Program-made: the position numbers and the translations under genes
Assembly: GCA_964500225.1 (NCBI GenBank)
Contig: CAZCOA010000002.1
Coordinates: forward strand, 37,022 to 101,021
Length of the DNA: 64,000 nucleotides
Source: an uncultured Anaerolineaceae bacterium
GTDB lineage: Bacteria > Planctomycetota > Phycisphaerae > FEN-1346 > JAACEH01
Direction: 5' to 3'
Shown here: positions 1 through 64,000 of the stretch, piece after piece
How the letters are laid out: each line of letters opens with the position of its first letter
How positions within the stretch are numbered: position 1 is the stretch's first letter
Notes under the pieces: model-generated
What the model was told of the DNA's origin: nothing
Databases searched by the model: none
Seen by the model: the letters and a program-made list of their open reading frames with translations, nothing else

Positions 1-1953
1 GAAATCAGCCGCAGCGTCGGCAGCGACGACCGGCTCGTGCAGGCCGGCGGCGGCAACACCAGCGTCAAGAGCGCCGACGGCACGAGGATGCACATCAAGG
101 CCTCCGGCACCGGCCTGCGCGACATGAGCCCGGACCGCGGGTACGTCACGATGGCGCTGGAGCCGCTGATGGAGCTGCTCCACGACGAGAAACCCCGGCG
201 GATGAGCGACGCGGAGCGCGAGCCGTATGTTCTGCGGACGATGTACGACGCGGTGGTCGGCGGTCCGGACCTCAGCGCGCGGCCCTCGTGCGAGGCGACG
301 CTTCACGCCATGCTGCGGCGCTACGTGGTGCACATTCATCCGGTGGCCGTCAACGGCGTGTTGTGTAGCGTTGAAGCCCCTCAGTTGTGCGAGGAGCTGG
401 CCCGCCGCGGCAAGTTCACGATGGTCTGCATTCCGTACACCAACCCCGGCCATCCGCTGGCGGTGTCGTGCCTGAAGGCCGTCGCGTCCTACCAGGCGGC
501 CCACGGCCAAGCGCCGGAGGTGCTGTTCCTGGTGAACCACGGCCTGTTCGTCACGAGCGACTCGGCCGAGAGAGCCGTGAGCCTGACCAAGGCCATTGTG
601 GACGATTGCGAAAAGCTGTACCAGTCGCGCAAGGCCAAGGCGGCCGCGACAACCGGCCAGGGGGTCGCCGACGAGCAACTGGCCGACGTGACGGTGGAGC
701 TTCGCCGGGCGCTGGTCGAGAGCGGCAGTTCGTCGCGACTGATCCAGTTCGTGGCCGACGAGACCGCCCGGCGTCTGCTGGCCCGCAAAGACGCCGCTTC
801 GCTGCTGTCGCTCAACAGCACGCCCGATGCCATCGTGTACTGTCTGGCGCATCCGCTGATTCTGTCGGCGCGGCCGCTAGGCAAGATTGCCAAAGCGGTC
901 AAGAAGTACATTGCCGCGCACGGCGAAGCGCCGCGGACCGTACTGGTGCCCGGCCAGGGCTTCCTGGTCGTCGGCGACAGCATGAAGGCCCTGAAGACCA
1001 CGACCGTCGTGTATCAGGCCGAGCTTGGAATCAAGGAACGGACCCTGGCCTTCGGCGGCCCGAAGCGGCTGACACGCGCAAACGTCGATTACATCAACGG
1101 TTGGGAGGTGGAGCATTACCGCCGCGAACTGGCCCGTGCCGAGGCCGGCTCCGGCGGCCCATTGACGGGCAAGGTGGCGCTGGTAACCGGGGCCGGCAGC
1201 GGCCTGGGCCGCGGCATCTCGGTAGGGCTGGCCGCCGCGGGGGCCCACGTCGTTCTGACCGACATCGACCTGCCGTCCGCCGAGGAAACGGCCGAACTAA
1301 TCCGCAAGGCTTGCAGCACGCCGCGTGCCGTCGCCGTCCGGACCGACGTCACGGACGAACAGAGCGTCGCCCAGGCATTCCGGCATGCGGTCGGGACGTT
1401 TGGCGGCGTGGATGTGGTCGTGGCTGCCGCGGGAATCGCCCCGGCCTACCCGATCCAGGACTTCCCCGTGGACGCATTCCGCAAGACGCTCGAAATCAAC
1501 CTGACCGGCTACTTCCTGGCCGCCCGCGAGGCCGCACGATGGATGATCCGCCAGGGAACCGGCGGCTCGCTCATCTTCATCTCGTCGAAGTCGGGCATCG
1601 GCGCGTCGCGCAACAATGCCGCCTACAACGTCACCAAGGCCGGCGAACTGCACCTGATGCGAGGCCTGGCCCTGGAACTCGGCCGCTACGGTATCCGCTC
1701 CAATGCCATCTGCCCTGGGAACGTCTTCGAAGGCTCGAAAATCTGGAATCCCGAGTATATTCGCCAGGCAGCCAAGAAACGCGGCTTGAAACCGGAGCAG
1801 GTGATTCCGTACTATATCTCGCTGACGGCGATGAACCTCGAGATCAAGCAACAGGATATCGCCAATGCCGCCGTGTTCCTGGCCTCGGACCAGGCCCGGG
1901 TCATCAGCGGACAGTCGCTGGTGGTGGACGCCGGACAGGAGTTCGTGCGTTAA
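1..1953 (+). CDS. bifunctional class II aldolase (rhamnulose-1-phosphate aldolase-like) / short-chain dehydrogenase, 5' end cut by window edge
   Basis: Listed ORF 37..1953 remains open in-frame back to nt 1. N-terminal region is class II aldolase/adducin-like. C-terminal half has SDR Rossmann motif TGAGSGLGRG and catalytic Y-x3-K (YNVTK). Stop TAA at 1951-1953. Confidence 0.8.
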   Translation, partial: EISRSVGSDDRLVQAGGGNTSVKSADGTRMHIKASGTGLRDMSPDRGYVTMALEPLMELLHDEKPRRMSDAEREPYVLRTMYDAVVGGPDLSARPSCEATLHAMLRRYVVHIHPVAVNGVLCSVEAPQLCEELARRGKFTMVCIPYTNPGHPLAVSCLKAVASYQAAHGQAPEVLFLVNHGLFVTSDSAERAVSLTKAIVDDCEKLYQSRKAKAAATTGQGVADEQLADVTVELRRALVESGSSSRLIQFVADETARRLLARKDAASLLSLNSTPDAIVYCLAHPLILSARPLGKIAKAVKKYIAAHGEAPRTVLVPGQGFLVVGDSMKALKTTTVVYQAELGIKERTLAFGGPKRLTRANVDYINGWEVEHYRRELARAEAGSGGPLTGKVALVTGAGSGLGRGISVGLAAAGAHVVLTDIDLPSAEETAELIRKACSTPRAVAVRTDVTDEQSVAQAFRHAVGTFGGVDVVVAAAGIAPAYPIQDFPVDAFRKTLEINLTGYFLAAREAARWMIRQGTGGSLIFISSKSGIGASRNNAAYNVTKAGELHLMRGLALELGRYGIRSNAICPGNVFEGSKIWNPEYIRQAAKKRGLKPEQVIPYYISLTAMNLEIKQQDIANAAVFLASDQARVISGQSLVVDAGQEFVR

Positions 1954-1991
1954 CACGACGTTTCTGGCCCGTCATACGTGAGGAGCCGTCC

Positions 1992-2318
1992 ATGATCCTG
2001 GTCAATACCGAGGAAGTACCCGGATATCGGGTGGTCCGATGTATGGGATTGGTGCGTGGCAACACCATTCGCTGCACCAACTTCGTCCGCGACTGGTTTG
2101 CCAGGTGGCGGCAGATCGTCGGCGGCGAGATCGTCTCGTACACGCGGTTGATCAGCGAGGCCCGCGAAGAGGCCCTGGGCCGGCTCGTGCAGGCAGCCCA
2201 GAGCGTCGGCGCCAACGCTGTGGTAAATGTGCGCTTCACCACCAGTAGCGTGATGGCCAACGCGTGCGAGATTCTGGCGTATGGCACGGCCGTGTTTGTG
2301 GAACCGCAGCAAGGGTGA
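1992..2318 (+). CDS. YbjQ/UPF0145 (DUF74) family protein
   Basis: 108-aa protein MILVNTEEVPGYRVV...NVRFTTSSVMANACEILAYGTAVFVE, typical of the YbjQ heavy-metal-binding-like family. It is the real 3' part of the artefactual long ORF 387..2318. Confidence 0.75.
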   Translation: MILVNTEEVPGYRVVRCMGLVRGNTIRCTNFVRDWFARWRQIVGGEIVSYTRLISEAREEALGRLVQAAQSVGANAVVNVRFTTSSVMANACEILAYGTAVFVEPQQG

Positions 2319-2420
2319 CGCCTACGAGCTGTGAGAAGCGAACGGAAGAATCCGCAGGGCGGCTGATTCGCAGCCACCCCGAACGTTGGAAAGAAGCTCT
2401 TTACGGAAAGCTGATCTGAT

Positions 2421-3638
2421 ATGAGCAAAGTCGAAGCGTATCGTAAGTTGAAGGCACCTTATGGAACCGTGCCGAGCAGGCAGAAGGCCTGGCGGCTGCA
2501 TGCCGCGGGCCTGGAGAACTTGTCGTGCGACGAGGTGACGGTATCGCCGCCGGGGCCGGACGAGTTGCTGGCTCGCGTGGACGCCGTGGGGATCTGTGCC
2601 AGCGATTACAAGATGATCAGCCAGGGCGAAGCCCATTCGCGCATGCAGGGCCGCAATCTGAAGGCCAATCCGGCCATTCCCGGCCACGAGGTGTCGCTGA
2701 CGCTGGTGGCCGTCGGCGCGAACCTGAAGAAGAAGTTTCAGGTCGGCCGCCGCTACAGCGTCCAGGCCGATATCTATGTGGACCAAGTGCCGATGGCCTT
2801 CGGGTATCAGTTGGCCGGCGCCGACCAGCAGTACGTGACGATCCCGCCGCTGGTGCACGAGGGCGGGTTCCTGCTGCCGGTGGACGACAAGCTGAGTTAT
2901 TCGGCGGTCGCCGTGTCCGAGCCGTGGGCCTGCGTCCTGTTCAGCTACGAGAACCAGCGCGACACCAAGAGCGTCAAGCCGGGCGGCACGGCGTGGTACA
3001 TGGGCTGCGGCCCGCTGGGGCTGATGCACATCGAGAAAGGCATCCGCGACGGGGCGGCGCGCGTGATCGTATCGGAGATGAAGACCGACCGGCTGGACTA
3101 CGTCCGCCGCACCTTCGGCCCGCTGGCGGAAGCCAGAGGATGCGAACTGGTGACTGTGGACCTGAACAAGCAGAAAATCGAAGACGTCCTGCCCCCAAAA
3201 AGCTGCGACGACATCATCGTGGTCTGTCCCGTGGCCAAGGCGGCCGAGGCGGCCCTGCCCTTCCTCGCGCTGCGCAGTTTCATGAACGTGTTCGCGGGAT
3301 TCCCCTCGCGGGACGCCTCGAACATCACGCTGAACCTCAACGACATGCACTACGGACAGTGGACCCTGCTGGCCACGAGCGGCTCGCCGATCGAGAGCTT
3401 GCGGCAAGTGCTGGACATGGCCGCCAAGGGCACCATCGACCCGAACAACTCGGTGGCGGCCGTGGGCGGCATCGGCTGCGTCAGGGAAGGCATCGACCTG
3501 ACCCACAAGGGCGTGTACCCCGGTCGCATCGTGATCTACCCGCAGATCGACCTGCCGCTGACGCCCGTGGGCGACCTGACCGGCGGCAAGCCCTGGACCC
3601 GCCAGGCCGAGCAAGAGCTACTGGAATCGAGGCTCTAA
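2421..3638 (+). CDS. zinc-dependent alcohol dehydrogenase (MDR) family protein, threonine/sorbitol dehydrogenase-like
   Basis: GHEVSL zinc-ADH signature, structural-zinc Cys region and GCGPLG nucleotide-binding motif. 405 aa. Confidence 0.8.
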   Translation: MSKVEAYRKLKAPYGTVPSRQKAWRLHAAGLENLSCDEVTVSPPGPDELLARVDAVGICASDYKMISQGEAHSRMQGRNLKANPAIPGHEVSLTLVAVGANLKKKFQVGRRYSVQADIYVDQVPMAFGYQLAGADQQYVTIPPLVHEGGFLLPVDDKLSYSAVAVSEPWACVLFSYENQRDTKSVKPGGTAWYMGCGPLGLMHIEKGIRDGAARVIVSEMKTDRLDYVRRTFGPLAEARGCELVTVDLNKQKIEDVLPPKSCDDIIVVCPVAKAAEAALPFLALRSFMNVFAGFPSRDASNITLNLNDMHYGQWTLLATSGSPIESLRQVLDMAAKGTIDPNNSVAAVGGIGCVREGIDLTHKGVYPGRIVIYPQIDLPLTPVGDLTGGKPWTRQAEQELLESRL

Positions 3639-3673
3639 CCGCCGAAAAACGTCCGAATAGAACGCCATTGTAC

Positions 3674-3711
3674 CCTGCGGGCCGCCTTTTTCTGCCTTCC
3701 GGTCCGCAGGG
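3674..3711 (+). terminator. hairpin downstream of the ADH gene
   Basis: Imperfect 11-bp inverted repeat CCCTGCGGGCC / GGTCCGCAGGG with a T-rich loop, 36 nt after the ADH stop. No strong U-tract follows. Confidence 0.3.
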
Positions 3712-3803
3712 GAGCCTTCCGCGCATCAATTTTGCCCCCAAATCCTTCTGCACGCCGAATATCGCCTATTTCCGCCGCTTTCCGACACTTCGGAGGGCGA
3801 CGG

Positions 3804-3832
3804 TTGAATCCCGACGCCAACTATGATATAAT
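3804..3832 (+). promoter_or_regulatory. near-consensus sigma70-type promoter for yihY-like gene
   Basis: TTGAAT(3804-3809)-N17-TATAAT(3827-3832), about 33 nt upstream of ATG 3865. Sits in a locally AT-rich patch of an otherwise GC-rich region. Confidence 0.55.
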
Positions 3833-3864
3833 GGCCATTCGTCCTGAGGAAGGACGCCAAGCCT

Positions 3865-5442
3865 ATGGACATTGGCCAATCAGTCAAGCAGCTCAGAGAA
3901 CATCTTCAGCGGTTGCTCAAGAGTCCCAGCGACGAACTGGATCGGGGTGGACGGTTCCTTGTCTATCAAATACGCCTGTGGTGGTTCTGCGGACGGAAAC
4001 TCGTCAAGGACCGCCTTCTGGTGACCGCCAGCGCCCTGAGCTACAAGACGCTCATCTCCATCGTGCCGCTGATGGTGATCTTCTTCCTTATCCTCAATGC
4101 CGTCACCCCAGGTCAGGACATTCAGGCGGAGATCAAGGAACGGCTGTTTTCGTTGCTGAACCTCAACATCGGAACCACCGAGGCAGCGACCGAAACATGG
4201 AATATCCCGGCCGATGACATCGAAGCCATGGACCGGGAAACTGTAGCCACATGGCTCGGGGCGAAGGTCGATGACATCGTCAAAACCATTCAGAGTCAGG
4301 GCAAAGGCACTCGCGCACCGATCACGATCATCTCGGTGGCACTGATGATTCTTACCGGAATGAGCGTTTTCAGCACCGTCGAGGGGGCCCTGAACCATAT
4401 CTGGGAGGTTCGCCGCGGCCGCAACTGGTTCGTGCGGCTCAGGGACTTCATCGCCACGATCGTGGTCGTCGGCCTGCTGCTGGCCGTCTCGATCTACGTC
4501 GGGCACCAGATCCGGGGCGTCCTCACCGGCCAAGCCGTCGCCGAGGAAACGCGCACCGAGGCTGCCGCCGAGCCGGCCCTCACGACCGACGCGGCCACAA
4601 CCGGCGCCGGCGGCCTCCCGGCGGCCGACGGCGTTCTGGGAACTGCGGCGAAATGGGTTTTCCGAACACTGTCCCGGCTTGTCCCTTTGTTGATCGGCTG
4701 GCTGGTGTTCTTCATCTTGTACAAAACGTTGCCCAACGTCCGGGTCCAGACGCGGGCCGGCCTGGTTGCCGGACTGGTTGCGGCGGTCCTGTGGGAGGCC
4801 GGCAAGTTCGGATTTGGGATGTACCTGCAATATGCCACCGGGGCAACGAAGCTGTACGGTAACCTGGCGCTGATTCCGGTGTTTCTGTTGTGGGTCTGGA
4901 TCAGTTGGGTGATCGTGCTGTTCGGGGCCGAGCTGGCGTATGTGATTCAGTATATGGGCGACCTGACGCGCGACCAGATGGAGCGCGAGGCCCATCGGCA
5001 CTTCGTGCGGACCGATCTGGCTGCACTGGCCTTGGCCGCCGTCGTGGCCCAGCGATTCGCCCGGGGCGAGCAGCCGCCGTCGCGGCGGCAACTGGGCGAC
5101 GACCTGGGCCTGTCCGAAGGCGACGTCGCCGAAGTGGCCGAGGCGATGCTGGCCGCCGGTCTGTTGCGGCAGGCTGTGGTCGGCAACGGCACGCCAGGGT
5201 ACCTTCCCGCGCGGCCGCTGGACCGGATCACCCTGGCCGACGTGATCGGAACGGGACACCAGATGCAGGTGACCGCTCGTGGCGACGGCCGCCGCGGCAC
5301 CGCCCTGCGGTGGGCCGAACAGTACATGCAACAGATGTCCAAAGAGGTTCAGTCGGCGCTGCAAACGCAGACGCTGGCTTCATTGGCCGACCGGGACGAG
5401 GTGTTCGTCGCCGGGGGGCCGGTCAGAGTGGGCAGTGATTAG
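3865..5442 (+). CDS. YihY/BrkB family inner-membrane protein (formerly annotated RNase BN-like) with C-terminal extension
   Basis: N-terminal ...LVTASALSYKTLISIVPLMVIFF... and multiple TM helices typical of YihY/virulence-factor BrkB. About 150-aa hydrophilic C-terminal domain. Confidence 0.7.
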   Translation: MDIGQSVKQLREHLQRLLKSPSDELDRGGRFLVYQIRLWWFCGRKLVKDRLLVTASALSYKTLISIVPLMVIFFLILNAVTPGQDIQAEIKERLFSLLNLNIGTTEAATETWNIPADDIEAMDRETVATWLGAKVDDIVKTIQSQGKGTRAPITIISVALMILTGMSVFSTVEGALNHIWEVRRGRNWFVRLRDFIATIVVVGLLLAVSIYVGHQIRGVLTGQAVAEETRTEAAAEPALTTDAATTGAGGLPAADGVLGTAAKWVFRTLSRLVPLLIGWLVFFILYKTLPNVRVQTRAGLVAGLVAAVLWEAGKFGFGMYLQYATGATKLYGNLALIPVFLLWVWISWVIVLFGAELAYVIQYMGDLTRDQMEREAHRHFVRTDLAALALAAVVAQRFARGEQPPSRRQLGDDLGLSEGDVAEVAEAMLAAGLLRQAVVGNGTPGYLPARPLDRITLADVIGTGHQMQVTARGDGRRGTALRWAEQYMQQMSKEVQSALQTQTLASLADRDEVFVAGGPVRVGSD

Positions 5443-5451
5443 GGAAAGGGG

Positions 5452-5802
5452 TTGCACATGCGGATCGACTCCTACCGATTTGGTGAGATGCTGGTCAACG
5501 GCCAGAGTTTCACCTCCGACCTCATCATCTACGACGATCACGTGGATGACCAGTGGTGGAGGGAAAACGGTCACATGGTGCTAAAAGAGGACTTGAGCGA
5601 CGTCCTCAATGCCCGCCCCGAAGTGCTCGTCGTGGGCCGCGGCAAACTCGGCGCGATGAAGATTCCACAGGCTACGCTCGATGCCGTGGAAGAGGCCGGC
5701 ATCCAGGTGGTCCACGCTCGCACACCTGAGGCCATCGAAGTCTTCAACCAGATGTCCAGCACCGGCAAGAACGTCGTGGGGGCGTTTCACCTGACCTGCT
5801 GA
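5452..5802 (+). CDS. Mth938-like (DUF498/DUF598) domain protein
   Basis: 116-aa protein with RIDSYRFGEM..., VLVVGRG... and IQVVHARTPEA... blocks typical of the Mth938 family. Starts 9 nt after the yihY stop. Confidence 0.55.
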   Translation: MHMRIDSYRFGEMLVNGQSFTSDLIIYDDHVDDQWWRENGHMVLKEDLSDVLNARPEVLVVGRGKLGAMKIPQATLDAVEEAGIQVVHARTPEAIEVFNQMSSTGKNVVGAFHLTC

Positions 5803-5859
5803 GTGGCCGCACAACGCGAACTGCACAAGGCACACGTCACATGCGACCCGATCACCGCA

Positions 5860-5896
5860 CACACCTTGCCCCGGTTGAGGGCAAGGTGTGTTGTTG
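5860..5896 (+). terminator. intrinsic terminator after the Mth938-like gene
   Basis: Perfect 12-bp stem CACACCTTGCCC / GGGCAAGGTGTG with 7-nt loop, followed by TTGTTG. Confidence 0.5.
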
Positions 5897-6005
5897 CGCA
5901 GCAGGGTCAATCAATGGGCCCGTGAAAGTTCGGTTTATCGTTGCCCGGGGGCGGGGTTGCGGGTATGGTAGTGGCATTGTATGTTCCGGTGGGAGACAGT
6001 CGGCG

Positions 6006-7025
6006 ATGGGGTATGGGTTCAGTGCGAGGGGTATCCGCCTATGGCTGGCGGCGGGCGTGGGTCTGACGGCGGTGGTGCTGGCATCGGCGGTGCACAGCGA
6101 GGGCCAGGAGACGGCAGCCGTCCAGACTGGCAAATTCTCAGCCCATCAGAAGACGGTCAATCGCAACTACTATATGTACGTGCCCACGAAGTACACGCCG
6201 CGCAAGCGGTGGCCGATGATCATTTCGGCTCCGGGGACGTTTCCGTTCGATTCCAGTCCGGGCACGCGCGATGCGTGGGTGGACACGGCGGAGGAATTGG
6301 GGCTGATCGTCTGCTGTCCGGATTTCGAGACGGCCAACGGGTTGCTCAATATCAAGGCGGACCAAGCCAAACTTCAGCGCGACAATGAGGCGGTGCTTGC
6401 GATTATTCGCGATGTGGCCTCGCTTTACAGCATCGACCCAAACGGCATCGCCATCACGGGCTGGTCGGGCGGCGGATACCCGGCCCACTACATCGGCCTG
6501 AAGAACCCGAACCTGATCCGGGCGATCATTGGCCGCACGGCCAACTTCTCGGAAGACCTGGTGGACGACGAAACAGCGCGTAAGGCCAGGCACATGCACG
6601 TGTTCTGTTTCTTCGCCAAGAGCGACCTGGCAGGCATTCCGGAGCAGAACCGCCGGGCCAATTTCTGGTACACGATGCAGGGCTTCCTGAACTTCGAGGT
6701 ACGGGAGATTCCGGGCGGCCACTCGAAGAACAACCGTCTGGCGGGCGACTGGTTCGTCCAGATGTTGCGCACCTACCCGACGGTGCGGATACAGGCCTCG
6801 ACGCTGAAGGGCCGCGCGCCGCTGGCGGTGAATTTCCGGGCGTTGGCAAGCGACCCGGACGGGCGGATCGCCGGCTACATCTGGCAATTCGGGGATGGGG
6901 ACGTAAGCATCCACGCATCGGCCTCGCACACGTTCGCCACGCCAGGCACATACAATGTGTTCCTGACCGTCACGGACAACGACGGCCACCACGAATACGC
7001 CCAGGTGGACGTGGTGGCGGAATAG
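6006..7025 (+). CDS. secreted esterase (PHB depolymerase/alpha-beta hydrolase family) with C-terminal PKD domain
   Basis: Start chosen at internal ATG 6006 (MGYGFSARGIRLWLAAGVGLTAVVLASA = signal peptide). The listed ORF 5841 start lies inside the upstream terminator. GWSGG nucleophile elbow. C-terminal GDGDVSIHASASHTFATPGTYNVFLTVTDNDGH is PKD-like. Confidence 0.65.
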   Translation: MGYGFSARGIRLWLAAGVGLTAVVLASAVHSEGQETAAVQTGKFSAHQKTVNRNYYMYVPTKYTPRKRWPMIISAPGTFPFDSSPGTRDAWVDTAEELGLIVCCPDFETANGLLNIKADQAKLQRDNEAVLAIIRDVASLYSIDPNGIAITGWSGGGYPAHYIGLKNPNLIRAIIGRTANFSEDLVDDETARKARHMHVFCFFAKSDLAGIPEQNRRANFWYTMQGFLNFEVREIPGGHSKNNRLAGDWFVQMLRTYPTVRIQASTLKGRAPLAVNFRALASDPDGRIAGYIWQFGDGDVSIHASASHTFATPGTYNVFLTVTDNDGHHEYAQVDVVAE

Positions 7026-7134
7026 TCTTAAGACCTTGCCCCTGCATTTCAAGCAGAGGATTTTTCTTATCCACATTGCCCGCCTTGCCGATATTAACAC
7101 CGTGCGCGAACGCCGCGCGCAAGGGACGGTATTT

Positions 7135-7647
7135 ATGCGCTGCCACAGGCGGGCGTCATCCGGGTTTACACTGGTCGAGTCGCTGACGGCCCTGGTCGTG
7201 CTATCGGTGGCCGTGGCGGCCATTCTGACGCCGGTGATTGCGGCAGTGGAGCAGAAGCAGCGGACGGCCAAGCAGGTGGTGGCGGTGATGCTGGCCGAGC
7301 AGCTCATCGAGGAATGCCTGGGTCAGGAATCGTTCAGCATTCAGGATCCGATCGAGCTGGGGCCGTCGGGCGATGAGCCGTGGCGGGACTTGTACGACGA
7401 GAACTCGGACTATCACGGCGTGACCGAGGGCCCCGGGACATTCGGCACGGTGTATGGCCCGCGACTGGCGTACAGCCAGTTTCCCAATCTGCGTCGAACG
7501 ATGCACATTGACACGTACTATCTGCCGGGGCAGTACACGGGCTATTCGCCGGACCTGATCGTGGTGACGGTCCGCGTGTACGACAAGGACGAGGAACTGG
7601 TGACGCTACAACGGTTTGTGGCGAACGAGAAACATGACGACCCGTAG
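7135..7647 (+). CDS. prepilin-type N-terminal cleavage/methylation domain protein, GspI/PilV-like minor pseudopilin
   Basis: Internal start at 7135 gives MRCHRRASS-GFTLVESLTALVVLSVAVAAIL, the class III signal/hydrophobic helix of pseudopilins. Confidence 0.6.
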   Translation: MRCHRRASSGFTLVESLTALVVLSVAVAAILTPVIAAVEQKQRTAKQVVAVMLAEQLIEECLGQESFSIQDPIELGPSGDEPWRDLYDENSDYHGVTEGPGTFGTVYGPRLAYSQFPNLRRTMHIDTYYLPGQYTGYSPDLIVVTVRVYDKDEELVTLQRFVANEKHDDP

Positions 7648-8341
7648 GGGACAACCTCGTTTCGATGCGGCCATGGGGGCACGGGCCCGTGCGCGTCGCG
7701 TGGGCTTCACGCTGGTGGAGTTGATGCTGGCGATGATGGTCAGCGGGATGGTCCTGTCGGCCGTGGCGGGGCTGGCCTTGGCGCTGGGGACGTACCACGG
7801 CCAGGGCGAGGCGGTGGCGGAGTTGGCCATCCAGGGGCGTTTTGCCTCGACGTTGCTGGCGCGCGACCTGCGGGCGGCGCGAGTGGCAGCCGTCAGCAGT
7901 GGCGGCGCGCTGGTCCTGTGGATGGGCGACACATACGCCAACAACCTGGTGGATATCGAGGAGATCGTCATTTACCGGTATAAGGCATCGCCGCAACAGG
8001 TGGAGCGGTGCTCATTCGTCGGGGGGTACGGGGTGACGTACATCAATCCGGACGGCATCCGGAACGTGGTCGCTGCAGCGGACGCGGGGTTTCTGGACTG
8101 GGCCGGGGGCTTGCTGGGGTACACGATGAACAAGCAGGTGGTTTGCAACAGCGTAGCCGGGCTGTCGTTCTACCCGAAACGGGCGTATCCGCAGACGGCG
8201 TCGCTGGAATACGTCCTGCAACTGTCGCGGGCTGAGGACATCGTCCGAGGCACGGGGCAGACGGTGAACTTGAACTTTTATGGAACGGGGACATTGCGTG
8301 CACCGTTGGTCAACAACGATTTCTGTTCGCAGTTGCGGTAA
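7634..8341 (+). CDS. prepilin-type N-terminal methylation domain protein, GspJ/PilW-like minor pseudopilin
   Basis: GFTLVELMLAMMVSGMVLSAVAGLALAL N-terminus. Overlaps the previous gene by 14 nt. Start could instead be 7673. Confidence 0.55.
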   Translation: MTTRRGQPRFDAAMGARARARRVGFTLVELMLAMMVSGMVLSAVAGLALALGTYHGQGEAVAELAIQGRFASTLLARDLRAARVAAVSSGGALVLWMGDTYANNLVDIEEIVIYRYKASPQQVERCSFVGGYGVTYINPDGIRNVVAAADAGFLDWAGGLLGYTMNKQVVCNSVAGLSFYPKRAYPQTASLEYVLQLSRAEDIVRGTGQTVNLNFYGTGTLRAPLVNNDFCSQLR

Positions 8342-9575
8342 CCGCGACGGCAACGGCGCCGCAGACGCTGGTTGCGGCGGTCGGGCGCGAGGGGGCCGGT
8401 GCGCGCGGGCGGCGACGCTGTTGATTGTGCTGGTGATCGTCGGGGCGATCTTCATCATCGGGTCGGCGGCAATTACATCGGCGACTCGGACAACGCAGTT
8501 GGGGGGGAACTTCGCGGCGGCCACGATGGCGATGCAGGCGGCCCAGAGCGGGCTGGTGGTGGCGGACCGACGGCTCGTGCATCCGTGGTACGCAGGATAC
8601 ACCATCGACCAGCCGTGGCCCGGCAACGGGGGATTCGACCTGGTGCCTGTCCCGGGCGACGGGTTGGGTCGCAAATACGATCCATACTATTATATTCAGG
8701 TGACGACGAATGGTCGGATCTACACGTTGCGGTCCACGGGTCGCGCGGTGCGTGCCGGCGGCAGCGTCGGCAACCCGTCGGACGTGGCGGCGGAGCGGAC
8801 GGTGACGGCGGTGTTCGAGCGGCCGAAGATCGAGGTGCCGTATGCGATCCTGGGGGCCGGCAATATCACCATCCGGTCCACGACGAGCGTGGTCGGAGAC
8901 GTGTTCGCCAATGACGACGTCACGGTGAGCCTGGGAGCGCGCGTGCAGGGGAAGGCGTATGCGGCCGACCGGGTTTACAATTACGGCACCATCGACGGGG
9001 GTTCGGCGCAGAACCAGGCCCCGGTTTCGCTGCCGCCGATCTCGTATTACGGGTACCGGCCGAATTACGACTATGGCGGCATGGTCTGCACCGCGGTGCA
9101 ACTGGCCGGGACGTCGCTGTCAGGATCGCCGGCGTTGGGCGTTCCGGGAAACCCGAACAACGTGTTTTTCACGAACCAGACGTTGTTCACAGTGATGGGC
9201 GGCACGGCCATGAACGGTGCGACGCTGGTTTGCATGAACGACTTGGCGATCCAGGGGCATGTGACGATCAAGGCATCGGCGAAGTTTCCGGCCCTGATCA
9301 TCCGTCGGGACCTGATCCTGACGGACGGTTGCTTGCTGGAAACGGAGGGGCCTGTCCAGATTGGCGGCAAGGTGCGCGGCGTGGCCGAGGCGATTCCGGC
9401 GCCGGCGGCCCGGTGGGTCCACAAAGGGCCGGTGATCTTCGCGGGGAGCAACAGCTTTGCATCGGCGCTGGCGTCGCAGATTTCGATTGAGACGCGGACG
9501 GACCGGGTGGAGATCCAGCCGGTGTGGCGCATGGTGTTGCCACTGATCAAACGGTCGTACAGCGAGACGCAGTAA
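8280..9575 (+). CDS. GspK/PilX-like minor pseudopilin (start uncertain)
   Basis: Hydrophobic N-terminal helix ATLLIVLVIVGAIFIIGSAAITSATRTTQLGGNFAAATMAMQAAQSGL matches PilX/GspK N-termini. Only an ATG at 8280 or non-ATG starts near 8415-8425 are available. Confidence 0.45.
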   Translation: MERGHCVHRWSTTISVRSCGNRDGNGAADAGCGGRARGGRCARAATLLIVLVIVGAIFIIGSAAITSATRTTQLGGNFAAATMAMQAAQSGLVVADRRLVHPWYAGYTIDQPWPGNGGFDLVPVPGDGLGRKYDPYYYIQVTTNGRIYTLRSTGRAVRAGGSVGNPSDVAAERTVTAVFERPKIEVPYAILGAGNITIRSTTSVVGDVFANDDVTVSLGARVQGKAYAADRVYNYGTIDGGSAQNQAPVSLPPISYYGYRPNYDYGGMVCTAVQLAGTSLSGSPALGVPGNPNNVFFTNQTLFTVMGGTAMNGATLVCMNDLAIQGHVTIKASAKFPALIIRRDLILTDGCLLETEGPVQIGGKVRGVAEAIPAPAARWVHKGPVIFAGSNSFASALASQISIETRTDRVEIQPVWRMVLPLIKRSYSETQ

Positions 9576-9586
9576 ACGGCGTGCGG

Positions 9587-10519
9587 TCAGGAGAGATCGA
9601 GCATTCGCTGAATGGTGCGGCGGGCGCCGTCGGCGACGTCGTCGGGCACCTCGACGGCGGGCTGCATTTCCTCCAGACACCAGAGAATCTTCTCCAGGGT
9701 AGTCAGCTTCATATTGGGACAATCGGCCAGCGGCGTGACGTGGACGATGGTCTTGCGCGGATTCTGTTTGGCGAGCGAGTGGCAGATGCCCATTTCAGTG
9801 CCGATGATGAAGGTCTGCTCGTCGCTGCGGCGGACATAGTCGATAATCTGGGCCGTGGAACCGACGAAATCGGCGAGGCGGCGGACCTCTTCGGTGCATT
9901 CGGGGTGAACGAGGACGACGGCGTCGGGGTATTCGCGCCGTCGGGCCTCGATGTGCTCGGGCAGAATACGGTGGTGAGTCGGGCAGTATCCAGGCCAGAG
10001 GATCAGGTCTCGGTGGAGCTGCCTGGCGACAAAGTCGCCCAGGCTCTGGTCGGGCACGAACAGGACGGGCCGGTCCTCGGGAATCGAGGCGACGATGCGG
10101 ACGGCGTTGCTGCTGGTGCAACAGATGTCGCTGGCGGCCTTGACGGCGGCGGAGGAGTTGACGTAGCAGACGACGACGGCCTGGGGATAACGTCGTCGGG
10201 CGTCGGCGAGTTGGCGAGGCGTAATCATGTTGGCCATCGGGCATCCGGCATTCTCGTCGGGCATGAGGACGGTTCGGGAGGGATTGACGAGTTTGGCCGT
10301 TTCGGCCATGAAGCGGACGCCGCACAGGACAATGGTCTCGGCGTCGCGGACCTTGGCGGCTTGCTGGGCCAGGGCGAGGCTGTCGCCAACGATGTCGGCG
10401 ATATCCTGGACCTCGGCGGTCTGGTAGTTATGGGCGAGAATGACGGCGCGGCGTCGGCGTTTGAGTTCGTCGATGCGGGCTGCGAGATCCGACGGCGGCA
10501 CGGGTTCGAGCAACGTCAT
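9587..10519 (-). CDS. nadA: quinolinate synthase NadA
   Basis: 310 aa with ...VILAHNYQ..., ...FMAETAKLVNP... and conserved Cys residues of the NadA Fe-S site. Convergent with the pseudopilin gene (12-nt gap). Confidence 0.9.
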   Translation of the reverse strand: MTLLEPVPPSDLAARIDELKRRRRAVILAHNYQTAEVQDIADIVGDSLALAQQAAKVRDAETIVLCGVRFMAETAKLVNPSRTVLMPDENAGCPMANMITPRQLADARRRYPQAVVVCYVNSSAAVKAASDICCTSSNAVRIVASIPEDRPVLFVPDQSLGDFVARQLHRDLILWPGYCPTHHRILPEHIEARRREYPDAVVLVHPECTEEVRRLADFVGSTAQIIDYVRRSDEQTFIIGTEMGICHSLAKQNPRKTIVHVTPLADCPNMKLTTLEKILWCLEEMQPAVEVPDDVADGARRTIQRMLDLS

Positions 10520-10640
10520 GGGCCAAGCCCCTTTTGGTAACGGACGGAATCATTTCGCTTGCGGCGGAGCCGCGTTTTGTGCATTATAGGGGCCTGCGTT
10601 GACGCCGACAATCCTCACGTTGAGCCGAAAGGAGAACCTG

Positions 10641-11012
10641 ATGGCGCGAATTCGCATCACCGCCGGGAAGGTGTCGCTGGAGGCCGAATTGAACACATCG
10701 ACGACGGCGAAACGTTTGCTGGCGGCCCTTCCCATTGAAGGTCGCGCGAATCGATGGGGAGATGAGATCTACTTTTCGATTCCGGTGTCGGCGAACGAGG
10801 AATCGGGCGCGCGGGCCGACATGGCGGTGGGCGAGATTGCGTACTGGCCTCCGGGCAGCGCCTTCTGCATTTTCTGGGGTCCGACGCCTGCCTCCGATGG
10901 CGACCAGCCACGAGCGGCCAGCCCGGTGAATCCGCTGGGGAAGATCGTCGGCGACGCCACGCTGTTCGGCGGCGTGCCGGGAGGAACCAAGGTCCGGATC
11001 GAGGCGGTCTGA
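10641..11012 (+). CDS. cyclophilin-like fold protein (DUF3830-like)
   Basis: MARIRITAG...LEAELNTSTTAKRLLAALP...GEIAYWPPGSAFCIFWG... resembles the small cyclophilin-like superfamily proteins. Start taken at internal ATG 10641 preceded by GAAAGGAGAA. Confidence 0.5.
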   Translation: MARIRITAGKVSLEAELNTSTTAKRLLAALPIEGRANRWGDEIYFSIPVSANEESGARADMAVGEIAYWPPGSAFCIFWGPTPASDGDQPRAASPVNPLGKIVGDATLFGGVPGGTKVRIEAV

Positions 11013-11029
11013 GGGAACGCCGCCGAGCC

Positions 11030-11716
11030 ATGCTAATTCCCTACCTGGCAGACGTGGTGATGCCTCGGTGGCCGATTGCGAACTGGATTCTGATCGGCGC
11101 GTGCGTGTTAGCATTCATCGCGTCCGTGGCCCATGGCACGGCGGCCGACAGCGGCGGGTTGAACCGAGAGAATCCCTCGATCACCCAGTTGGTGACGTAT
11201 CAGTTTCTGCACTTGGACATCTGGCACCTGGCCGGCAACATGTTGTTCTTGTGAACGTTCGGCAACGCCGTCAATGCGAGGCTGGGGCACGTGCTGTACG
11301 TGTTGGCGTACCTCGCCACGGGGGCCGTCGCCGGGCTGTCCTGGCTGCTGATCGGCGACGGCGAGACGCTCATTGGGGCCTCCGGGGCAGTCATGGGGGT
11401 AGTCGGGCTGTTCGCGATCTACTATCCCAAGAACGAAGTGCGGATGTTCTACTTCGTGGTCTTCCGATGGGGCACCTTCAGCGTTTCGGCGATCTGGCTG
11501 ATTTTGATCTATTATGGGCTGGACTTGTACGGCACGGTATTCGGCAGTGGCGATAGCGTGGCGTATATCGCGCACGTGATAGGCGCCCTGCTCGGTGCGG
11601 GGGTGGGGTGGGTTCTGGTGGCCCGCCGGATTGTGCCGTCGGACGCCAACGAGGTGAACCTGCTCCAGATGCTGGGAGCCGCACCGAAGCCGCCGCAGTC
11701 GAATGCGTTGTACTGA
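11030..11716 (+). pseudogene. rhomboid-family intramembrane serine protease interrupted by an in-frame TGA (11252-11254)
   Basis: ORFs 11030..11254 and 11291..11716 are in the same frame. Together they give a complete rhomboid core: TM2 motif HLAGNMLFL-*-TFGNAV, GASGAVMG Ser-active-site helix, AHVIGALLGAGVGW His helix. The stop sits where family members carry W/aromatic (TGG to TGA, one transition). Could be a sequencing error instead of true pseudogenisation. Confidence 0.65.
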
Positions 11717-11765
11717 GCATTCGACGGGTTGTCTCGGCTGATGCGGCGACGGCGCGCGATTACGG

Positions 11766-11794
11766 TTGACAGTGGGTATTCCTTGAAATATACT
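11766..11794 (+). promoter_or_regulatory. consensus sigma70-type promoter at head of nusA leader
   Basis: TTGACA(11766-11771)-N17-TATACT(11789-11794). Anchored against ORF 11729 codon positions. Confidence 0.55.
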
Positions 11795-12227
11795 GCCGTT
11801 TCGGCTTGGTGGACGCCAACCTCAGCGAGAGGCCGTGCGTTCATGGCGCATGTGCTGCTGGACGGCGTCAGGAAGGGCCACACGGGCGACGTGGCGGCCA
11901 TGGCGGTCGCAGGGGGCGTTTGCCGGGTCGGGTAACGTGTTGCCGCTGGTGGTCCGCGTGGCGAAACCTCTGGGTGGCGAGCAGATTGTTCACTTGGAAC
12001 GGATCGGCGCGGATCGGCCGCAGCAGTCGGTTGCGAAACCGGGCAGCCACGCCAGTAGTGGGCGTGGAACAGTGTTTCGATGCGTCCCTGAACATGGAGA
12101 AAGTACACGTGTTTGACAGCGAAAGCCGGCAGGACGTGTCCTTGGAGCAGGAACATGTAGCGAGCGAGCGGTAGAACCTCGGCGCCACGGGTCCGTGACG
12201 TCCGCTCGCCGATTGGCGTGGCCCGAA

Positions 12228-12266
12228 GTGGGGTTCTGCTGAACAGAGGCTCCACTTTTTTGTTTT
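12228..12266 (+). terminator. intrinsic terminator/attenuator about 60 nt upstream of nusA start
   Basis: Stem GTGGGGTT...GGCTCCAC (8 bp including G-U pairs) followed by TTTTTTGTTTT, ending 59 nt before nusA ATG 12325. Confidence 0.4.
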
Positions 12267-12324
12267 CGTCCGCCGTGGGCACGGGGCCGAGAGAGAATCG
12301 GTTAAGGAGAGGTGAGGATATTCA

Positions 12325-13653
12325 ATGAACGGGGACATGTTGCGCCTGATCGACTCGATTGCGCGAGAGAAGAACATTGATCGGGGGGTGGTCTTCGAGG
12401 GAATCGAAGGGGCATTGCTGAGCGCGGCGCGCAAGCAGTACGGGCAGACGGCGGAGATTGTGGCGACGATCGACCGGATCAACGGGACGATGAGTGTGAA
12501 GGTGGACGGCACGCCGATCGACCCTCGCGGGCTGGGTCGTATTGCCGCACAGGCGGCCAAGCAGGTGATGATCCAGAAGAATCGGGAGGCGGAGCGTAAC
12601 AGCATCTTCGAAGAGTTCGCCGGGCGTCAGGGGTCGATCATTTCGGGGCAGGTGTCGCGGATCGAAGGCGGCAACGTGATCGTGAACCTTGGCCGAGCCG
12701 AGGGGTTCCTGCCGCGAAGCGAGCAGATTCCGGGAGAAGCGATTCACGAGGCGGACCGCATCCGGGCACTGATCCTGGAAGTTCGCGAGAGCGGCAACCA
12801 GGTGAAGATTGTGCTGTCGCGGACACACGCGGACTTCATTCGTCGTCTGTTCGAGCTGGAAGTGCCGGAGGTGAGCGATCGGATTATCGAGATCCGGGGG
12901 ATAGCGCGCGAGGCCGGCCAGCGGACGAAAATTGCGGTGTCGAGCATCGACACGCGTGTGGACGCGGTGGGCGCGTGCGTGGGCATTCGGGGGGGGCGCA
13001 TCCGGAATATCGTGGACGAATTGGGAGGCGAGAAGATCGACATCGTGCGGTTTAACGAGTCGTCGCAGGTGTTCATCGCCAACGCGTTGCGTCCGGCGGA
13101 GGTGGAGGACATTTTTCTGAACCACGAGCTGGGGCGGGCGACGGTCATCGTGCCGGAGGACCAGCTCAGCCTGGCCATCGGGAAGCGCGGACAGAACGTG
13201 CGTCTGGCGGCGCGGCTGACGGGGTGGGATCTGGACATCATGATGGCGGAGGAGTTCCAGCAGCAGCGGAACAATGCGATCCGGATTCTGTCGGAAGTGC
13301 CCGGGGTGAGCCCGGAGCTGGCCCAGCGGATCGCGGGTGCCGGATTTGTGAGTTTCGGAGACATTGCGCAACTGGACGTGGAGTCGCTGACGTGCTTTGA
13401 CGGCGTGGACGACGAGCTGGCGCGAGCGATTATCGCGTTTGCGGCAGAGTACACGCGACAGATGCAGGCAGCGGATCAGGCCAAGGCGGAGGCGTCGGCT
13501 GCGGGGACCGAGACCGGGAAGGAGTCGCCGGCGTCGGATGCGAAGACGGAGTCGCGGGTGAGCGACGAGACAACGGACGAAGCGACGGCGGCCGACGAGT
13601 CGCCGACGGGGAAATCGGAATCGGGTGACAGCCAGGAGCAGCCCGAGGAGTAG
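12325..13653 (+). CDS. nusA: transcription termination/antitermination factor NusA
   Basis: 442 aa. S1 and tandem KH domains recognisable (..SGQVSRIEGGNVIVNLG.., ..VGACVGIRGGRIRNIVDELGGEKIDIV..). Strong SD AAGGAGAGGTGAGG upstream. Confidence 0.9.
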   Translation: MNGDMLRLIDSIAREKNIDRGVVFEGIEGALLSAARKQYGQTAEIVATIDRINGTMSVKVDGTPIDPRGLGRIAAQAAKQVMIQKNREAERNSIFEEFAGRQGSIISGQVSRIEGGNVIVNLGRAEGFLPRSEQIPGEAIHEADRIRALILEVRESGNQVKIVLSRTHADFIRRLFELEVPEVSDRIIEIRGIAREAGQRTKIAVSSIDTRVDAVGACVGIRGGRIRNIVDELGGEKIDIVRFNESSQVFIANALRPAEVEDIFLNHELGRATVIVPEDQLSLAIGKRGQNVRLAARLTGWDLDIMMAEEFQQQRNNAIRILSEVPGVSPELAQRIAGAGFVSFGDIAQLDVESLTCFDGVDDELARAIIAFAAEYTRQMQAADQAKAEASAAGTETGKESPASDAKTESRVSDETTDEATAADESPTGKSESGDSQEQPEE

Positions 13654-13704
13654 GAGCGAGCGGACGGCCAAGGCTAGGCCGCGTCGCCACATTGCCGCAA
13701 ACCG

Positions 13705-16700
13705 ATGTACGAGCGTACGGAGGTTTCGGGGAGGCGTTTCTTGAGTATCCGACTTTATGCCCTTTCCAAGGAAGTCGGGGTGCCCAGCAAGACGCTGCTG
13801 GAGTATTGCCGCCTTGAAGGCATTGACGTCAACAGTCATGCCAGCACGTTGACAGACAGCGAAGCGGCGAAGCTGCGCGCTCGCGTCGAGGCCGAAGCAA
13901 AAGCGGGGTCGAGGGAGTCTGCTCCATCGGCGCCGTCGGCGGTGGCGCAGTCGGCGGTGGCGTCTTCGGTGCCGGGATCGGTGGCGTTGCCACCGCGGAC
14001 GAGGCCGGGGCAGTTGGCGTTTGCGCCGACGCGTCGCGCGATCCGTACGCATCCTCCGACGGAAGCCGTACTGTCGGAGCCTCCGCCGGCGGCCGCGGCT
14101 GCGGCGACGGCGCCGAGTGAGGCCGCTGCGCCGGCCGTGGAAGCACCTGCGGAACCGTTGGTGGCGGAGAAAGCGACGGCCCCGGTCCCGGTCAAGGCGG
14201 CGCCGACGGAGCCGAAGGCCGTTGTCGAGCTGTCGGCAACAACGACGGAGACGCCCCCGCCGCAGGTGCGCGAGTCGCCCCCGCCCCCTGCCGGCGCGAC
14301 GGCAGCCGCGCCGGCCGTGGCCGAGGCGCAGAAGCCGGCCGCTCCGGAGCCTGCCCCTGCGGCGGAGGCAGAAGCCTCGCCCGAACCACCGCGACGGTCG
14401 TCGAAGGTGGACGACTTCGTGATCGAGATTCCCAAAGCCATCGGCCGAATCGAGATCAAGCCGAAAGAGATTCCGCCGCGGCGCGGCGGCAAGGGCAAGA
14501 AGGGCAAAGAGAAGTCGGCGACCGAGGAGGGCCGCGATCAGAAACCGGTGCGGACGCATCCCCAGGCCATTGGTCATCGCCTGGAGACGGCGACCATGCT
14601 GGGCGAGGCGGGTCGCAAGGCTCGGGAGGTGGCGTCGCGTGCGATCCGGGAGAAACAGCAGGACGCCACTGCCGACACTCAGCGTGGCCTGTCGGCGGAT
14701 ACAAACCGGCCGAAGGCGGGTCGCAGCGCCAGCGCCGGGCCCCGCCGCCGGCGTGGAATCGGCGACTCTCTGGAGATTGACCCGGAGGCGGAGGAGCGGA
14801 AGATTGCTCGCCCGTTGAAGAAGCCGTTGGCGAGCCGTCGCGACGAGGATCGTGTGGACCTGGACGGCGATGTGAACGTGAACGTGTTGAACACCGGCCA
14901 CCTGCGGTTGGAGCGCGGGGAGTCAGTGCGTCGGCCGCTGGGCGAACGTCGTCGCCGTGTCCGAACCATGAGCAAGAAACGGGCGGACGAAGCCGCGGCG
15001 AAGGGGCAAGTTGTGGAGATCGAGGAGCCGATCACGGTGAAGTCGCTGTGTGCGGCAATCGGCGTGCAGAGCGGACCGATGATCGCACACCTGATGCGTC
15101 GCGGAATGATGATCACGGTGAACGAATCGCTGAGCCGGGATCTGGCGGAGGAAGTATCGCTGGAATTCGGCGTGGAACTGAAGGTGAAGGCTGCGGTGGA
15201 CGTCGAGGAGGCGATCCAGGCGGAAGTGGACGCCATGGAAGGGCCGCAGGCGGAATCGCACGAAGTGCCGCGGGCGCCCGTGGTGACGTTCCTGGGCCAC
15301 GTGGACCACGGCAAGACGAGCTTGATCGACCGGATCCGGTCCACCCGGGTGGTGGACGGCGAGTCGGGCGGCATCACGCAACACATCGGGGCGTACCACG
15401 TGAAGATCGGGGAACGTGGCGTGACGTTCCTGGACACGCCGGGTCACGAGGCGTTCACAGCCATGCGTTCGCGCGGCGCCAAGGTGACGGATATCGTGGT
15501 GCTGGTGGTGGCGGCCGACGACGGGATCATGCCGCAGACGGAAGAAGCGATCAACCACGCCCGCGCGGCCGGCGTGCCGATCGTCGTGGCGCTGAACAAG
15601 GTGGATCTGCCGAACGCGAACGTGCAGCGTGTGCTCGGGCAGTTGGCCGAGCGGGACCTGGTGCCGGAACAGTGGGGCGGCAAGACCATCGTGGTCGAGA
15701 CGGTGGCGACGACGGGCCGAGGCATCGACACACTGCTGGAGTCGCTGCTCTTGGAAGCGGAGATGCTGGAGTTGAAAGCGGATCCGACACGTCCGGCGCG
15801 AGGCACGGTGATTGAGGCCCGGATGCGTGAAGGACTCGGGGCGGTGCTGAACCTGCTGGTGCAGGACGGGACGCTCCGGGTGGGCGACATTTTGCTGGGG
15901 GGGCTGGCAGTCGGTCGCGTGAGGGCGATGACGGACGACACGGGGCGCAGCATCCAGGAAGCGGGACCGAGCATGCCGGTGAGCGTGAGCGGCCTGTCGG
16001 TGCTGCCTGACGCGGGCGACCCGTTCTACGTGTTCAAGGACTTGCAGCGGGCGCGCGAGTTCGCCGAGCAGCGTCAGGTACGCGAGCGTCAGGCGGCTCT
16101 GGCGATGCGCAAGCACGTGACCCTGGAAGACCTCTTCCAGCAGATGGAGGCGCAGGACGTCCGCGAGCTTCGGGTAATCATCAAGGCGGACGTGCAGGGA
16201 TCGGTTGAAGTGCTGAAGCAGTCGGTGGGCGAGTTCAAGCACCCGGAAGTGAAGGTGAAGGTGCTTCATGCCGCGGTGGGCGCGATCAACGAAAGCGACG
16301 TGTTGCTGGCCGACGCCAGTGACGCGGTGATCTTCGGGTTCCACGTGATCGTGGACAGCGCGGCCCGTTCGCTGGCCGAGCAAAAAGGGGTGGACATCCG
16401 GTTGTACAGCGTGATCTACCAGGTGCTGGACGATTTGAAGAAGGCCCTGGAAGGCATGCTGGCCCCGGAGACGCGTACTGACGTGGTAGGCCACCTGGTG
16501 GTACGTCAGACGTTCAAGGTATCTCGTCTGGGGACGATTGCCGGTTGCTATGTGACCGACGGGGTGATCCGACGGACAAACACGGTCCGAGTGAGTCGTC
16601 AGGGCGTGGTGGTACACGAGGGACAGTTGGAATCGCTGAAACGGTTCAAGGACGACGTGCGCGAGGTGACCGCCGGGATGGAATGCGGCCTCAAGCTTGT

Positions 16701-16773
16701 CGGGTTCGACGACGTGAAGGTCGATGACGTCATCGAGGCGATTCAGACGGTGGAGATCAAGCGGAAGCTGTAA
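13705..16773 (+). CDS. infB: translation initiation factor IF-2
   Basis: IF2_N motif ([26 protein letters not shown]). Long Ala/Pro/Glu-rich linker. G-domain [22 protein letters not shown]. Confidence 0.9.
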
Positions 16774-16790
16774 CGCGGCGGTGAGGGACG

Positions 16791-17072
16791 ATGGTCGTCG
16801 GGGTGCTCGAGCTTCGCCTTCTGGTGCGCCAGTCGCAGTCGCTGAAGGACAAGCGTCGCATCGTGAAAAGCCTGAAGGATCGGATTTCCCACCGTTTTGC
16901 GGTCTCCATTGCCGAGGTCGCCTCGCTGGACGACTGGCAGCAGGCCGAGCTCGGGGCAGCCTTTGTAAGCAACGATCGGCGTCACGCCGAAGAGGTGCTG
17001 TCGAAGGTGGTAGAGTTTGTCCGCCGGTCGGTGACGGCCGAGCTGATAGATTTCTCGATCGAGACGTACTGA
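16791..17072 (+). CDS. DUF503 (YlxP-like) family protein
   Basis: 93 aa. MVVGVLELRLLVRQSQSLKDKRRIVKSLKDRISHRFAVSIAEVASLDDWQQAELGAAFVSNDRRHAEEVL matches DUF503. This is the canonical position between infB and rbfA. Confidence 0.75.
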   Translation: MVVGVLELRLLVRQSQSLKDKRRIVKSLKDRISHRFAVSIAEVASLDDWQQAELGAAFVSNDRRHAEEVLSKVVEFVRRSVTAELIDFSIETY

Positions 17073-17101
17073 GGATCGTCGGAAAACGGGAATCGGCAGA
17101 G

Positions 17102-17515
17102 ATGTCAACGCGTCGGACGTTGAAGGTGGCTCGTGTGATCAAGGAAGTCGTCAGCCGCGTGCTGATGTTCGAGTTAAGCGATCCGCGCATGGGGTTCGTG
17201 ACGGTGACGGAAGTGGACGTGTCGGCGGACATGCACAATGCAACGGTGCGGATCAGCGTGATGGGCGACGAGAAGAAGGCGGAGTTGTGCCTTCGCGCGG
17301 TGGATCACGCGCGGTCGCTTCTTCAGCGCGAAGTGGCCTCGTCGCTGACGACCAAAACGGTGCCTCGCCTGTCGTTCCAGCTCGACGAATCGGTGAAGAA
17401 GAGCGTTGAGATTTCCAGGCTGATTCAGCAGGCGGTCAGCGAAGACCGTGCGCGGCAAAAGGAGACCGGCCGGTTGATCGAGCCGCAGGGTGATCCTGAG
17501 GAGCAGGCGGAATGA
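17102..17515 (+). CDS. rbfA: ribosome-binding factor A
   Basis: Internal ATG of ORF 16724..17515. KVARVIKEVVSRVLMFELSDPRMGFVTVTEVDVSADMHNATV is the RbfA KH-like domain. Confidence 0.85.
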   Translation: MSTRRTLKVARVIKEVVSRVLMFELSDPRMGFVTVTEVDVSADMHNATVRISVMGDEKKAELCLRAVDHARSLLQREVASSLTTKTVPRLSFQLDESVKKSVEISRLIQQAVSEDRARQKETGRLIEPQGDPEEQAE

Positions 17516-18336
17516 GTTCATTCAGCGAACGGTCCGCGGGGTTGCGGAAGGTGTATCGCGCTCTGCGCAAGGCGTATGGCAAGCAGGTGCCGGAACCGGC
17601 CGACGACATGGCCCATGAGCTGCTGCGGTTTATTCTCATGGAGGAGGCCGATGAGGCGTCGGTGGACAAGGCGATGAAGCGGATCTCACAGGACTTCGTG
17701 GATCTGAACGAAGTCCGGGTGAGTTTCCCCCGCGAGATCGCGGAGGTGATGCCCGAGGTGTCGAACGCGGAGCAGAAGGCGTCGCGGGTGACACGGCTGT
17801 TCAACAGCATCTTTCTGAGGCACAACACGATGACGTGGGACTTCCTGCGGACGATGGGCGTCCGGGAAGTGCGTCAGCTCTTTGAGAAGCTGGACGGCGG
17901 TGGCGAGGTGCTGGCGGCGGCGGCGGTGCTGCTGTCAGGCGGCCACGCGGTGCCGGCGGATGCAGACGTAGCGCGTACGCTGTCGCGTCTGGGGCTGACG
18001 GCCAAGGGGGAGGACACAGCGGGTCTTCAGGCGTTCCTGGAGCGTGCGGTAGCTCGCGACGAGGGATACGAGACCTGGGCGTTGCTGCACCGGTTGGGAG
18101 AGTCGGCGTGCCTGCCCGACAAGCCGCAGTGCGCGAAGTGCCCTGTCCGAACGATGTGTCCGACGGGAGCTGAGGCGCTGGCCGTGAAGAAGCCTGCGGG
18201 GCGTACGGACAAGAACGAGGCGGCCAGGCCGGCGGGGACGAAAAAGTCGCAAGGTGCAAAGAAGGCCGCGGCGAAGAAGTCGTCGTCCCGGGCGGCGTCG
18301 AGCAAGCGTGCCGCACCGTCGAAGCGGAAGAAGTGA
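17512..18336 (+). CDS. endonuclease III-like HhH-GPD family protein with 4Fe-4S loop and Lys/Ala-rich C-terminal tail
   Basis: HhH-GPD core (ELLRFILMEEADEASVDKAMKRI..., catalytic Asp context AVPADADVARTL). C-X6-C-X2-C-X5-C cluster loop (CLPDKPQCAKCPVRTMC). C-terminal 60 aa is a KKAAAKK-type basic tail. ATGA overlap with the rbfA stop. Confidence 0.6.
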   Translation: MSSFSERSAGLRKVYRALRKAYGKQVPEPADDMAHELLRFILMEEADEASVDKAMKRISQDFVDLNEVRVSFPREIAEVMPEVSNAEQKASRVTRLFNSIFLRHNTMTWDFLRTMGVREVRQLFEKLDGGGEVLAAAAVLLSGGHAVPADADVARTLSRLGLTAKGEDTAGLQAFLERAVARDEGYETWALLHRLGESACLPDKPQCAKCPVRTMCPTGAEALAVKKPAGRTDKNEAARPAGTKKSQGAKKAAAKKSSSRAASSKRAAPSKRKK

Positions 18337-18405
18337 TGGAAGAGGCGTCGCCTGGATGTCCGCGCAAGGGCGCGGCGACGGCGGCGACAGAAGGAGAGTC
18401 ATTCG

Positions 18406-19278
18406 ATGGGACAGGTGCTGAAACTCGGGCTTCCCAAGGGAAGTCTTCAGGATTCGACGTTCGACATGATGCGTCGGGCGGGGTACGACATCTACGTGAG
18501 TTCGCGGAGTCTGAACCCGACGGTGGACGATCCGGAGCTGGAGATCATCCAGTTTCGCGCGCAGGAGATGAGCCGCTACGTGGAAGACGGCGTGCTGGAC
18601 GCAGGACTGACGGGCAAGGACTGGATCCTGGAGAACGGCAGCGACGTGGTGGACGTGGCGGACTTCGTGTACGCGAAGGCCAAGCTGGTACCGGTGCGTT
18701 GGGTGCTGGCAGTGCCGCAGGAGTCGCCGGTGCAGCGGATCGAGGACCTCGAGGGCGGCATCATCGCGACCGAACTGGTAGGAATGACGCGGAAGTACTT
18801 CGCCGACCGCGGCGTGAACGTCAAGGTGGAGTTCTCCTGGGGCGCGACGGAGGCCAAGGCGCGCCTGCTGAACGGCATCGTGGACGTGACCGAGACGGGC
18901 GCGAGCCTGAAGGCCAACGGCCTGCGCGTGGTGGAGACGCTGCTGGAGAGCACAACACACTTCATCGCGAACAAGGCGAGTTGGCAGGACCCGTGGAAGC
19001 GTGAGAAGATCGAAAGCCTGTGCCTGCTGCTGCGAGGAGCGATGGCGGCCCGTGAGAAGGTCGGGCTGAAGATGAACGTTCCGCGCAGCAAGCTGGAGCA
19101 GGTGTGCCGCCTGTTGCCTAGCGAGAAGAGCCCGACGATCAATAACCTGCTGGACAGTGAGTGGGTGGCGGTCGAGGTGATCCTCCGCGAGGTGGAAGAG
19201 CGGGAGCTTGTGCCGCAATTGAAGAAAGCCGGGGCAACAGGCATCATCGTGTACCCGCTGAACAAGGTCATTCCCTGA
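18406..19278 (+). CDS. hisG: ATP phosphoribosyltransferase, long form
   Basis: 290 aa. LKLGLPKGSLQDSTFDMMRRAGY... N-terminus and C-terminal regulatory domain typical of long-form HisG. Confidence 0.9.
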   Translation: MGQVLKLGLPKGSLQDSTFDMMRRAGYDIYVSSRSLNPTVDDPELEIIQFRAQEMSRYVEDGVLDAGLTGKDWILENGSDVVDVADFVYAKAKLVPVRWVLAVPQESPVQRIEDLEGGIIATELVGMTRKYFADRGVNVKVEFSWGATEAKARLLNGIVDVTETGASLKANGLRVVETLLESTTHFIANKASWQDPWKREKIESLCLLLRGAMAAREKVGLKMNVPRSKLEQVCRLLPSEKSPTINNLLDSEWVAVEVILREVEERELVPQLKKAGATGIIVYPLNKVIP

Positions 19279-19322
19279 GGCGCGTGCATGGTGCGCGAGG
19301 GGGCGTGCGAGGGTCGTGATCC

Positions 19323-22300
19323 GTGGGCAGCAGAAGGAACCATCCGTCACGCGTCATGGCCGTGGTCGCGGCACTGGCGGCCGTGTGGCTGGCCGGCATG
19401 ACGGCGCAAGCGGCGTCGGCGCCCGCCTCGGAGTCTCCGGCGGCCGAGTCTTCTGATGCGCAGCCGGCGGCGCCGACGCCGGGCGCCGGGCAGACCGATG
19501 CCGATGCGCCCGCCGCCGAGAAGCCGTCGGAGCCGGCGGGCCCCCACCCCGACGTATCCGACGAGGACAAAGCCCGGGCCGTGTACCACTACGCCTTGGC
19601 GCGCGAACATATCGCCGCCGAGCGATTCGACGAGGCCATCCACGAACTCGAAGAGGCCGCGCGGCTGGATCCTGGCAGCGCACTGATCCTGCGTGAGCTG
19701 GCCGACGTATATCAGCAGAAGGGCAACGCCGCCAAATCGCAGGAGATTTACGGGCGCATCCTGGCCGCCAACCCGGACGATACCGAGGCGATCTACGGTC
19801 TGGGCAGGTATCACCTGAACCGGAACGATTTCGACAAGGCCGCCGACTGCTTCCGCCAAGTGGTCGAGAAATCGAAGGATGCAGCGTCGGACCGCTTCGT
19901 CGGCCTGTCGCTCTATTTGTTGGGCCGCATCCACGCGTCGCAGAAAAACATGGCCGAGGAGGCGGCCGCATACGACCGCCTCGCCCGCTGGCTGGACCAG
20001 TCGCCGGCGGCAATGCAGCGCGACGCCGAACTGTCGCGCATGGTCGATCCGCAGTTTCTGCACGTGCTGGTCGGTCGCACGGTGCAGCTCTACATGCGTG
20101 TGAAGGAACCGGCGAAGGCGGTTGCCCTGCTGAAGGAAGTGACCGGCGTGCTGGAGAAGCCTGGGCTTGGCCCGTCGGCGGTGCTGTGGCTGCTGAACAA
20201 CCAACAGAACGATCTGGCCCTGGATCTGGCGATGGAGATTCAGCGGCGGCGCACGGACGACGAGTCCGCCTATCATCTGCTGGCCCGGGTGTTCGGCCAG
20301 TCGAACAACCACGAAGGGTTCATCCGGACGTTCCGCGAGTTGGCCGAGCGGCACCCGCATCTGAGCGTAATCCGGATGCTGCTGGGTCAGGAACTGCTGC
20401 GGACCGGCGACGTGGAGGCGGGTGTGGCGATGATCGAGGCGGTGCTCGATGGAACCGACCCGCGTCTGCCCGGCCACGTGGCCGACAGCTCGATGCCCGC
20501 AACGATTCAGGCACTGCTTGCCAAGGGTGACACGGCTGCAGCCCTGAAGTTGGCGCTGGCTGTGCAGCGGCGATGGCCGACGGACGCCGAGAGCTATGAG
20601 CTGCTGAAGCAAGCCTACGACAAGCATAGCGACGACGAGATGTTCCTGAAGAAGTTCCGCGAGTTCCACGAGGCACAGCCCGGGCTGTCTATCGTGACGC
20701 GGCTGCTCGGCGAGAAGCTGATCCAGATGGGTCGCGGCGATGAAGGCGCACAGCTGTTGGAGGAACTGGTTGCGTCATCCGATCCGGTCGTGGTCGGGGC
20801 GGCGCGCACGAACCTGTTGGCCTATTATCAGACCGGCCGGCAGCCGGCGCATGTGCTCAAGCTGTACGCACAGGCTGTGTCGGAGAAGAAAGACTGCGAG
20901 TCGCAATACTGGCGTTTGCGGTCGCGGCTGCTGCGGCTCCAATCGCGCGACGATGCACCGTCAGAGGAGTTTCAACGGTTGCGGCGCGAGGCCGCCGAGC
21001 AGGAGCAGCAAATCGAACAACTCGACGCGCTGGTACGGCAGCTTGCGGATTTCATCGACACGATTGAGGATCGCGGGGCTGTTCTGGCCGATCTGCGCAC
21101 GCTGTTGGCCGACGAGTTGCGGTCGGGGCCTGGACCGGCGTTCGTGCTGGGCATGGTGGCCCAGATGGACGATCCGGCGGCGGCAGCCGAGGATTTCCGG
21201 ACGGTCCTGGAAGTGAACCCTGGGTTCACTCGCGGATATGAGCGCCTGACGGCCGTGCTGATCCGCCTGGACCGGCTGATGGATGCACTGGACGTGTCGC
21301 GCGAGGCGGTGGAGCGGCTGGATAGTCTCGGGTGGAAGAGCGTGTTTTTCCGCCGCATGGCGCGGATCTACGAGATGGTGGATCGGGACGCCGACGCGAT
21401 CATGACGTATCGCACGATTCTGAAGCTGAACCAGGGCGATAACGGGTCGCGGTACAATCTGTCGGGCGTTCTGGCCCGCATCGGTCGCACGGCAGAGGCC
21501 CGTGCGTTGATGGAGGAATCGATCGAAGCCGATCCCGCGTCGTCGCGGCCGTATGTGGAATTGGCGATGTTTCTTCGGGACCAGGGAGACGTGGACGGGG
21601 CCCTGTTGGCCTTGGATCGCGGCCTGGACCAAGTGACGGACGAGGATCAGTTGGGCCTCCTGCTGTACTACCGAGCGATGCTGCTGGAGGACCGCGGCGC
21701 GTCGGACGAGGCAATGGCCGTGATCGACCGCCTGGAGGCCATGGCTGCCTTCGAGCAAGACGCCCGGCAACTTCGGGCCGACGTGCTGATGTCGATGGAA
21801 AAGTACGACGAGGCTCGCAAGCTGATCGACGCGATGGTGGCCTCCAAGCCCGACGACAGCGAGGCGATGCAGTTGCTGGCCACGTGGCACGAGCGTCGAG
21901 GCGAGCCGGAGAAAGCCGAAGAGCTGATGCAGGCCATTCTGAAGAAGCACCCGCGCGACAGCGGAGTCAACAACAACCTCGGCTACATGTGGGCCGACCG
22001 GGGGGTGCGACTGGCCGAGAGTGAGCAGATGATCCGCCTGTCGCTCCAGGAGAATCCCGAATCGTCGGCCACGCTGGACAGCCTTGGCTGGGTGCTCTAC
22101 AAACAGAACCGGCTGGACGAGGCGCTCGTGTACCTTCAGCGAAGCGTGCGCCTGAGCCCGCAGGCTAGTCCCGTGATCTGGGACCACCTGGGCGATGCGC
22201 TGGTGCGGCTGAACCGCCTGGATGAGGCGCGTGCGGCGTACCGGCGTGCGGCCGAGCTGCTTGAGCGGCGACACGTGCGTTTGCAGCGGGACGAGCAGTT

Positions 22301-22412
22301 GATCCGCGAGCTGGTGCCGCGGAAGCTGGAGGCGCTGGATCAGGGGAAACCTGTGCCGACGGCGCCTCTGGGCAGAGACCTATCCGAAAAGGACGGAGCC
22401 ACAGGGCAATAG
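19323..22412 (+). CDS. secreted tetratricopeptide-repeat protein
   Basis: Signal peptide MAVVAALAAVWLAGMTAQAASA, then Ala/Pro/Glu-rich linker, then >20 TPR-like repeats over ~950 aa. Start may be 19356. Confidence 0.7.
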   Translation: MGSRRNHPSRVMAVVAALAAVWLAGMTAQAASAPASESPAAESSDAQPAAPTPGAGQTDADAPAAEKPSEPAGPHPDVSDEDKARAVYHYALAREHIAAERFDEAIHELEEAARLDPGSALILRELADVYQQKGNAAKSQEIYGRILAANPDDTEAIYGLGRYHLNRNDFDKAADCFRQVVEKSKDAASDRFVGLSLYLLGRIHASQKNMAEEAAAYDRLARWLDQSPAAMQRDAELSRMVDPQFLHVLVGRTVQLYMRVKEPAKAVALLKEVTGVLEKPGLGPSAVLWLLNNQQNDLALDLAMEIQRRRTDDESAYHLLARVFGQSNNHEGFIRTFRELAERHPHLSVIRMLLGQELLRTGDVEAGVAMIEAVLDGTDPRLPGHVADSSMPATIQALLAKGDTAAALKLALAVQRRWPTDAESYELLKQAYDKHSDDEMFLKKFREFHEAQPGLSIVTRLLGEKLIQMGRGDEGAQLLEELVASSDPVVVGAARTNLLAYYQTGRQPAHVLKLYAQAVSEKKDCESQYWRLRSRLLRLQSRDDAPSEEFQRLRREAAEQEQQIEQLDALVRQLADFIDTIEDRGAVLADLRTLLADELRSGPGPAFVLGMVAQMDDPAAAAEDFRTVLEVNPGFTRGYERLTAVLIRLDRLMDALDVSREAVERLDSLGWKSVFFRRMARIYEMVDRDADAIMTYRTILKLNQGDNGSRYNLSGVLARIGRTAEARALMEESIEADPASSRPYVELAMFLRDQGDVDGALLALDRGLDQVTDEDQLGLLLYYRAMLLEDRGASDEAMAVIDRLEAMAAFEQDARQLRADVLMSMEKYDEARKLIDAMVASKPDDSEAMQLLATWHERRGEPEKAEELMQAILKKHPRDSGVNNNLGYMWADRGVRLAESEQMIRLSLQENPESSATLDSLGWVLYKQNRLDEALVYLQRSVRLSPQASPVIWDHLGDALVRLNRLDEARAAYRRAAELLERRHVRLQRDEQLIRELVPRKLEALDQGKPVPTAPLGRDLSEKDGATGQ

Positions 22413-22426
22413 TAAGGGGACGACCT

Positions 22427-23179
22427 ATGTCGGGACATTCTCATTGGGCGACCATCAAAAGGAAGAAGGCCGGCGTGGATGCCAAACGCGGGGCGGAGTT
22501 CAGCAAGGTGGCCAAGCTGATCACGGTGGCGGCGCGTCACGGCGGCGGGGATCCGTCGATGAACCTGAGCCTGCGGTACGCGATTGAAAAAGCCCGCTCG
22601 GTCAACATGCCTCGCGACAATATCGAACGGGCCATCAAGAAAGGCACCGGCGAATTGCAAGGGGCCGCCCTGGAAAGCCTGCGCTACGAGGCCTATGCGC
22701 CGGGTGGCGTTGCCATCCTGATCGACGCGCTGAGCGACAACCGCAACCGGACGGCCGGCGAAATCCGGTCGATTCTCGAGAAACACGGCGGCAGCCTGGC
22801 GGCGGTGAACTCCGTGGCGCGGCTGTTCGAGCGCAAGGGGACGATTACCGTGCCGGTGGCCGCCGTGAGCGAGGAGCGTATCATGGAGATCGCCCTGGAG
22901 CACGGGGCGGATGACGTCGTCAGCAAGGACGATGTGCACGAAATCACGTGCAGCCCGGAAGCATTCGAGGGACTGGTCAAGGCCCTGGAGACTGCCGGCA
23001 TTCAGCCCCAGCGGGCGGCGGTCGAGCCGCTACCGAGCATCACGGTCCGGCTGGATGCGGACACTGCGGCGAAGGTGCTGAAGTTGATTGAGCTGCTCGA
23101 TGACCATGACGACGTTTCCGAAGTGTATGCCAACTTTGACGTGAGCGACGAGGTGATGGCGCAGTTGCAGAAAGGGTAA
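22427..23179 (+). CDS. yebC: YebC/PmpR family DNA-binding transcriptional regulator
   Basis: MSGHSHWATIKRKKAGVDAKRGAEFSKVAKLITVAARHGGGDPSMNLSLRYAIEKARSVNMPRDNIERAIKKG is near-invariant YebC N-terminus. Confidence 0.9.
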   Translation: MSGHSHWATIKRKKAGVDAKRGAEFSKVAKLITVAARHGGGDPSMNLSLRYAIEKARSVNMPRDNIERAIKKGTGELQGAALESLRYEAYAPGGVAILIDALSDNRNRTAGEIRSILEKHGGSLAAVNSVARLFERKGTITVPVAAVSEERIMEIALEHGADDVVSKDDVHEITCSPEAFEGLVKALETAGIQPQRAAVEPLPSITVRLDADTAAKVLKLIELLDDHDDVSEVYANFDVSDEVMAQLQKG

Positions 23180-23226
23180 GCCGCCCGCCCTGCCCTACCG
23201 CGCCGAGGAACTCTTTTTGTCCGCGT

Positions 23227-24681
23227 TTGCAGACGATGGGTGACACTATGGCGGATCCCGAAAAAGTCGTCAAATTGCTCAATAAGAAGGCGGTGCAGTC
23301 GGTGTTCCGCCGCATCACGCGGCGGCGCAGCGACGGCGGCTGCACACTGGCCGACTTCTTTCGGGCCTATGCCACGGGCGAGATGAGCCTTGCTCAGCGA
23401 GCGAAGTTCGCCATGCCGATGTGGATCACCGAATACATCCGCAAGCGCACGGGGGCGTCGCGTGACACGCTGCGCCGCCGCGTTTTCGGCCACGGGCCAA
23501 CGGCCCGCGCCCTGGTCAACACGGTCCGCAGCGTGGGTCACTATGGTCTCACGGAGCCGCAGCAGTTCGTCGCGCCGCTCATGGTGGTCTGGAACTTCAC
23601 ACAGGCGTGCAACTTCCGATGCCAACATTGCTACCAGAATGCACATAGGGCCCTGGACGACGAGTTGACGCCCGAGGAGAAGATCGCCGTCGTGGATCGC
23701 CTGGCAGCCATGGACGTGTCGATGCTGGCGTTCTCGGGCGGCGAGCCGCTCATGGGCCGCCATTTCTGGGAAACCGCCCGGCACGCCGCGGACGTGGGAT
23801 TCCACATGTCCGTGGCCACCAACGGATCGCTCTGCACGCCCGAGAACGTGCAACGGCTGGTGGATTGCGGTATCGGCTACACTGAGATTTCGCTCGATTC
23901 GATCGATCCGGCCAAGCACGACCACTTCCGCGGCGGCAAAGGTTATTGGGAGGCCGCGGTCCGTGGCATCGACAACTGTGTGGCCCACCCCCACATGAAG
24001 ACGGGCGTGGCCACCACCGTGACGAAGCTGAATATCGACGAGCTGGAGCAGATCATCCAGTGGGCGATCGACCGCGGGGTTGATACGTTCTACGCCTTCA
24101 ACTTCATTCCGACAGGCCGCGGCAAAGATATTGTCGATATGGATCTGTCGCCGAGCGAGCGCGAGCGGATGTTGGCGATTCTCCAGAAGACGCTGCTGGA
24201 GGACAAGATCGCCGTGATGAGTTCGGCGACGCAGTACGGCCGCGCGTGCATCGAGCTGGGCGACGCCGAGTCGCCCATCAACACGGGACATTACGGCTAC
24301 TCGTCGGGCAAGAAAACGCGGATTCTGGCCAAGTACGTCGGCGGTTGCGGCGCGGGGCGATGCTACTGCGCGATCCAGCCCAACGGCAAGGTCACGCCCT
24401 GCGTGTTCATGCCCATCGAGATCGGCGACATCCGGCAGGACGACTTCGAGCAGATGTGGCTCAACGATCCGCTGCTGAAGGTGCTGCGCGACCGCGAGGA
24501 CCGCACCGGCCACTGCAAGGTTTGCCAATACAAGCACTATTGCGGCGGCTGCCGGGCCCGTAGTTACGGCTACTTCGGCGATGTCCGCAAGAGCGACCCC
24601 GGCTGCAAGTTCAACGAGGCCGAGTGGCAGGAAGTGCTCGCGGCATCGGCTCGTGCGGCGGATCAGGCCGCGGGGCAGTAG
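23227..24681 (+). CDS. radical SAM/SPASM-domain protein (NirJ/AhbC/AhbD/PqqE-like maturase clade) with ~110-aa N-terminal extension
   Basis: CNFRCQHC (CX3CX2C) preceded by VVWNFTQA. Glycine-rich SAM motif SGGEPL. C-terminal SPASM cysteines (CGAGRCYC...GKVTPC...CKVCQYKHYCGGCRARS...DPGC). Confidence 0.75.
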   Translation: MQTMGDTMADPEKVVKLLNKKAVQSVFRRITRRRSDGGCTLADFFRAYATGEMSLAQRAKFAMPMWITEYIRKRTGASRDTLRRRVFGHGPTARALVNTVRSVGHYGLTEPQQFVAPLMVVWNFTQACNFRCQHCYQNAHRALDDELTPEEKIAVVDRLAAMDVSMLAFSGGEPLMGRHFWETARHAADVGFHMSVATNGSLCTPENVQRLVDCGIGYTEISLDSIDPAKHDHFRGGKGYWEAAVRGIDNCVAHPHMKTGVATTVTKLNIDELEQIIQWAIDRGVDTFYAFNFIPTGRGKDIVDMDLSPSERERMLAILQKTLLEDKIAVMSSATQYGRACIELGDAESPINTGHYGYSSGKKTRILAKYVGGCGAGRCYCAIQPNGKVTPCVFMPIEIGDIRQDDFEQMWLNDPLLKVLRDREDRTGHCKVCQYKHYCGGCRARSYGYFGDVRKSDPGCKFNEAEWQEVLAASARAADQAAGQ

Positions 24682-24780
24682 CCACAGGCCCATCCGGCGC
24701 CGCCGGGCAGTTCGGCAGCTCTCCTCTGGACAGCGAACAAGCGAACATCCGTTGTGGGGACGACTCGCGAGCCGCCCCCC

Positions 24781-25959
24781 CTACCCTTTGGCGTGGTGGT
24801 TCAGGGCGGCCTGGGCGTACATAGCGGTCCCCTGCCACAGGACGTCCTCGTCGATGCGGAAGTGGGGATTGTGGTGGGCCGCGGTGATCCCCTTGGCGGG
24901 ATTGCCAACGCCGAGAAAGATCATTGCGCCCGGCACGCGCTGGAGAACGTAGCAGAAGTCCTCGCCGCCAAACTTCTTCTCGACGGGCGTGAGGCGCCCC
25001 GGGCCGAAGAGTTGCTCCGCGGTCGCCTGCAAGTCGGCCGCCACGGCGGCATCGTTGACCACGGTGCCGTACCCGTGGGAAAACTGAAGGTCAATCGTGA
25101 CACCGCAGGCGATTTCGATGCCGTTAACGATGTCGCGGATGAATTTGATGACGCGATTCCTCGTGCGTTCGCAATGGGTCCGCAGCGTGCCGGCCACCTC
25201 GACGGTATCGGGGATGACGTTATAGGCGTCGCCGCCGTGGATCATGCACATGCTGAGGACGCCGACATCGTGCGGTTTGATGCGGCGGCTCATGATGGTC
25301 TGAAGGCTGAGGATCAACTGGGCAGCCGCGACCACGGGGTCAATACACAATTCGGGAGTGGCGGCATGTCCGCCGCGACCGTTGATGCGCAGGGTGATGG
25401 CGTCAGCCTCGGCCATGACGGGCCCGGCCTGGATCCCCCAGAGGCCGGCCTCGTGAGCGGTGAAGACATGAATGGCCAGGGCTCGGTCCACGCCGTCGAG
25501 GACGCCTTCTTCGACCATGGCGGCCGCGCCGCCCGGGGGCTGCTCCTCGGACGGCTGGAACATGAGCCGCACCGACGCCTTCAACTCGCTGCGATGGCGT
25601 GCCAGAAGCCGCGCCGCCCCCAGCAACATGGCCACATGGGCGTCGTGGCCGCACAGGTGCGAGCAGCCGGGGATCTGCGACGTGAAACTTTCACCCGAGG
25701 CTTCCTGGACGGGCAGCGCGTCCATGTCGGCCCGAAGCAGGATGCGTCCGGCGGCGCCGGGCACGTCGAGGTCGCCGACCACGCCGGTCTTGCCGACGTT
25801 GCGTCGCACGGCAAACCCCAGCCGCTCGAGTTCATCGGCCACCACGCCCGCCGTCCGATGCTCCTGGAACCCCAGTTCGGGGTGCTGGTGCAGGTCGCGG
25901 CGCCAGGCGACGATCTGTTCCTGCAATGCGTACGCTTCCTGGGCTATGGATGCACTCAC
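24781..25959 (-). CDS. M20D-family amidohydrolase (N-acyl-L-amino acid / hippurate hydrolase-like)
   Basis: AWRRDLHQHPELGFQE opening, metal ligands (CGHDAH, ...EE...) typical of peptidase M20D. Start chosen at GTG 25959 (VSASIAQ...), giving GTGA overlap with the upstream gene's stop. The ORF could extend to 25992. Confidence 0.75.
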   Translation of the reverse strand: MSASIAQEAYALQEQIVAWRRDLHQHPELGFQEHRTAGVVADELERLGFAVRRNVGKTGVVGDLDVPGAAGRILLRADMDALPVQEASGESFTSQIPGCSHLCGHDAHVAMLLGAARLLARHRSELKASVRLMFQPSEEQPPGGAAAMVEEGVLDGVDRALAIHVFTAHEAGLWGIQAGPVMAEADAITLRINGRGGHAATPELCIDPVVAAAQLILSLQTIMSRRIKPHDVGVLSMCMIHGGDAYNVIPDTVEVAGTLRTHCERTRNRVIKFIRDIVNGIEIACGVTIDLQFSHGYGTVVNDAAVAADLQATAEQLFGPGRLTPVEKKFGGEDFCYVLQRVPGAMIFLGVGNPAKGITAAHHNPHFRIDEDVLWQGTAMYAQAALNHHAKG

Positions 25960-26741
25960 GTTCCGCCCTTTCTCCTGCCTCGCGCGAGCCACTCGGGATC
26001 GGCGAACCGGTCGCGTCGAATTCGCTCGGCGTCCCGTCGTTCCTCGTCCGACAGTTCGGACTGTTCGAAGACAACGTCCAGCGTTTCGGCGAACCGCTCG
26101 GCCAGGGGCCGCGCGAGTTCGTCGAACGTCACTGGGCGTCCGAGCAATTGGGCCAGTCCGAGGGTGGCTTCCTGCCGGTTGTCGTCGAGCATGATCGACC
26201 CGTGCTGGAGAACGCCTCCGTCGGCGCGTCGTTGAGCGCTGCCGGCCAGCTTGAGCGACCGCGCGATTATATCGGTGGAGCCGGCGCGGGCGAAGCAGAA
26301 AAACGGGCCCCGCTGGGCGCGCTCGCCGCGCTGCTCGCCGCGCACTTCCACCGTACCCCCCAGGTCGGCCACGGCCGCCACGATCGCGCGGTTGACCAGG
26401 TCGTAGAGCATCGGGCCGTCCAGCAGGTCTGCCGGCACGGCCACCGAGTAGGTGAGCTCCTGATCGTGGAGAATGGCGCCGCCGCCGGTAGCGCGGCGGA
26501 CCACGGGCCAGCGGTCACGGACGTCGGGCGGTATCTCGTCGAGAGACTGGAAGTACCCCAGCGACAGGGTCGGCCGATTCCAGGCGTAAAGACGCAGAGC
26601 AGGCCGCCCCCCACGGGCCACCTGCTCGAGCAAGACCTGGTCCACCGCCATGTTCCAGTCGCCGGGCGAAGGTGGATGAATAATCAATCGCCACGGGCCG
26701 TTCACGGGGTCACCTTCGGCATCCGGTCCATCACTTGGCAT
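25956..26741 (-). CDS. lipoate-protein ligase / octanoyltransferase family protein (BPL/LPL catalytic domain only)
   Basis: Internal ATG 26741 (MPSDG...). RRATGGGAILHD motif of LplA/LipM/LipB catalytic domain. 261 aa with no LplA C-terminal domain. Overlaps the gcvPB stop by ~11 nt. Confidence 0.7.
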   Translation of the reverse strand: MPSDGPDAEGDPVNGPWRLIIHPPSPGDWNMAVDQVLLEQVARGGRPALRLYAWNRPTLSLGYFQSLDEIPPDVRDRWPVVRRATGGGAILHDQELTYSVAVPADLLDGPMLYDLVNRAIVAAVADLGGTVEVRGEQRGERAQRGPFFCFARAGSTDIIARSLKLAGSAQRRADGGVLQHGSIMLDDNRQEATLGLAQLLGRPVTFDELARPLAERFAETLDVVFEQSELSDEERRDAERIRRDRFADPEWLARGRRKGGT

Positions 26742-28191
26742 CGTCCCACATGTAGCGCAGGTCGAGGTCCTTGGCGGCACGGACTTCGTCGGCACGGCTG
26801 ACGGACGTCGCGTGCGGCGCGTTGTGGAGTTTGTCGGCGTCGGCCTTGGCCTCGGCGACAATGTCGGCCAGCACAGAGGCAAACCCATCGAGGGTCCGTC
26901 GCCGCTCGGTCTCCGTGGGCTCGATCATCATGGCCTCGTCCACGATCAGCGGGAAGTAGACCGTCGGCGGGTGGATGCCGTAATCGATGAGTCGTTTGGC
27001 CACGTCGAGCGTCCGAACGCCGTAAGCCTTCTTCAGCGGCGTGCCCGAGAGGACGAACTCGTGCATGCAGTCGCCGGCATAGGGAGTGGCGAATTCCTTG
27101 GGGCACTTGCTCTGGAGGTAGCGTGCATTGAGAACGGCATTCTCGGCGACCTCCCGGACGCCCTTGGCGCCAAGACGACGGAGATAGCAGTACGCCCTCA
27201 GGAGGACGCCCGTCTGGCCGAGGAAAGCACGCACGCGGCCGATGCTCTTGGGGCGTCCCGTATCCACCAGGTGGAACACGCCGGTCTCGCTGCGTTCGAT
27301 CGTCGGCACGGGCAGGAACGGTACGAGGTCGGCCGCCACGGCGATCGGTCCGGCGCCGGGTCCGCCGCCGCCGTGAGGCGTCGATAGCGTCTTGTGCGTA
27401 TTGATGTGCAGTGCATCGGCGCCCCAGTCGCCCGGGCGAGAGATACCAAGAATCGCATTGAGGTTGGCCCCGTCGATGTACAGCTTCGCGCCGACGCCGT
27501 GCAGAAGCTTTGCCACTTCGCCGACATCGGTCTCGAACAGGCCGAGGGTGTTCGGGCACGTCAGCATCATCCCGGCGACGGACGGGTCGAGCTTGCTTCG
27601 CAGGTCGTCCAGGTCGATGAGGCCGCGCTCATTCGAGCGAACCTGAACGATCTTGAATCCCGCGATGGCCGCACTGGCGGGATTGGTGCCGTGGGCGCTG
27701 TCGGGGACGAGGATCGTGGTCCGCCGCTCGCCGCGATCGCGGAACCAGGCAGCAAACATGAGCATGGCGGTCAGTTCGCCGTGGGCGCCGGCAGCCGGCT
27801 GGAGGCTCACGCCCGGCAATCCGGTGATCTCCTTGAGCATCTCCTGGAGCTGCCACAGGATCGCCAGCGTGCCCTGGCAGTCTTCGTCGAACTGGTACGG
27901 GTGAAGGCCGGTGAATTCGGGCATCGACGACAACTGTTCGTTGACCCGCGGGTTGTATTTCATCGTACACGACCCGAGGGGATAGAAGTTGGTGTCAACC
28001 GAGAAGTTTTCGCGGCTCAGCAACGTCAGGTGCCGCACGACGCTGCGCTCGGCCACCTCGGGCAATCGCGGCGGCTTGCGACGGAGCAGATTCTCCGGCA
28101 GGACCGGTCCGGTGTGGGGCACGTCCGAGGGGGGAAACTCCACGGCTCGCTGGCCGGGTTGCGACTTCTCGAAGATCAACGGTTCCGGCAT
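26731..28191 (-). CDS. gcvPB: glycine dehydrogenase (aminomethyl-transferring) subunit 2
   Basis: 486 aa. MPEPLIFEKSQPGQRAVEFP... N-terminus and PLP-lysine region typical of GcvPB. Confidence 0.9.
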   Translation of the reverse strand: MPEPLIFEKSQPGQRAVEFPPSDVPHTGPVLPENLLRRKPPRLPEVAERSVVRHLTLLSRENFSVDTNFYPLGSCTMKYNPRVNEQLSSMPEFTGLHPYQFDEDCQGTLAILWQLQEMLKEITGLPGVSLQPAAGAHGELTAMLMFAAWFRDRGERRTTILVPDSAHGTNPASAAIAGFKIVQVRSNERGLIDLDDLRSKLDPSVAGMMLTCPNTLGLFETDVGEVAKLLHGVGAKLYIDGANLNAILGISRPGDWGADALHINTHKTLSTPHGGGGPGAGPIAVAADLVPFLPVPTIERSETGVFHLVDTGRPKSIGRVRAFLGQTGVLLRAYCYLRRLGAKGVREVAENAVLNARYLQSKCPKEFATPYAGDCMHEFVLSGTPLKKAYGVRTLDVAKRLIDYGIHPPTVYFPLIVDEAMMIEPTETERRRTLDGFASVLADIVAEAKADADKLHNAPHATSVSRADEVRAAKDLDLRYMWDDAK

Positions 28192-28214
28192 GGCGGACTA
28201 TTCCTTTCGGCCGC

Positions 28215-29549
28215 CTACTGGCTGACGGCGGCAATGAACGCATCGAGTTCGGCGCGGGTGCGTTTTTCGGTGACGGCCACGAGGAGTCGGTTGCTCATCT
28301 GCGGATAGAACCGTGCCAAGGGCACGCCGCCCAGGATGCCGCGCTTGGCGACGCGGGCCAACACGCGGTCGGCGTCCTGGTCGCATTCGAGGACAAACTC
28401 CTTGAAGAACGGGGCCGAGTAATGGATTCGGAAGCCCTTGATTTGCGAGAATTTCTCGGCCAGGTAATGCGCCTTGGCCGCACAGAGACCGGCCACCTCC
28501 TTCAGGCCGGCCGCGCCTACGAGCGACAGGTACAGCATCGCCCGGACGGTCATCAGGCCCTCATTCGTGCAGATGTTGCTGGTGGCCTTCTCGCGTCGGA
28601 TGTGCTGTTCGCGCGTCTGAAGGGTCAGACAGAAGCACGGCTTGCCGTGGTGGTCCACCGTGCGTCCGACGAGCCGCCCGGGAATCTGACGCACGAACTT
28701 CTTGCGCGTGGCCAGGAACCCCAGGGACGGACCGCCCATATTCATCGGCAGCCCCAGCGACTGCCCCTCGCCGACGGCGATGTCGGCCTCGTACTCGCCC
28801 GGCGACGCCAGCAGCCCCAGGCTGATCGGATCCACGCTCGCGACCAGCAGCGCACCGACCGCGTGGGCCAGTTCGCTCAGTTTCTCCATCGGCTCGATCA
28901 CACCGAAGAAGTTGGGCGTCTGGGTGATCACGCACGCCGTATCGTCGCCCAAAAGACCCGCGATGGTTTCCACGTCCGTCATTCCGTGTTTCCAGGGCAC
29001 GGTCACGGGCTCCAGGTCCGTGTTGATCAGGTACGTCTTCAGACACGCCAACGACTCCGGGTGCAGCGTCTGGGAGACGATGATTTTGCGTCGCCGAGTA
29101 ATGGCGGCGGCCATCAGGGCCGCCTCGGCCACGGCACTGGCGCCGTCGTACAGCGATGCGTTGGCCACTTCCATGCCCGTCAACTCGGCAATCATCGTCT
29201 GGTATTCCCAGAGGATCTGGAGTGTGCCCTGGCTGGCTTCGGCTTGGTATGGGGTGTAGCTCGTCAGGAACTCGCCGCGCGACGCTAATGCGTCAATCGC
29301 CGACGGAATGAAATGGTCGTAAATGCCGCCGCCCAGGAAACTCACCATGTCGCCGGCCGGACGATTCCGCTTGGCCAGGGCGCGCACGTGGCGGACCAAC
29401 TCCATTTCGGTCTCGGCCGGAGGCAGTTTCAGGTCGCCCTTGAGCCGCAGCGCCTCGGGGATGCTGTGGAACAGTTCGCTGTGCCGGGTCAGGCCCAGTT
29501 CAGCGAGCATTTCTTTCTGTACGTCGGGAGGATTGCCCAGGTAAGCCAC
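28215..29549 (-). CDS. gcvPA: glycine dehydrogenase (aminomethyl-transferring) subunit 1
   Basis: Start chosen at GTG 29549 (VAYLGNPPDVQKEMLAELGL...) with AAAGGA 8 nt upstream. Homology to GcvPA over the full length. Confidence 0.85.
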   Translation of the reverse strand: MAYLGNPPDVQKEMLAELGLTRHSELFHSIPEALRLKGDLKLPPAETEMELVRHVRALAKRNRPAGDMVSFLGGGIYDHFIPSAIDALASRGEFLTSYTPYQAEASQGTLQILWEYQTMIAELTGMEVANASLYDGASAVAEAALMAAAITRRRKIIVSQTLHPESLACLKTYLINTDLEPVTVPWKHGMTDVETIAGLLGDDTACVITQTPNFFGVIEPMEKLSELAHAVGALLVASVDPISLGLLASPGEYEADIAVGEGQSLGLPMNMGGPSLGFLATRKKFVRQIPGRLVGRTVDHHGKPCFCLTLQTREQHIRREKATSNICTNEGLMTVRAMLYLSLVGAAGLKEVAGLCAAKAHYLAEKFSQIKGFRIHYSAPFFKEFVLECDQDADRVLARVAKRGILGGVPLARFYPQMSNRLLVAVTEKRTRAELDAFIAAVSQ

Positions 29550-29571
29550 GACAGGATCCTTTCTGGATGCG

Positions 29572-29955
29572 TCAATGATCGGCAAGGGCCTTGTCGTACT
29601 CGGCGGCATCCATCAGATCGTCCAGCTCGGACGGATTTGACATGCGGACCTTGAGGAGCCACCCTGCCCCGAAGGCGTCGGACGAAATGATCGACACGTC
29701 GTCCAGCACGGCCTGGTTGACCTCGATCACTTCGCCGCTAACGGGCGAATTCAGCTCGCTGACCGCCTTGACGCTCTCGATTTCGCCGAACGACTGGCCC
29801 GCGCTGACGGTGTCGCCCACCGACGGCAGGTCGATATAGACCAGATCCGTGAGCTGCTCGGCGGCGTGCTGCGTGATGCCCACCACAGCCGTCGGCCCTT
29901 CCGCGCGGCACCACTCGTGCGATTCGGTGTACTTGCAGCCCTTCGGATTGCTCAT
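29572..29955 (-). CDS. gcvH: glycine cleavage system H protein
   Basis: Internal ATG 29955. 127 aa with lipoyl-lysine motif ESVKAVSELNSPVSGEV. Confidence 0.9.
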   Translation of the reverse strand: MSNPKGCKYTESHEWCRAEGPTAVVGITQHAAEQLTDLVYIDLPSVGDTVSAGQSFGEIESVKAVSELNSPVSGEVIEVNQAVLDDVSIISSDAFGAGWLLKVRMSNPSELDDLMDAAEYDKALADH

Positions 29956-29968
29956 GATGCGTCCCTTT

Positions 29969-31051
29969 CTATGCCCGTAGCAACAACTGCCCCAGCTCGA
30001 CCACCGTGGCCTGCTCTCTGCGGCCGCGGATATCCACGGAGACGGTACGACCGGCTGTGGCCGACGACGCCTCCAGCATCGCCTGGGCGATCGGCGCCTC
30101 ACGCAGCGGCGACCATGTCCCGCTGGTGACGCAACCCGCCTCTACGTCGCCATCATAAACTGGCATATTCTCACGTGCGATGCGTCGGCCTGTCAAGACA
30201 AGACCCATCCGCTTGCGGGAAATTCCCATGTCGTACCGCCGCTGCATCTCGTCCCGGCCTACGAACTGCTTATCCAGGTTGATCGAGTAGCCTAGGCCCA
30301 GTTCCCACGGGCTGGACGACTCGCGCAGCTCGTGTCCGTAGAGGGGCAGCGCGGCCTCGTTCCGCAGGGAATCCCGGGATCCGAGGCCGCACGCCGCCGC
30401 CCCCGCCTCACGCAACGCCGCCCACAGCGACGCAACTGCTTCGGGGGAACCGTAAATCTCGTACCCGTCGCCGCCCGTGTAACCGCTACGAGAACCGCAC
30501 AGCACGTCGCCGTTCCGCGGCGCACTCCACAGATGATATCGGCGCCGCGTCTGGGCGTCGGCCTCGGGCCAGACACGATCCAGCAGGGCGGCCGATGCCG
30601 GGCCTTGAATCGCCATCATAGCCGTCTCGAACGTAATGTCCTGAAGCAGGTGGCCGTAGCCAAGACGTTCGATGTGGGCGACCACGCGCTCGCGGTTCGC
30701 GGCGTTGACGATCAGTTGCCAGGCATCGCGCCGCCGCGCCACCATCACATCGTCCAGGATGTTGCCCTGCGCATCGACGACGAAACTGTAGCGAATGGCC
30801 GACACCGTCATCGTGCCGGTTCGCCGGGTGAGCAGCCGCTCGACGGCCTCGTCGGCCCCGTGACCGCGAAGCAGCAGGCGACCCATGTGGGAGATGTCGA
30901 ACAGCCCCGCGTGCCGCCGGACGGCCAAATGCTCGGCCACAATCCCCTCGAACTGGACCGGCATGCGCCAGCCGGCGAAATCCACCCACGTCGGCCCATC
31001 CTTGGCGGCCACATCGGCCAATGGCGTCGTTCTGGCAGTATCCTGCAGCAT
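29969..31051 (-). CDS. gcvT: glycine cleavage system aminomethyltransferase T
   Basis: 360 aa. ...GLFDISHMGRL... and full-length GcvT similarity. GGAGGA 5 nt upstream of the ATG. Confidence 0.9.
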   Translation of the reverse strand: MLQDTARTTPLADVAAKDGPTWVDFAGWRMPVQFEGIVAEHLAVRRHAGLFDISHMGRLLLRGHGADEAVERLLTRRTGTMTVSAIRYSFVVDAQGNILDDVMVARRRDAWQLIVNAANRERVVAHIERLGYGHLLQDITFETAMMAIQGPASAALLDRVWPEADAQTRRRYHLWSAPRNGDVLCGSRSGYTGGDGYEIYGSPEAVASLWAALREAGAAACGLGSRDSLRNEAALPLYGHELRESSSPWELGLGYSINLDKQFVGRDEMQRRYDMGISRKRMGLVLTGRRIARENMPVYDGDVEAGCVTSGTWSPLREAPIAQAMLEASSATAGRTVSVDIRGRREQATVVELGQLLLRA

Positions 31052-31100
31052 GTGTTCCTCCGCAAAAGGAGCCCAACCTGTAGTAGCACCCCCCTGCCAA

Positions 31101-31122
31101 AATTGTGACCGCCGTCACAATT
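31101..31122. promoter_or_regulatory. perfect CRP/FNR-type palindrome in gcvT 5'UTR
   Basis: AATTGTGACCGCCGTCACAATT, i.e. TGTGA-N6-TCACA with 9-bp perfect arms. Lies at about +9 to +30 relative to the predicted gcvT transcription start. Confidence 0.5.
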
Positions 31123-31137
31123 TCAGTAGGAGGCCGC

Positions 31138-31166
31138 AGTATAGGGCCGACCCGACGCGGATGCAA
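31138..31166 (-). promoter_or_regulatory. sigma70-type promoter of the gcv operon
   Basis: Minus-strand TTGCAT(31166-31161)-N17-TATACT(31143-31138). About 70-nt 5'UTR to gcvT ATG 31051. Confidence 0.5.
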
Positions 31167-31219
31167 GGCCAATTCCGACTGTTTTCGCAGGGATTCTTAC
31201 CAGGTACTCCGGGCCGGGG

Positions 31220-33976
31220 TCACGGCAGCGCGCGGCCCAGAAAGCCTCTGATAGCTCGTATATCTGCCGACGTCAGGTTTCCCGAACCATCCACGTCCAT
31301 GCGCAACGTCGTCGCGGTCAGTGCTGCGCCGGCCGCGCCGCGGGCCGCCAGCATGTCTGCGCTGGTCACCGCGCCCGAGCCGTCCACGTCGCCGGCCAAG
31401 CAGGCGAACCGCCGTGCCACGTCCCCGCCAAACGGCTGGCCGCGGGAGTCGCGGATCGTGTCCAGAACCGTCATCGTGTACCGGTCGGCGTCGGGAAGCG
31501 GTCCGTCAAACGTCACGGTCACCGTCCGATGGTCGGCCGAGAGTGCGGTCTCGACGATCCTGGCCGACAGGTCGCCGCCGGACTGCCCGACAAGCGAGAA
31601 ACCCGACGGGGCGACCGTGGCCGGGTCGGCGGGCTTGCTGAGCGAGACCTCGACCTGCCTGACACCGGCAGCGGGACTGTAGACGAACTCCTCCGGGCAA
31701 GACACGCTGTGCGTCGTGGTTCCGTGGACGCTCGGGAGGGTCCACCCGATGACCTTCCCCGGGGCCGGCGTCTCGAACACGTAGATGTTGACGCCGATGG
31801 GGTTGAAGGCGTCCTCGAACGTGCCGCCCGGACCGGCGGTCCGTTGCCGCTGCTGATCATAGACGGTGATGGTCGTTCCCTCCGGGAGCCCGTCCACCGT
31901 GAACCGCACGGTCTGCGGCGTCCGTTCCAGGTTGACGGCGAACACGTAGAGATTCGCGCCATCGGTCGTCGCGCGGATGTCCACGCGACCCCCGGTCGTC
32001 ACCTCGTGCGTCACGGCCACGGGCGACTCCTCGCCCAGGATCGCCTCGGTCAGGGCCGCGGTCTGATCCACAAAGCGGGTCATGGCAACGTAGTTCTCGG
32101 GCGGCACGGTGCCCTGGTACGGATACCAGTGGATGCCTTTGGCCTGGTGAACGATGGAAAGCCAGCAGACGAAGTCGATCTCGGCCGGCGTCGGCGTGCC
32201 GCCGCCGGAGCCCACCGTCACATCTGCAACGGCTACGTTGGGGATAACCGGCACGAGGCCCATGTTCCATCGGACGGCCTGGTCGGCCACCTGGGCATAG
32301 GCGGCGAAGTTGCCGCTGGAGGTGTTTTCGTTCTCGATGGGGTAGATGTCCCAGGAGTAGATGTCGGCGCACAGGTACGGCCAGATCATGTAGGTCAGTT
32401 CGCCGCGCAGCAGGCCGATCTGAAACGAGCTGCCCATTTCGAGCAGTTCGGTCATGCGTGAGGGGTTGTGCTGCTTGACAAGGTCCCACCAGAGCTTCTG
32501 CGACGCGCCGTCGTAGCCGAAATTGATGGGCTCCTCGCGCCACATCCACCAGGCCACACCCGGATGGTCGGCCAGTTCGGTAAGGTACTCCTCGACGGCC
32601 TCCGGGTTCCACGGAGGCAGGCCGTTACGGTCGAAACGGTAGTCGTGGGCCGGGCCGATCACGGTCATGCCGGCCGCGGCCGCGGCATCCAGATACCGTC
32701 GGTAGCCCGGAACGCCCGGGGGATCGCTGACCCATTCCATCCCATAGAGCATGTTGCAGTAGCGGTTGTCTCGCCAGAGGGGGATCCGGCTCCGCGATAG
32801 CCCGAACGACGTCACGGGAAAGATACGTTGCCCGTTGCGTACGATGGCGTTATCGGCGTCGATGGAGTACTGCGGATTACCGTCGAACGACTTGCGATAG
32901 CTGTACTGTGCGGCGGCCCGTTCCTGCCGCGAGGCATCCAACAGGCGAACGGTCAGGGTATAGTCGGCGGCGGGCAGGTCGCGCAGGTCCACTCGGAAGT
33001 CCGCGCGGCCGTTCAGGGGCCCGTCGCACGTGTACACCGTCCGGTTCAGTCCCAGCGTGCTTGTGAGCTTCGCCTCGACGACGTCCGAGGGCTGGTCGCC
33101 GGTCAGAATCGCCACGACAGGAGCGCCGACGCGCGGCACAAAGCATGGGTGGGCCAGTTGGACGGCCACATCGACCGTGCCGATGGGAGCGTCGTGGACG
33201 ATCACGTCGTCGATGAAGAGCGATCCGCCGGTGGCGGGGGCGCTGGAGGCGGCCGAGAGCAGCCCCACGTTGATGCCGTCGGGCCGCGTCGGCAGCGACA
33301 ATCCGGTCAGGGTGGCTTCGGGAGCGTCGTCGAGGTAGACCGTCAGCGAACCCGTGGGGTCGCCAACGCCGTAGCGGACCTCGATGCAGTACCATCGGTC
33401 GAGGACAAGGTCGGTGGCACCGGTCGCCGTGGCTGCGCCGACAATGGCATGCAACCGAAGGCTGCCGCCGACGTTGCGGATGCCTGCCTGGGCCAAGTGA
33501 CCGGCGTAGCTGCCCGACGGCGGCGGGTTGAACGTGCCGAACGAGAGCAGCGAGATGGACTGGCCGCTCTGGACGGCGAAGTCGGGACCGAGGCGGACAT
33601 AGGCCCGGAGGCACACCAGGTCGCCGATGGTTCGCGGGGCCGAGGTGAACTGCCCCCAGAGCAGGGCGCTGCGGCTCGAGACGGCCGTCTTGGGGATGGA
33701 GAACCGGGCCGAGTAGCGGCCGGAGCGGCGATGCTCGGTGCTGAGTTCGACGACGCCACCCTGGCCGGTGACGACGCGGCGGTACTTGCCGAGATCCCCC
33801 TCTTCCATGGTGAAAGAAAGTAACGTGTCGGGAGCCGGATAGGTGACGCTCGCGGCCGCGGCTCGGGAACCAGACCCTGCGACCGCGGCCAGCGCGGCCA
33901 CAACGGCCACAACACCAACCGTCGGCCACGGTGTGCGGCGCGGGGTCATCAAACCTGTTTGCCGGAACAGACGCAT
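31220..33976 (-). CDS. secreted multidomain protein: LamG/concanavalin-like domain, glycoside-hydrolase-like TIM-barrel region, C-terminal type I dockerin repeats
   Basis: Internal ATG 33976 with GGAGG SD (the listed ORF carries a 122-aa Arg-rich artefactual extension). Signal peptide MRLFRQTGLMTPRRTPWPTVGVVAVVAALAAVAGSG. Dockerin repeats DVDGSGAVTSADML...DVDGSGNLTSADI at the C-terminus. Confidence 0.55.
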   Translation of the reverse strand: MRLFRQTGLMTPRRTPWPTVGVVAVVAALAAVAGSGSRAAAASVTYPAPDTLLSFTMEEGDLGKYRRVVTGQGGVVELSTEHRRSGRYSARFSIPKTAVSSRSALLWGQFTSAPRTIGDLVCLRAYVRLGPDFAVQSGQSISLLSFGTFNPPPSGSYAGHLAQAGIRNVGGSLRLHAIVGAATATGATDLVLDRWYCIEVRYGVGDPTGSLTVYLDDAPEATLTGLSLPTRPDGINVGLLSAASSAPATGGSLFIDDVIVHDAPIGTVDVAVQLAHPCFVPRVGAPVVAILTGDQPSDVVEAKLTSTLGLNRTVYTCDGPLNGRADFRVDLRDLPAADYTLTVRLLDASRQERAAAQYSYRKSFDGNPQYSIDADNAIVRNGQRIFPVTSFGLSRSRIPLWRDNRYCNMLYGMEWVSDPPGVPGYRRYLDAAAAAGMTVIGPAHDYRFDRNGLPPWNPEAVEEYLTELADHPGVAWWMWREEPINFGYDGASQKLWWDLVKQHNPSRMTELLEMGSSFQIGLLRGELTYMIWPYLCADIYSWDIYPIENENTSSGNFAAYAQVADQAVRWNMGLVPVIPNVAVADVTVGSGGGTPTPAEIDFVCWLSIVHQAKGIHWYPYQGTVPPENYVAMTRFVDQTAALTEAILGEESPVAVTHEVTTGGRVDIRATTDGANLYVFAVNLERTPQTVRFTVDGLPEGTTITVYDQQRQRTAGPGGTFEDAFNPIGVNIYVFETPAPGKVIGWTLPSVHGTTTHSVSCPEEFVYSPAAGVRQVEVSLSKPADPATVAPSGFSLVGQSGGDLSARIVETALSADHRTVTVTFDGPLPDADRYTMTVLDTIRDSRGQPFGGDVARRFACLAGDVDGSGAVTSADMLAARGAAGAALTATTLRMDVDGSGNLTSADIRAIRGFLGRALP

Positions 33977-34149
33977 GGGAGGACCTCCTGACCAGAGGCA
34001 TGTTATGCCACAGCGTTGGCACCGTGCCCGGGCACGCATGGCCAACGGTCCCGCCGGCGGCGCGCGATAAAGGCATGGTGCATCATATGATAACTTAATG
34101 GCGGTGTCCGACAACGGCCACAAGGCAGGAGTACCGCAAATCGTGCCGC

Positions 34150-36333
34150 TTATACAGCGGGCAGAGCGGCCCGGACGTCGGCGATACCTTGTTGGGCACC
34201 GACCACAATGAGGGCGTCGCCGCCCTGGATGGTGTCGGCGGCCCGGGGACTGGTGTTGGGTTGTCCCCCACGGCGGATGCCGATGACCGTGACGCCGTAA
34301 CGGTTGCGGAAGTTCAGTTCGGCCAGACTCCGGCCAACCCAATCGGACTCAGAAGGAATCAAAATCTCATCGGCGCCAAAATCGGCGGTCTGGTCCTGCG
34401 GGGACCCGAGTTCGCGTTGTCGCAGGTGGTCCACGGCGGCGGCCGCCTGCTCCGGCGAGCACAATAGCACCATCCGGTCGCCCGGGAACATGCGGAGATT
34501 GGGATCGGGGTTGAAATAGACCTTGCCGGCGCGGCTGATGGCCAGCACCGAGACCCCGAGTTCGCGGCGCAAGTCAAGCTCCAGCAGCTTCTTGCCGGAG
34601 AAGACCGACCCGGGTTGAAGCGTCACTTCCTGGAGCACGGCGGGCCAGTCCTTCAGGCCGGGCAGGGACTGCACGGCCCCGGCGACCGCCTCGGCGGCCT
34701 GCTCGGCGGCATCGTCGAACGGTTCGAGCACCAAGTGAGCCCCGAGACGACGGTAGTGGTCCGCCTGAGCAGGGTTGGCCGCCGTCAGTGCAAGCCGGCC
34801 GGTGTAGTGGATTTCCGAAAGCAGGTTGACCAGTGTGGTGTTGACCTGAAGGTCCCGTACGGTGCAGATAACCCACTTGGCCCGGTCCAGCGGCAACTGG
34901 GCCAGGATCTCCGGGTCGCCGACATCTCCATAGAGGACCGGGAGCCCCATGCGTCTGCCGCGGCTGAGGGCGTCGGGGTCGAAGTCCACTGCCAGAAGCT
35001 GCCACCCGTGCTCTTTCAGGCGAGCCGCAATCGCGCTGCCGTAGTTGCCCATGCCCATCATGATGATCTGGTGCCGGTCGGTCGGGGGCAAAGCGTTGGC
35101 CGTCGTCTCGCGATAGGGGTTCGACCGCTCGAACACGCTGAGCAGGTTCGCCAACCGGGCGTAGAGCGGGCCGCTGTAGAGGATCATGTAGGTGGAGGCG
35201 AAGATGGTCACCAGCCCCACGACGGTAATAAGACTCACGGCAGATTGGTCGATGTGGCCCAGACTGAGCCCGAGTGCGGCGAGAATGAGCGAGAATTCGC
35301 TGATCTGTGCCACGGCCAGCCCGGACATGAAACTGGTGCGTTTGCGATAGCCCATGATGCCCATGATGATCATGACGATCAGCGGATTGCCGACCAGGAC
35401 AAACACCGAGAAGACCGACGCCTTGCCGGCCTCGGCGCTGAGGTCGGCCAGGTTGAGTTGGGCGCCGAGATGGATGAAGAAGAACAGCAGGAGAAAATCG
35501 CGGAGGACCACGAGCCGCGCGCCGATGGCGTCGCGCTGGGGCGACGAGGCCAGGGAAATGCCGGCCAGGAACGCGCCGACCTCTTTGCTGAAACCGAGCA
35601 CTTCGGCCGCCGACGACAGGACCACCGCCCAGGCGATGGCAAACAGAACCAGCAGTTCGGGAGATCGGGCCATATAACGAAGCACGGACGGCAGAACCCA
35701 CTTCATCGTGGCCACAACGACGGCAAGCATCATCAGCCCGCGAGCGAGGATCCACAGGGACTGGGCGAGAAACCCCTGCCCGTCCTGGCGGCCGCCGCCG
35801 AAAGCCGTCAGACCGATCAGCGCCAGGATCGCCACGATGTCCTGAACAATGAGAAATCCCACCGCGATGCGGCCGTGCAGCGAGTCGATCTCTTTCTTGT
35901 CCGACAGCAGCTTGACGATGATGATCGTGCTGGAGAAAGTCAGTGCGACCGCCACGTACACGGCTGTCACCAGCGGCATGCCAAACGCCAGGGCGATGAG
36001 AAACCCCACGAGCGACGTGAAGGCCACCTGCCCGAGCCCCGTGGCCAGAGCCACCGGGCCGACGGTCCGGATCATGGTCAAATCGAGCCGCAGGCCGACA
36101 ACGAACAGTAGCAGCGAGATGCCGATACCGGCCAACAACTCAATCTCTTGAACATCGTGCACCAGCCCTATGCACGACGGACCGACCAGGATGCCGGCGA
36201 ACAGGAACGAGATAATCAGCGGCTGACGAAGCTTCAGACCGATCGCCGCGACACCGGCAGCAACGCCGAGCACCCCGGCCATTCTTGCAAACGGAGTCCA
36301 ATCGAAGTCGCCCATGATCAAGACGCTCCCCAC
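34150..36333 (-). CDS. CPA2-family monovalent cation:proton antiporter (Kef-type) with two C-terminal RCK/TrkA domains
   Basis: 12-13 TM Na+/H+ exchanger core followed by two GxGxxG TrkA-N folds (MGMGNYGSAIAARL..., second RCK with TrkA-C). Confidence 0.8.
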   Translation of the reverse strand: MGSVLIMGDFDWTPFARMAGVLGVAAGVAAIGLKLRQPLIISFLFAGILVGPSCIGLVHDVQEIELLAGIGISLLLFVVGLRLDLTMIRTVGPVALATGLGQVAFTSLVGFLIALAFGMPLVTAVYVAVALTFSSTIIIVKLLSDKKEIDSLHGRIAVGFLIVQDIVAILALIGLTAFGGGRQDGQGFLAQSLWILARGLMMLAVVVATMKWVLPSVLRYMARSPELLVLFAIAWAVVLSSAAEVLGFSKEVGAFLAGISLASSPQRDAIGARLVVLRDFLLLFFFIHLGAQLNLADLSAEAGKASVFSVFVLVGNPLIVMIIMGIMGYRKRTSFMSGLAVAQISEFSLILAALGLSLGHIDQSAVSLITVVGLVTIFASTYMILYSGPLYARLANLLSVFERSNPYRETTANALPPTDRHQIIMMGMGNYGSAIAARLKEHGWQLLAVDFDPDALSRGRRMGLPVLYGDVGDPEILAQLPLDRAKWVICTVRDLQVNTTLVNLLSEIHYTGRLALTAANPAQADHYRRLGAHLVLEPFDDAAEQAAEAVAGAVQSLPGLKDWPAVLQEVTLQPGSVFSGKKLLELDLRRELGVSVLAISRAGKVYFNPDPNLRMFPGDRMVLLCSPEQAAAAVDHLRQRELGSPQDQTADFGADEILIPSESDWVGRSLAELNFRNRYGVTVIGIRRGGQPNTSPRAADTIQGGDALIVVGAQQGIADVRAALPAV

Positions 36334-36460
36334 AGCGTAACGTTGTAGCAGCAGCCGGCGCGGTCGCCGGCGCCGCCCGTGTTGCCGGTATCATACGGCG
36401 CAGTGCCAGCCTTGGAAACCCTGATGGTGCGGCGGCCGGGTCGGGCGGGCGCTGATTGCA

Positions 36461-37303
36461 TCAACGAGGCGACAGGTCCACGGTCGCGCGGCAGCCTGCC
36501 TGGAGGCGGCCGCCGGGATTGGCCAGGCGAACCGTAAGGCGGTAGGTGTTGCTGGCAAAATCGCCCACGGGATCGATGCTCGTGACCGTGCCTTCGTGGG
36601 CCTCGGCGGAGTCGGCCAGCCGGACCGTCGCCTTGTGGCCCTCGGCATAGCGGCCGCGCGTATCCATGGGCAGATTGAGCACGACATCCAGCGGGTCGAG
36701 CTGAACCAGTTCGGCGACCTTTTCCAGCCGCTCGACGGCCTCGCCCACGTCCTTGTGCAGCCGCGTAACCACGCCGTCTGCGGGGGCGACGATTTCGCGT
36801 TGGGCGAGCCGCGCCTGGTCCCGCTGGTACTGAAGAGCGACGGCTTTCATGTTGGCTTCGGCGATCTGCACGTTGATGACGGCGATCTTGAGCTCCAGCT
36901 CGCGTTGCTCAAGCTCGGTGCCGGTAATGCCGCCCTTGTCGTGAAGCGTCCGAGCACGTTCGACCTCGACGGCCTTCTGCTTCTGTACGAGCTGCGCCGC
37001 CTCCAGGGCCTTGTCGGTTTCGGCCCGCAGGCGCGACAGCTCCAACTCCAGTTTCTCGACGGTGGAATCCAGTCGCATCAGCACCTGGCCTTTGACGACG
37101 GCCTGGCCTTCCTTGACGAGGATCTCCTCGACGAGGCCCTCGGTGCGGCTGGCGACGGTAATCTCCAGGCTAGGCCGCGTGAAACTGCGATAACTGTCGG
37201 CGGCAGCGGAATCGCCGGCAGTCTGGCCGACAGCAAGAGCGGCGCCAAGCACCGCGACGACGGTGACGGCGGCGACGCCGACGGCGAATGCGACCCTGTT
37301 CAT
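36461..37303 (-). CDS. HlyD-family periplasmic adaptor (membrane fusion protein), short form
   Basis: Internal ATG 37303 (MNRVAFAVGVAAVTVVAVLGAALA TM anchor). Biotin-lipoyl-like barrel halves flanking a long coiled coil (LELELSRLRAETDKALEAAQL...). Confidence 0.55.
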   Translation of the reverse strand: MNRVAFAVGVAAVTVVAVLGAALAVGQTAGDSAAADSYRSFTRPSLEITVASRTEGLVEEILVKEGQAVVKGQVLMRLDSTVEKLELELSRLRAETDKALEAAQLVQKQKAVEVERARTLHDKGGITGTELEQRELELKIAVINVQIAEANMKAVALQYQRDQARLAQREIVAPADGVVTRLHKDVGEAVERLEKVAELVQLDPLDVVLNLPMDTRGRYAEGHKATVRLADSAEAHEGTVTSIDPVGDFASNTYRLTVRLANPGGRLQAGCRATVDLSPR

Positions 37304-37437
37304 AACTGGCCTCCCGGGGAACATGTCCACAGGACTGTATCGGCCGACGGCAGGCCCCGTCTTGACGGTACACGACGATCGCCGGCTTGACGCTCGGCCG
37401 TGGGCCCATGACAATAGCGGCGCCCTCGTGGCGGAGA

Positions 37438-38750
37438 ATGGCAAACGTGAGCAAACGCAGAAAACGCATCCTCTGGGGTGTAGCCGCCGCCGTGGCGGCA
37501 CTGGTGGCGGCTGCGCCATCGCTGCTGTCCACCTCCCTGGGCTGCCGCGCCGTTGAAGCCTATCTGAGGGCCAAGGTGCGGCGCCCCGTGACGGTCGAGC
37601 GAGTGAGCGTCGGATATTTCCACGGCACCCGCCTGGAAGGGCTGCGGATCCCCGAGCGGCCGGGGTTCGGCGAGCAGCCGTTCGTCCAGTTCGCAACACT
37701 GACCTGCAAGACGACGCTCCTGGAGGCCGTCTTCGGCGACCGCTCGATACGATCCGCATCGAAGGCCTGAACGTGTCTATCGTGCGGCTGGCCGACGGCC
37801 GGCTGTCGGTGGAGGATCTGGGACTGAAGGGCGACGATGACGTTGCCCCTCCCGCTACAAAGACCGCAGGACTGATTGGAGCGGCGGTCGCCTCGTCCGG
37901 TAATCCCGGCAAACCGAAGAGGCCGCCGCAGATCGCCATGCCCATCGTGGCCGACGGCGGACGGGTGCGCTACCGCGACGAACAGTTGCGGACGAACGTG
38001 CTGCTGGATGGCCTGCTGCTGGACATGCACTACGACCGGGGCAAGGTCCGGATCGTCCGCCTGGCGGGCACACTGAACGAAGGCCGGCTGGAACTGACGG
38101 CCTCGGCGGACCTGAGCGTACGTCCGCAGCCATTCGAAATCGCCGTAACGGTCTCGGGCTGCAAGGCATCGAGCGATCTCTCGGCCCTTGGCCTTCAGGC
38201 GCCGCTGCTCTACAATCCCTTTGGCCGCACGAGCGGCACCGTGGGTCTCGATCTGCGACTGACGGGCCTGGGCTTCGAGAAGGCCGACCTGGCGGCCCAC
38301 CTCAAGGGCCACAGTCTGCTGGAGGTGCGCGATCTGCGGCTGGAAGGGTCGCAGATGCTGGCGGCTGTGCTTGAGCCGTTGAAACTCGGCAACGCCCTGA
38401 CGTTCGATCTGCTGTGCGCTCGGAGCGTGATTGCCGACGGCCGCGTGACCAGCGTGCCGCCCGACGGCGACATCCGGGCCGAGCACGGCGAGGACGTGTG
38501 GCTCACGATGACGGGCTGGACCGCCGTGGACGGACGGATGGACTACCGGGTGTCGTTCGGCGGCAAGAAGGTCGAAGCGTCGGGCATCGGAGCCCTGGCC
38601 CGGCAGTGGGTGGAGCCGCGACTGACGGGCACGCTCTCGCAGCCGCAGGTCGGCGTGGGCCTGCCCGGATCGCAGGAAAGCCTCAACCTGGATGACCTGA
38701 AAAAGCTGAAAAACTTGAAGGACTGGAAGAAACTCAAGGACCTGTTCTGA
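37438..38750 (+). pseudogene. AsmA-family protein interrupted by a -1 frameshift (between ~37557 and 37773)
   Basis: ORF 37387..37770 (frame 1) carries TM anchor MANVSKRRKRILWGVAAAVAALVAAA and AsmA-like N-terminal strands. ORF 37773..38750 (frame 0) continues with ...PLDTIRIEGLNVSIVRLADGRLSVEDL... and stays open upstream to 37557. The two frames overlap by ~215 nt with no slippery heptamer. C-terminus ends in amphipathic LKKLKNLKDWKKLKDLF. Confidence 0.5.
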
Positions 38751-38851
38751 CGCCGCCGCGAAAACCACAGGGGACGGCTCCGTAATCCGGCGTTCATGGC
38801 CGCAAGCGACTATGCCACCCCATGCCTGCTCCGTTCGGCTCTTTGCACATC

Positions 38852-39790
38852 TCATCGGCAGGCGGCCAGGATGTCGGCGCCGCCGGCGGCAAGCACCTCG
38901 TCGCCGAGGCGTCGGGCCAGGTCGAGCATCCGGTCGGCCGGGCCGCGAGCTTCGCGCCGAATGAGATGCGAACCGTCGCACGAGGCCACCAGCCCCGTCA
39001 GGACCAGCGTGTCGTCACCGTCGAGACGCCCCCAGGCCGCAACGGGCGCATGGCACCCTCCGCCGAGATGTCGCAGGAACTCCCGCTCGGCCGTTACGGC
39101 GATTCGCGAGGGGCGGTGATCCAGAGCTGCCAGGAGATCGGCCAAATCCACATCCTGCCGACGAATCTGGAGGCCGAGGGCCCCCTGCCCTGGAGCCGGC
39201 AACATACGGTCCGGACCCAGGATTTCCATGGCCGGCGTCAGCAACCCCAGCCGCACGAGCCCTGCCCGCGCGAGCACGACGGCATCGTACAGGCCGTCAC
39301 GCACCTTCTCCAGCCGCGTGTCCACGTTGCCGCGAATGTCGGCCAGGTCCAGGTCGCCGCGCAGGGCGGCCACTTGTGCCTTGCGGCGCGGGCTGCTGGT
39401 GCCGACTCTCGCCCCCGGCGGCAACTCGGCCAGAGTCCGTCCGTCGCGCGTGGCCAGGACATCGCGGGAATCCTCGCGCTGCGGCACGGCGTCCGCCAGG
39501 CACAGGCCCTCGCTCGGCTGCGTCGGCATGTCCTTGAGGCTATGGACGGCCAGGTCGATGCGGCCATCGAGGAGTGCCAGTTCCAGTTCGCGTGTGAAGA
39601 CGCCCGTGCCGCCCATGGCGCGGATGCCGGTGGCCGTGTCGCGGTCGCCGCGCGTGCGAATCGTCTCGATGCGGCACCGGACGTGCGGATGGGCGCAGAG
39701 CAGGGAGTGCTGGACCGCCAGCGCCTGGGCCATGGCCAGATCGCTGCCTCGCGTGCCGATGACGATGTCCCGCTGCGTCCGACCGCTCAC
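38852..39790 (-). CDS. hemC: hydroxymethylbilane synthase (porphobilinogen deaminase)
   Basis: Start at GTG 39790 (VSGRTQRDIVIGTRGSDLAMAQ...) with GAGGAACC SD (listed ORF has an 86-aa artefactual extension). Dipyrromethane cofactor Cys region LGGGCHAPVAAW. Confidence 0.85.
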   Translation of the reverse strand: MSGRTQRDIVIGTRGSDLAMAQALAVQHSLLCAHPHVRCRIETIRTRGDRDTATGIRAMGGTGVFTRELELALLDGRIDLAVHSLKDMPTQPSEGLCLADAVPQREDSRDVLATRDGRTLAELPPGARVGTSSPRRKAQVAALRGDLDLADIRGNVDTRLEKVRDGLYDAVVLARAGLVRLGLLTPAMEILGPDRMLPAPGQGALGLQIRRQDVDLADLLAALDHRPSRIAVTAEREFLRHLGGGCHAPVAAWGRLDGDDTLVLTGLVASCDGSHLIRREARGPADRMLDLARRLGDEVLAAGGADILAACR

Positions 39791-39874
39791 AGGTTCCTCG
39801 CTCGTCCGCCCCGGCGACCATAGTGTGGGTCCCCGGACCCACACGGATGCGGGGCGCCACGGCGTGTTTGCGAC

Positions 39875-39903
39875 AGTATAGACCGGCCGAATCGGTTTGA
39901 CAA
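39875..39903 (-). promoter_or_regulatory. hemC promoter (minus strand)
   Basis: Minus-strand TTGTCA(39903-39898)-N17-TATACT(39880-39875). Confidence 0.45.
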
Positions 39904-39925
39904 CGTCCGCATGCGTTCCTAGACT
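39897..39925 (+). promoter_or_regulatory. promoter for small protein gene/serS (plus strand), back-to-back with the hemC promoter
   Basis: TTGACA(39897-39902)-N17-TAGACT(39920-39925). Its -35 hexamer overlaps the complementary -35 of the hemC promoter (palindromic TTGACAA). Confidence 0.45.
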
Positions 39926-40069
39926 CGCCGCCGCAGGGGCCGGACGCCGGAACCGGGGCGACGAGAATCCGTGCAACGGCCGCTGTGGGGCGATGACAAC
40001 GCCTGAATTTCCGGGTACACTGTGGCGGCGCAGGTAGTGATTGGACAATCATCGAAGGAGGAGGACGCC

Positions 40070-40249
40070 ATGGCAGCGCTCGCCCAGTGTTCTTGCACAC
40101 GGATCCTCGAAAGCATCGACCCGATCACGATCATCCTGCTGTTACAGGTGCTCGGGCTCATCTACGTGGCGTTCGCCTTCCGGCGCATCGCCCGGAACCA
40201 GACGGAGTTGGCGCAGTATCTGAAGGACAGATTGGACAAACAGAAATGA
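40070..40249 (+). CDS. 59-aa single-TM small protein
   Basis: ATG 40070 preceded by AAGGAGGAGGA. MAALAQCSCTRILESIDPITIILLLQVLGLIYVAFAFRRIARNQTELAQYLKDRLDKQK has one hydrophobic helix plus a basic/amphipathic tail. Confidence 0.4.
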   Translation: MAALAQCSCTRILESIDPITIILLLQVLGLIYVAFAFRRIARNQTELAQYLKDRLDKQK

Positions 40250-40331
40250 CCATCAACCGGGTGTCGCGCGTGCCGCCTGCGTATGCAGTCACACGGACGA
40301 CGCCCCGGGCAGCCAGGAAGGATGGCAAGCC

Positions 40332-41600
40332 ATGTTGGATCTCAACGTGATCCGCAGTAACCCTGAGCAGGTGGCCGCGGGCTTGGGGCGTCGCGGCGGC
40401 GGGTACAGCATCGATGCGATTCTGACGATTGACGAGAAGCGTCGCGCGCTGATCACCGAGAGCGACGAGCTGCGCAACCGGCGCAACGTCGTCTCGAAGG
40501 AAGTCGGGAGGCTGAAGGCCGCAGGCGGCGACGCCACGGCACAAATGGCCGAGAGCAAGGCCATCGGCGAACGGATCAAGCAGATCGAGGGCGAGCTGCG
40601 CGACCTGGACGAGTCGCTGCGGCAAGCGCTGCTGATGCTGCCGAACGTGCCGGCCGAGGACGTGCCCGACGGCGCGGGGGCCGAGGACAACCGGATTGTC
40701 AAGACCGTCGGCGAAAAGCCGCGGTTCGATTTCCAGCCGCTGCCGCACTGGGAGCTCGGCGAGAAACTGGGCGTGTTGGACATGGCTCGCGCGGCGAAGA
40801 TTGCCGGCAGCGGATTTCCGCTGTTCGTGGGCCAGGGGGCACGTCTGGTGCGCGCGCTGCTGACATGGATGCTCGACGTGCAGACCGGACAAAACGGATA
40901 TACGGAGGTCTGGCCTCCCGCCCTGGTGAATGCCAAGACGATGACCGGGACGGGCCAGTTGCCGAAGTTCGAGGAGGAGTTGTATCGACTGCGCGACGAC
41001 GAGCTGTACCTGATTCCGACGGCCGAGGTGCCGGTGACGAACCTCTATCAGGACGAAATCCTGGCCGAGGCGGATCTGCCGATGCTGCGGACGGCGTACA
41101 CGCCGTGCTTCCGTCGCGAGGCCGGCGCCGCCGGTCGCGACACGCGCGGCATGATCCGCGTGCACCAGTTCGACAAGGTCGAGATGGTCAAGTTCACCAC
41201 GCCCGAGACGAGCCCGGCCGAGCACGAGTCGCTGACGGCCAACGCCGAAGGGCTGATCGAGCAACTCGGCCTGCCCTACCGCCGCGTGCTGCTGTGCGCC
41301 GGCGACATGGGCTTCTCGGCCCGCAAATGCTTCGACCTGGAGGTCTATGCCGCCGGGTGCGATCGCTGGTTGGAGGTGTCGAGTTGCTCGAACTTCGGCG
41401 ATTTCCAGGCCCGCCGGGCCAACATCCGTTACCGTGATGCCAAAGGCAAGGTCCGCTTCGTTCACACCCTGAACGGCAGCGGACTGGCGCTGCCGCGCAT
41501 CTTCATCGCCATCCTGGAGAACTTCCAGCAGGCCGATGGCCGCGTGCGCGTGCCCGAGGTGCTGCGACCCTACATGAGCGGCACGGAATTCATCGGGTGA
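40332..41600 (+). CDS. serS: serine--tRNA ligase
   Basis: MLDLNVIRSNPEQV... N-terminal coiled coil and class II aaRS motifs. 422 aa. Confidence 0.95.
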   Translation: MLDLNVIRSNPEQVAAGLGRRGGGYSIDAILTIDEKRRALITESDELRNRRNVVSKEVGRLKAAGGDATAQMAESKAIGERIKQIEGELRDLDESLRQALLMLPNVPAEDVPDGAGAEDNRIVKTVGEKPRFDFQPLPHWELGEKLGVLDMARAAKIAGSGFPLFVGQGARLVRALLTWMLDVQTGQNGYTEVWPPALVNAKTMTGTGQLPKFEEELYRLRDDELYLIPTAEVPVTNLYQDEILAEADLPMLRTAYTPCFRREAGAAGRDTRGMIRVHQFDKVEMVKFTTPETSPAEHESLTANAEGLIEQLGLPYRRVLLCAGDMGFSARKCFDLEVYAAGCDRWLEVSSCSNFGDFQARRANIRYRDAKGKVRFVHTLNGSGLALPRIFIAILENFQQADGRVRVPEVLRPYMSGTEFIG

Positions 41601-41613
41601 GAAGTCCCGGGAG

Positions 41614-41823
41614 TCATAGCCATTCGCTGAGGCCGTAGAGAGTAATCGCCAGCAGGATCATGAACCCTGTGACGCTGACAAAGAAATGGAGAACCCCCCA
41701 GGCGATGTCTCGCGGCTTGTCATATTGGGTGGTCTTATAGACGATGCCCACGACAATCGCCAGAGGATAGTAGTACCACAAGGGGTTCGAGGCTGCAAAG
41801 ATCTTCGCGAGCAGGTCGATCAT
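41614..41823 (-). CDS. 69-aa two-TM small membrane protein (last gene of lipoprotein cassette)
   Basis: MIDLLAKIFAASNPLWYYYPLAIVVGIVYKTTQYDKPRDIAWGVLHFFVSVTGFMILLAITLYGLSEWL. Start ATG overlaps the upstream gene's TGA stop (ATGA). Confidence 0.4.
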   Translation of the reverse strand: MIDLLAKIFAASNPLWYYYPLAIVVGIVYKTTQYDKPRDIAWGVLHFFVSVTGFMILLAITLYGLSEWL

Positions 41824-42236
41824 GCCGGGCCCTCCTTGCGTGTCGTGGGCCGCTCGATGTTGTTGGCCACCATGTACGAGTCCAGAATCACCAGCAGATT
41901 CAGCAGTCCCGCCACCAGGGTATAGAGAACGCCCATCTCGAAGGCCACCTTGACGTGGTTCGGCGGTCCATACCGAGCGACCATCTTGTCGCTGATGTGG
42001 TCGGCGGCATAGGCCAACGGTCCGGTCAGCACCTGGGCATAGAAGAGCAGGTCGCCGTTGTTTACGATGCGCCACTGACCGAGGCCCCAGCCGGTCACGA
42101 ACAGGCCAACCACGCAGGTGAAGAAGACCACGGCTTTGATGCGGCGGTTCAGGTACCAGTGTCCCAGCCCCGGCAGGACCAGGGCGAGCACGACGGCGGC
42201 GACCCACGATTTACGGTGTGCGGCCTTCTGGCTCAT
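41820..42236 (-). CDS. 138-aa polytopic membrane protein
   Basis: Internal ATG (MSQKAAHRKSWVAAVVLALVLPGLGHWYLNRRIKAVVFF...), three predicted TM helices. Start abuts/overlaps the upstream lipoprotein stop. Confidence 0.45.
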   Translation of the reverse strand: MSQKAAHRKSWVAAVVLALVLPGLGHWYLNRRIKAVVFFTCVVGLFVTGWGLGQWRIVNNGDLLFYAQVLTGPLAYAADHISDKMVARYGPPNHVKVAFEMGVLYTLVAGLLNLLVILDSYMVANNIERPTTRKEGPA

Positions 42237-43075
42237 GGCTTGGGGGAATCTCCTTGATCGGCGGACGGTACGATGGCTCCACCGGCGGCCTCCTCGCCGG
42301 CCCTTAGTCGCGAGGCGTCCAGCACAATCGGTGCAACGAATCGTTTGACGAACCCCGAGCTGGACGCGCCCAGGTGGTCGCCCATGTGGCCGAAGACCAC
42401 GTGCGTCGCCTTCCATGACACCTCGACCAGTTTCTCCTGGTACAGTGCCCGGACCTCCTGCGATGCGCCCGGCGGAAGGCTGAATCCGTAGAGCCCGGCG
42501 GCCACGCCCGATCCGCGGTCCACCGTGCCGGCCAGCCCGACGCCGACGCCCAGAACGCCCACGTCGGCGACACTTGAGAAGTTGGTGATTTCGTTGCGCA
42601 CGTGTTTCATGGCAGGAGCCAGGTTGTAGGTATTCGAGAGACTCGACGCCATCAGCACCAGGCCGTCCACCTTGACGCCGGCCGGCAACTGCTCCGTAGC
42701 GAAGACCACGATCCCCGTCCCGGCGCTGATACCAATCAGGTGGACGGGTTTGTCGGGGTGCTCGGCGATGTAGCGAGCGATGCGCTCGCTCGATTGCCGC
42801 GCGACGCTGCGATTGCGATCCAGGTTCGTCTGGTCCTCCAGCACGTTGTGCCCAGCGGTCCAGTCCACGATCTCGATGGCGTGGTCCACGCCGCCCTCGT
42901 GCAGGCCGCGACGAATCTGGATCGGAGCTCGCGTGATGCCCCCTGCCCCGTCGAACACCAGGATCAGTCCGTTGCGGTACCGTTCAGGGGCTGTGTAGTT
43001 CGGCTCCGCACAGCCGGCGAGGCCCAGGCAGGTCACCGTAAGCACCGCGACACACGTCCACGCACGCCTCGTCAT
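42233..43075 (-). CDS. lipoprotein, lipase-like alpha/beta hydrolase (paralogue B)
   Basis: Lipobox LGLAGC. LILVFDGAGG, GLHEGGVDHAIEIVDW, nucleophile elbow HLIGISAGTG, NLAPAMKHVR. ATGA overlap with the upstream paralogue's stop. Confidence 0.55.
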   Translation of the reverse strand: MTRRAWTCVAVLTVTCLGLAGCAEPNYTAPERYRNGLILVFDGAGGITRAPIQIRRGLHEGGVDHAIEIVDWTAGHNVLEDQTNLDRNRSVARQSSERIARYIAEHPDKPVHLIGISAGTGIVVFATEQLPAGVKVDGLVLMASSLSNTYNLAPAMKHVRNEITNFSSVADVGVLGVGVGLAGTVDRGSGVAAGLYGFSLPPGASQEVRALYQEKLVEVSWKATHVVFGHMGDHLGASSSGFVKRFVAPIVLDASRLRAGEEAAGGAIVPSADQGDSPKP

Positions 43076-43944
43076 GGACTCCCTCCTTCAGGCGTCGCGC
43101 CGCCAGTCGCGACGTTCGTCGCGCCGTCGTTCGAGGCCGCAGGCGCGGCCCCATCGTGTTTCTCGCCGCCTGGCACGATCGGCCGGAAGGCTTCGTGCGC
43201 CTGACCGGTGCGCATGATCGGCGCCAGGAACTCGCGGGCAAAACTCGACGTGGACCAGCCCATGTGGCCGCCCAAGTGCCCTTTCTTGAGGAACTCGCCG
43301 CCCCAGGCCGCTTGACGTACCTTGGCGTATTGGGCCCGGTCGGCATCGGACAAATGTTCGGGGATCTTAAACCCCATCAGCCCCGCGCCGACGGTGTGTT
43401 TGCCGTCCATCGTCGTGAACACCGACGTGCCCAGCCCCATGAGCGGCACGTCTCCGGGCGAATGCGTGACGTAGCAACAGTGGCGCACGTGCCGCAGTGC
43501 CGGCGCCAGGTTGTACTCCGGCGAAAGGGCCGGGGCGAGCAGAAAGGCGTTGTCCACCTGGAATCCCTCGGGCATCTGTTCCAGAGCAAAGACGACCATA
43601 CCCCCGCCGCCGCTGTGGCCCACAAGATGAATGGGACGATCCGGATAGAACTTGCGGTAGTTGGTCACAAGCCGGACCATCTCGGCGGCGCGCCGCATGT
43701 TGCCGTCGTGGTCCCAGAGGTCGGCGACGAACATCCCGGCCGGCCCATGGCCCCAGTGAAAGATGTATATGGCCGCCTTCACCCCGCCTTCGTCCAGCCC
43801 CGTGCGGAGCCACCGCGGACCGACGTTGTAGCCGCCGACGCCGTCGAGACTCACCACGAGGCCCTTATCGAGCCGCTCGGGACTCAGATAATCGACCTTC
43901 TTGGCGCAGCCGGCGCAGAGCATCAGAGAGAGACTGAACGCCAT
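43072..43944 (-). CDS. lipoprotein, lipase-like alpha/beta hydrolase (paralogue A)
   Basis: Internal ATG 43944 (MAFSLSLMLCAGCAKK lipobox; the listed ORF has a 261-aa Arg-rich artefactual extension). VVSLDGVGG, GLDEGGVKAAIYIFHW, HLVGHSGGGG, NLAPALRHVR. Confidence 0.55.
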   Translation of the reverse strand: MAFSLSLMLCAGCAKKVDYLSPERLDKGLVVSLDGVGGYNVGPRWLRTGLDEGGVKAAIYIFHWGHGPAGMFVADLWDHDGNMRRAAEMVRLVTNYRKFYPDRPIHLVGHSGGGGMVVFALEQMPEGFQVDNAFLLAPALSPEYNLAPALRHVRHCCYVTHSPGDVPLMGLGTSVFTTMDGKHTVGAGLMGFKIPEHLSDADRAQYAKVRQAAWGGEFLKKGHLGGHMGWSTSSFAREFLAPIMRTGQAHEAFRPIVPGGEKHDGAAPAASNDGATNVATGGATPEGGSP

Positions 43945-44042
43945 TGCCAGGATGCCGTAAGTCACGTTCAAAGCCGGTTTCCTCGCCGCACGGCCGAGCG
44001 TGCCGCCGACAGACCGCGGCAACACGCGAGCAAACGCCCGGC

Positions 44043-44071
44043 AGTATAGTCCGCCGGCCCATCCGGGGCAA
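44043..44071 (-). promoter_or_regulatory. promoter of the lipoprotein-hydrolase cassette
   Basis: Minus-strand TTGCCC(44071-44066)-N17-TATACT(44048-44043). A GTCACAAT half-site (44083-44076) sits just upstream of the -35. Confidence 0.4.
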
Positions 44072-44096
44072 CCGGATTGTGACGTCGCCGGCGGCA

Positions 44097-45266
44097 TCAG
44101 ACCTGGTCGCGGACCTTCAGGAACTCGTCGATCATGGCCATGAAGTTGTCGTACGGCGTGCCGACGGCCACGCTGTGGCTCGTGCCGAAAATGAAACCGC
44201 TGCCCGGCGCGCCGACGCGCACCGCCCGGCGTACGGCAGTCCGGACCTCGTCGGTCGTGCCGCTCTGGAGCACCTCCAACGGCATGCCGCCCCAGAGGCA
44301 GAGCCGGTCGCCGTGGCTCGCCTTGAGCTGGTCGAGATGCACCCCCGCCGTGGCCTGGAGGCTCTGGTAGCAATCGAATCCGGCGGCGACGAAGTCGTCC
44401 AGCAGAGGCAGATTGTTGCCGCAGGCGTGCTTCAGGACGAACTGCCCACGGGCGTGCAGACATTCGGTCCGTTCCTTGTACGCCGGGAAGCAGAACTCGT
44501 GCCACATGGCCGGTGAGATCATCGGTCCGGCCTTGTAGGCAAAGTCGGCCCCCCAGAGGGTGCCGTCCTGCCCGTCGCGGACCGCCCAGGCGTCGGCGGC
44601 GTTGGCGTCGCGCGTGGCGCGGGCGATGGCCGCGCGGACCACGTCCGGCTGGTCGATGAACATCATCAGGCCGCGCTCCATGCCGCCGACGAGCGTCCAT
44701 CCGGCTTCCCCGCCGCTCGGCCCACAAAGAAACCGCTGGCCGCGAAACTCTTCGATCAGGGCGTCCACGACCTCGTACACGCTGTCGTCCGGACGAGTTG
44801 GCGGCGGCGCGTCGTCGAACTGGGCCGCCGTGAACACCGCGTTACGAGCCACGGGATCGTCCACGCATGTGATGTCGTTGGTCGTGGGCGAATACTTGTA
44901 CACGCGGCCCTGGCGGTCCTGCCAGGTATCGGGTGCAATCTTTTGGGGCGGGTCGGGCTCATAGTCCCGCGGCGGCAGAAGCCCTCCGGCCATGGCCGCC
45001 ACGTTCAGGATGTCGAAACAGTCCATGCGGCGGTAGAATTCGATGAAGTCCTCGCGCCAGCTCTGGGCCACTTCGTCGCGACGGCCTTCCCAAAGGGCAA
45101 GGGTCGTTCCGGCCTTGTTCCGCAGCAATGTTTCGTGCCCCAGCACGGCGGCCACCGTGTCGTAGTCCACGGCAAATTCACCGTAGGGAATACGGTCCAC
45201 CGGCTCGTGCCTCAGGGCGGCGATGATACGTTGGCGACTGTTCACGAAGTGTTCCTTGCTTTGCAT
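44097..45266 (-). CDS. uroporphyrinogen decarboxylase (URO-D)-like family protein
   Basis: Internal ATG 45266 (MQSKEHFVNSRQRIIAALRHEPVDRIPYGEF...), the standard opening of URO-D/MtaA-like TIM-barrel proteins. Confidence 0.65.
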   Translation of the reverse strand: MQSKEHFVNSRQRIIAALRHEPVDRIPYGEFAVDYDTVAAVLGHETLLRNKAGTTLALWEGRRDEVAQSWREDFIEFYRRMDCFDILNVAAMAGGLLPPRDYEPDPPQKIAPDTWQDRQGRVYKYSPTTNDITCVDDPVARNAVFTAAQFDDAPPPTRPDDSVYEVVDALIEEFRGQRFLCGPSGGEAGWTLVGGMERGLMMFIDQPDVVRAAIARATRDANAADAWAVRDGQDGTLWGADFAYKAGPMISPAMWHEFCFPAYKERTECLHARGQFVLKHACGNNLPLLDDFVAAGFDCYQSLQATAGVHLDQLKASHGDRLCLWGGMPLEVLQSGTTDEVRTAVRRAVRVGAPGSGFIFGTSHSVAVGTPYDNFMAMIDEFLKVRDQV

Positions 45267-45529
45267 GCGCGAGAGCCGGCTGCCGCAGGGCGCGGCCGCA
45301 ACGGCGCGGACATTGTACAGCTGCCGCCGCACCGCGGACAAGCGGCTCTCCCAAGGAATGACGAGGCCACCTGACAGATACGCAGCACACAGCCGTAGTC
45401 AACACAAGATGATATTATTCGCAATATCCAATGGCATGGCGTATTTTCAAATACACCGCTTCCTTTGTCCTGCCACGGCAAAAAGTGTGCCCTGCGTTTG
45501 ACAAATACAGACGCGAACGACCTTTCCCA

Positions 45530-45557
45530 TTGACTGGAGCGAAAGCCGTGTTATGCT
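45530..45557 (+). promoter_or_regulatory. cold-shock gene promoter with long 5'UTR
   Basis: TTGACT(45530-45535)-N16-TATGCT(45552-45557). About 175-nt 5'UTR containing the long hairpin 45654-45689 (TGACCGAACGGA...TCCGTTTCGGTCA). Confidence 0.4.
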
Positions 45558-45737
45558 TAGACTGGTGTCATGTCCGCGCCTTCGGCGCGCAAGGTGTGCG
45601 GCAACGAGAGAGACGTAGCGATGCAGCCAGGAAGTTCAACGTGGCTCATGTCCTGACCGAACGGATACCGGTAGCTGTCCGTTTCGGTCATCTTTCTTTA
45701 GGGACCCTCGCGGTCCGAGTGCAAGGGAGGACTTGGT

Positions 45738-45947
45738 ATGGCGCGCGGTAAGGTCAAGTGGTTCAACGATCAGAAGGGCTTCGGTTTTATTGAGTCGCCG
45801 GAATTGGGCAGCGACGTGTTTGTCCACTACTCCGGCATCAACGCAGAAGGATTCAGGACCCTGGCCGAGGGCGATGAGGTGGAGTTCGAACTCACCCAGG
45901 GCCCCAAGGGCCCCAAGGCAGAGAACGTCACGCGAATCGTAATGTAG
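45738..45947 (+). CDS. cold-shock protein, CspA family
   Basis: [34 protein letters not shown]... RNP1/RNP2 motifs. 69 aa. Confidence 0.9.
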
Positions 45948-45983
45948 CCGGCCGGCCACGGATGAGCCACCCAAATCCAGAGA

Positions 45984-46018
45984 CCCCGCTCGACAGCCGT
46001 CGGGCGGGGTTCTGTGTT
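45984..46018 (+). terminator. intrinsic terminator after csp gene
   Basis: 11-bp stem CCCCGCTCGAC / GTCGGGCGGGG (one G-U) with loop AGCC, followed by TTCTGTGTT. Confidence 0.5.
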
Positions 46019-46046
46019 AACCGACTGCCGCCCCACGGCCGCCACC

Positions 46047-46475
46047 TCACGCGAGGCGCTGAACCGCCAGAACGGTGACGTCGTCCTCAAGTCGGCGGCA
46101 CTGACAATGCCCCATGAGTTCGTTGTGCAGTGTCTGGGTGACGGTCTCGGCCGCCCCAAGACCATCCCGCGCAAGAAGCTCCTTCAGTCGGTCCAGGCCG
46201 AACTGGTTGCCGTCGGTGTCAACCGCCTCGACAACGCCGTCCGTGTAGAGCAGCAGCAGGTCTCTCGGCCCGAGGTCCGTCTTGACGTCGTGGTAGGCCG
46301 CCTCGCCCTCAATGCCCAGGGGAATGCCGCCGCGGGCGCCGAGTTCTTCGATGTGCCCGGCTCGGCGCCGGACCAGGCCCTGCGGATGACCGGCCACGGC
46401 TTGCATTTGGGCGGCGGGGATGCTACAAGGGGCCGCCGCAGTCGCCGATTTCCGGTGGCCGGCCGCTGGACACAT
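46047..46475 (-). pseudogene. C-terminal remnant of a PP2C/SpoIIE-family serine phosphatase
   Basis: ...AVAGHPQGLVRRRAGHIEEL...GGIPLGIEGEAAY...DLLLLYTDGVVEA...DVTVLAVQRL matches only the C-terminal half of the PPM fold (NAGHPPPLL and LLLYTDG blocks). An in-frame stop lies 14 nt before the divergent nitrilase gene. The N-terminal metal-binding half is absent. Confidence 0.45.
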
Positions 46476-46492
46476 GACGAGGAGATCGACTC

Positions 46493-47353
46493 ATGGCCGC
46501 ACGAGGTACACTACGGGTGGCGACGGTGCAATTTGCCGTGACGGCCGATCCGCGCCATAATGGCCGCATCATCCGGCGCTTCATGGCCCGCGCCAAGGCG
46601 GCCCGCGCCGACGTCGTGCATTTCAGCGAATGCGCCCTCAGCGGCTACGCCGGGAGCGAGTTCACGACGTGGGACGGCTACCCGTGGGAAACGCTGCGGC
46701 AGGAGACCGAGCGCGTCATGGCCGAGGCGCGACGCCTGAAGCTCTGGACGATCCTCGGCAGCACCCATCCGCTGACGCCCCCGAACAAACCGCACAACTC
46801 ACTCTATGTAATCGATTCGCGCGGACGCATCGTGGACCGGTACGACAAACGGTTCCTGACCGTCGGCGACCTCGACTACTACTCGGCCGGCAACCACTGG
46901 ACCACGTGGACCCTCAACGGCGTCAAGTGCGCCGCGTTGATCTGCTTCGACGTGCGATTCCCGGAGGTGTACCGTGAGATCAAGAAGCTCGGCGTCGAGA
47001 TGGTGTTCCAGTCGTTCTACAACGCGCGCGTCACCAAGCGCGGGCCGCACATCCACACGTACATCATGCGACAGACCGCTCAGGCTCAGTGCGGCATCAA
47101 CTACCTGTGGATGAGCGCGAACAACTCGTCGGCGTGGTACAGCTCGTGGCCGAGCGTGTTCATCCGGCCCGACGGGTTCATCGCCGGACAGCTCCCGATG
47201 AACCGTGCCGGCATGATGGTCAACGTGGTGGACACCCACAAGACCTTCTACGACGCCTCGGGCCGCTTCCGCGCCGCCGCCATGCGCGGCCAACTGCACA
47301 GCGGCACACAGCCCCGCCGCGACCCGCGCAGCCGCAACCGAACATCCCTCTAG
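46493..47353 (+). CDS. carbon-nitrogen hydrolase (nitrilase superfamily) protein
   Basis: Catalytic triad contexts VVHFSECAL (Glu), RYDKRFL (Lys), ALICFDVRFPE (Cys). Confidence 0.85.
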   Translation: MAARGTLRVATVQFAVTADPRHNGRIIRRFMARAKAARADVVHFSECALSGYAGSEFTTWDGYPWETLRQETERVMAEARRLKLWTILGSTHPLTPPNKPHNSLYVIDSRGRIVDRYDKRFLTVGDLDYYSAGNHWTTWTLNGVKCAALICFDVRFPEVYREIKKLGVEMVFQSFYNARVTKRGPHIHTYIMRQTAQAQCGINYLWMSANNSSAWYSSWPSVFIRPDGFIAGQLPMNRAGMMVNVVDTHKTFYDASGRFRAAAMRGQLHSGTQPRRDPRSRNRTSL

Positions 47354-47363
47354 TGCGTCGAAG

Positions 47364-48287
47364 TCACTGGCCATTTCGTGGGGCCGCACGTGGAAACGAC
47401 GGCGCATCGACGTCCACGTGCGCGTCCACTGGCGGCTCGCGGTAGGCGAATGCCGACGACGGCAGTTCCTTGGTCAGCGTGATGTCCTTGAGGTCCAGCG
47501 TCACGACCGTCTCGTTGCGGACGGGATCCAGCAACAGAAAACGAAAGACCAGTGTGCCGGGAACGCGGACCCCCTCCACCTCGCGATAGTTCGACAGCGT
47601 GCTGACCACAATCGGTTCGCCCGAGGGGTCCAGCAGACGTACGCTCACCGGATCGTGCTTATACCGGTCCAGATGAATCTCCTGAACCACGCACATCGAA
47701 GCGAAGCCGCCGTGGGCATCCGACGGCAGAGGCGACTCCGCCACCACCTGGATTACGTCCGTGTCCGGGTCGCGTCGGAACATCGCGCGGCCGTCGGTCG
47801 GCACGGCGAACATGCCGAGCGTTTCCAGCAGCCGGTCCGGCCGCAGGAGCAACCGTTCCTGCCCCGGGCCGCCATGGCGGCCTTTCCACTCGGTCGAGGT
47901 CTTCGGCTTGACCCAGAACCAGTACTGCTGGTCGTTGGAATGCAGACCGAACACCGCGCCGACAAACGGGGCCTTGCCCTGGAGCAGCAGGTTGCGCGGC
48001 TTGTCGAAGATGAAATGTCCGTCGGCCGCGTACGATTCGCGCCCCGTCACCGATGTGCCGGCGTCGTCGAATTTCGGCATGTCCACGACGATGTGACATC
48101 GCGACCAGAGTCGCTGAATGCTTTCCGCCCGGGCGTTGTAGCTCGAGAGCACCGCATGGCGAGACAGGAATTGTTGCGGCTGCACGGGAGGTTTGCAGCC
48201 CGCCGACGCCGCCGCGACGCAACCCGCCACCAAGGCCGCCGCGACGAAACGCCGCCACGTCCGTCGATCACGATGCCTGCTCACCAC
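47364..48287 (-). CDS. hypothetical lipoprotein
   Basis: Signal peptide with lipobox LVAGCVAAASAGC. 307 aa, no recognised catalytic motif. Confidence 0.4.
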   Translation of the reverse strand: MVSRHRDRRTWRRFVAAALVAGCVAAASAGCKPPVQPQQFLSRHAVLSSYNARAESIQRLWSRCHIVVDMPKFDDAGTSVTGRESYAADGHFIFDKPRNLLLQGKAPFVGAVFGLHSNDQQYWFWVKPKTSTEWKGRHGGPGQERLLLRPDRLLETLGMFAVPTDGRAMFRRDPDTDVIQVVAESPLPSDAHGGFASMCVVQEIHLDRYKHDPVSVRLLDPSGEPIVVSTLSNYREVEGVRVPGTLVFRFLLLDPVRNETVVTLDLKDITLTKELPSSAFAYREPPVDAHVDVDAPSFPRAAPRNGQ

Positions 48288-48834
48288 CGGACGGTTCCTC
48301 CTGGGCTCCTTCGGCGCCGCCGTCGATCAGGTCGAGCAACGTGCCGATCTCCTGGCTGACGGCGATCACCGCCTCGTCGCTGAGGCGACGGTCCATCAGC
48401 TCGTGGACCTCGCGCGAGCGGGACTTGCGGACCAGCATATAACTGCGATTGCCGCGGCGGCGCGTCCCCTCCATCTTCAGGCGACGCTTGCGGATCAACA
48501 TCAGCCCGATCACGTAGCGAAAATCCAGCCGCGATTCGTCCTCGGTGTCGGCGAGCCGGAAGAACACCTCCAGCAGCCGATCGTCATCGATCACGATGCG
48601 TTTTTTCTTTGGCTGCTCGGGTTCCGGCAGCCGTGTTCGCCAGAACGCCAGCCGCTCGATCCGTTCGCCGGGCCAGTGGTCCATGCAGAAGTCCAACCGC
48701 GACAGCCCGTGCGGATGCTCCGGCGAAGGTTCGACTTCGTACAGTGCAGAGATAAACTCCTCCCGCGGTTGAAACTCGCGGCCGCAGTGCTTGCACACGC
48801 GGCGGCCCGATTCGATGGGGTAATCCTGTGTCAT
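48268..48834 (-). CDS. hypothetical protein with N-terminal zinc-ribbon (CKHC...C..H)
   Basis: 188 aa, charged. RVCKHCGREF at N-terminus. Overlaps the downstream lipoprotein gene by 20 nt. Confidence 0.4.
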   Translation of the reverse strand: MTQDYPIESGRRVCKHCGREFQPREEFISALYEVEPSPEHPHGLSRLDFCMDHWPGERIERLAFWRTRLPEPEQPKKKRIVIDDDRLLEVFFRLADTEDESRLDFRYVIGLMLIRKRRLKMEGTRRRGNRSYMLVRKSRSREVHELMDRRLSDEAVIAVSQEIGTLLDLIDGGAEGAQEEPSGGEQAS

Positions 48835-48877
48835 GATTCCTCTGACTGCCTGATTGCGAAAACGTGCTCGGCGAAGT

Positions 48878-49171
48878 TCAGCGAGCGCGGAAAAACCGTG
48901 TCGTGGTGCCGTTCGGTCCTATTCGCACCGTTACTTTCCCGGCACATTTCGGGCACCAGCCCACGTATGCCGTTCCGCCTGCGTTGCGGTACACCCGGGC
49001 GTACACGTTGCAGCACTCGAAATGAACGCTGATCCACGGCCGCCCCCGACCGCGGTCCTGCGCCGTGGCATCCTGTGCGGGCCGGCCGCCCAGCATCCGC
49101 GCCGCCTCGTCGCTCAGATCGAGAATGTCCTCGTCGTCTCCCGACATCGCTCGTGGCATCCGGCACCACAA
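48878..49171 (-). CDS. small Cys-rich hypothetical protein
   Basis: ...ISVHFECCNVYARVYRNAGGTAYVGWCPKCAGKVTV... carries four Cys in a CC...C..C arrangement. The acidic N-terminal part may be an artefact (alternative ATG starts at codons 5 and 9). Confidence 0.3.
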   Translation of the reverse strand: MWCRMPRAMSGDDEDILDLSDEAARMLGGRPAQDATAQDRGRGRPWISVHFECCNVYARVYRNAGGTAYVGWCPKCAGKVTVRIGPNGTTTRFFRAR

Positions 49172-49175
49172 TCCC

Positions 49176-49829
49176 CTAACCTCGCCGCGCCCGGATTGCT
49201 TCCAAGCACTCCTGCTTCAGCTCGGCCACCGTATCCTGCCGCTCGTCCAGTTCCTTCATAATGTCGGCCGCCAGACGCTGGTCCTTGATACCGGCAAGGT
49301 TCACCTCGACATTGACACGGCTTGCGGCGAAGGCGGCCTCGGCCAAAATGGCCGCCACCGCCACGTCGCTCAGCAGGTTCGCATTGGCAAGGTTGGCCAG
49401 TTCGACCGCTGCCTCGAGCGTCCGCTCGGCCAGACGTGTAGCCGCCAACGGCACCTGCATCGATTCCGTCAGGGTTTGCTGGATCGCCGCGGTCCGTGCC
49501 GCTTTCTCGGCATCGGTTCCTTTCGGCAGCCGGTAGGCCTCCATCACGGCGCCGTAGGCGGCGATATCCTTGTGCATCAGGTCCACAAACGCCGCCCGCG
49601 CCTCCGCCAACGCCGAAAGGTCCGCACGGATGCGAGGCTCGACGTCCTGATACTTCTCGCGCCCCGCCGTGAAGTTTGCCGCCATCGACGCCATGGTCGT
49701 CGCCAGCGCGCCGACGAGGGCCGCCACGCTGCCGCCGCCCGGCGTCGGCTTGTCCGCCGCCGCGTCGTCCAGGTACTCCCTCAACGGACGATCCAGGTAG
49801 CTGTTCACGGCCATCTCCTTGCGATTCAC
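49176..49829 (-). CDS. cyclodeaminase/cyclohydrolase (FTCD C-terminal domain-like) family protein
   Basis: LREYLDDAAADKPTPGGGSVAALVGALATTMASMAANFTAGREKY is the signature of the formiminotransferase-cyclodeaminase / methenyl-THF cyclohydrolase helical family. Confidence 0.7.
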   Translation of the reverse strand: MNRKEMAVNSYLDRPLREYLDDAAADKPTPGGGSVAALVGALATTMASMAANFTAGREKYQDVEPRIRADLSALAEARAAFVDLMHKDIAAYGAVMEAYRLPKGTDAEKAARTAAIQQTLTESMQVPLAATRLAERTLEAAVELANLANANLLSDVAVAAILAEAAFAASRVNVEVNLAGIKDQRLAADIMKELDERQDTVAELKQECLEAIRARRG

Positions 49830-52600
49830 TGCGGCGGCAGATGCTCCCGCTGCGCCGGCGCCTCGGCCGCTGCCGGCCCGCGCATCACTTTCAGCACCTC
49901 GGCATCGTACGGCTGGCGCAGCGACTGGACGTCCACCTGGTCCGGCTGCGGCGTCGTCACGCAGATGACCGCGTGCCCGATATACTTGTTGACCGCCCGA
50001 TGCACATCCTCGGCCGTCACCGCGGCCAGACGCGCCGCGTACTTCTCCTCGAAATCATACCCCAATCCATACAACTCGTCGAGCGCCATCGTCAGCGCGA
50101 CCTGCTCGGGCAATTGGCGGCTCATCCGACGGCTGCTGAGAATCGTCGCCTTGGCACGACGCAGGTCGTCCTCGCCGAAGGCATAGTCCCGACCCGAGTA
50201 AATCAGATCCTGCATCAGTCGGGCCACCTTGGTCGCGTTTGCGGGCTGACACACGGCATAGGCCATATAGCCGCCCGGCAACAGCCCCGCCCGGCCGGTG
50301 AAATGGACCACGTACACCAGGGACTGGCCTCGCAGCGTGTCGTGCAGCCACCCGCGCGGCATGTGATAGCCGGAACACACCGTGTCAAACACGTCCATCG
50401 CGATCCGGTCATCCGTCTGGAACAGATCCGGGCCGCCATAGCCAAGCGTAATCACCGCGGCCCTCTTGTCCGTGCTGCGCACGTTCACTTCCACGTCCGC
50501 AACCTGGCGCATCGCGACGCCCTGCGGCGGCGTCATGGGTTCGCCCGCCTGGAGCGTGGCGAACGCCTTGGCGACCAGCGCCTCGACCGTCTCCGGATCC
50601 ACGTCGCCGGCCACCGACAGGACCATGTTACGTCCGCAACGGACCTTCTCGTAGAACGTCCGGAGTTCCTCGACCGTCAGCCGTCCGATACTCTCTTCCG
50701 TACCCGGCGCCGGGAACCGGTACGGGCTGCCCGTGTAGAACGTCTCGTTGAAGAAGAGCATCCCCTCGCCCACGGGATCGCCCTGGGCGCCGCGGAGGGC
50801 GGCCAGTTGCCGCTGCCGCGCGGACTCCAGCAACTCGGCCGAGAACGCCGGCCGCAGCACAATGTCGGCAAAGACGTCCAGGGCTTTTTCAAAATCCGAC
50901 CGCAGCACGATCGACTCGACATAAAGGGAGTTCCACCCGCTGTCGGCATCGATGCGTCCGCCCAGGCCGTCGAAGAATGCGGCTATTTGTTCCTCGTTGC
51001 GGGTGGTCGTACCGCGAGTCAGGTATTGAGCCGCCATGGATGACAGCCCCGCCGTCTCGGCCGTCTCGAAGGTCTGCCCGGCCTTCATCGCCGCGATCAT
51101 GCTCACGGCGGGCTGCCCTGGCGTCCGGTAGATCAGCAACGTCAGACCGCTCGGCTCGAGCACTTTGCGGATCGTCGTCGGTTTCATACTCGTGACGGCT
51201 TTGCCCTCGGACGCCTCAGCAGCCTGTGGCGGACGCACGATGGCCGTGACGCTATGCGCTCCCAGAAGATATTTCCGTGCTGCCTGCTGTACCTGGGCAG
51301 CCGTCACGGCCTGGATTCGCTGCACATACCGCGCCGAGAAGAACGGGTCCTGCAAGTGCAACTGGTCCGACGCCAGACTCGACGCCTGGGCATCGGCCGT
51401 GCGATGGCGCATCAGCCGTCCGGCGGTCACCTGCGTTTTGACCTTCTGCAACTCCTCATCGGTGGGCGGCTCGCGGCACACGGCCGCCAGGTGCTCCGCC
51501 ACGGCCGCGCGCACCGCGTCCGCCTTGTCGGGATCGCAGGTAAACGACACGATGAACTGCCCGCCGGGCCAGTACGGGGTGTAGTTCGACGCATCGATGC
51601 CATACACCAGATTGCGACGCGTCTTGAGGTCGGCCGACAGACGGCTGCTCGCCCCATCACCCAGGATGCCGGCCAGCACGTCCAGCGGATACAAATCCGG
51701 ATCGCTTAGCCGGCAGCTCGGGTACCCGATCATGACCTGGGCCAGCTTGGTGCCCATTTCCTTGACAACCACAATGTCCGACGCCGGCGGCGGCGCCTCC
51801 GGCAGCACGGCCGGACGAACGTGCGGTCCGCTCCATGAGGCAAAGGCCCGCTCCAACTGGGCCATCGCTTCGGCCCCGTCTATATCGCCTGCCGCCACGG
51901 CCACCGCATTCGACGGCACGTAATGCATCTTGTAGTACTTCACCACGTCGTCGCGGGTCAGTTTCTGGATGTTCTTGTAGTAGCCGATGGTCGGCATGCC
52001 CTGAGGCAGACCGCGAAACGCCGTCTCACTGAACAGGTAGTAGAGCTGTCGGTCCGGATCCGATTCGCCGGTCAGGATCTCCCGCTGCACGACCTCGAAC
52101 TCGCGGTCGAACTCGGCCTGCGGCATCGCCGCGTTCATGATGTTGTCCGACAACAGGCCGATGGCCGTCTCCAGGTGCTCGGGCGTGGTGCGGATGAAGT
52201 ATGCCGTCTGGTCGCTGGACGTGTAGGCGTTGGTCGTCGCGCCGATGTCGGCGATGATGCGGTCGATCTCGGCCTCGCTGCGCGTCGTGGTCGAACCGCC
52301 GGCCACCAGATGTTCCACCAAGTGGCTGATGCCCGCGCCCAGGTACTCGCCTTCGAGAATGCCGCCGGCCCGTACCATCACATACACGCTCGCCACCGGG
52401 GCAGCGCGGTTTTCTTTCGTGATCAGCGTCAGTCCGTTGTCCAGCCGCTTGATCCGGACGCCCTGGGCCTCGCGGGCCACCAGGTCGTCGTCTGCGGCCT
52501 CGCCGTCAGCCCACAGAACCGTGGGCAGGGCGCCCAACGCCAGCACCGCCACGGTCAGCGCCGTTTTGACCCTCTCTCGAATCCACTGCGTTCGCATCAT
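49826..52600 (-). CDS. tandem M16-family (pitrilysin/insulinase-like) zinc peptidase
   Basis: Internal ATG 52600 (MMRTQWIRERVKTALTVAVLALGALP signal; listed ORF has a 275-aa artefactual extension). HxxEH-type inverted zinc motif context GISHLVEHLVAGG. Two M16 active/inactive domain pairs over ~924 aa. ATGA overlap with the upstream M20 gene. Confidence 0.8.
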   Translation of the reverse strand: MMRTQWIRERVKTALTVAVLALGALPTVLWADGEAADDDLVAREAQGVRIKRLDNGLTLITKENRAAPVASVYVMVRAGGILEGEYLGAGISHLVEHLVAGGSTTTRSEAEIDRIIADIGATTNAYTSSDQTAYFIRTTPEHLETAIGLLSDNIMNAAMPQAEFDREFEVVQREILTGESDPDRQLYYLFSETAFRGLPQGMPTIGYYKNIQKLTRDDVVKYYKMHYVPSNAVAVAAGDIDGAEAMAQLERAFASWSGPHVRPAVLPEAPPPASDIVVVKEMGTKLAQVMIGYPSCRLSDPDLYPLDVLAGILGDGASSRLSADLKTRRNLVYGIDASNYTPYWPGGQFIVSFTCDPDKADAVRAAVAEHLAAVCREPPTDEELQKVKTQVTAGRLMRHRTADAQASSLASDQLHLQDPFFSARYVQRIQAVTAAQVQQAARKYLLGAHSVTAIVRPPQAAEASEGKAVTSMKPTTIRKVLEPSGLTLLIYRTPGQPAVSMIAAMKAGQTFETAETAGLSSMAAQYLTRGTTTRNEEQIAAFFDGLGGRIDADSGWNSLYVESIVLRSDFEKALDVFADIVLRPAFSAELLESARQRQLAALRGAQGDPVGEGMLFFNETFYTGSPYRFPAPGTEESIGRLTVEELRTFYEKVRCGRNMVLSVAGDVDPETVEALVAKAFATLQAGEPMTPPQGVAMRQVADVEVNVRSTDKRAAVITLGYGGPDLFQTDDRIAMDVFDTVCSGYHMPRGWLHDTLRGQSLVYVVHFTGRAGLLPGGYMAYAVCQPANATKVARLMQDLIYSGRDYAFGEDDLRRAKATILSSRRMSRQLPEQVALTMALDELYGLGYDFEEKYAARLAAVTAEDVHRAVNKYIGHAVICVTTPQPDQVDVQSLRQPYDAEVLKVMRGPAAAEAPAQREHLPPQ

Positions 52601-53784
52601 CGATTCCCCACCAAGGAAAACAGACACACGGCCATCACGGCCGCGAAATCCACCAACTGATCCACCTCGATCGACTCGTTTGCAACGTGCTCGGTGTTCG
52701 GATCGCCGGGGCAGATACCGATGGCCGGAATCCCTGCCTCGATAAATTGCTTGGCGACGGTCGCGCCGCTCATGCCGAAGGGACTCGGTCGCCTTCCCGT
52801 GACGGACTCCACGGCGTCCGACAGCGCCCGGTACACGTCCGAATCCGTCGGCGCCTGCGTCGGCACGTCCTCGGTCATCACCTCGACCTCGAAGACGGTG
52901 CCGGGGTACTTGCGCTCGAGGCGGTCGATCACATTGCACACCGCCGCCAGCAGTTCGTCGCGGTCCGTTCCCGGCAGGTACCGCATGTCCACCTGCATCT
53001 CGCACGTGGCCGGAACCATGTTCACGGCCGCGCCGCCCGCAATGACCCCCACATTTTTTGTCGGACCCGGCGGCACGAATAGCTCGTTCGTTCCGCCCGG
53101 CATGTGCCACTTGTTCAGCCACAACGCCAGCTCGGCCAGCGGGTAGATGGCGCTCGCGCCCGAGTGCGGCCGCGAGCCGTGCGCCTGGCGGCCGTGGCAG
53201 CGGATTTTCAGAAACAGCAGCCCCTTCTCGGCCACGTCGATGGTTTCCATCCGGTGCCCGGCGTCGGGGACAATCGCTGCGTCGAACCGGCGGAACTGCG
53301 GCTGCTTCAGCAGAAACCGCGTACCGAATTCGCTGCCGCACTCCTCGTCGGCTACCCCGAGCAACAGCACCTGACCGGCCAACTCGTCCTCGTGCTCCTT
53401 GAGCAGCTCCACCGCCGCCAGGCACGAGGCCAGGGGCCCCTTATTGTCTTTGACACCGCGGCCATGGATGCGGCCCCTGCGCACCGTCGCCTTGAACGGG
53501 TCGGTTTTCCACCCATCGCCGGCCGGCACCGTGTCCAGGTGGCACACGACGGCCACCCGCGGACGCCCTTGGCCCACGCAGCCGACGATGTTCGTGCGGC
53601 CGGGGGCCTTTTCCAATTTCTCGTAGGGAATCCGGCGCCGCCGGAAGAACTTCTCGACGACCGCCGCCGCGGCCTGCTCGTTACCCGGCGGATTGACCGT
53701 TCTGGCGGCGACGAGGTCGCCTAGACACGCCACAATCTCTTTGCGCCGCCCGCGTACCTGCGCGATGATGTCCTGGGGTTCCAT
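52597..53784 (-). CDS. M20-family metallopeptidase (ArgE/DapE/acetylornithine deacetylase-like)
   Basis: Metal-binding blocks VVCHLDTVP, GVKDNKG, LLGVADEECGS and the dimerisation domain. Start taken at ATG 53784 (MEPQD...). A TTG at 53814 is the alternative. Confidence 0.8.
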   Translation of the reverse strand: MEPQDIIAQVRGRRKEIVACLGDLVAARTVNPPGNEQAAAAVVEKFFRRRRIPYEKLEKAPGRTNIVGCVGQGRPRVAVVCHLDTVPAGDGWKTDPFKATVRRGRIHGRGVKDNKGPLASCLAAVELLKEHEDELAGQVLLLGVADEECGSEFGTRFLLKQPQFRRFDAAIVPDAGHRMETIDVAEKGLLFLKIRCHGRQAHGSRPHSGASAIYPLAELALWLNKWHMPGGTNELFVPPGPTKNVGVIAGGAAVNMVPATCEMQVDMRYLPGTDRDELLAAVCNVIDRLERKYPGTVFEVEVMTEDVPTQAPTDSDVYRALSDAVESVTGRRPSPFGMSGATVAKQFIEAGIPAIGICPGDPNTEHVANESIEVDQLVDFAAVMAVCLFSLVGNR

Positions 53785-53826
53785 ACGGATCCGGTCGCCA
53801 CGGATCGAGCTCAACGGCGGGATCGT

Positions 53827-54303
53827 TCAGGACTCGTCCCGTTCGCCGGCCTCGACCTCGCTAAGGTAGGCCAATGTCCGCTCGAGTTCGCTCTTCAGGT
53901 GACGCACACGAAGCAGGCTCCGCACTCGTGTCAGCAACTCCAGCTTGCTGATCGGTTTGCTCAGAAAGTCGTCCGTGCCGGCTTCCACCGCCCGCTCGAT
54001 GTCTCCCGTCTCCGTCAGGGCCGTCACCATCACGATCGGGATGTCCTGCGTCTTCTCGTCGGACTTCAGTTTGCGGCAGATTTCAAAGCCACTGACCTTC
54101 GGCATCATGATGTCCAGAAGGATCAGGTCCGGGTTCTCCGCGGCCACCTTCTCCAGCGTCTCCTGGCCGTCGTACGCCACCACCACGTCGCACCCCAGAT
54201 CGTCCAAGTATGCCTGGAGCAGTTCGCAGTTCTGCACGTTGTCGTCGGCCACAAGAATCTTCGATCGCTTGTCCTGACTTGCCGGCTGACTCATGCCTGC
54301 CAC
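53827..54303 (-). CDS. stand-alone response-regulator receiver (CheY-like) protein
   Basis: KILVADDNVQNCELL...LILLDIMMP...VMVTAL...SKPI with phospho-acceptor Asp context. No output domain. Confidence 0.8.
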   Translation of the reverse strand: MAGMSQPASQDKRSKILVADDNVQNCELLQAYLDDLGCDVVVAYDGQETLEKVAAENPDLILLDIMMPKVSGFEICRKLKSDEKTQDIPIVMVTALTETGDIERAVEAGTDDFLSKPISKLELLTRVRSLLRVRHLKSELERTLAYLSEVEAGERDES

Positions 54304-54440
54304 TCCGTCGCCCCCTCATGCTTTCCGGCCGGGCGACCCGATGTCGCCCCGCTCTGCCTGCCGACGCTTCCAGCCACAACGTCCGCCCGACGTGCCGCGG
54401 CATGGATATCGCGCCCGTGCCGCGAGACGGCCGCGCCTGA

Positions 54441-55148
54441 CTACGCTCCGCCGGCAGCCCCCGGCTCACGGCTCTTGAGCATCGCCTGCACCGCCTCGGC
54501 CAGCCGCGGCGTTGCCGTGTGCCCGTCGGCCACCAGTTGCGCACGAAGGTGACTGGCGAGCACGTCAAACGACCCCGCTGAGTCGATCCCATACCAGTGC
54601 GGCATCAACCCCATCACCAGGCTTAGACGCTCCGATCGCGACACCAACCGGTCGAACACCGTGGCCCGGTCGTCCCAGTCGAAGCCCTGGAACACGTGCG
54701 GCATGTCCACCGAGAAACCGACCGCGTACACGTCGCCGTCCATGGCCGGGCCGATGACCAGGTCATCCACCAGCAGATCGTCGAACGCCCGGACCACGAA
54801 CTCGTGCGGCAACGTCGCCGCCGTGGGCCACAGGGCCAGCACACGGCGGTGGCCGCCCCGGAACGCCCGCTCGGCCAGATCAATCAGCGTTTCGCCCCGG
54901 TCGGGCCCTTTGCGTTCCACCAGACGCCACTGTTTCGACCCCATCAAGGCCACCCGCTTCCGCGCCCCATGCGGGCCATACAGCAGCAGCCGCGTCCGAA
55001 CGTTCAACGCCGCGTAAGCCTGGCACATGTCCATCACGGCGGCGCGATAGACCTTCGCCGCCTCGTCAGCCGTCAGGCGGCCGACCAAGTGGCTGAAGAC
55101 CTGACCCGGAACCGGGTCCTGCACCACCAGTGCCAACAGCGTGGACAT
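54441..55148 (-). CDS. DUF2064 (TIGR04282-like glycosyltransferase-fold) family protein
   Basis: N-terminal LLALVVQDPVPGQVFSHLVGRLTADEAAKVYRAAVMDM matches the DUF2064 opening (..APVPGRVKTRL..). Confidence 0.45.
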   Translation of the reverse strand: MSTLLALVVQDPVPGQVFSHLVGRLTADEAAKVYRAAVMDMCQAYAALNVRTRLLLYGPHGARKRVALMGSKQWRLVERKGPDRGETLIDLAERAFRGGHRRVLALWPTAATLPHEFVVRAFDDLLVDDLVIGPAMDGDVYAVGFSVDMPHVFQGFDWDDRATVFDRLVSRSERLSLVMGLMPHWYGIDSAGSFDVLASHLRAQLVADGHTATPRLAEAVQAMLKSREPGAAGGA

Positions 55149-55357
55149 GGCCTGTCCTTCATAGACGCGCCCTGGAACGAAACAGCGGTCTTCACCAGAC
55201 CGCGTGACATACGATTATAGTTGTGCCTCGGGGACAAGTCTATGAAAAACGAAGGACCGCCTGCGGCCACGGTGGAGTTGACGCCCGCGGCGGCTCAGGA
55301 TACCATCTTTCCCATCCCCGGCGGCACCGGTCGAGCCGGGACACGTGTTTCTTTTGG

Positions 55358-58300
55358 ATGGCGTCGTTGAAGGCCGGACCGAAAGCTTTGCCGCAGTGGT
55401 TGGCCCGAGAGGCGGCCTTCGGCGACCTGACGGCCACACTGGAGAAATCCGGGGCTGCCACGGCCGAAGGCCTGTGGGGATCCTCTGCGCGCGCTCTGGC
55501 CGCCGCATGCTTCCAGCGGCATAGCTCGCCCGTCGTTCTGTACTGTCTGGCCCACATCAACGACGCCGAGGACGTGCGCGACGAGCTGGCCGCGTTCACA
55601 GGTTGGCCGGTTGAGCTGTTTCCAGCCTGGGAGGCCCTGCCGCGCGAGGCCGACGTCAGCGACGACATCCTGGCCGGGCGGCTGCGTCTGCTCAAGCAGC
55701 TCAAAGCCCTGCGAGCTGCAACCGGCGCCGCCCACGAAGGCCCGCCGCTGGTGGTCGTCGCGCCGATCCAAGCCCTGCTCCAGCCGGTACCCAGCCCGCG
55801 ACACCTCGACGACAACACTCTGCTGCTGCGGGTCGGCGACGAGCGCGACCCGGAGAAGATCCGGGCGTGGCTGGTCGAACGCGGTTTCGAACCGGCCGAC
55901 CTAATCAGTCAGCGCGGTGAGTTCAGCATGCGCGGGGGCATTCTGGACGTTTTCCCGCCGGCGGCCGTCATGCCATACCGCCTTGAGTTCTTCGGCGACT
56001 CGATCGAGAGCATCCGCACCTTCGACGTGGCCACGCAGAAGAGCATCGGCGAGACGCGCGAGGTGGCCATCACATTCCTGCCGCAGGGTGCCGTCAGGCC
56101 CGAAGCCACATGCAACCTGCTCCATTATCTGCCGGAGACCACACTGACCGTCTGGCAGGATCCGCTCGAGGTAGCCGAACTCGGCCGCAGCTTCGTCGCG
56201 CGGCTGGCCTCTCCGGTCGGCATCTATGAGTACGACGGCCTCGTACGACAGCGGGCGGCCTTCCCGAGATTGGACCTGTGGAGCTTCGCCGCCGCGGGCG
56301 ACCAGCACAGCCGGTTCACCTTCCGCGTAGAGTCCGTCCAGCGGTTTAGCGGCAAGGTCGATCGCGTTCGCGACGAGCTGACCCAACTGGCCGGCGAGAA
56401 TCGTATCTGGATCTTCTGCGACAACCAGGGCGAACGTCAGCGGCTGGACGAACTGATCCGCGAAATGCCCGAGCCCGTGCGCGGCCACATTCAGACCTGC
56501 CTTGGCCCGCTGTGCGAAGGGTTCCGCCTGGTCGATGCCGCCATGGTCGCCGTCGGCAACCGCGAGCTTTTCCAGCGGTACCAGGTGCGACGCCCGGTAT
56601 CGCAACGGCCGGAGTCGCGCCCCATCGACTCGTTCCTGGAACTGAAGGTGGACGATTACGTGGTCCACTTGGTCCACGGCATCGGCCGGTACCTGGGCAT
56701 CGAGACCCTGAGGCAGGACGGCAAGACCGAGGACTTTCTGGCGATCGAGTACCGCGACGGGGCAAAAATGTACGTTCCCGCGTCGCACGTCCACCTGGTC
56801 CAGAAGTACGTTGGCGGGTTCAAGGGCAACGTGGTCCTGTCGAAGCTCGGCGGCAAGGCCTGGGCCGAACGCAAGCAGCGTGTGGCCGAGGCCGTCCAGG
56901 ACCTGGCCTTGGAGCTGCTGGAGACCGAGGCCGCCCGGGCCGCCCAGAGCGGATTCCAGTACCCTTGCGACACCCTCTGGATGCGCGAGCTGGAAGCATC
57001 GTTCCCCTATCAGGAGACCGACGACCAGCTCGCCGCCATGGAGGAAATCAAACGCGACATGCAATCGAGCCGCGCCATGGACCGGCTCATCTGCGGCGAT
57101 GTGGGTTACGGCAAGACCGAGTTGGCCGTGCGCGCCGTCTTCAAGGCCGCCGAGGCTGGCAAGCAGGCCGCCGTCCTCGTGCCGACCACCATCCTCGCCG
57201 AACAGCACTACCGCACCTTCAGCGAGCGACTGGCCGACTATCCCGTCACGGTCGCCATGCTCAGCCGCTTCCTCACCAAGGGGCAGCAGAACGACGTGCT
57301 CGACCGCGTCCGCAAAGGGGAAGTGGATATCGTCATCGGCACCCACCGCCTGCTGAGCGAGGACGTGACATTCGCGGACCTGGGGCTGGTCGTCATCGAC
57401 GAGGAGCAACGTTTCGGGGTGGAGCACAAAGAGCGTCTCAAGCGGTTCCGCCGCACGGTGGATGTCCTGACGCTGACGGCTACGCCCATTCCGCGAACGC
57501 TGCATATGAGCCTGCTGGGGATTCGCGACATATCGAGTCTCTCGACGCCGCCGCAAGACCGCCGCGCCATCCGCACCGAGGTCTGCCGCTGGGACGACCA
57601 ACTCATACGCCAGGCCATTCTGCGCGAGCTGAACCGCGATGGGCAGGTGTTCTTCGTCCACAACCGCATCTACAACATCCAGGAGGTGACCGCGCAACTG
57701 GCGGCCCTGGTGCCCGAGGCCCGCATCGTCTGGGCCCACGGCCAGATGCCCGAACACGAGCTGGAGGAGCGGATGCACGATTTCTTCCAGCGCCGCGCCG
57801 ACATCCTCGTCAGCACGACGATCATCGAGAGCGGCCTCGACATTCCCACGGCCAACACCATGTTCATCAACATGGCCGACCTGTTCGGCCTGGCCGAACT
57901 GCACCAGCTCCGCGGCCGCATCGGCCGTTACAAGCATCGCGGCTACTGTTATCTGCTGCTGCCGAGGGATCGCCCCATTCGGCCCGAGGCCGTCAAGCGG
58001 CTCAAGGCCATCGAGGAGTTCAGCGAACTGGGCAGCGGGTTCCAGATCGCCATGCGCGACCTCGAAATTCGCGGCGCGGGCAACATCCTCGGCCCCGAAC
58101 AGAGCGGGCACATTGCCGCCGTGGGGTACGAGCTGTTCTGCCAGTTGCTCGAAGACGCCATCCGCCGCGCCAAGGGGCTGGCCGTCCCGGACCAGTTCGA
58201 GACCATTGTTGAGCTGGGCGTCAGCGCCTACCTGCCCAAGGACTACGCCCCGAGCGACCGCCAGCGGATGACCGTCTATCGCATGATCAGCCGTGCCAAA

Positions 58301-58621
58301 ACCCTCGACCTCCTGAACGAAGTCCGCCAGGACGTGGTGGACCTGCTGGGCAAACTGCCCCCGCCGGCGGAGTTCCTGTTCGACCTCCAGGAAATCCGCA
58401 TTCATGCCGCCCGCTGGCGCGTCAGTCACATCAAGTCTGTCGGCAACGATGTCATCTTCACCATCGAGAACCTCCAGTGCGTCGGCCCGCTCTTTACCGG
58501 CGCCCCCGGCAAGGTCCGCGTCGTCAACGAACGCACCGTTTACCTCCGCCTCCGCCCCGAGTCCATGGACCCCCTGCGTCTGGTCATCATCCTTAAGCAA
58601 CTCCTTGCCAAGCCGTCGTGA
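55358..58621 (+). CDS. mfd: transcription-repair coupling factor
   Basis: Internal ATG 55358. UvrB-homology N-terminus, RNAP-interaction domain, DEAD/DEAH helicase motifs (GDVGYGKTE, DEEQRFG) and TRG motif. Confidence 0.9.
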   Translation: MASLKAGPKALPQWLAREAAFGDLTATLEKSGAATAEGLWGSSARALAAACFQRHSSPVVLYCLAHINDAEDVRDELAAFTGWPVELFPAWEALPREADVSDDILAGRLRLLKQLKALRAATGAAHEGPPLVVVAPIQALLQPVPSPRHLDDNTLLLRVGDERDPEKIRAWLVERGFEPADLISQRGEFSMRGGILDVFPPAAVMPYRLEFFGDSIESIRTFDVATQKSIGETREVAITFLPQGAVRPEATCNLLHYLPETTLTVWQDPLEVAELGRSFVARLASPVGIYEYDGLVRQRAAFPRLDLWSFAAAGDQHSRFTFRVESVQRFSGKVDRVRDELTQLAGENRIWIFCDNQGERQRLDELIREMPEPVRGHIQTCLGPLCEGFRLVDAAMVAVGNRELFQRYQVRRPVSQRPESRPIDSFLELKVDDYVVHLVHGIGRYLGIETLRQDGKTEDFLAIEYRDGAKMYVPASHVHLVQKYVGGFKGNVVLSKLGGKAWAERKQRVAEAVQDLALELLETEAARAAQSGFQYPCDTLWMRELEASFPYQETDDQLAAMEEIKRDMQSSRAMDRLICGDVGYGKTELAVRAVFKAAEAGKQAAVLVPTTILAEQHYRTFSERLADYPVTVAMLSRFLTKGQQNDVLDRVRKGEVDIVIGTHRLLSEDVTFADLGLVVIDEEQRFGVEHKERLKRFRRTVDVLTLTATPIPRTLHMSLLGIRDISSLSTPPQDRRAIRTEVCRWDDQLIRQAILRELNRDGQVFFVHNRIYNIQEVTAQLAALVPEARIVWAHGQMPEHELEERMHDFFQRRADILVSTTIIESGLDIPTANTMFINMADLFGLAELHQLRGRIGRYKHRGYCYLLLPRDRPIRPEAVKRLKAIEEFSELGSGFQIAMRDLEIRGAGNILGPEQSGHIAAVGYELFCQLLEDAIRRAKGLAVPDQFETIVELGVSAYLPKDYAPSDRQRMTVYRMISRAKTLDLLNEVRQDVVDLLGKLPPPAEFLFDLQEIRIHAARWRVSHIKSVGNDVIFTIENLQCVGPLFTGAPGKVRVVNERTVYLRLRPESMDPLRLVIILKQLLAKPS

Positions 58622-58743
58622 GCGACAACCGCCGGTTCCATGGGCAAACGCCGCCGGGCACGTCTTGGCCGGACGATCCCCCTGTCGTCACATCGGCCTG
58701 TCCCGGACGATTCTCGATGCCGCCACGGCCGATGCCCGAAGGC

Positions 58744-58772
58744 TTGCCGCCATGGGAAGGACACGCTATAAT
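58744..58772 (+). promoter_or_regulatory. near-consensus sigma70-type promoter for SurA-like gene
   Basis: TTGCCG(58744-58749)-N17-TATAAT(58767-58772), 38 nt upstream of ATG 58811. Confidence 0.5.
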
Positions 58773-58810
58773 GCCGCCGCTCCTGGGGGAGCACGGAAAT
58801 TGGGGGTCCT

Positions 58811-60133
58811 ATGGAATATCGCACTGACATACTGGCCGCGATTCTCTGCATCGCGCTGGGTCTGACCGTGGCCGGATGCACGGGCGATCCGGTGGCCTCG
58901 GGCGAGGCCGACGGCGCGATCCGTCTGCCGCTGGGCGACGCCGAGCGACCGGTCCTGAGCGACACACGCCCGGGCACGCCGTACACGGCCGAGACCGCCC
59001 AGGACATGGGCATGGCCGACGCCCCGGGCATTCCCCTGGCCCGACCGGCAACCGGCGCCGCCTCGACGGCGACCCCAGACCGTGAGCCGCCGAGGCCTCC
59101 GCAGTACCAGGCCGACTTCAACCGCATTCTGTCCGATGGCGGCACCCCCGACCAGTCCGCCCCGGCCGACGGCGACACCGCCTCGGCCATGGCGGCCCCC
59201 GAGGACGGGCAGCTCTTGCGCATCGTCAACCTCGTCGTTGCCGAAGTCAACGGCGAGGTCATCACACGCGAAGACCTGCTGAGGCCCTTGCGGCCGCAGA
59301 TGGCCCACTGGACCAAGACCATGTCCGAGAAGGAATTCGAGGCCCGCGTGCGAACCGAGGTGATGACGCGGCTGAAGGCCGAGATCAGCCGACGCCTGGC
59401 TTTGCAGGAGGCTCGCAAGCAGTCCACGGAGCGGCATACCGAGCATTTCGACCGCGAGATCGAGAAAGAGCGCAAGCGGCAGATCGCCATGGCCGGCGAC
59501 CAGCTTCGGTGGCAGAAACAGTTGGCGTCGGTGGGGCTGACCGAGGAGCAGTGGAAGAAAGACGAACAGGAACGGATGCTCGTGCAGTACTTCCTGAACG
59601 AGGCTATCGGCCCGAAGATTACGGTGACGCGGCAGGAATTGCTCGACTACTACAACCGGGTGCGCAAGGAACGGTACGAGCCGAAGGCCCAGGCCCGAAT
59701 GCAGTTGATTCGCCTGCGTCGGGCTGATTTTCCGAGCGAAGCGGCGGCAACAGCCCTGGCCGAGAGCCTGGTGCGGCGGGCTCGTGCGGGAGAAGACTTT
59801 GCCGCTCTGGCCCGCGCGCACTCGACCGATGCGCGAGCCCAGGAGGGCGGCACATGGCCCCCGCTCCAAAAAGGCAGCTACCGTGAGGAAGCCGTGGACC
59901 AGGCCTTGTTCAGCGAGCCGGTCGGGTCGGTCTGCGGCCCGATCATCTGCCCGCGGGATATCTACGTGCTGAAGATTCTCGAGCGCACCGAGGCCCGCGT
60001 GATTCCGTTTACCGAGGTGCAAGACGAAGTGGACCGAGCCGTCCGAGACGAAAAGTTCGCCCGGATGGTGGAGGAATACATCCGAGGGTTGTACCAGAAA
60101 TCGTACGTCAGGATCCACGAGGGCAACCTGTAG
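58811..60133 (+). CDS. SurA/PrsA-like parvulin-type peptidyl-prolyl isomerase lipoprotein
   Basis: Lipobox LTVAGC, low-complexity linker, SurA-N-like helical domain, then a parvulin PPIase domain (...FAALARAHSTDARAQEGGTWPPLQKG...). Confidence 0.55.
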   Translation: MEYRTDILAAILCIALGLTVAGCTGDPVASGEADGAIRLPLGDAERPVLSDTRPGTPYTAETAQDMGMADAPGIPLARPATGAASTATPDREPPRPPQYQADFNRILSDGGTPDQSAPADGDTASAMAAPEDGQLLRIVNLVVAEVNGEVITREDLLRPLRPQMAHWTKTMSEKEFEARVRTEVMTRLKAEISRRLALQEARKQSTERHTEHFDREIEKERKRQIAMAGDQLRWQKQLASVGLTEEQWKKDEQERMLVQYFLNEAIGPKITVTRQELLDYYNRVRKERYEPKAQARMQLIRLRRADFPSEAAATALAESLVRRARAGEDFAALARAHSTDARAQEGGTWPPLQKGSYREEAVDQALFSEPVGSVCGPIICPRDIYVLKILERTEARVIPFTEVQDEVDRAVRDEKFARMVEEYIRGLYQKSYVRIHEGNL

Positions 60134-60172
60134 GCCGCCCGCGGGCGGATGCAGCGACGCCGGGAGAAAACC

Positions 60173-60487
60173 ATGCCGAAAGTCCGATTCGAGCCCAGCG
60201 GCATCGAAGTCGAGGTTCCCGCCGGAACGCGACTGATGGCCGCCGCCGACCAGGCTGCACGCCAGACCGACGCCGAGTTCTTCAAGGGCGAGTGTTGCGA
60301 AGGCCGACTCGAGTGCGGCAACTGCTGCCTGGAGATCCTCAAGGGCATGGAGAACCTGTCGCCGGCCGGCGACGACGAGTTGGCGCTGCTGGCCATCGTC
60401 GCTCCCAAATCCAACGCCAAGGCCTGGCGCGCCAGTTGTGTCGCCGAGATCCGCGGCGACGTCGTCGCCCGGGTGCCGGAACGATAA
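60173..60487 (+). CDS. 2Fe-2S ferredoxin-type protein
   Basis: MPKVRFEPSGIEVEVPAGTRLMAAAD... opening, Cys cluster ECCEGRLECGNCC and C-terminal RASCVAEIRGDVV typical of plant/adrenodoxin-type ferredoxins. Confidence 0.6.
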   Translation: MPKVRFEPSGIEVEVPAGTRLMAAADQAARQTDAEFFKGECCEGRLECGNCCLEILKGMENLSPAGDDELALLAIVAPKSNAKAWRASCVAEIRGDVVARVPER

Positions 60488-60536
60488 CCACAACGCACGA
60501 CACGCCTGTTCCGTCCTGCTCCAGTGGACCATTCAT

Positions 60537-60556
60537 GGCCGCGCGGAAGCGCGGCC
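60537..60556 (+). terminator. GC-rich hairpin downstream of ferredoxin gene
   Basis: Perfect 8-bp stem GGCCGCGC-GGAA-GCGCGGCC. No U-tract. Confidence 0.25.
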
Positions 60557-60698
60557 ATGCCACCCGATCCTTTCCACCCGCTGCACTTCATGGTCACGCG
60601 GTGTGTCGTCCGTCGGCGGCCCCTGCCCTGCGGCTTGATCACGAACGCTATCCGGCGTATCCTCTTGCGAAGAGCCATCGCGCCGAAAGGAAGCCCAG

Positions 60699-61496
60699 AT
60701 GCAGGTGGATCACACGCACCGACGCCTCGGTCGCACGGATCGGGTCGGTTTCGTCGTCGGCCTGGGCGGCATCACCCTGATGCCGATGGAACAGGACGCG
60801 GCCGTGCGGCTGGCACACGAGGCCATTGACGCCGGCGTGACCCATTTCGACGTGGCCCCCACCTATGGCGACGCCCAGGCCAAGATAGGCTTCGTCCTGC
60901 GCGACCGGCGCGACGAGGTCTTCCTGTCGTGCAAAACCACCGCCCGCGACGCCGCCACGGCCCGCGCTGAATTGAACGAAAGCCTCCGACTCCTTCAGAC
61001 GGACCACATCGACCTGTATCAGTTCCACGCACTCGACACCGACGAGGATCTCGCCGCCGTGACCGCCCCCGGCGGCGCGCTGGAGGTGTTCCTCGAAGCC
61101 CGCCGAGCCGGCATCGTCCGCTACCTCGGCGTCACGGGCCATTATCCGAGGATGCACCTGAAAACCATCGAGCGGATCGAATTGGATACGGTGATGGCGC
61201 CCCTGAATTTCCGGGCGCTGGACACGATGACCGGCCCCCGGGGCCTTATCGCGGCCGCCCGCGCCCGAGGCATGGGCATCATCGCGATCAAAGCCACCAC
61301 GCGCGGCGAGATTAAGCCCACCGAGGACGCCTACCGCTTCGTCCTGTCGCAGGATATCGACGTCACGATGCCCGCCGGCAAGGAGTTCCGCGAGGCCGTC
61401 GCGATCGCCCAACGCTTCCGCCCGATGACCACCGCCGAACAAGAGCAATTCCTCGCCCACTGCCGCAGCAACTATGAACCGGCCAGACGGTTCTAA
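60699..61496 (+). CDS. aldo/keto reductase family oxidoreductase
   Basis: ...HFDVAPTYGDAQAKIG... (catalytic Tyr), ...IDLYQFHA..., ...GVTGHYP... blocks of the AKR fold. Confidence 0.8.
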   Translation: MQVDHTHRRLGRTDRVGFVVGLGGITLMPMEQDAAVRLAHEAIDAGVTHFDVAPTYGDAQAKIGFVLRDRRDEVFLSCKTTARDAATARAELNESLRLLQTDHIDLYQFHALDTDEDLAAVTAPGGALEVFLEARRAGIVRYLGVTGHYPRMHLKTIERIELDTVMAPLNFRALDTMTGPRGLIAAARARGMGIIAIKATTRGEIKPTEDAYRFVLSQDIDVTMPAGKEFREAVAIAQRFRPMTTAEQEQFLAHCRSNYEPARRF

Positions 61497-61698
61497 ATTT
61501 CACTTCTTGCGGGCAAGTTGGCAGCTAGGTCGCAACGCCCCCCTTGCGGACGTAGAGGGAACACTTCCTTCGGTAGCCGCGACAATTCTACCACCAAGTT
61601 ACGCTTGCCTTGCTCGGCTGCGGCAGGCTATGATGCCCGCCGGGTTGCACTGAACGGAAGTGCTCCAAGGAAGTTCTCGCGCAAAGAACGGATCGGCC

Positions 61699-62670
61699 AT
61701 GACTCAGGCGTCACCATGGCAACTTGAGATTCTCGGGCTTCACTCGGCACGCGGCGACTACTGCTGGCTCGATCTGGCCGCGCCGCCCGAGTGGCGGAGT
61801 CGCCCGGGGCAGTTCGTCAACATCCGCTGCGACGATGCGGCCGATGCGGCCGTGGCAGGGCAAGAGGTTCCCTGGCCGGGCGACGGGTTGCCCAAGGCGC
61901 CGCACGGCAGGCACCTGCACGGCCCGGCGCCTCTGGTGCGGCGGCCCATCAGCATCAGCCGTCTGATCGACGACGGCGACAGCCGGCGGCGACTCGTACT
62001 GCTGGTCCGCGTGGTCGGCCCTGGATCGCAACTGCTCAGCAACAAGAAAATCGGTGACCGGCTGGACGTGATCGGCCCACTCGGCAACGGGTTCGATCTG
62101 GGCGGCTTCGCCCGCCGGGCGGTGCTCGTGGGCGGCGGGTGCGGCATCGCGCCGCTAGTAGGTCTGGCCGAGGCCCTGGCGGCCTCGGGCCGCAGGGTCA
62201 CCGTCTTTTACGGCGAACGGTCGGCGGACCGGGTGCCGTTGCCGCTGCCGCCGTCGGCCCGACCGACGGGCAACCGCGCGGTTGCCATCCAAGGCGTTCC
62301 GCAGTTGCCGGGAGCAGACCTGATCCTGGCAACCGAGGACGGGTCGCTGGGGTTCAAGGGTCGGGTCACCGATGCCATGACGGCCTGGGGCGCCGCCAAC
62401 GGATGGGACGACGTGGAGTTGTTCGCGTGCGGTCCCGACGTAATGATGGCGGCCGTGGCGGCGCTGGCCCGCGCGAACGGTATCGAGAGGTGTCAGGTGA
62501 GCCTGGAGAATTATATGGGGTGCGCGATCGGCGTCTGTCTGAGCTGCGCCGTGAAGATTCGCGCCGACAACGCCCAGGGCTGGACCTACAAGCTCGTCTG
62601 CCGCGACGGGCCGGTCTTCGAGGCCGCCGACGTGATCTTCGAGAACAAGTGGGAGGGCTGCAAGAAGTGA
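61699..62670 (+). CDS. pyrK: dihydroorotate dehydrogenase electron-transfer subunit
   Basis: FAD/NAD ferredoxin-reductase fold (GQFVNIR...RRPISIS, GGGCGIAPL). C-terminal 2Fe-2S Cys cluster (MGCAIGVCLSCAV...VCRDGPVF). Contains an insertion of roughly 30 aa between FVNIRC and LVRRPISI. Confidence 0.8.
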   Translation: MTQASPWQLEILGLHSARGDYCWLDLAAPPEWRSRPGQFVNIRCDDAADAAVAGQEVPWPGDGLPKAPHGRHLHGPAPLVRRPISISRLIDDGDSRRRLVLLVRVVGPGSQLLSNKKIGDRLDVIGPLGNGFDLGGFARRAVLVGGGCGIAPLVGLAEALAASGRRVTVFYGERSADRVPLPLPPSARPTGNRAVAIQGVPQLPGADLILATEDGSLGFKGRVTDAMTAWGAANGWDDVELFACGPDVMMAAVAALARANGIERCQVSLENYMGCAIGVCLSCAVKIRADNAQGWTYKLVCRDGPVFEAADVIFENKWEGCKK

Positions 62671-63599
62671 GCGCCGCCGTGAACGTCACCCTTGGCCGCA
62701 TCGCGATGCGGAATCCCGTCATGACCGCCAGCGGCACCTCGGGCTACGGCCAGGAGTTGGCCGAGTTCTTCGAGTTGAAGGCGCTGGGAGCGTTTGTGAC
62801 CAAGGCCATCACGCGGGCCGAGCGTCTGGGCAACCAGACGCCGCGTCTGGTGGAGACGCGGGCCGGCATGGTCAACGCGATCGGCCTGGCCAACGTCGGG
62901 CTCGACGCGTTTCTGAAGGATAAGCTGCCCTGGCTTCGCGAGCAAGACGTGCCGGTGATCGTGAATGTGGCGGGCAGTACGATCGATGAGTATGTGGCGG
63001 TGGCGTCGGCACTGGACGCGGCCGAAGGCGTGGACGGCCTGGAGCTGAACATCAGTTGCCCGAACGTGAAGGCGGGCGGGCTGGAGTTCGGCCGCAGCGA
63101 CAAGGCCGTCCGCGAGGTGGTCGGTGCGGTGCGCCGGGCGGTGAAGCGCGCTATGCTCATCGTGAAGCTCACGCCGAACGTCACGGACATCACGGCCATG
63201 GCCCGTGCGGCCATCGAGGCCGGGGCCGAAGCGCTGACCCTCATCAACACGCTGTCGGGGCTGGTCATCAACGCCCGCACGCGACGTCCGGCCCTGGCGA
63301 ACGTCTTTGGCGGCCTGAGCGGCCCGGCCATCAAGCCGGTGGCACTGAAGATGGTGTACGACGTGTATCGCACAGTGGCCCGCGACGCAGGCGTGCCGAT
63401 CATCGGCGTCGGCGGCATCCAGACCGGCACGGACGCCGTGGAGTTTCTGCTGGCCGGGGCCACGGCCGTGCAGGTCGGCACGGCCACGTTCGTGGACCCG
63501 CGTGCGGCCGTGGACGTAGCCGCGGGCATCGCATCCTATCTTGACGAGAACGGGGTCCGGAACGTCTCGGAGTTGATCGGCAGCCTGCGCGTCGATTGA
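62667..63599 (+). CDS. pyrD: dihydroorotate dehydrogenase catalytic subunit (class 1B)
   Basis: GTG start overlapping the pyrK stop (GTGA). RNPVMTASGTSGYGQELAEFFEL and NISCPN, GGLSG motifs. Confidence 0.85.
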   Translation: MSAAVNVTLGRIAMRNPVMTASGTSGYGQELAEFFELKALGAFVTKAITRAERLGNQTPRLVETRAGMVNAIGLANVGLDAFLKDKLPWLREQDVPVIVNVAGSTIDEYVAVASALDAAEGVDGLELNISCPNVKAGGLEFGRSDKAVREVVGAVRRAVKRAMLIVKLTPNVTDITAMARAAIEAGAEALTLINTLSGLVINARTRRPALANVFGGLSGPAIKPVALKMVYDVYRTVARDAGVPIIGVGGIQTGTDAVEFLLAGATAVQVGTATFVDPRAAVDVAAGIASYLDENGVRNVSELIGSLRVD

Positions 63600-63650
63600 G
63601 CCGTCGGGGATACCGGCATCGGTTGCGCGGTAACGTCCTTGCGTGGGCCG

Positions 63651-63680
63651 TATTACTTCGATATACTTCGTAATACTTAC
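63651..63680 (+). repeat. AT-rich triple direct repeat upstream of porin gene
   Basis: TATTACTTCGA / TATACTTCG / TAATACTTAC: three tandem copies of a (T)ATACTT core, 30-60 nt upstream of ATG 63713, in GC-rich surroundings. Confidence 0.45.
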
Positions 63681-63712
63681 TCGCACCGGCGAGAGAAAGG
63701 AGAGGCAAAGTG

Positions 63713-64000
63713 ATGACAAGCAGATCACGCTGGGAATCGGTTCTTGTCGCAGCAGTGGCAGCACTGGCATTGGGTGCCGGCACCGCCCGGGCCCAGGAAG
63801 CGGCCGAACCGGTTGCTTCATCGGCGACGCTGAGTCTCTGGGAGCGGGAGACTTTGACTAATCACTGGTTCGGCCTCGGCGACAAGCTCCAGGAAAGCGG
63901 AGTAGAAGTCGATCTTGGCCTGACGCAGGTGTATCAGTTCAATACGCGCGGGGGTCTGGCCACATCGCGGCACAGTGGGCGCTACGCCGGCAGCTACGAT
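63713..64000 (+). CDS. carbohydrate-selective porin OprB-like protein, 3' end cut by window edge
   Basis: ATG 63713 preceded by AAAGGAGAGG. Signal peptide MTSRSRWESVLVAAVAALALGAGTARAQEA, then LWERETLTNHWFGLGDKLQESGVEVDLGLTQVYQFNTRGG, reminiscent of the OprB family N-terminus. Confidence 0.45.
   Translation, partial: MTSRSRWESVLVAAVAALALGAGTARAQEAAEPVASSATLSLWERETLTNHWFGLGDKLQESGVEVDLGLTQVYQFNTRGGLATSRHSGRYAGSYD

Follow-up and report, generated by a model that had tools for sequence, protein, structure and literature searches.

A decayed ABC ATPase gene between a conserved promoter and a probable attenuator of nusA-infB in Phycisphaerae

Results

The nusA locus

The window (the whole 64,000-nt stretch of DNA analysed here, with a GC content of 65%) belongs to a member of the Phycisphaerae (Planctomycetota), to judge by the relatives of its NusA. 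It has a gap of 608 nt without an ORF between the end of a rhomboid gene at 11716 and the start of nusA. The features assigned to this gap and its surroundings are listed below, as interpreted in the following sections; L004 and other L numbers are related loci used for comparison.

10599-11012: cyclophilin-like gene (ORF list)
Ending at 11716: rhomboid gene (ORF list)
11755-11800, + strand: promoter block, with -35 TTGACA (11766-11771), -10 TATACT (11789-11794) and a predicted start near 11801
11801-11842, + strand: former 5' untranslated region of the ATPase gene, 71% identical to L004, now unconstrained
11843-11898, + strand: N-terminal stub of the ATPase gene (MAHVLLDGVRK..GDV), matching L004 4690-4754, with a 9-nt in-frame deletion
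11899-11903, + strand: deletion junction, from pairwise alignment and blastn against L004
11904-12053, + strand: C-terminal relic, part 1 (residues ~282-347, OB/TOBE-like, 64% identity), in a frame that differs from that of the start codon
12050-12057, + strand: +1 frameshift and clustered substitutions, from alignment to L004 and L016
12058-12174, + strand: C-terminal relic, part 2 (residues 349-386, ending ...MEKVHVFDSESRQDVSLEQEHVASER, with the stop codon at 12172-12174; 84% identity by tblastn)
12143-12266, + strand: nusA leader element of 124 nt (covariance model R1, with matches in 18 loci)
12267-12324, + strand: spacer from the T run to nusA, with the nusA Shine-Dalgarno (SD) sequence GGAGAGGUGAGG at 12306-12317, read from the sequence
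12325-13653, + strand: nusA (ORFs, Pfam NusA domains, synteny)
13705-16773, + strand: infB (ORFs, synteny)

The original prediction placed a consensus promoter at 11766-11794, and this was confirmed. The site (TTGACA-N17-TATACT) agrees with the sigma-70 consensus at 11 of 12 positions, planctomycete promoters being poorly characterised, and is identical in relatives. No other site in the 64 kb, on either strand, reaches 11/12; block shuffles lead one to expect 0.07 such sites. There is no other sigma-70-like promoter on the + strand between 10500 and 14000, and no promoter-like site was found between the leader terminator and the nusA ATG. A by-eye search of 12050-12324 for a second nusA promoter gave nothing convincing or conserved: a TTGACA at 12112 has no accompanying -10 and arises from conserved FD codons, while the TAGAAC in this stretch is the stop codon.

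The lack of a rimP gene before nusA, also remarked on originally, was borne out both here, where none lies between the rhomboid gene (end 11716) and nusA, and in the relatives, none of those examined having rimP upstream of nusA. A tblastn search of the 64-kb window likewise gave no credible RimP match, although with an approximate E. coli RimP sequence as query this is a weak test.

A dead ABC ATPase gene

The stretch from 11801 to 12142 is almost certainly the decaying pseudogene of a UgpC/MalK-type (sugar transporter) ABC ATPase. In L004, a Phycisphaerae metagenome-assembled genome whose NusA is 86% identical to that of the window over its full length (96% in the core), an intact 386-residue ABC ATPase is encoded at the equivalent place, between the rhomboid gene and nusA. 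Its score of 485 bits on the NF008653 profile, for which the cut-off is 432, places this protein in the UgpC subfamily; the profile stops 11 residues short of the protein's C-terminus. Three DNA blocks are collinear between the two loci (window 11000-11722 with L004 3580-4302, 11755-11899 with 4602-4755, and 11904-12700 with 5581-6376), with 89-90% DNA identity in the collinear flanks. Relative to L004, the relic is missing ~825 nt (L004 ~4756-5580), corresponding to residues ~23-281, and with them Walker A, the Q-loop, LSGGQ, Walker B and the H-loop. A possible 7-nt island, CATGGCG, at the junction hints that the deletion may have occurred in two steps.

What remains of the gene is spread over three frames of the gap: the ATPase start, a C-terminal OB/TOBE piece (NVLPLVVRVAKPLGGEQIVHLE...), and the end (...MEKVHVFDSESRQDVSLEQEHVASER*). 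The ATG at 11843 is the gene's original start. Besides the large deletion there are the 9-nt deletion in the N-terminal stub and the +1 frameshift near 12050-12057. A tblastn search with the L004 protein recovers residues 282-347 and 349-386 in two frames (joint E = 2.5e-32) and finds no second copy within the 64 kb. Together with the stub, this is significant homology at the orthologous locus, as expected of a pseudogene; a functional ATPase would have all catalytic motifs in one open frame, which the window copy does not.

The relic gave no matches in Pfam searches of every frame and of hand-spliced composites, nor in a phmmer search against PDB, since the remnant is too short and too decayed for profile searches, and its homology is visible only against a close orthologue. 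This absence of profile-level signal is probably why the ORFs listed here were originally taken for Arg/Gly-rich artefacts. The observation that the leader has no intact ORF stands, but the artefact label is partly wrong: two of the ORFs, at 11835-12116 and 11806-12174, include in-frame remnants of the ABC ATPase C-terminus. A conserved protein in the region, which the original prediction had said would count against it, is thus in a sense present, as a dead ABC ATPase and not as RimP.

It is scarcely credible that faulty assembly or sequencing created the deletion and that the ATPase gene is in reality intact: this exact NusA protein is found on one contig only, with no independent assembly, but an assembly collapse would not create the 9-nt deletion, the frameshift, and ~12% lineage substitutions over all codon positions.

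The arrangement in relatives

The order ATPase gene-nusA-infB, with a spacer of 143-159 nt, is found in L002, L004, L012, L013, L014, L016 and L019-L025, and with a longer spacer in L026. An intact ATPase gene with the same promoter and terminator around it is present in at least 13 Phycisphaerae relatives. The gene 5' of the ATPase gene varies (rhomboid, cyclophilin-like, oxidoreductase, glycoside hydrolase, or TPR protein), while the promoter, GGTTGACA-N17-(A)ATATACTGCC, is kept 5' of the ATPase gene in 11 loci. Synteny and promoter conservation together indicate an ancestral unit of promoter, ATPase gene, spacer with terminator, nusA and infB.

The ATPase gene has also been lost in one further locus, L001, which the NusA tree puts on a separate, deep branch; the gene upstream is a divergent nifU. 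L001 retains a promoter (TTGACG-18-TAGAAT) and the leader element from a UGGAG sequence onward, which the covariance model scores at 88 bits (E = 5e-22), and its sequence 5' of the UGGAG can no longer be aligned. Both the window and L001 have CGGTCGCAGG near the junction, and a single shared ancestral deletion was considered. The NusA tree does not allow it: the window is nested among relatives with intact genes, with L001 elsewhere, so that the loss in L001 is independent of that in the window.

A hairpin followed by a T tract is found 43-225 nt 5' of the nusA ATG in all 12 of the Phycisphaerae loci examined for it. Among them are L001 and L009, whose upstream gene is divergent, and L005, where it is over 400 nt distant.

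Selection after gene death

Substitutions specific to the window lineage were polarised with L016 as outgroup. Their distribution is as follows.

Promoter block (11755-11800): 0 of 46
Old 5' untranslated region (11801-11842): 10 of 42
N-terminal stub (11843-11898): 7 of 56
Relic part 1 (11904-12053): 17 of 150
C-terminal relic (11904-12142): 28 of 238 (~12%)
Leader element (12143-12266): 2 of 123
Spacer, T to nusA ATG: 2 of 58
nusA third codon positions: 53 of 392 (13.5%)

The relic has been changing at the neutral rate, with substitutions spread across all codon positions (a separate count by codon position in part 1 gives 7/7/13), so the ATPase gene has been dead for nearly the whole time since the split. 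The two changes in 123 nt of the element, in comparison with a neutral ~12.5%, have P ~1e-5, and for the promoter block and the element together, two or fewer changes among 169 sites would be seen with a probability of 5e-8 if the rate were 0.125. Upstream of the element, position 12133 is the last to carry a window-specific change, and constraint begins at ~12140. Judged by these substitution counts, the promoter block and the 124-nt element are under strong purifying selection in the window lineage.

The leader element and its terminator

Covariance model R1 was built from 14 distinct aligned leaders, from ~5-6 lineages, so that its statistical power is modest. Its matches, with E down to 4e-33, are in 18 loci, all directly 5' of nusA, with none elsewhere in 254 kb. 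The final ~30 nt of relic part 2 belong to the element. Within it, the following parts can be distinguished on the + strand.

12144-12160: SD-like GGAG (12144-12147), 7 nt, AUG (12155-12157) and UAG (12158-12160), a mini-ORF out of the ATPase frame
12164-12170 (GCGAGCG)/12203-12209: helix P0, 84% of cells paired, candidate anti-antiterminator
12173-12180 (AGAACCUC)/12230-12237 (GGGGUUCU): helix AT, 96% of cells paired in the 14 sequences, candidate antiterminator
12181-12189/12194-12202: hairpin H1 (GGCGCCACG / CGUGACGUC), 94% of cells paired, compensatory changes in 5 of 9 pairs
12205-12210/12215-12221: helix H2, 90% paired, no compensatory change
12226-12266: terminator T, with a stem (12226-12233/12250-12257), an upper stem, and the run TTTTTTGTTTT (12256-12266)

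The terminator stem, AAGUGGGG...CUCCACUU (12226-12257), is formed by RNAfold and is followed directly by TTTTTTGTTTT, the end of which is 58 nt from the nusA ATG at 12325; the hairpin and T run originally noticed near 12228-12266 were therefore real, with slightly different limits. T escaped a simple terminator scanner owing to an internal loop and a long apical part. Only three T6 runs occur on the + strand of the window, and the other two (48601, 53054) have no hairpin before them.

Aligning the nusA upstream regions of relatives, a comparison that the original prediction had proposed, revealed compensatory changes in H1, P0 and T among the 14 leaders, and covariation in this alignment supports these three helices. 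For the T helix (12226-12237/12246-12257), 93% of cells are paired, with two compensatory pairs; in P0, whose 5' strand is made up of the last codons of the ATPase ORF, three pairs have changed on both sides (28/77, 30/75, 31/74). The AT helix, whose 5' strand overlaps the old stop codon and whose partner lies within the 5' arm of the terminator, is nearly invariant, so that it is compatible with covariation and neither proven nor refuted by it; in a single sequence, an 8-bp complement within 100 nt is unexceptional by chance.

P0 crosses AT, P0 and H2 share nucleotides, and AT takes the 5' arm of the terminator. These overlaps imply mutually exclusive states: P0+H1+T, which would terminate, and a three-way junction of AT+H1+H2, which would allow read-through. 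In 10 of the 11 evaluable sequences, the alternative states differ in energy by ~3 kcal/mol at most. A three-state switch in the leader element is put forward tentatively on this basis, as something short of an even bet.

Two other pairings were considered and set aside. That of UGGAGC (12143) with the GCUCCA of the terminator 3' arm is limited to the window subgroup and shows no covariation, and the terminator 3' arm pairs poorly with the nusA SD, with no conservation.

No known RNA family had been recognised here originally, and the Rfam results agree: there was no gathering-level match to Rfam 15 in the window or in 11 related loci, and no rimP-leader match at E<=10 in 201-nt and 751-nt window slices. 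Sub-threshold matches to ovine_lenti_FSE and aspS are attributed to chance.

A conserved AUG-stop

All 15 leaders contain the arrangement GGAG-7 nt-AUG-stop. The stop codon is mostly UAG, with UGA in L002 and UAA in L025, and L014 has the variant AUG-ACG-UAG. It is the only SD-AUG-stop motif in the 64 kb. In the ATPase frame the AUG-stop nucleotides read His-Val, and these codons sit in the 11-residue tail beyond the UgpC family profile. The His codon is CAT in 12/12 genes (versus 25% genome usage), and the Val codon is GTA in 11/12 (versus 4.5% usage); the exception, GTG-A, still yields a UGA stop. The AUG-stop has been kept in both of the relic lineages, where it is no longer protein-coding. 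Both its conservation and the codon bias speak for this AUG-stop.

A ribosome with an AUG in its P site covers the mRNA to about +16. Counted from the AUG at 12155, the 5' strand of P0 is at +10 to +16, and the AT strand begins at +19. On this geometry, a ribosome on the AUG would cover the 5' strand of P0 while leaving AT free, and might in this way favour the antiterminator.

Discussion

Function of the promoter and leader element

The reading that best accounts for this locus, to which a probability of about two in three is given, is that the ATPase gene is dead and that the promoter and element, which have remained under selection, are the promoter and attenuator of nusA-infB.

The ancestral operon of this Phycisphaerae clade consisted of a strong sigma-70 promoter, a ugpC/malK-type ATPase gene, a structured spacer of ~150 nt with a terminator, nusA and infB. 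In the window lineage the ATPase gene died, through the ~825-nt loss, the 9-nt deletion and the +1 frameshift, leaving a remnant that drifts neutrally. Transcription from the promoter at 11766 would then reach nusA only by reading through T, which may compete with the AT+H1+H2 antiterminator junction, itself blocked by P0. The efficiency of termination might be set by NusA, by a ribosome on the SD-AUG-UAG that overlaps the 5' strand of P0, or by both.

The promoter and the element probably do serve nusA-infB, and the purifying selection on them is likely due to their acting together as its promoter and attenuator. Since a terminator lies 5' of nusA across the class, the last ~125 nt are best read as an attenuator comparable to those of E. 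coli and B. subtilis, and the comparative sequence evidence leaves this idea well supported for that part. The original suggestion of a long regulated leader or attenuator can thus be retained for the last ~125 nt, but not for the ~340 nt before them (11801-12142), some three quarters of the total, which are pseudogene.

How such an attenuator might be controlled is more speculative. One possibility is a start-stop attenuator, in which a 70S ribosome on the SD-AUG-UAG (12144-12160) would block P0, and AGAACCUC would capture the 5' arm of the terminator within a three-way junction. As a specific mechanism this is unlikely. If it were true, transcription of nusA and infB (IF2) would be gated by the capacity for translation initiation, with NusA possibly tuning the terminator, and the element would be a ribosome-sensing attenuator without a leader peptide for an initiation-factor operon. 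It would also explain why the ORF was deleted in two lineages with its last 30 nt spared, since the element would be fused to the 3' end of the ORF.

As a second possibility, the AT/H1/H2 region might be a riboswitch-like junction that binds a ligand or protein, sensing for example a ribosomal protein, IF2 or a metabolite, and not NusA or ribosomes. The two nearly isoenergetic folds would suit such a role, as would the highly conserved single-stranded and junction sequences and a hairpin H1 that varies in sequence while remaining constant in shape. However, known riboswitches do not match, there are few conserved unpaired positions in what is a small junction, and the genomic context suggests no ligand, so that this is quite unlikely. 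Conservation of the element could also have a different cause, such as a role in mRNA processing or stability, or in protein binding.

As a third possibility, T and the promoter might be leftovers of the dead ATPase gene, with nusA depending on a promoter of its own that was not recognised. T does occupy the place of the ATPase gene's terminator in relatives where that gene is intact, and since the rules for promoter consensus in this phylum are uncertain, nusA might have a non-consensus promoter within the element or 3' of it. Leftovers would nevertheless be expected to decay at the ~12% seen in the relic, not at 0/46 and 2/123; L001 kept both parts after its independent loss; terminators precede nusA even where there is no co-directional upstream gene; and the region between T and the nusA ATG has nothing that resembles a promoter. 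Such an origin is accordingly regarded as quite improbable.

The alternative originally offered, that the stretch from promoter to terminator is an independent functional small RNA, of ~466 nt on the limits found here, fares worse still. It has a strong promoter, a strong terminator and no intact protein product, as such an RNA would, but the central ~340 nt are coding-derived and evolving neutrally, and close relatives have a full protein gene at this place. Fold z-scores are not significant, either for the whole transcript (-0.88) or for the spacer (-0.39), and there is no Rfam match. This alternative can be set aside with little hesitation.

In returning to a dead gene flanked by a selected promoter and attenuator, two general points may be made. 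A long stretch that lacks ORFs, even one bounded by a perfect promoter and a terminator, can turn out to be a dead gene and not a regulatory RNA; and the death of a gene is a natural deletion experiment, revealing which of the flanking nucleotides are indispensable. Here it defines a compact promoter and 124-nt leader element for nusA-infB in Phycisphaerae (Planctomycetota). To our knowledge, gene regulation in the Planctomycetota is almost unstudied. If the proposal is confirmed, the supply of NusA and IF2 would be tied to ribosome initiation. For the way in which the widespread rimP/nusA leader terminators work, a variant with alternative helices and an AUG-stop offers a directly testable model.

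Comparison with known systems

What is left of the N- and C-termini in the relic is homologous to the UgpC/MalK/MsiK ATPases (NF008653; Pfam ABC_tran + OB_MalK), with intact orthologues at the same locus in relatives. The relic differs from them in its broken frame and lack of catalytic motifs, and the proteins of this clade differ in the 11-residue C-terminal extension past the profile, which overlaps the leader RNA.

For the leader itself, the closest parallel is rimP-leader, said to be the most widespread of bacterial attenuators, a terminator located 4-130 nt before the rimP-nusA-infB operon (Naville and Gautheret, 2010; PMC2965389). Its 5' arm is rich in G and its 3' arm in C, a U stretch follows, and NusA is its suspected effector (PMC2965389). 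The element resembles it in having a G-rich 5' arm of conserved sequence, a C-rich 3' arm and a U6GU4 run, in its distance of 58 nt to nusA, with which the nusA-infB unit begins, within the 4-130 nt range, and in the suspected feedback by NusA. Unlike rimP-leader, it directly precedes nusA, without rimP, and has an ABC ATPase gene, or the relic of one, 5' of it; its stem is GUGGGG...CUCCAC (GGGG...CUCC with a G-U pair) in place of GGGc...gCCC; it has a clear candidate antiterminator/anti-antiterminator pair, which the common rimP-leader lacks; and it includes an SD-AUG-stop. Because the Rfam model fails, the GGGc...gCCC is missing, and no rimP follows, the element is not assigned to the rimP-leader family.

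In B. subtilis, nusA is autoregulated by NusA-stimulated termination in its leader (Mondal et al., 2016, as cited in PMC12288461), and the E. coli metY-rimP-nusA-infB operon is also autoregulated (Plumbridge, 1985; Nakamura, 1985; both as cited in PMC2965389). The Phycisphaerae locus shares with these a leader terminator between the operon promoter and nusA-infB, providing a route to negative feedback, but it is from another phylum, has another sequence, and its leader shares nucleotides with the 3' end of the ORF before it.

The element also has, like trpL/pyrL-type attenuators and start-stop sites, an SD and start codon 5' of mutually exclusive helices and a terminator. Ribosome profiling has revealed out-of-frame start-stop sites in E. 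coli and Campylobacter (PMC11955535); no report was found in the literature of one that controls nusA-infB. The difference from trpL/pyrL-type systems is that the "leader peptide" of the element, whose translation is putative, would be fMet only, encoded inside the 3' end of another ORF, and thus could not sense amino acids. Seen against these systems, the element is a lineage-specific variation on a known regulatory theme, exposed cleanly by the decay of a gene.

Sequence flanking the promoter and terminator upstream of nusA

The promoter upstream of nusA (TTGACA-N17-TATACT, 11766-11794) lies close to a second deletion. About 270 nt that separate the rhomboid gene stop codon from the promoter in L004, a close relative with an intact UgpC-type ABC ATPase gene upstream of nusA, are missing from the window (window 11717-11754 compared with L004:4303-4601); the spacer at a related locus, L019, resembles that of L004, and has a called 60-aa ORF inside it. 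The edge of this deletion in the window is roughly 10-30 nt from the -35 element, so that the promoter is flanked by two deletions and has been spared by both.

The ABC ATPases of this clade have a C-terminal tail of 11 residues (SLEPEHVASG-like) extending past the end of the UgpC profile (window 12143-12174 and orthologues). The nucleotides encoding it double as nusA leader RNA, including the SD-AUG-stop and the P0 strand, and the protein tail may exist only through the ORF running into the regulatory element.

Besides the T run of the terminator, the + strand has T6 runs at only two places in the whole 64 kb, 48601 and 53054, both within coding-like sequence and neither preceded by a hairpin. 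In another relative, L026, a spacer of 315 nt separates the ATPase gene from nusA (L026:1389-1703); 3′ of the terminator it contains a TCGTCATTCGG / AATGACGA unit several times over, in direct and inverted orientation, which looks like a repeat array that has been inserted.

Leaders and initiation signals in more distant Phycisphaerae

In five more distant loci (L005-L009) nusA is preceded not by an ATPase gene but by an ORF-poor leader of 0.5-1 kb, for which Rfam gave no match. Three share a block, GGAG...GUGAUGGG[hairpin]CCCAUCYUGG, with a covarying stem; in the other two a 15-codon mini-ORF, (M/V)V..FAIQ.A.RHD.*, is conserved:

L007:5570-5640, L008:5575-5645, L009:5750-5800, region of the shared GGAG...GUGAUGGG hairpin block
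L005:5660-5720, L006:250-320, region of the conserved 15-codon mini-ORF

These could represent a different, older nusA leader RNA.

Of the proteins encoded in the window, NusA (433 to 518 aa across relatives) has an acidic, low-complexity, E/D/S/T/A-rich C-terminal tail of variable length (window 13400-13653), and IF2 a long Ala/Pro-rich N-terminal region (window 13900-14500).

In L005-L009 no Shine-Dalgarno sequence precedes nusA, and the ~60 nt leading up to its ATG contain repeated CA-rich GACAAYU / AACAACU motifs instead. In the window's clade the Shine-Dalgarno sequence is very strong (AAGGAGAGGUGAGG, window 12305-12317). It looks as if the translation-initiation signal has been switched within a single class.

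What the first reader, a model, noticed from the sequence alone, without database searches (positions are those of the whole stretch)
23227..24681. Orphan radical SAM/SPASM enzyme with long N-terminal extension closing the nusA-infB-rbfA-hisG-yebC gene string
The protein has a canonical CX3CX2C (CNFRCQHC), preceded by VVWNFTQA as in the NirJ/AhbC/AhbD-like SPASM clade. A twin-cluster SPASM C-terminus (CGGCRARS...DPGC) follows. It also carries about 110 residues N-terminal to the radical SAM core (basic, predicted helical), which is unusual for this clade.

No heme-d1 or alternative-heme gene, no PQQ or mycofactocin gene, and no small precursor-peptide ORF lies within 3 kb on either side. The enzyme sits at the 3' end of a 12-kb co-directional housekeeping string, immediately after yebC. 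Substrate (peptide, cofactor or tetrapyrrole) is unassigned.
Basis: partly seen in the sequence, partly recalled or inferred. Interest (0 to 1): 0.5.

Follow-up and report, generated by a model that had tools for sequence, protein, structure and literature searches.

The report
Bacterial homologue of lipid cross-linking enzyme Gms
This gene is a Phycisphaerae (Planctomycetota) copy of GMGT synthase (Gms/Hbs), a radical SAM enzyme shown in archaea in 2024 to weld the two hydrocarbon chains of membrane-spanning lipids into an H shape; it is not an orphan enzyme of unknown substrate, though no bacterial copy has been tested in the laboratory.

Summary
A 477-484 aa ORF (23227/23248-24681, +) encodes CX3CX2C, a GGE motif, a twin-cluster SPASM domain and a ~105-residue helical N-terminal domain. 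That domain is conserved in several hundred relatives, so it is not a start-calling error.

No curated NCBIfam family claims the protein: AhbD 245 bits against a cutoff of 500, NirJ2 250/500, TIGR04053 235/395. AhbD-like core plus a ~100-aa N-terminal lipid-pocket domain (COG4001) is how two 2024 papers define GMGT synthase. Those papers already list bacterial homologues in Planctomycetes, Acidobacteria and Aerophobetes.

Evidence obtained here:
- The bacterial and archaeal N-domains are homologous (hhalign 99.5%, E 3e-23).
- The whole protein is 43% identical (381 bits) to an archaeal member.
- The N-domain occurs only in front of this radical SAM core.
- It is all-helical with no RRE fold, and no precursor ORF lies nearby.
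- In some relatives, including two Phycisphaerae, the gene adjoins a second radical SAM/SPASM gene, a B12-radical SAM gene and plsX-fabH.

The yebC linkage is confined to close relatives. The likely role is C-C cross-linking of membrane-spanning lipid chains (brGMGT-type lipids). This is a new member of a known kind, of modest interest.

The parts
23248..24681 (+). Coding sequence of the Gms-like radical SAM/SPASM protein, 477 aa from ATG 23248. Alternative starts are TTG 23227 (484 aa) and ATG 23236 (481 aa).
   Evidence: ORF list and sequence. All homologues begin at MADPEK. Residue numbers in this report use the 484-aa numbering.
23248..23571 (+). N-terminal all-helical domain (residues 8-115), the hallmark of the Gms family ('COG4001' in the literature). 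It is the predicted lipid-binding cap over the active site.
23572..24216 (+). Radical SAM core (residues 116-330). It contains the CX3CX2C cluster motif C128/C132/C135 (nt 23608-23631) and the SAM-binding FSGGEP motif.
   Evidence: Pfam PF04055 at 123-280, E 2.7e-26. Invariant C128, C132, C135, G171, G172, E173.
24217..24342 (+). Bridging region (residues 331-372) containing invariant C341, the likely fourth ligand of auxiliary cluster I. The model shows a helix followed by short strands.
   Evidence: Invariant columns. Secondary structure of the model. The architecture matches the description of MoGms in PMC11186832.
24343..24615 (+). SPASM domain (residues 373-463) with seven invariant Cys: C374-X12-G387-X4-C392, then C430-X2-C433-X5-C439-X2-C442, then C460. 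These would hold two auxiliary [4Fe-4S] clusters.
   Evidence: Pfam PF13186 at 374-434. Invariant Cys list.
22427..23179 (+). Upstream neighbour yebC/TACO1-family gene. It is co-directional with a 68-bp gap to ATG 23248, and no terminator-like site lies between them. It is not part of the system.
   Evidence: Pfam. Scan. The pairing is not conserved beyond close relatives.
24781..25992 (-). Convergent downstream neighbour: an M20 amidohydrolase, the last gene of a gcvT-H-PA-PB-lplA-like operon. It is not part of the system.
   Evidence: Pfam and NCBIfam. Same layout in L003.

Best explanation
The ORF encodes a bacterial member of the GMGT synthase family (Gms, also called H-GDGT bridge synthase, Hbs).

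Shown here: the protein has three sets of cluster ligands (one radical SAM cluster and two fully Cys-ligated auxiliary clusters) and a SAM-binding GGE motif. It also has the family-specific N-terminal helical domain, which is homologous to that of the archaeal members.

Inferred by analogy with the characterised archaeal enzymes: the N-domain caps the radical SAM barrel and forms a hydrophobic pocket that admits the hydrocarbon chains of a membrane-spanning lipid. Reductive cleavage of SAM gives 5'-deoxyadenosyl radical, which abstracts hydrogen from an unactivated sp3 carbon in one chain. A second SAM activates the other chain, possibly with an auxiliary cluster holding the first radical as proposed for Tes, and a C(sp3)-C(sp3) bond is formed between the two chains.

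In this anaerobic Phycisphaerae bacterium the substrate would be a fatty-acid-derived membrane-spanning lipid (brGDGT or an iso-diabolic-acid-type lipid). The product would be an H-shaped, brGMGT-type lipid. The position after yebC is incidental.
For: Architecture: CX3CX2C, GGE, eight further invariant Cys, and a conserved N-domain.

Not a curated heme, NirJ or RiPP family: the best NCBIfam scores are about half their cutoffs. Archaeal family members show the same sub-threshold pattern.

Literature definition: Gms is an AhbD homologue (36% identity to M. barkeri AhbD) plus a ~100-aa N-terminal COG4001 domain forming a hydrophobic pocket. Activity was shown by heterologous expression (PMC11214058) and in vitro (PMC11186832). 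Of 193 bacterial homologues, 71 are from Planctomycetes, 31 from Acidobacteria and others from Aerophobetes; they cluster with tes or mss, and 90% of the genomes carry tes and/or mss.

Tested here:
- Bacterial and archaeal N-domain profiles give hhalign 99.5%, E 3.3e-23.
- The window protein against archaeal P0319 is 43% identical over 415 aa, 381 bits. P0319 lies in an archaeal lipid and mevalonate neighbourhood.
- From an archaeal query, archaeal and bacterial hits interleave at 46-54% identity.
- In an NJ tree the window protein falls in a Planctomycetota clade (89-100% support) that groups with Acidobacteriota and Thermodesulfobacteriota (81%). It is as close to archaea (40-42%) as to other bacterial groups (42-47%).
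- The taxonomic spread across GTDB matches the paper's list.
- The N-domain is found only at the N-terminus of such proteins.

Context in relatives: a partner rSAM/SPASM gene, with or without a B12-rSAM gene, is adjacent in 8/80 and 5/80 loci. These include Phycisphaerae L033 (59% identical; partner directly upstream) and L032 (B12-rSAM directly downstream). plsX-fabH lies a few genes away in five loci.

The AF2 model (pLDDT 87.8) reproduces the published four-part architecture.
Against: No bacterial Gms homologue has been assayed; the 2026 review reports archaeal data only.

I could not obtain the sequences of the experimentally tested enzymes (T. guaymasensis, T. celer, P. furiosus, M. okinawensis). 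The link to them therefore runs through uncharacterised archaeal homologues and the papers' own surveys.

The window contains no tes, mss, ger, grs or gmm gene, and the rest of the genome could not be searched. 72 of the 80 GTDB loci likewise show no lipid partner within 10 kb.

The partner genes in relatives show no detectable similarity to solved Tes (7TOL), and their identity as Mss is unverified.

A genuine hemC lies 14 kb away, so the organism does make tetrapyrroles.
Confidence: 0.65

Rival explanations
1. Same family, different chemistry. The bacterial Planctomycetota/Acidobacteriota clade uses the Gms scaffold on another lipid substrate or for another C-C coupling. Examples are tail-to-tail coupling that creates the membrane-spanning lipid itself, or cross-linking of diester or diether lipids, rather than bridging a preformed tetraether.
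For: Most loci, including the window, have no tes- or mss-like partner within 10 kb. The bacterial substrates (fatty-acid-based chains) differ chemically from biphytanyl chains. The bacterial clades are only 40-42% identical to archaeal members. Mss is absent, and Tes rare, in iso-diabolic-acid-producing Acidobacteria (PMC13159169).
Against: 90% of Gms-bearing bacterial genomes also carry tes and/or mss, which suggests Gms acts after them. Where clustering exists, a separate partner rSAM/SPASM is present. Only 5 bacterial homologues come from isolates, so cultured iso-diabolic-acid producers mostly lack the gene.
Confidence: 0.2
2. An AhbD-type anaerobic heme b synthase, or another tetrapyrrole propionate-modifying enzyme as in NirJ, whose N-terminal domain serves substrate delivery.
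For: The closest curated HMMs are NirJ2, AhbD and TIGR04053. Genuine hemC lies at 38852-40048 in the same window. The organism is probably an anaerobe that would need an O2-independent terminal heme step.
Against: Scores are about half the equivalog cutoffs. No ahbA/B/C, nirD-L, hemE/Y/H/Q or chdC gene is in the window, and the URO-D-fold ORF is not hemE. The N-domain is the feature that separates experimentally proven Gms from AhbD, and it is homologous between this protein and archaeal members. In relatives the gene clusters with lipid genes, not tetrapyrrole genes.
Confidence: 0.08
3. A RiPP or other peptide-modifying radical SAM/SPASM maturase, with the N-terminal domain acting as a peptide-recognition element.
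For: SPASM enzymes are often peptide maturases. Foldseek finds PqqE, SkfB and SuiB as the best solved structures for the whole model.
Confidence: 0.02

Closest known systems
GMGT synthase Gms / H-GDGT bridge synthase Hbs (T. guaymasensis WP_062369926.1, P. furiosus AAL80771.1, M. okinawensis METOK_RS04425; PMC11214058, PMC11186832)
   Same: The four-part architecture is the same: a ~100-aa helical N-domain, a radical SAM core, a bridging region and a twin-cluster SPASM domain. The sub-threshold AhbD-like HMM profile is the same. The N-domain is homologous to that of archaeal family members (99.5%), and the whole protein is 40-43% identical to them. It belongs to the Planctomycetes group already listed among the bacterial homologues.
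   Different: The host is bacterial. The presumed substrate is a fatty-acid-derived (branched) membrane-spanning lipid rather than isoprenoid GDGT-0. No tes, mss or gmm neighbour is present in this window. Activity has not been tested in any bacterium.
AhbD heme b synthase (TIGR04545; M. barkeri Mbar_A1458)
   Same: It has the closest characterised catalytic core, with the same CX3CX2C and two auxiliary clusters. The match is 245 bits over the whole AhbD profile.
   Different: The score is half the 500-bit cutoff. AhbD lacks the N-terminal domain. No Ahb pathway genes are nearby. The substrate class is predicted to be lipid, not tetrapyrrole.
Tetraether synthase Tes / GDGT-MAS (PDB 7TOL, 7TOM) and bacterial Mss
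   Same: These are radical SAM enzymes with auxiliary clusters that form C(sp3)-C(sp3) bonds between lipid chains. They have an alpha-helical cap over the barrel, and a mechanistic analogy has been proposed.
   Different: Core similarity is weak only (E 3.8e-8; Foldseek TMq 0.38). The cap sits on the opposite side according to PMC11186832. Tes and Mss join chain termini, whereas Gms bridges mid-chain.
RRE-containing SPASM maturases (SuiB, PqqE/PqqD, MftC)
   Same: Radical SAM plus SPASM fold. These are the best solved-structure matches for the whole model.
   Different: No RRE fold, no precursor peptide, and no conserved RiPP neighbourhood.

Membership tests
GMGT synthase (Gms/Hbs) | Radical SAM core with CX3CX2C and a GGE SAM-binding motif | tested here: met
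   C128/C132/C135 and G171-G172-E173 are invariant in the family alignment. Pfam PF04055 E 2.7e-26.
GMGT synthase (Gms/Hbs) | SPASM domain with 7-8 Cys for two auxiliary [4Fe-4S] clusters | tested here: met
   Eight invariant Cys: 341, 374, 392, 430, 433, 439, 442, 460. Pfam PF13186.
GMGT synthase (Gms/Hbs) | ~100-aa N-terminal helical domain (COG4001) absent from AhbD | tested here: met
   Conserved N-domain. hhalign against the N-domains of archaeal homologues: 99.5%, E 3.3e-23, 102/109 columns. AF2 gives 6-7 helices, as published. The COG4001 model itself was not available, so the equivalence is inferred through the archaeal family members.
GMGT synthase (Gms/Hbs) | BLASTP E<=1e-80 to T. 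guaymasensis Gms and length >=400 aa (criterion of PMC11214058) | not testable with these tools
   Length is 477 aa. The Tg-Gms sequence could not be retrieved. As a proxy, the match to archaeal P0319 is 381 bits, E 4e-133.
GMGT synthase (Gms/Hbs) | Falls in the Gms clade, separate from the AhbD outgroup | tested here: inconclusive
   It forms one compact cluster with archaeal N-domain-bearing proteins and fails the AhbD equivalog cutoff. No true AhbD and no tested Gms sequence was in my tree.
GMGT synthase (Gms/Hbs) | Genome also encodes a membrane-spanning lipid synthase (tes or mss), often clustered with gms | tested here: inconclusive
Relatives, including Phycisphaerae L033, have an adjacent partner rSAM/SPASM gene whose Mss identity is unverified and which is not Tes-like.
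GMGT synthase (Gms/Hbs) | Catalyses chain-to-chain C-C bridging of a tetraether lipid | not testable with these tools
   This needs expression and lipid LC-MS.
AhbD heme b synthase (TIGR04545) | Score at or above the curated equivalog cutoff (500 bits) | tested here: not met
   244.7 bits.
AhbD heme b synthase (TIGR04545) | Ahb pathway context (ahbA/B, ahbC) or a coproheme pathway | tested here: not met
   Only hemC, 14 kb away. The URO-D-fold ORF is not hemE. This covers the window only.
NirJ / NirJ1 / NirJ2 (TIGR04051/54/55) and TIGR04053 | Score at or above the curated cutoffs (515/650/500/395 bits) | tested here: not met
   195/199/250/235 bits.
RiPP radical SAM/SPASM maturases | RRE (winged-helix, PqqD-like) domain | tested here: not met
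RiPP radical SAM/SPASM maturases | Adjacent precursor peptide gene | tested here: not met
   No independent short ORF in the flanks, and the overlapping ORFs are not conserved. No conserved neighbour in 89 loci.
Tes / GDGT-MAS | Full-length similarity to solved GDGT-MAS (7TOL) | tested here: not met
   Core-only match: E 3.8e-8 over residues 120-297; Foldseek TMq 0.38.

The most novel reading that the evidence does not exclude
In Planctomycetota and Acidobacteriota, where the gene usually stands alone, the Gms-like enzyme might not bridge a preformed tetraether. It might itself perform the missing C-C coupling that creates bacterial membrane-spanning or otherwise cross-linked fatty-acid lipids, that is, a third route besides Mss and Tes. 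That would bear directly on the unresolved origin of brGDGT and brGMGT palaeoclimate biomarkers.
Probability: 0.1. Interest if true: 0.7.

Novelty: new member of a known kind. Interest (0 to 1): 0.3.

Why it matters
H-shaped branched tetraethers (brGMGTs) are used as temperature and oxygen proxies in peat, lake and marine sediment records, but no bacterial producer or bacterial enzyme has been demonstrated. Surveys point to Planctomycetota Gms homologues as candidate sources: in the Black Sea their abundance tracks brGMGT-1a (PMC11868695). This window offers one more full-length candidate, from an anaerobic Phycisphaerae lineage, that could be expressed and tested. For annotation, it shows that 'AhbD/NirJ-like radical SAM' proteins carrying this N-domain should not be read as heme or RiPP enzymes. 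No NCBIfam or Pfam model yet captures the family or its N-domain.

Tried and rejected
1. AhbD, NirJ, mycofactocin, PQQ or RiPP equivalog membership: all NCBIfam scores are far below cutoff.
2. Mis-called start: rejected, because the N-domain is conserved.
3. Functional linkage to yebC or the translation genes: rejected, because synteny holds only in close relatives and no neighbour family occurs in more than 7 of 89 loci.
4. Link to the convergent lipoate-ligase/glycine-cleavage operon (LipS1/S2-type lipoyl synthase idea): no supporting HMM hit, and the pairing is not conserved outside close relatives.
5. RRE in residues 1-110: rejected.
6. Precursor peptides in the flanks: rejected.
7. Partner genes as Tes: no 7TOL similarity.
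8. The URO-D-fold ORF as hemE: rejected.

Led nowhere:
- Retrieving the experimentally tested Gms sequences. The hit lists gave no Thermococcales names, the paper's supplements are not held, and the AFDB50 library was unavailable.
- A pocket calculation, because model coordinates are not exposed.
- The first bootstrap run timed out and was redone.

Full report
OBSERVATION. The ORF at 23227-24681 (+) is real. It carries VVWNFTQA-CNFRCQHC (C128/C132/C135), an FSGGEP SAM-binding motif and a C-terminal Cys-rich region. Pfam recognises these as Radical_SAM (123-280) and SPASM (374-434). Seventeen full-length homologues at 48-84% identity all align from 'MADPEK'. The most likely start is therefore ATG 23248 (477 aa), not TTG 23227. 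The ~105 residues before the core are conserved (invariant Y48, T99, G104, G107, P111, Q112). The alignment also shows eight invariant Cys beyond the radical SAM triad (341, 374, 392, 430, 433, 439, 442, 460), enough for two fully Cys-ligated auxiliary clusters.

CLASSIFICATION AGAINST CURATED FAMILIES. NCBIfam gives NirJ2 250 bits (cutoff 500), AhbD 245 (500), TIGR04053 235 (395), NirJ1 199 (650), NirJ 195 (515), AhbC 175 (650) and the mycofactocin maturase 141 (265). No equivalog is met, and none of the models covers residues 1-115. The other refutation condition, a confident AhbD/NirJ hit, is therefore also not met.

FAMILY AND DISTRIBUTION. More than 100 clusters of full-length homologues exist in metagenomes. 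They come from Phycisphaerae and other Planctomycetota, Acidobacteriota, Thermodesulfobacteriota, Atribacterota, Aerophobetes, Latescibacteria, Clostridia/Bacillota and others, and all match from residue ~7-18 onward. The best match is a Phycisphaerae MAG at 95% identity (L010), which indicates the window's origin.

GENOMIC CONTEXT. The nusA-infB-(DUF503)-rbfA-(glycosylase-like)-hisG-(1029-aa TPR)-yebC-rSAM layout, with the convergent M20/lplA-like/gcvP operon, recurs only around the 84%-identical homologue P0002 (two contigs, L003 and L004). More distant members have unrelated neighbours. I clustered crude ORF calls from 89 loci, and no neighbour family occurred in more than 7 loci. The recurrent exceptions are informative:
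- In Aerophobetes, Clostridia and uncultured genomes the order is TetR, a second rSAM/SPASM of 500-540 aa, sometimes a B12-binding rSAM, the family gene, Nudix, coaD, acyl-CoA synthetase, plsX, fabH.
- Thermodesulfobacteriota have the family gene followed by an 85-aa ORF or a B12-rSAM, and then a 511-aa rSAM/SPASM.
- A tblastn count gives a partner rSAM/SPASM gene in 8 of 80 GTDB loci and a B12-rSAM within 10 kb in 5 of 80.
- These include two Phycisphaerae: L033 (59% identical to the window protein) has the partner directly upstream, and L032 has a B12-rSAM directly downstream.
- The window itself has no other CxxxCxxC ORF.

IDENTIFICATION. A literature search on AhbD together with these phyla led to Garcia et al. 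2024 (PMC11214058) and Li et al. 2024 (PMC11186832). Both identify GMGT synthase (Gms, or Hbs in the preprint) as an AhbD homologue (36% identity to M. barkeri AhbD). It has a ~100-aa N-terminal extension (COG4001; six helices) that forms a hydrophobic pocket connected to the active site. A radical SAM domain, a bridging region and a SPASM domain with two fully Cys-ligated auxiliary clusters follow. [quoted passage not shown] It was shown by heterologous expression of the T. guaymasensis, T. celer, P. furiosus and M. okinawensis genes, and in vitro for the M. okinawensis enzyme. Garcia et al. list 193 bacterial homologues. Acidobacteria (31) and Planctomycetes (71) mostly carry tes, and candidate phyla such as Aerophobetes mostly carry mss. 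gms clusters with tes or mss, and a B12-rSAM methylase (Gmm) clusters with gms in archaea. This agrees with the architecture, the taxonomic spread and the occasional gene clusters that I had found before reading these papers.

DIRECT TESTS OF MEMBERSHIP.
(a) A profile of 17 bacterial N-domains was searched exhaustively against 1.84 billion cluster representatives. It hit only 70 (37 at E<=1e-10). All were fragments or ~420-590-aa proteins with the domain at the N-terminus. One hit belongs to an Aigarchaeota cluster.
(b) Searching from that archaeal protein retrieved 470-506-aa homologues from Halobacteriota, Methanoperedens, Bathyarchaeia and Geothermarchaeales. These lineages are named as major Gms holders in the paper.
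(c) The window protein is 43% identical over 415 aa (381 bits, E 4e-133) to archaeal P0319. The P0319 gene follows inositol-phosphate genes and lies near the archaeal mevalonate trio and radA.
(d) Profile-profile comparison of the bacterial and archaeal N-domains gives 99.5% probability, E 3.3e-23, over 102 of 109 columns. The shared linker motif is RRGLxN..S[IV][AG].YG[VL]T.PQ.
(e) The archaeal proteins show the same sub-threshold AhbD/NirJ2/TIGR04053 scores.
(f) From an archaeal query, bacterial (Clostridia, Aerophobetes) and archaeal hits interleave at 46-54% identity.
(g) In an NJ tree with 100 bootstraps, the window protein lies in a Planctomycetota clade (89-100%) that joins Acidobacteriota and Thermodesulfobacteriota (81%). 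An archaeal clade (90%) is no more distant (40-42% identity) than the other bacterial groups (42-47%). The partner rSAMs are far outside at 22-23%.
(h) The AF2 model (pLDDT 87.8, pTM 0.87) shows a seven-helix N-domain, the barrel, a bridging segment and SPASM.

Not achieved: a comparison with the experimentally tested sequences themselves, with the COG4001 model, or with true AhbD in a tree.

RIVALS.
- Heme or tetrapyrrole enzyme. HMM scores are half the cutoffs. The window holds a genuine hemC 14 kb away (314 bits) but no Ahb, coproheme or d1 genes, and the URO-D-fold ORF at 44097-45341 is not hemE. This rival cannot be excluded for bacteria without an assay, but nothing specific supports it.
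- Same fold, different lipid chemistry. This remains open because most bacterial loci are solitary and no bacterial enzyme has been tested.

MECHANISM (inferred by analogy, not shown here). The N-domain cap admits lipid chains. The radical SAM cluster cleaves SAM, and 5'-dA radical abstracts H from an sp3 carbon. A second SAM turnover activates the second chain, and an auxiliary cluster may hold the first radical as proposed for Tes. C-C bond formation then gives an H-shaped lipid. In this Phycisphaerae the expected substrate is a branched fatty-acid-derived membrane-spanning lipid, and the product is brGMGT-like. Gms homologues are reported only from anaerobes and oxygen-deficient settings. 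Planctomycetota Gms abundance tracks brGMGT-1a in the Black Sea.

VERDICT. The interpretation of an orphan enzyme with unassigned substrate is superseded: this is a further member of the published Gms/Hbs family, in the Planctomycetes group that its discoverers already catalogued. The position after yebC carries no functional meaning. Confidence that it belongs to the family is about 0.9. Confidence that it bridges membrane-spanning lipid chains in this organism is about 0.65. Interest is modest (0.3). The value lies in correct annotation and in providing a testable bacterial candidate for the unknown source of brGMGT biomarkers.

Noticed in passing
window 19323-22412 (+): A 1029-aa TPR-repeat protein with an Ala/Pro-rich, signal-like N-terminus sits between hisG and yebC. 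It is conserved (985 aa) in the syntenic relative L003.
   Followed up: partly
window 38852-40048 (-) and 44097-45341 (-): Genuine hemC (TIGR00212, 314 bits) whose HMM match starts only at residue 95, so it has either a ~94-aa N-extension or an early start call. Nearby is a 414-aa URO-D-fold protein that is not hemE and has only weak MtaA/CmuA-type hits (36-43 bits).
   Followed up: partly
window 24781-31051 (-): The glycine-cleavage operon (gcvT, presumably gcvH, gcvPA, gcvPB) ends with a divergent LplA-like lipoate ligase (81 bits against the LplAB cutoff of 550) and an M20 amidohydrolase. It is convergent with the gms gene, and the layout is the same in L003.
   Followed up: partly
L065, L070, L078, L084, L089 (and L064): Conserved cluster: TetR, a 500-540-aa rSAM/SPASM partner, sometimes a B12-rSAM, gms, Nudix, coaD, ADP-forming acyl-CoA synthetase, plsX, fabH. 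The partner is not Tes-like (no 7TOL hit) and is probably Mss, but this is unverified.
   Followed up: partly
L033:58-1149 and L032:11456-12823: Two Phycisphaerae MAGs have, directly next to their gms homologue, the partner-type rSAM/SPASM gene (49% identical to the Clostridia partner) and a B12-binding rSAM gene respectively. The window's own lineage lacks both nearby.
   Followed up: partly
L090:3623-7380: In an archaeal genome the gms homologue P0319 overlaps by 29 nt the end of an inositol-1-phosphate synthase plus NTP-transferase/CDP-alcohol phosphatidyltransferase pair. This suggests co-transcription with inositol-phosphate lipid or solute genes. Its N-domain appears ~25 aa shorter, so its start may be mis-called.
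   Followed up: no
L002:11596-11853: An 85-aa ORF with no family hit lies between gms and the partner rSAM in a Thermodesulfobacteriota MAG. In the related L005 a B12-rSAM occupies that position instead.
   Followed up: no
L042 vs L048: The gms sequences labelled 'Acidobacteriia AH_259_A11_L15' and 'Candidatus Xenobia' are almost identical in the tree. One taxonomic label or bin assignment is probably wrong.
   Followed up: no
window 23002-24693 (-): A 563-aa antisense ORF spans the whole gms gene. This is a typical high-GC artefact, not a gene.
   Followed up: yes

Follow-up and report, generated by a model that had tools for sequence, protein, structure and literature searches.

In many bacteria the usual cis-regulator before gcvT is the glycine riboswitch (RF00504). 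In E. coli, CRP reportedly activates gcv from a far-upstream site. Operators of the CRP/FNR family, such as E. coli CRP AAATGTGATCTAGATCACATTT, show 22-bp two-fold symmetry with a TGTGA-N6-TCACA core and A/T-rich flanks, and members of the family repress when their site overlaps or follows the promoter. The E. coli gcvTHP operon is under GcvA, a LysR-type activator/repressor acting at upstream sites, and GcvR, a glycine-binding accessory protein (PMC7382830), whilst glycine cleavage in Shewanella is controlled by GcvA, HexR and a purine regulator (PMC3223726). The CRP/FNR-type regulator HcpR of Desulfovibrio has the consensus TTGTGA-N6-TCACAA, and those of its sites that overlap promoters have been read as repressive (PMC545781). 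A similar palindrome, TTGTGAA-W4-TTCACAA, is the consensus of the Rex operator (ROP; PMC2883068), from which Rex acts as a repressor, binding in or downstream of promoters (PMC5355995).

Here we describe the upstream region of a gcv operon found in a 64-kb stretch of DNA (hereafter the window) that belongs to an uncultured Phycisphaerae lineage of anaerobic digesters and sediments. To our knowledge the planctomycete phylum has been little studied for transcriptional regulation, and a literature search found nothing on transcriptional regulation of the gcv operon in Phycisphaerae. The riboswitch is absent at this gcvT, and just downstream of the predicted promoter there is a 22-bp palindrome that is very probably, from its pattern of conservation, a real repressor-binding site. 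Control therefore appears to be protein-mediated and riboswitch-free, as in E. coli, although the motif and position of the GcvA/GcvR system are unrelated to those of the palindrome (PMC7382830) and none of the Shewanella regulators resembles the gcvT site (PMC3223726). The operator is an ordinary kind of control element and challenges no existing concept. What the ten-genome footprint of UP-like A-tract, -35, -10 and operator offers is a promoter model applicable to this group, a defined motif (WWWTGTGAY-N4-GTCACAWWW) for regulon and regulator searches, and an example of glycine-cleavage control with neither riboswitch nor GcvA.

Predicted promoter, putative operator and operon at gcvT

The features of the region are as follows.

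31167..31204, minus strand: conserved, UP-element-like block 5' of the -35 hexamer, with the A-tract GAAAAC (31186-31181)
31161..31166, minus strand: predicted -35 hexamer TTGCAT, read from the sequence; TTG kept in the orthologs
31138..31143, minus strand: predicted -10 hexamer TATACT, read from the sequence; TATA[A/C]T in all 10 orthologs
31101..31122, no strand assigned: putative 22-bp operator AATTGTGAC-GGCG-GTCACAATT, core TGTGA-N6-TCACA at 31104-31119
31052..31100, minus strand: rest of the short 5'UTR, with the Shine-Dalgarno sequence GGAGG (31061-31057), read from the sequence
29969..31051, minus strand: gcvT, aminomethyltransferase (Pfam GCV_T, GCV_T_C)
29572..29955, minus strand: gcvH (Pfam GCV_H), start ATG at 29955
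28215..29609, minus strand: gcvPA, glycine dehydrogenase subunit 1 (Pfam GDC-P)
26731..28191, minus strand: gcvPB, glycine dehydrogenase subunit 2 (Pfam GDC-P, GcvP2_C)
25956..26705, minus strand: lplA-like, lipoate-protein ligase-like (Pfam LplA-B_cat), likely start GTG at 26705
24781..25959, minus strand: M20 peptidase, last gene of the operon (Pfam Peptidase_M20, M20_dimer)

On the minus strand the elements follow one another in the order GGCC TTGCAT CCGCGTCGGGTCGGCCC TATACT GCGGCCTCCTACTGA AATTGTGAC GGCG GTCACAATT TTGGCAGG...GCGGAGGAACAC ATG. The predicted -35 and -10 hexamers (31166-31161 and 31143-31138) are separated by 17 nt, within the 16-18 nt of a sigma-70-type promoter layout, and we place +1 at about 31131. 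The palindrome itself, AATTGTGACGGCGGTCACAATT at 31122-31101, has 9-bp perfect arms around a 4-bp spacer and ends 50 nt from the gcvT ATG (31051); with +1 at about 31131 it would lie at about +10 to +31 of a 5'UTR of some 80 nt. Thus the initial annotation was right about the palindrome and about its place just downstream of the predicted start of a TTGCAT-N17-TATACT promoter on the minus strand. Its term 'consensus promoter' was too strong: the -35 hexamer agrees with TTGACA at only three of six positions (the -10 box at five of six) and a consensus promoter scan of the window did not call the gcv promoter, although TTG and TATAMT are still invariant among the orthologs. The block at 31167..31204, which resembles an UP element, is identical in the window and its closest relative (L001, see below), with AAAA columns that are invariant in a 7-sequence alignment. 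The sole other near-match to the gcv promoter pattern in the window, TTGCGT-N17-TATACT (63639-63667, plus strand), lies just past a dihydroorotate dehydrogenase-like gene.

The earlier statement that the leader holds no glycine riboswitch, and has no room for one, was borne out. No Rfam family reached the gathering threshold in the window or in 13 related loci, and within the 500-nt region 30900-31400 RF00504 gave no match even at E up to 10, the sole match at that level being a chance hit to ybhL inside the upstream gene. The 5'UTR of the window is too short for a glycine riboswitch, and it is similarly short in most orthologs, the exception being L014, which has a longer leader. In L123 the leader looks long most likely because its start codon was placed too far downstream: closer to the site there is a TTG, and also a Shine-Dalgarno sequence. 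In six of seven aligned orthologs the UTR (window 31057-31086, minus strand) carries a semi-conserved C(A/T)ACAACA(G/T)NTTG some 20 nt downstream of the operator. A small CUCC...GGAG hairpin in the window could mask the Shine-Dalgarno sequence and may be a second, translational layer of control.

The six genes of the operon are closely packed, with short gaps or overlaps, in DNA of about 65% G+C (the window as a whole); the GTG start of the M20 peptidase, for example, overlaps the stop codon of lplA (GTGA). The lplA-like orthologs are 235-256 aa long. The peptidase occupies the same position in all loci of the clade, and its presence in the operon suggests that glycine is freed from peptides or N-acyl-glycines. 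Where enough downstream sequence is available (window 22265-26705, L013-L018), gcvTHPaPb-lplA-M20 peptidase forms a clade-conserved block that continues on the opposite strand with radical-SAM/SPASM, YebC/TACO1 and large TPR protein genes; the upstream neighbour of gcvT differs between loci. A second peptidase of the M20/M28 type (52597-53814) adjoins a receiver-only response regulator (53827-54315) elsewhere in the window (52597-54315, minus strand). In L001 an insertion of about 130 nt with nested inverted repeats (cggacatcttgcccgtgg ... ccacgggcaagatgctcg; L001:3700-3835), which looks like a REP/MITE-type element, separates the stop codon of the upstream gene from the gcv promoter; the window is without it.

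Conservation of the palindrome

Within the window the full 22-mer pattern, allowing up to three mismatches, is matched once against an expectation of 0.01, whereas the bare core TGTGA-N6-TCACA with up to one mismatch is also matched once against 1.2 expected. The core count is at chance level, so the window alone is no proof of function. We accept function because the site is conserved in all ten of the orthologous upstream regions, so that it survives the test set by the initial annotation, which would have been refuted by a unique palindrome that orthologous gcvT upstream regions do not conserve. The closest relative in the genome collection, L001, is a Phycisphaerae MAG from an anaerobic digester whose GcvT is 93% identical, and among the GcvT homologues identities of 62-93% mark out a tight clade, beyond which they fall to 46%. 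The ten distinct upstream regions are those of the window and of the Phycisphaerae/Planctomycetota MAGs L001, L013, L014, L015, L017, L018, L122, L123 and L124. All ten present an A-tract, TTGCNN or TTGTCC, 17 nt, TATA[A/C]T, 8-19 nt and then the palindrome. The putative operators other than that of the window are:

L001: AATTGTGACCGCGGTCACAATT
L013: AAATGTGACCCAGGTCACAATC
L014: TAATGTGACCTGCGTCACATTT
L015: AAATGTGATGCGTGTCACATTT
L017: TTTTGTGACGCTGGTCACAATT
L018: AAGTGTGATGCGTGTCACATTT
L122: CGATGTGACCTGGGTCACATAT
L123: GAGTGTGACCTGCGTCACATAT
L124: TTTTGTGACCGTGGTCACAAAA

Eleven core bases (T4-A8 and G14-A19) are invariant in 10/10 sites, position 9 is C in eight and T in two, positions 10-13 vary freely and the flanks are A/T-rich, which gives the clade consensus stated above. 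In the 7-sequence alignment the only other invariant columns are AAAA, the TTG of the -35 hexamer and TATA.T of the -10 box. The remaining UTR has diverged even between the window and L001, and nearly all of the UTR around the sites is variable. The invariant core together with the AAAA, TTG and TATA.T columns constitutes a classic phylogenetic footprint of a promoter plus operator. No such site is present at two more distant planctomycete gcvT genes (46% identity), which stand in another gene context, after sdhAB.

The arm sequence GTCACAAT at 44076-44083 had been singled out as a lone half-site of the same kind, and we attribute it to chance: the window holds three matches, including the two arms of the palindrome, against 1.25 expected, and this copy lies 14 nt beyond a stop codon without a partner half-site.

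Position of the site and proposed mode of action

The ten orthologous sites begin 8, 13, 14, 14, 17, 17, 18, 18, 18 and 19 nt past the -10 box, without fixed helical phase. Taking +1 to be about 7 nt past the -10 box, the centre of the site falls between about +10 and +21, always within the polymerase footprint. Such varying distance without helical phasing suits a steric repressor and not a class I or class II activator. We consider it probable, on the strength of the conserved sequence and its placement, that the palindrome is the 22-bp operator of a homodimeric helix-turn-helix repressor acting on the gcv operon. Class II activation of a downstream promoter was considered and rejected, there being no -10-like hexamer 30-35 nt past the site centre in the window or L001. 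A terminator of the upstream gene was rejected also: the hairpin is separated from that gene by the promoter, and the loci do not share the same upstream neighbour.

According to the proposed mechanism, a putative homodimeric helix-turn-helix factor, encoded elsewhere in the genome, would bind the operator, which spans about +3/+10 to +25/+31 of the predicted sigma-70-type start, a stretch covered by RNA polymerase. Once bound, the factor would keep polymerase from binding, from forming the open complex or from escaping the promoter, and the six-gene operon (gcvT-gcvH-gcvPA-gcvPB-lplA-M20 peptidase) would be repressed until an effector releases the factor. The sequence, position and conservation of the site and the lack of a riboswitch are observed; in this scheme we infer where transcription starts, that a protein binds, the direction of control, and which regulator family and effector are involved. 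The initial annotation had read the 5'UTR site as implying repression or a roadblock; negative, protein-mediated control is indeed the best reading of its placement and variable distance, but occlusion of the promoter appears more likely than an elongation roadblock, because the site lies within the polymerase footprint and that of L124 begins only about 8 nt after the -10 box.

When transcribed, a palindrome will always form a hairpin in the RNA as well. It is formally conceivable, though in our judgement very unlikely, that the element conserved here works as RNA, a stem-loop at the very start of the gcv transcript that would stabilise it, bind a protein or serve as an attenuator. The window sequence folds into a 19-bp hairpin that includes G-U pairs (-25.8 kcal/mol, z -6.9) and the core hairpin folds in every ortholog; moreover, the three flanking pairs (columns 12-14/31-33) and the outer seven (5-11/34-40) show weak covariation, their complementarity being somewhat above that of shuffled or slid controls, and five of the 13 departures from perfect symmetry in the 10-sequence alignment are G-U-compatible on the sense strand. 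Against a selected RNA stem, no core pair shows a compensatory change: five of the six never vary, and in the remaining one C-G is replaced by U-G only; the core-pair pattern of the 10-sequence alignment as such gives no information for or against RNA. The loop is unconserved, the opposite of what is seen in protein-bound RNA hairpins. With the 22-mer fixed, the outer 11+11 nt fold no better than shuffles (mean z -0.34, Fisher p 0.27), and a signal arises only once positions 12-14 and 31-33 are released (Fisher p 0.002), these being the A/T-rich palindromic flanks of the 22-mer. The null result of the flank shuffles thus points to conservation of sequence and not of an extended RNA helix, and the latter was rejected on this ground and because L001 does not keep the 19-bp hairpin of the window with its outer extension. 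In orthologs whose site starts 8-14 nt past the -10 box, transcription would begin too late to include most of the outer 5' arm. A U-tract is not consistently present (only some orthologs have a U-rich 3' flank), a terminator scan calls no terminator, the Rfam search of the window and 13 loci was negative as described, and the conserved sequence is a well-known DNA-binding consensus. Taken together, a conserved stem sequence, a free loop and a classic DNA-binding consensus argue for a dimeric DNA-binding protein, to whose action the unavoidable 5' RNA hairpin may add an accessory effect.

Candidate regulators

If the palindrome is an operator, a CRP/FNR protein would, in our estimate, be about as probable a ligand as all alternatives combined, with Rex and some other family taking equal and clearly smaller shares; we rank CRP/FNR above Rex, and Rex above any other family taken singly. 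The CRP/FNR family fits best because of the 5-6-5 geometry, exact in the window and all 10 orthologs, and the A/T-rich flanks. The gcvT sites have the two-fold symmetric core of CRP/FNR operators, resemble them in part over the full 22 bp, and are placed where members of that family repress. When compared with the E. coli CRP 22-mer (AAATGTGAT....ATCACATTT), the sites agree at 10-17 of 18 specified positions, L015 reaching 17 of 18. Single Desulfovibrio HcpR sites, which include aTGTGAccTgcaTCACAg and TTGTGAcAgcTgTCACAA, are nearly identical to gcvT sites (PMC545781). However, unlike the E. coli CRP consensus (T9/A14), the gcvT sites carry C9/G14 and come without sign of a large regulon; the invariant G14 and the C9 of 8/10 sites fit the Rex consensus (A9/T14) no better. 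The assignment to a CRP/FNR-family factor made in the initial annotation thus agrees with the geometry, but the family label is tentative, given that the Rex operator shares geometry and placement, that C9/G14 is off both consensuses and that neither a CRP/FNR nor a Rex gene was found in the sequence available. Its broader conclusion, that glycine cleavage is under protein-mediated control, is supported by the putative operator in a repressive placement and the lack of a riboswitch, with that family label and some overstated details set aside.

Searches for a regulator gene and for further sites covered the window and about 126 kb from six related loci (about 190 kb in all, seven genomes). With E. 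coli queries phmmer found no homologue of CRP, FNR or LacI among the ORFs of at least 80 aa, and Bacillus and Thermus queries found no Rex homologue either there or in the 103 metagenome loci described below. Pfam detected no DNA-binding regulator in 30 further ORFs of the window apart from the syntenic YebC/TACO1, a family now seen mainly as a translation factor. The gcvT operator is the sole strong PWM match in the window and in each orthologous locus, and a permissive PWM scan of the same 190 kb found no second site of at least 13 bits apart from the gcvT sites. Such scarcity does not look like a global CRP regulon and suggests that the regulon is small or the factor a dedicated one.

The glycine cleavage enzyme complex uses NAD+/NADH. 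This would fit the possibility, which we regard as unlikely, that the site is a ROP and that NADH/NAD+-sensing Rex binds TTGTGAC-N4-GTCACAA, tying the glycine cleavage system or the reverse glycine synthase reaction to redox. A small regulon would fit the lack of other sites in about 190 kb. ROP and gcvT site are both 18-bp palindromes of identical half-site spacing, Rex targets are NAD(H)-linked, and the gcvT sites match the Rex consensus at 10-12 of 14 specified positions (PMC2883068). Footprinted or EMSA-positive Streptomyces ROPs include TTGTGACCTGCTTCACAT and TCGTGACGACAGTCACAA (PMC5355995), and the gcvT site, starting 8-19 nt past the -10 box in all orthologs, has a repressor-type placement with respect to the predicted start. 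However, the seventh base of the half-site is A/T in ROPs and C/G in gcvT sites: the Rex-defining A7/T12 are replaced by C (or T) and G in 10/10 orthologs, although single validated ROPs tolerate off-consensus bases at A7/T12 (PMC5355995). The base before TGTGA is T in only 4/10 sites, and TTGTGA is present in only about half of the gcvT half-sites. Nor did the homologue searches find Rex in the available sequence, no paper was found on a Rex repressor in Planctomycetes, and gcv is not among the Rex targets named in PMC2883068 and PMC5355995. The M20 peptidase, moreover, suggests glycine catabolism yielding NADH, for which de-repression at high NADH would be counter-intuitive.

Dedicated regulators are usually adjacent to their targets. 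In every locus with usable flanks no regulator gene adjoins the operon, which weighs against a dedicated regulator from some other family sharing only the TGTGA/TCACA core, such as a local glycine- or one-carbon-responsive repressor; we think such a regulator quite unlikely. It would account for a site unique to gcvT in about 190 kb and for C9/G14, atypical of CRP and Rex alike, and the exact 22-mer occurs in many unrelated metagenomic contexts (ParB, bestrophin, PTS), so that several factors appear to use such palindromes. Of the known types, LysR/GcvA sites lie upstream of promoters and LacI-type spacing misfits. The symmetric lac operator (Osym), AATTGTGAGCGCTCACAATT, agrees with the window sequence in the outer 8 bases of each arm (AATTGTGA). 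Osym, however, is 2 bp shorter, its half-sites lying that much closer together than those at gcvT, and it has a central CG step that the gcvT site lacks; nor do the orthologs keep the AATT flank. A LacI-family operator was therefore rejected, on spacing, on a variable centre (GGCG, CCAG, CTGC and others), on unconserved flanks and on the lack of a LacI homologue in the window and the six loci, and we regard the resemblance as a coincidence of the window sequence.

A CRP/FNR or Rex protein could itself be the dedicated, small-regulon repressor of glycine cleavage in this clade, either as a CRP/FNR protein that responds to a new effector, for instance glycine or a one-carbon/folate metabolite, or as a Rex variant of altered specificity. 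We hold this to be rather improbable. Were it true, the CRP/FNR protein would functionally replace the glycine riboswitch, and the Rex variant would make the glycine cleavage/synthase reaction of anaerobic planctomycetes dependent on NADH/NAD+.

Metagenomes were scanned for the exact 18 specified bases, which occur at 103 loci. Only L035 among these belongs to a gcvT ortholog, and its operator and adjoining flanks do not differ from those of L001; the others range from 29 to 71% G+C and lie in unrelated contexts (PTS, ParB, bestrophin, racemase and others), which makes the scan uninformative on the regulon of this lineage. A CRP/FNR gene lies within a few kb at just 2 of the 103 loci. Several of the palindromes found are observations in their own right. 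One with an ACGT centre (AATTGTGACACGTGTCACAATT) occurs in L030 (287-715), L081 (1276-1297), L019 and L082, contigs that we take to be termite-gut-derived. L030 carries four copies, three spaced by 116 bp and the fourth 175 bp further on, and L081 one copy 37 nt upstream of a ParB gene; these copies may represent a parS-like centromere array. A 38-bp perfect palindrome, ATATATACAAATTGTGACGATCGTCACAATTTGTATATAT, is found in nine contigs of 43-49% G+C (L020, L021, L027, L051, L062, L074, L090, L092 and L107). Finally, AATTGTGACAATTGTCACAATT is kept in eight contigs of about 60% G+C (L029, L036, L040, L060, L061, L083, L106 and L110) and in five of them (L036, L040, L060, L061 and L106) it precedes a 302-aa ORF by 66 nt, the ORF of L036 being a bacterial bestrophin by Pfam; the palindrome looks like another conserved operator, in an unrelated lineage.

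Follow-up and report, generated by a model that had tools for sequence, protein, structure and literature searches.

What do two lipase-like lipoproteins and two very small membrane proteins have to do with each other? The question is raised by a cluster of genes between 41614 and 43971 in the window, a 64,000-nucleotide stretch of DNA from an uncultured Phycisphaerae bacterium. Four co-directional open reading frames, A to D, follow each other on the minus strand, where the promoter and Shine-Dalgarno sequence described below also lie, with an ATGA stop/start overlap at each of the three junctions. Genes A (43072-43971) and B (42233-43075; 280 residues) encode paralogous lipoproteins of the α/β-hydrolase type, C (41820-42236; 138 residues) an integral membrane protein with a DUF6677 domain, and D (41614-41823; 69 residues) a small membrane protein with a two-helix hairpin; the ATG of B overlaps the stop of A, that of C the stop of B and that of D the stop of C. 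An initial annotation had proposed these genes as a dedicated envelope module, and our check of the reading frames agrees with its coordinates and 4-nt overlaps except at the start of gene A. An Rfam scan of 41400-44300 at E ≤ 0.1 returned no match, so no known riboswitch or leader is present there. Two terminator-like sites (43608-43591 and 41700-41687) were rejected, as they fall within coding sequence and their number is in line with the shuffle expectation of 1.6. None of the four proteins matched a PADLOC defence-system model at E ≤ 0.01.

Upstream of gene A lies a sigma-70-type promoter, TTGCCC-N17-TATACT(G), at 44043-44071, with a predicted transcription start near 44036. It is the one promoter-like site found in the 3.1 kb between 41300 and 44400, where 0.3 would be expected, and TTGCC-N17-19-TATACT occurs a single time in the window against an expectation of 0.01. 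The near-consensus promoter first proposed here is further borne out by related genomes: 15 of 17 cassette loci keep TTGCC-N17-TATACT, 87-118 nt upstream of gene A. The form TTG-N20-TATACTG is found four times in the window, where 0.03 would be expected, an enrichment that marks it as the general promoter type of the organism. The initial annotation had also placed an operator half-site, GTCACAAT, just upstream of the -35 element (44076-44083). The window contains three matches to it where 1.25 are expected, a number reached by 13 of 100 shuffles; moreover, in L093, a relative with 90% identity, the site reads GACACAAT, and 16 other loci lack it. Because the number of matches is not significant and the site is not conserved in relatives, we discarded it as an operator half-site.

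The start of gene A was also revised. A Shine-Dalgarno sequence, GAGGA (43980-43984), lies 8 nt before the codon TTG 43971, and in an alignment of 13 upstream regions the AGG columns hardly vary and the TTG/GTG column that follows AGGA(G) is invariant. A gene caller chose this start for the A-type gene of locus L006, and reading A from this codon brings its lipobox cysteine to residue 22, as in B. Translation therefore most likely begins at TTG 43971, giving a protein of 299 residues, rather than at ATG 43944 (290 residues) as previously called.

A and B align with 38% identity over 273 residues (BLASTP, E 3e-52) and, judged by this similarity, are old paralogues, in agreement with the tandem paralogy already suspected. 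Among the blocks said to be common to the pair, GL(D/H)EGGV and NLAPAxxHVR are present in both, but LDGxGG is exact in A only, B reading FDGAGG; the nucleophile elbows HLVGHSGGGG (A) and HLIGISAGTG (B) are found as described. A supposed divergence in the C-terminal third did not hold, as identity over successive thirds of the fold is 38, 46 and 38%, the last of these containing the catalytic Asp and His. The difference is confined to tails of ~40 residues, and that of A is modelled as disordered from about residue 260, the last ~30 residues having a pLDDT of 52-56 (AF2). Both proteins have a predicted signal sequence and the expected lipobox, LMLCAG-C in A (LCAG-C; Cys22 at 43906-43908) and LGLAG-C in B (LAG-C; Cys22 at 43010-43012), and a lipobox-like motif is found in 34 of 36 A/B orthologues (16 of 18 A-type and 18 of 18 B-type).

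The fold is that of an α/β-hydrolase, with a central β-sheet and a strand-turn-helix elbow, G-x-S-x-G, that carries the nucleophile. The triad acid of A comes after strand 7 and the His after strand 8 (strands at 153-161 and 209-213 in the numbering from ATG 43944, in which Asp165 and His227 are the Asp174 and His236 counted from TTG). Both triads, Ser120 (43612-43614), Asp174 (43450-43452) and His236 (43264-43266) in A and Ser117 (42725-42727), Asp171 (42563-42565) and His234 (42374-42376) in B, are intact in canonical α/β-hydrolase positions (AF2 pLDDT 88). Ser, Asp and His are invariant in 34 sequences of the hydrolase family and retained in A-type and B-type orthologues alike, the latter carrying the triad within a signature of their own, G(I/V)SAGT / VAD(T/V) / GDHLG. 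From their sequences and models, A and B look like active Ser hydrolase lipoproteins.

All matches of A and B to Pfam and NCBIfam models are below threshold, those to NCBIfam being meaningless (E ≥ 0.1, where the cut-offs are 320-650 bits), and no HMM thus places the lipoproteins in a characterised family, in keeping with the initial annotation. Among Pfam models, A, B and their homologues score highest with DUF900 (PF05990; 13.9 bits for A and 15.9 for B, cut-off 20.5) and Hydrolase_4 (PF12146; 23.8 and 20.1 bits, cut-off 27), and precomputed Hydrolase_4 hits exist for some homologues. The distant family member P0292 is the sole relative to reach the DUF900 cut-off (20.7 versus 20.5 bits), and A scores 12.9 bits (E 0.1) with VirJ (PF06057), where the cut-off is 22. 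We know of no function for DUF900; Hydrolase_4, the best Pfam match, includes peptidases, so the substrate of A and B could be a peptide instead of a lipid. At E ≤ 1e-3 a profile built from the hydrolase family picks out 1,961 clusters, which are a discrete set and not the wider superfamily. By such profile searches, this is a family of ~830-1,960 clusters at 50% identity, with no Pfam model of its own and with A and B as orthologous sub-lineages. Its members were found here in Planctomycetota-type MAGs only, and in a domain-fusion search the long ones mostly had Pro/Ala-rich tails, with a single faint CsgG-like match at a C-terminus (19.9 bits, cut-off 20.8).

The nearest solved relatives of A and B are generic lipases and esterases, the best being Bacillus subtilis LipA (PDB 1i6w) both by sequence profile (E 1.4e-4) and by Foldseek (E 1e-5, TM 0.66 on the target). 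With the 'minimal' lipases of the LipA/EstA type (lipase family I.4) they share a compact α/β-hydrolase core without a large lid, the G-x-S-x-G elbow, the Ser-Asp-His triad and, following strand 3, a loop rich in glycine, (V/L)(H/D)G(I/V)GG. However, identity is only ~15%. A and B have ~100 more residues, additional helices between strands 7 and 8, and a tail that is disordered. They have no Lipase_2 Pfam match, and they are diderm lipoproteins encoded by tandem paralogues coupled to membrane proteins, whereas LipA-type enzymes are secreted by Gram-positive bacteria.

A weak match to the family profile (E 1e-3) was also obtained with the PDB chain of AcvB from Agrobacterium, which is reported to be a periplasmic lysyl-phosphatidylglycerol (Lys-PG) hydrolase that is encoded in one operon, and interacts, with the membrane protein LpiA (PMC13197417). 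AcvB working with LpiA is the closest analogy for A and B with C and D, as in both cases an α/β-hydrolase gene shares its operon with a gene for an integral membrane protein. The partner contact and membrane lipid remodelling reported for AcvB/LpiA may have a counterpart in A-D. The sequence relationship to AcvB/VirJ is marginal and under the Pfam threshold, however, and A and B are a pair of lipoproteins, which AcvB is not. In place of LpiA the cassette has a DUF6677 protein and a 69-residue protein, and no MprF/LpiA-type aminoacyl-PG synthase was found in the cassette or its flanks, either in the window or in related loci.

C belongs to DUF6677 (PF20382) with 84.6 bits (cut-off 24.3, E 1e-23, model positions 2-112 of 116). 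Its three strongly hydrophobic segments agree with the three-TM protein first described, giving three hydrophobic helices and an amphipathic region, and it contains an invariant PGLGH (42159-42173) and the motif AGLLNLL (41892-41912). The N-terminal LPGLGHWYLGRR hairpin has a weak match to TM2 (PF05154; E 1e-3, below the cut-off). A lead from the Cap1 pore paper was abandoned, as 'TM2' there means the second transmembrane helix and not the Pfam domain. To our knowledge neither DUF6677 nor the TM2 domain has a known function, and a literature search for DUF6677 found no mention of it. D is small and hydrophobic, as expected of the tiny membrane protein it was taken for, and carries a conserved (I/L)VYKTT loop motif (41728-41742). 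Its homologues form 61 clusters of 61-93 residues, none with a Pfam model, and D follows DUF6677 in 64 of the 73 metagenome DUF6677 loci with room for it downstream. Going by these homologues and neighbourhoods, D is a real, previously unmodelled family, whose genes regularly come after DUF6677 in many lineages. Neighbour clustering around DUF6677 gave D as the sole conserved partner; neither this partner nor a fusion to hydrolase genes appears in the available descriptions of the DUF6677 and TM2 families. A HIT-family protein is encoded near DUF6677 in 11 loci, and in one lineage the DUF6677-D pair comes directly after an LptB-like ATPase.

The gene order of the cassette is conserved in relatives, as a module of the kind first proposed would have it. 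It is intact in 13 of 13 complete species-level loci with at least 48% identity to A, and also in L001, L003/4, L093 and L101, counts that are inflated by shared ancestry since all cassette loci come from one Phycisphaerae-type clade of MAGs. Two flanking contexts were seen, one with URO-D/serS/hemC and the other with unknown large proteins and epimerase/MurJ/alr. The overlap between B and C is 4 nt in 19 of 19 cassette loci while the A-B junction varies (-4, +10, +53, +102), indicating that the B-C junction is the more constrained; between C and D the spacing is -4 or -1 in nearly all. ATGA overlaps, once formed, are hard to lose, and conserved overlaps are therefore no proof of selection for stoichiometry. 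The retention of junctions and promoter across ~50%-diverged genomes puts the cassette far beyond chance, and the four genes are one real, conserved operon of uncultured Planctomycetota.

As to what this operon does, we would put at about one in two the probability that A and B are a pair of periplasmic esterases/lipases, anchored in the membrane and expressed together with an inner-membrane partner, that take part in envelope lipid or acyl remodelling. The genes would be transcribed together from the housekeeping-type promoter (44071-44043) and translated with stop/start coupling. A and B would be catalytically competent Ser-Asp-His hydrolases, lipid-anchored via Cys22 and presumably facing the periplasm, which may act as esterases or lipases at the membrane surface, possibly as a heterodimer. 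A plausible substrate is an acyl-ester bond in an envelope lipid, a glycolipid or an acylated envelope component; the family matches, being sub-threshold, and the structural neighbours, being generic, gave no substrate-specific signal for A and B. C and the ~70-residue D hairpin would form a two-protein inner-membrane unit; the pair is an old self-sufficient module of many lineages, upstream of which a duplicated member of the hydrolase family was fused in one Phycisphaerae-type clade. DUF6677/D, possibly in physical contact with A and B, would act as their membrane partner in docking, substrate presentation or product handling.

The three findings that would have told against the module originally envisaged were not made: the four genes are conserved in order, no HMM puts the lipoproteins in a characterised family, and both small proteins have many homologues. 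The idea that the module is an obligate, dedicated one of four parts nevertheless loses force, since both halves occur independently in other genomes. DUF6677 and D are a self-contained pair in 64 of 73 metagenome loci, a hydrolase is found near DUF6677 in only 2 of 80, and in ~63 other Planctomycetota species the hydrolase stands alone or belongs to operons of quite another kind. Other family members adjoin PAS-GAF-REC proteins or sit in giant-secretin operons (nothing relevant to Planctomycetes secretins or crateriform structures came up in a literature search). The linkage is therefore a clade-specific operon fusion, and it could be one of co-expression only. That the hydrolase pair and the DUF6677/D pair work independently and merely use one promoter in this clade is possible, if on balance unlikely. 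Such independence would suit a DUF6677-D pair that in most loci stands by itself, without a further conserved neighbour, and hydrolases whose relatives live alone or in other company, with the overlapping stop/start junctions persisting by inertia; it sits less well with a cassette that all complete loci of the clade retain whole, down to ~48% identity, and that has moved between two genomic contexts as one unit, and varies at A-B while B-C is invariant. A bolder proposal, which we regard as doubtful, is that DUF6677-D is a widespread and as yet unrecognised two-subunit inner-membrane machine for an envelope lipid or lipid-linked intermediate, and that in this clade it recruited heterodimeric lipoprotein esterases as its dedicated periplasmic catalytic subunits. 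Handling of an envelope lipid by the pair would then explain its position directly after the LptB-like ATPase.

Nutrient scavenging, in which A and B would be outer-surface or released lipases or esterases that act on external lipids or polyesters, with C and D unrelated or aiding export, appears improbable. A housekeeping-type promoter and core-metabolism neighbours (serS, hemC, URO-D-like, MurJ, alr) are unlike a catabolic locus, no transporter, regulator or CAZyme cluster is present, the lipobox argues for membrane anchoring of A and B, and their family is small and discrete (the 1,961 clusters at E ≤ 1e-3). We give very little credence to the idea that B lacks catalysis and serves as a regulatory or scaffold subunit, or that the ORFs of C and D are spurious products of a high-GC frame. 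The His before the nucleophile has been lost in B (GISAG, against GHSGG in A), which also evolves somewhat faster (B-B identity 40-48% versus A-A 47-54% for the same species pairs), but Ser, Asp and His are kept in the B orthologues examined. The spurious-frame part, a doubt already raised by the initial annotation, is refuted by the DUF6677 match of C (E 1e-23) together with the 61 homologue clusters and conserved motif of D.

Little is understood of Planctomycetota envelopes, and nearly every protein of the cassette is annotated merely as 'alpha/beta hydrolase' or 'hypothetical protein'. The fusion of hydrolases to DUF6677/D is the sole contextual clue so far to the role of DUF6677. A functional link would point to acyl-ester remodelling in the periplasm, coupled to a tiny membrane complex. 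Failing such a link, the locus would still be a clean case of operon fusion, and its promoter, footprinted phylogenetically, would help in modelling the promoters of uncultured Phycisphaerae. Should DUF6677-D prove to be a two-subunit machine with recruited esterases, it would constitute a new kind of envelope-lipid remodelling complex, and would provide a first function for DUF6677/TM2-like proteins and a tractable entry point to them.

The cassette consists of four consecutive open reading frames on the minus strand, A (first read as 43944 to 43072), B (43075 to 42233), C (42236 to 41820) and D (41823 to 41614), and the ATGA stop/start overlap that the initial annotation described at each junction within 41614-44083 is indeed present, with a GGAG-type Shine-Dalgarno motif inside the 3' end of each preceding gene. 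Upstream, a co-directional URO-D-like gene ends at 44097; downstream lies serS (40332-41600, plus strand), convergent with the cassette. The start of A, which had been placed at 43944, had to be moved. When upstream regions from 13 genomes were aligned, a TTG/GTG start was invariant and the AGG of the preceding Shine-Dalgarno motif nearly so; these correspond in the window to a TTG at 43971 and a Shine-Dalgarno sequence at 43984-43980, both on the minus strand. Because this TTG matches the conserved start, A is most likely 299 aa long. With this start the lipobox Cys becomes residue 22 in A, as in B, and the gene call for A in L006 (L numbers denote loci in other genomes or metagenomes) is likewise 299 aa.

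The proposed sigma-70-like site upstream of A, TTGCCC-N17-TATACT at 44071 to 44043, is the sole one in 3.1 kb, against 0.3 ± 0.6 expected from shuffles. In the 13-genome alignment the -35 region (-35 at 44071-44066, minus strand) is conserved as GAAAT(G/T)C(A/G)TTGCC and the -10, TATACT (44048-44043, minus strand), is invariant; the motif lies 87-118 nt 5' of gene A in 15 of 17 loci, even though protein identity is only about 50%. The pattern TTG-N20-TATACTG occurs four times in the window, at 11766-11795 on the plus strand and at 31137-31166, 39874-39903 and 44042-44071 on the minus strand, one copy being upstream of hemC. Only 0.03 would be expected, and the pattern therefore looks like the ordinary promoter type of this organism, with a -10 of TATACT(G). 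The copy at 39874-39903 precedes the probable true start of hemC by about 85 nt and falls within an over-long 398-aa ORF call. The GTCACAAT half-site reported beside the cassette promoter, at 44076-44083, did not hold up: its three copies in the window are a chance number (13 of 100 shuffles reach three), and L093, a relative at 90% identity, has a mutated version of it, while 16 other loci lack it altogether. Elsewhere in the window a perfect palindrome, ATTGTGAC-CGCC-GTCACAAT, is found at 31102-31121, with none expected by chance; it sits in an operator-like position, some 16 nt downstream from the -10 element of the minus-strand promoter at 31137-31166.

When one genome per GTDB species was scanned with the hydrolase alignment, 230 relatives were confirmed; the best 80 nearly all come from MAGs titled Planctomycetota, Phycisphaerae or Planctomycetales. 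The order A-B-DUF6677-D, C being the DUF6677 protein, was found by HMM annotation in 13 of 13 complete loci (L014-L025 and L027; 47-57% identity to A), so the gene order is conserved, a point that the initial annotation had set as a check; in L013 and L028 the contig stops after B. Further copies of the cassette occur in L001/L002, L003/L004 (with an extra paralogue), L093 and L101. The B>C junction is -4 in 19 of 19 loci and almost every C>D junction is -4 or -1, with A>B looser (-4, +10, +53, +102). In the lineage of the window the cassette is flanked by the URO-D-like gene, serS and hemC; another sub-clade has two large proteins of unknown kind on one side of it and an epimerase, MurJ and alr on the other. 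These two different contexts indicate that the four genes travel as a unit. The cassette is a single conserved, promoter-equipped and translationally coupled operon. In all 63 loci at 44% identity or less there is a single hydrolase and no DUF6677 gene within 6 kb.

A minority of the best 80 records are titled 'uncultured Anaerolineales' (L013, L018-L021, L024, L026, L029) and one 'Deltaproteobacteria' (L077). Most of the former hold the full cassette and the family otherwise occurs only in Planctomycetota-titled records; we suspect that these titles reflect mis-binning or mislabelling. Between serS and hemC, a 75-aa ORF with one hydrophobic helix (40022-40249, plus strand) may be a real small membrane protein; L006 has it as a gene call too (75 aa), and L007 (59 aa) and L001 (68 aa) have small genes in that position.

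A and B are paralogous, as first proposed, with 38% identity over 273 aligned residues (E 3e-52). The suggested divergence of the C-terminal third was not seen; identity is 38, 46 and 38% in successive thirds of the fold and the differences are confined to tails of about 40 residues, the last 30 or so of A being modelled as disordered (pLDDT 52-56). In the genomes that bear the cassette, gene one carries the A signature, GHSGG(A/G), ADVG and GGHMG, and gene two the B signature, G(I/V)SAGT, VAD(T/V) and GDHLG, and the two are orthologous lineages; a pair of seeming exchanges of this order came from the sorting of the ORFs. Ser, Asp and His are kept in those A-type and B-type orthologues that were examined. 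Their assignment as lipoproteins is upheld by a lipobox-like motif ending in Cys in 18 of 18 B and 16 of 18 A orthologues, the two exceptions being a variant box (PAGC) and a third-class paralogue. This third class (P0095, P0102, P0105 and P0107 among the family proteins) lacks lipobox and signal peptide and is marked by a conserved F(I/V)PxDPV motif at the N-terminus. Some genomes carry it upstream of the cassette; in L027 it takes the place of A as first hydrolase gene, and by HMM annotation L026 and L029 each have a solitary copy; its sites also include L003/L004:6001-6807 and L016:2502-3242.

Ser111, Asp165 and His227 (counted from the ATG at 43944; the TTG start adds 9) are invariant in a 34-sequence alignment. 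The AlphaFold2 model of A built from this alignment is confident (pLDDT 88, pTM 0.84) and predicts a canonical alpha/beta-hydrolase arrangement, with Ser in a nucleophile elbow between strand and helix, Asp after the next-to-last core strand and His after the last. Bacillus LipA minimal lipases rank first in both Foldseek (E 1e-5) and a PDB-sequence profile search (E 1.4e-4), followed by monoacylglycerol lipases and AcvB (E 6e-4 and 1e-3), so that the neighbours are generic. Every Pfam/NCBIfam match falls below its curated threshold (best Pfam scores: Hydrolase_4, 23.8 bits against 27; DUF900, 15.9 against 20.5), which leaves A and B without assignment to a characterised family. Among 1.84 billion cluster representatives, a family-profile search gave 827 clusters at E ≤ 1e-30 and no more than 1,961 at E ≤ 1e-3, which marks a discrete family that does not grade into the general superfamily. 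The fold is a very well known one, within which A and B form a new sub-family that no model covers. In P0230, a member of 449 aa, the C-terminal extension gives a faint CsgG-like match (19.9 bits, cut-off 20.8); other long members mostly have just Pro/Ala-rich disordered tails.

No Pfam family covers D, but its homologues form 61 clusters (61-93 aa), each independently called 'hypothetical protein', and share a conserved PL...(I/L)VYKTT motif; spurious GC-frame ORFs can be ruled out for both C and D. Scanning metagenomes with DUF6677 gave more than 459 relatives, and 80 loci were kept. Hydrolases are present in only two of these 80: L101 and L093, the latter related to the window at strain level. 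Of the 73 with 300 nt or more of downstream sequence, 64 have a D-like small hydrophobic ORF immediately after DUF6677, where an overlap of -4 or -1 is often possible, and around the 80 no other conserved neighbour was found. DUF6677 and D also occur without hydrolases in L009-L012. In one lineage, represented by L011:5264-6689 and L012:4206-5631, 2 nt separate the DUF6677 gene from the end of a preceding 244-aa LptB-like ABC ATPase (ABC_tran with a BCA_ABC_TP_C tail), and DUF6677 is again followed by a small 61-aa ORF; the arrangement may point to a connection with the transport of envelope lipids.

Solitary hydrolases occupy at least two other contexts. In about 22 species (L038, L039, L044, L046, L047, L051-L053, L055, L057, L059, L060, L062 and others) a PAS-GAF-receiver protein lies directly 3'; this partner is about 570 aa long, and L005 has GAF-SpoIIE instead. 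In about 12 Planctomycetota species (L005:1-6807; L031-L035, L042, L048-L050, L058, L061, L068) the hydrolase closes a tightly packed operon that encodes before it, in this order, a giant secretin, a 216-aa lipoprotein and a 167-aa multi-TM protein with no Pfam match. The secretin reaches 4,784 aa, with many Secretin_N repeats. Each half of the cassette is thus autonomous outside it. The main rival reading, in which a common promoter is all that joins the two halves, is a possible though less probable account of the operon.

By sequence and model, the operon encodes two lipoprotein alpha/beta-hydrolases predicted to be catalytically intact, together with the DUF6677/D membrane pair. We propose that A and B face the periplasm and would cleave an acyl ester in an envelope lipid or acylated component, with the membrane pair as their partner; they may form a heterodimer, given that the two paralogues are kept throughout with their triads intact. 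Secreted nutrient lipases fit less well and seem improbable; pseudoenzymes or spurious ORFs are very improbable given the triads kept in both paralogues and the homologues of D. The nearest functional precedent for a hydrolase and membrane-protein operon is AcvB/LpiA: PMC13197417 describes AcvB as a periplasmic alpha/beta-hydrolase encoded in the same operon as the membrane protein LpiA, which it binds, and turning over Lys-PG. The cassette is not itself an AcvB/LpiA system, as its VirJ score does not reach the threshold and LpiA/MprF is missing. Neither the pairing of DUF6677 with D nor its joining to hydrolases appears in the literature searched, and the cassette provides a first contextual handle on DUF6677 proteins.
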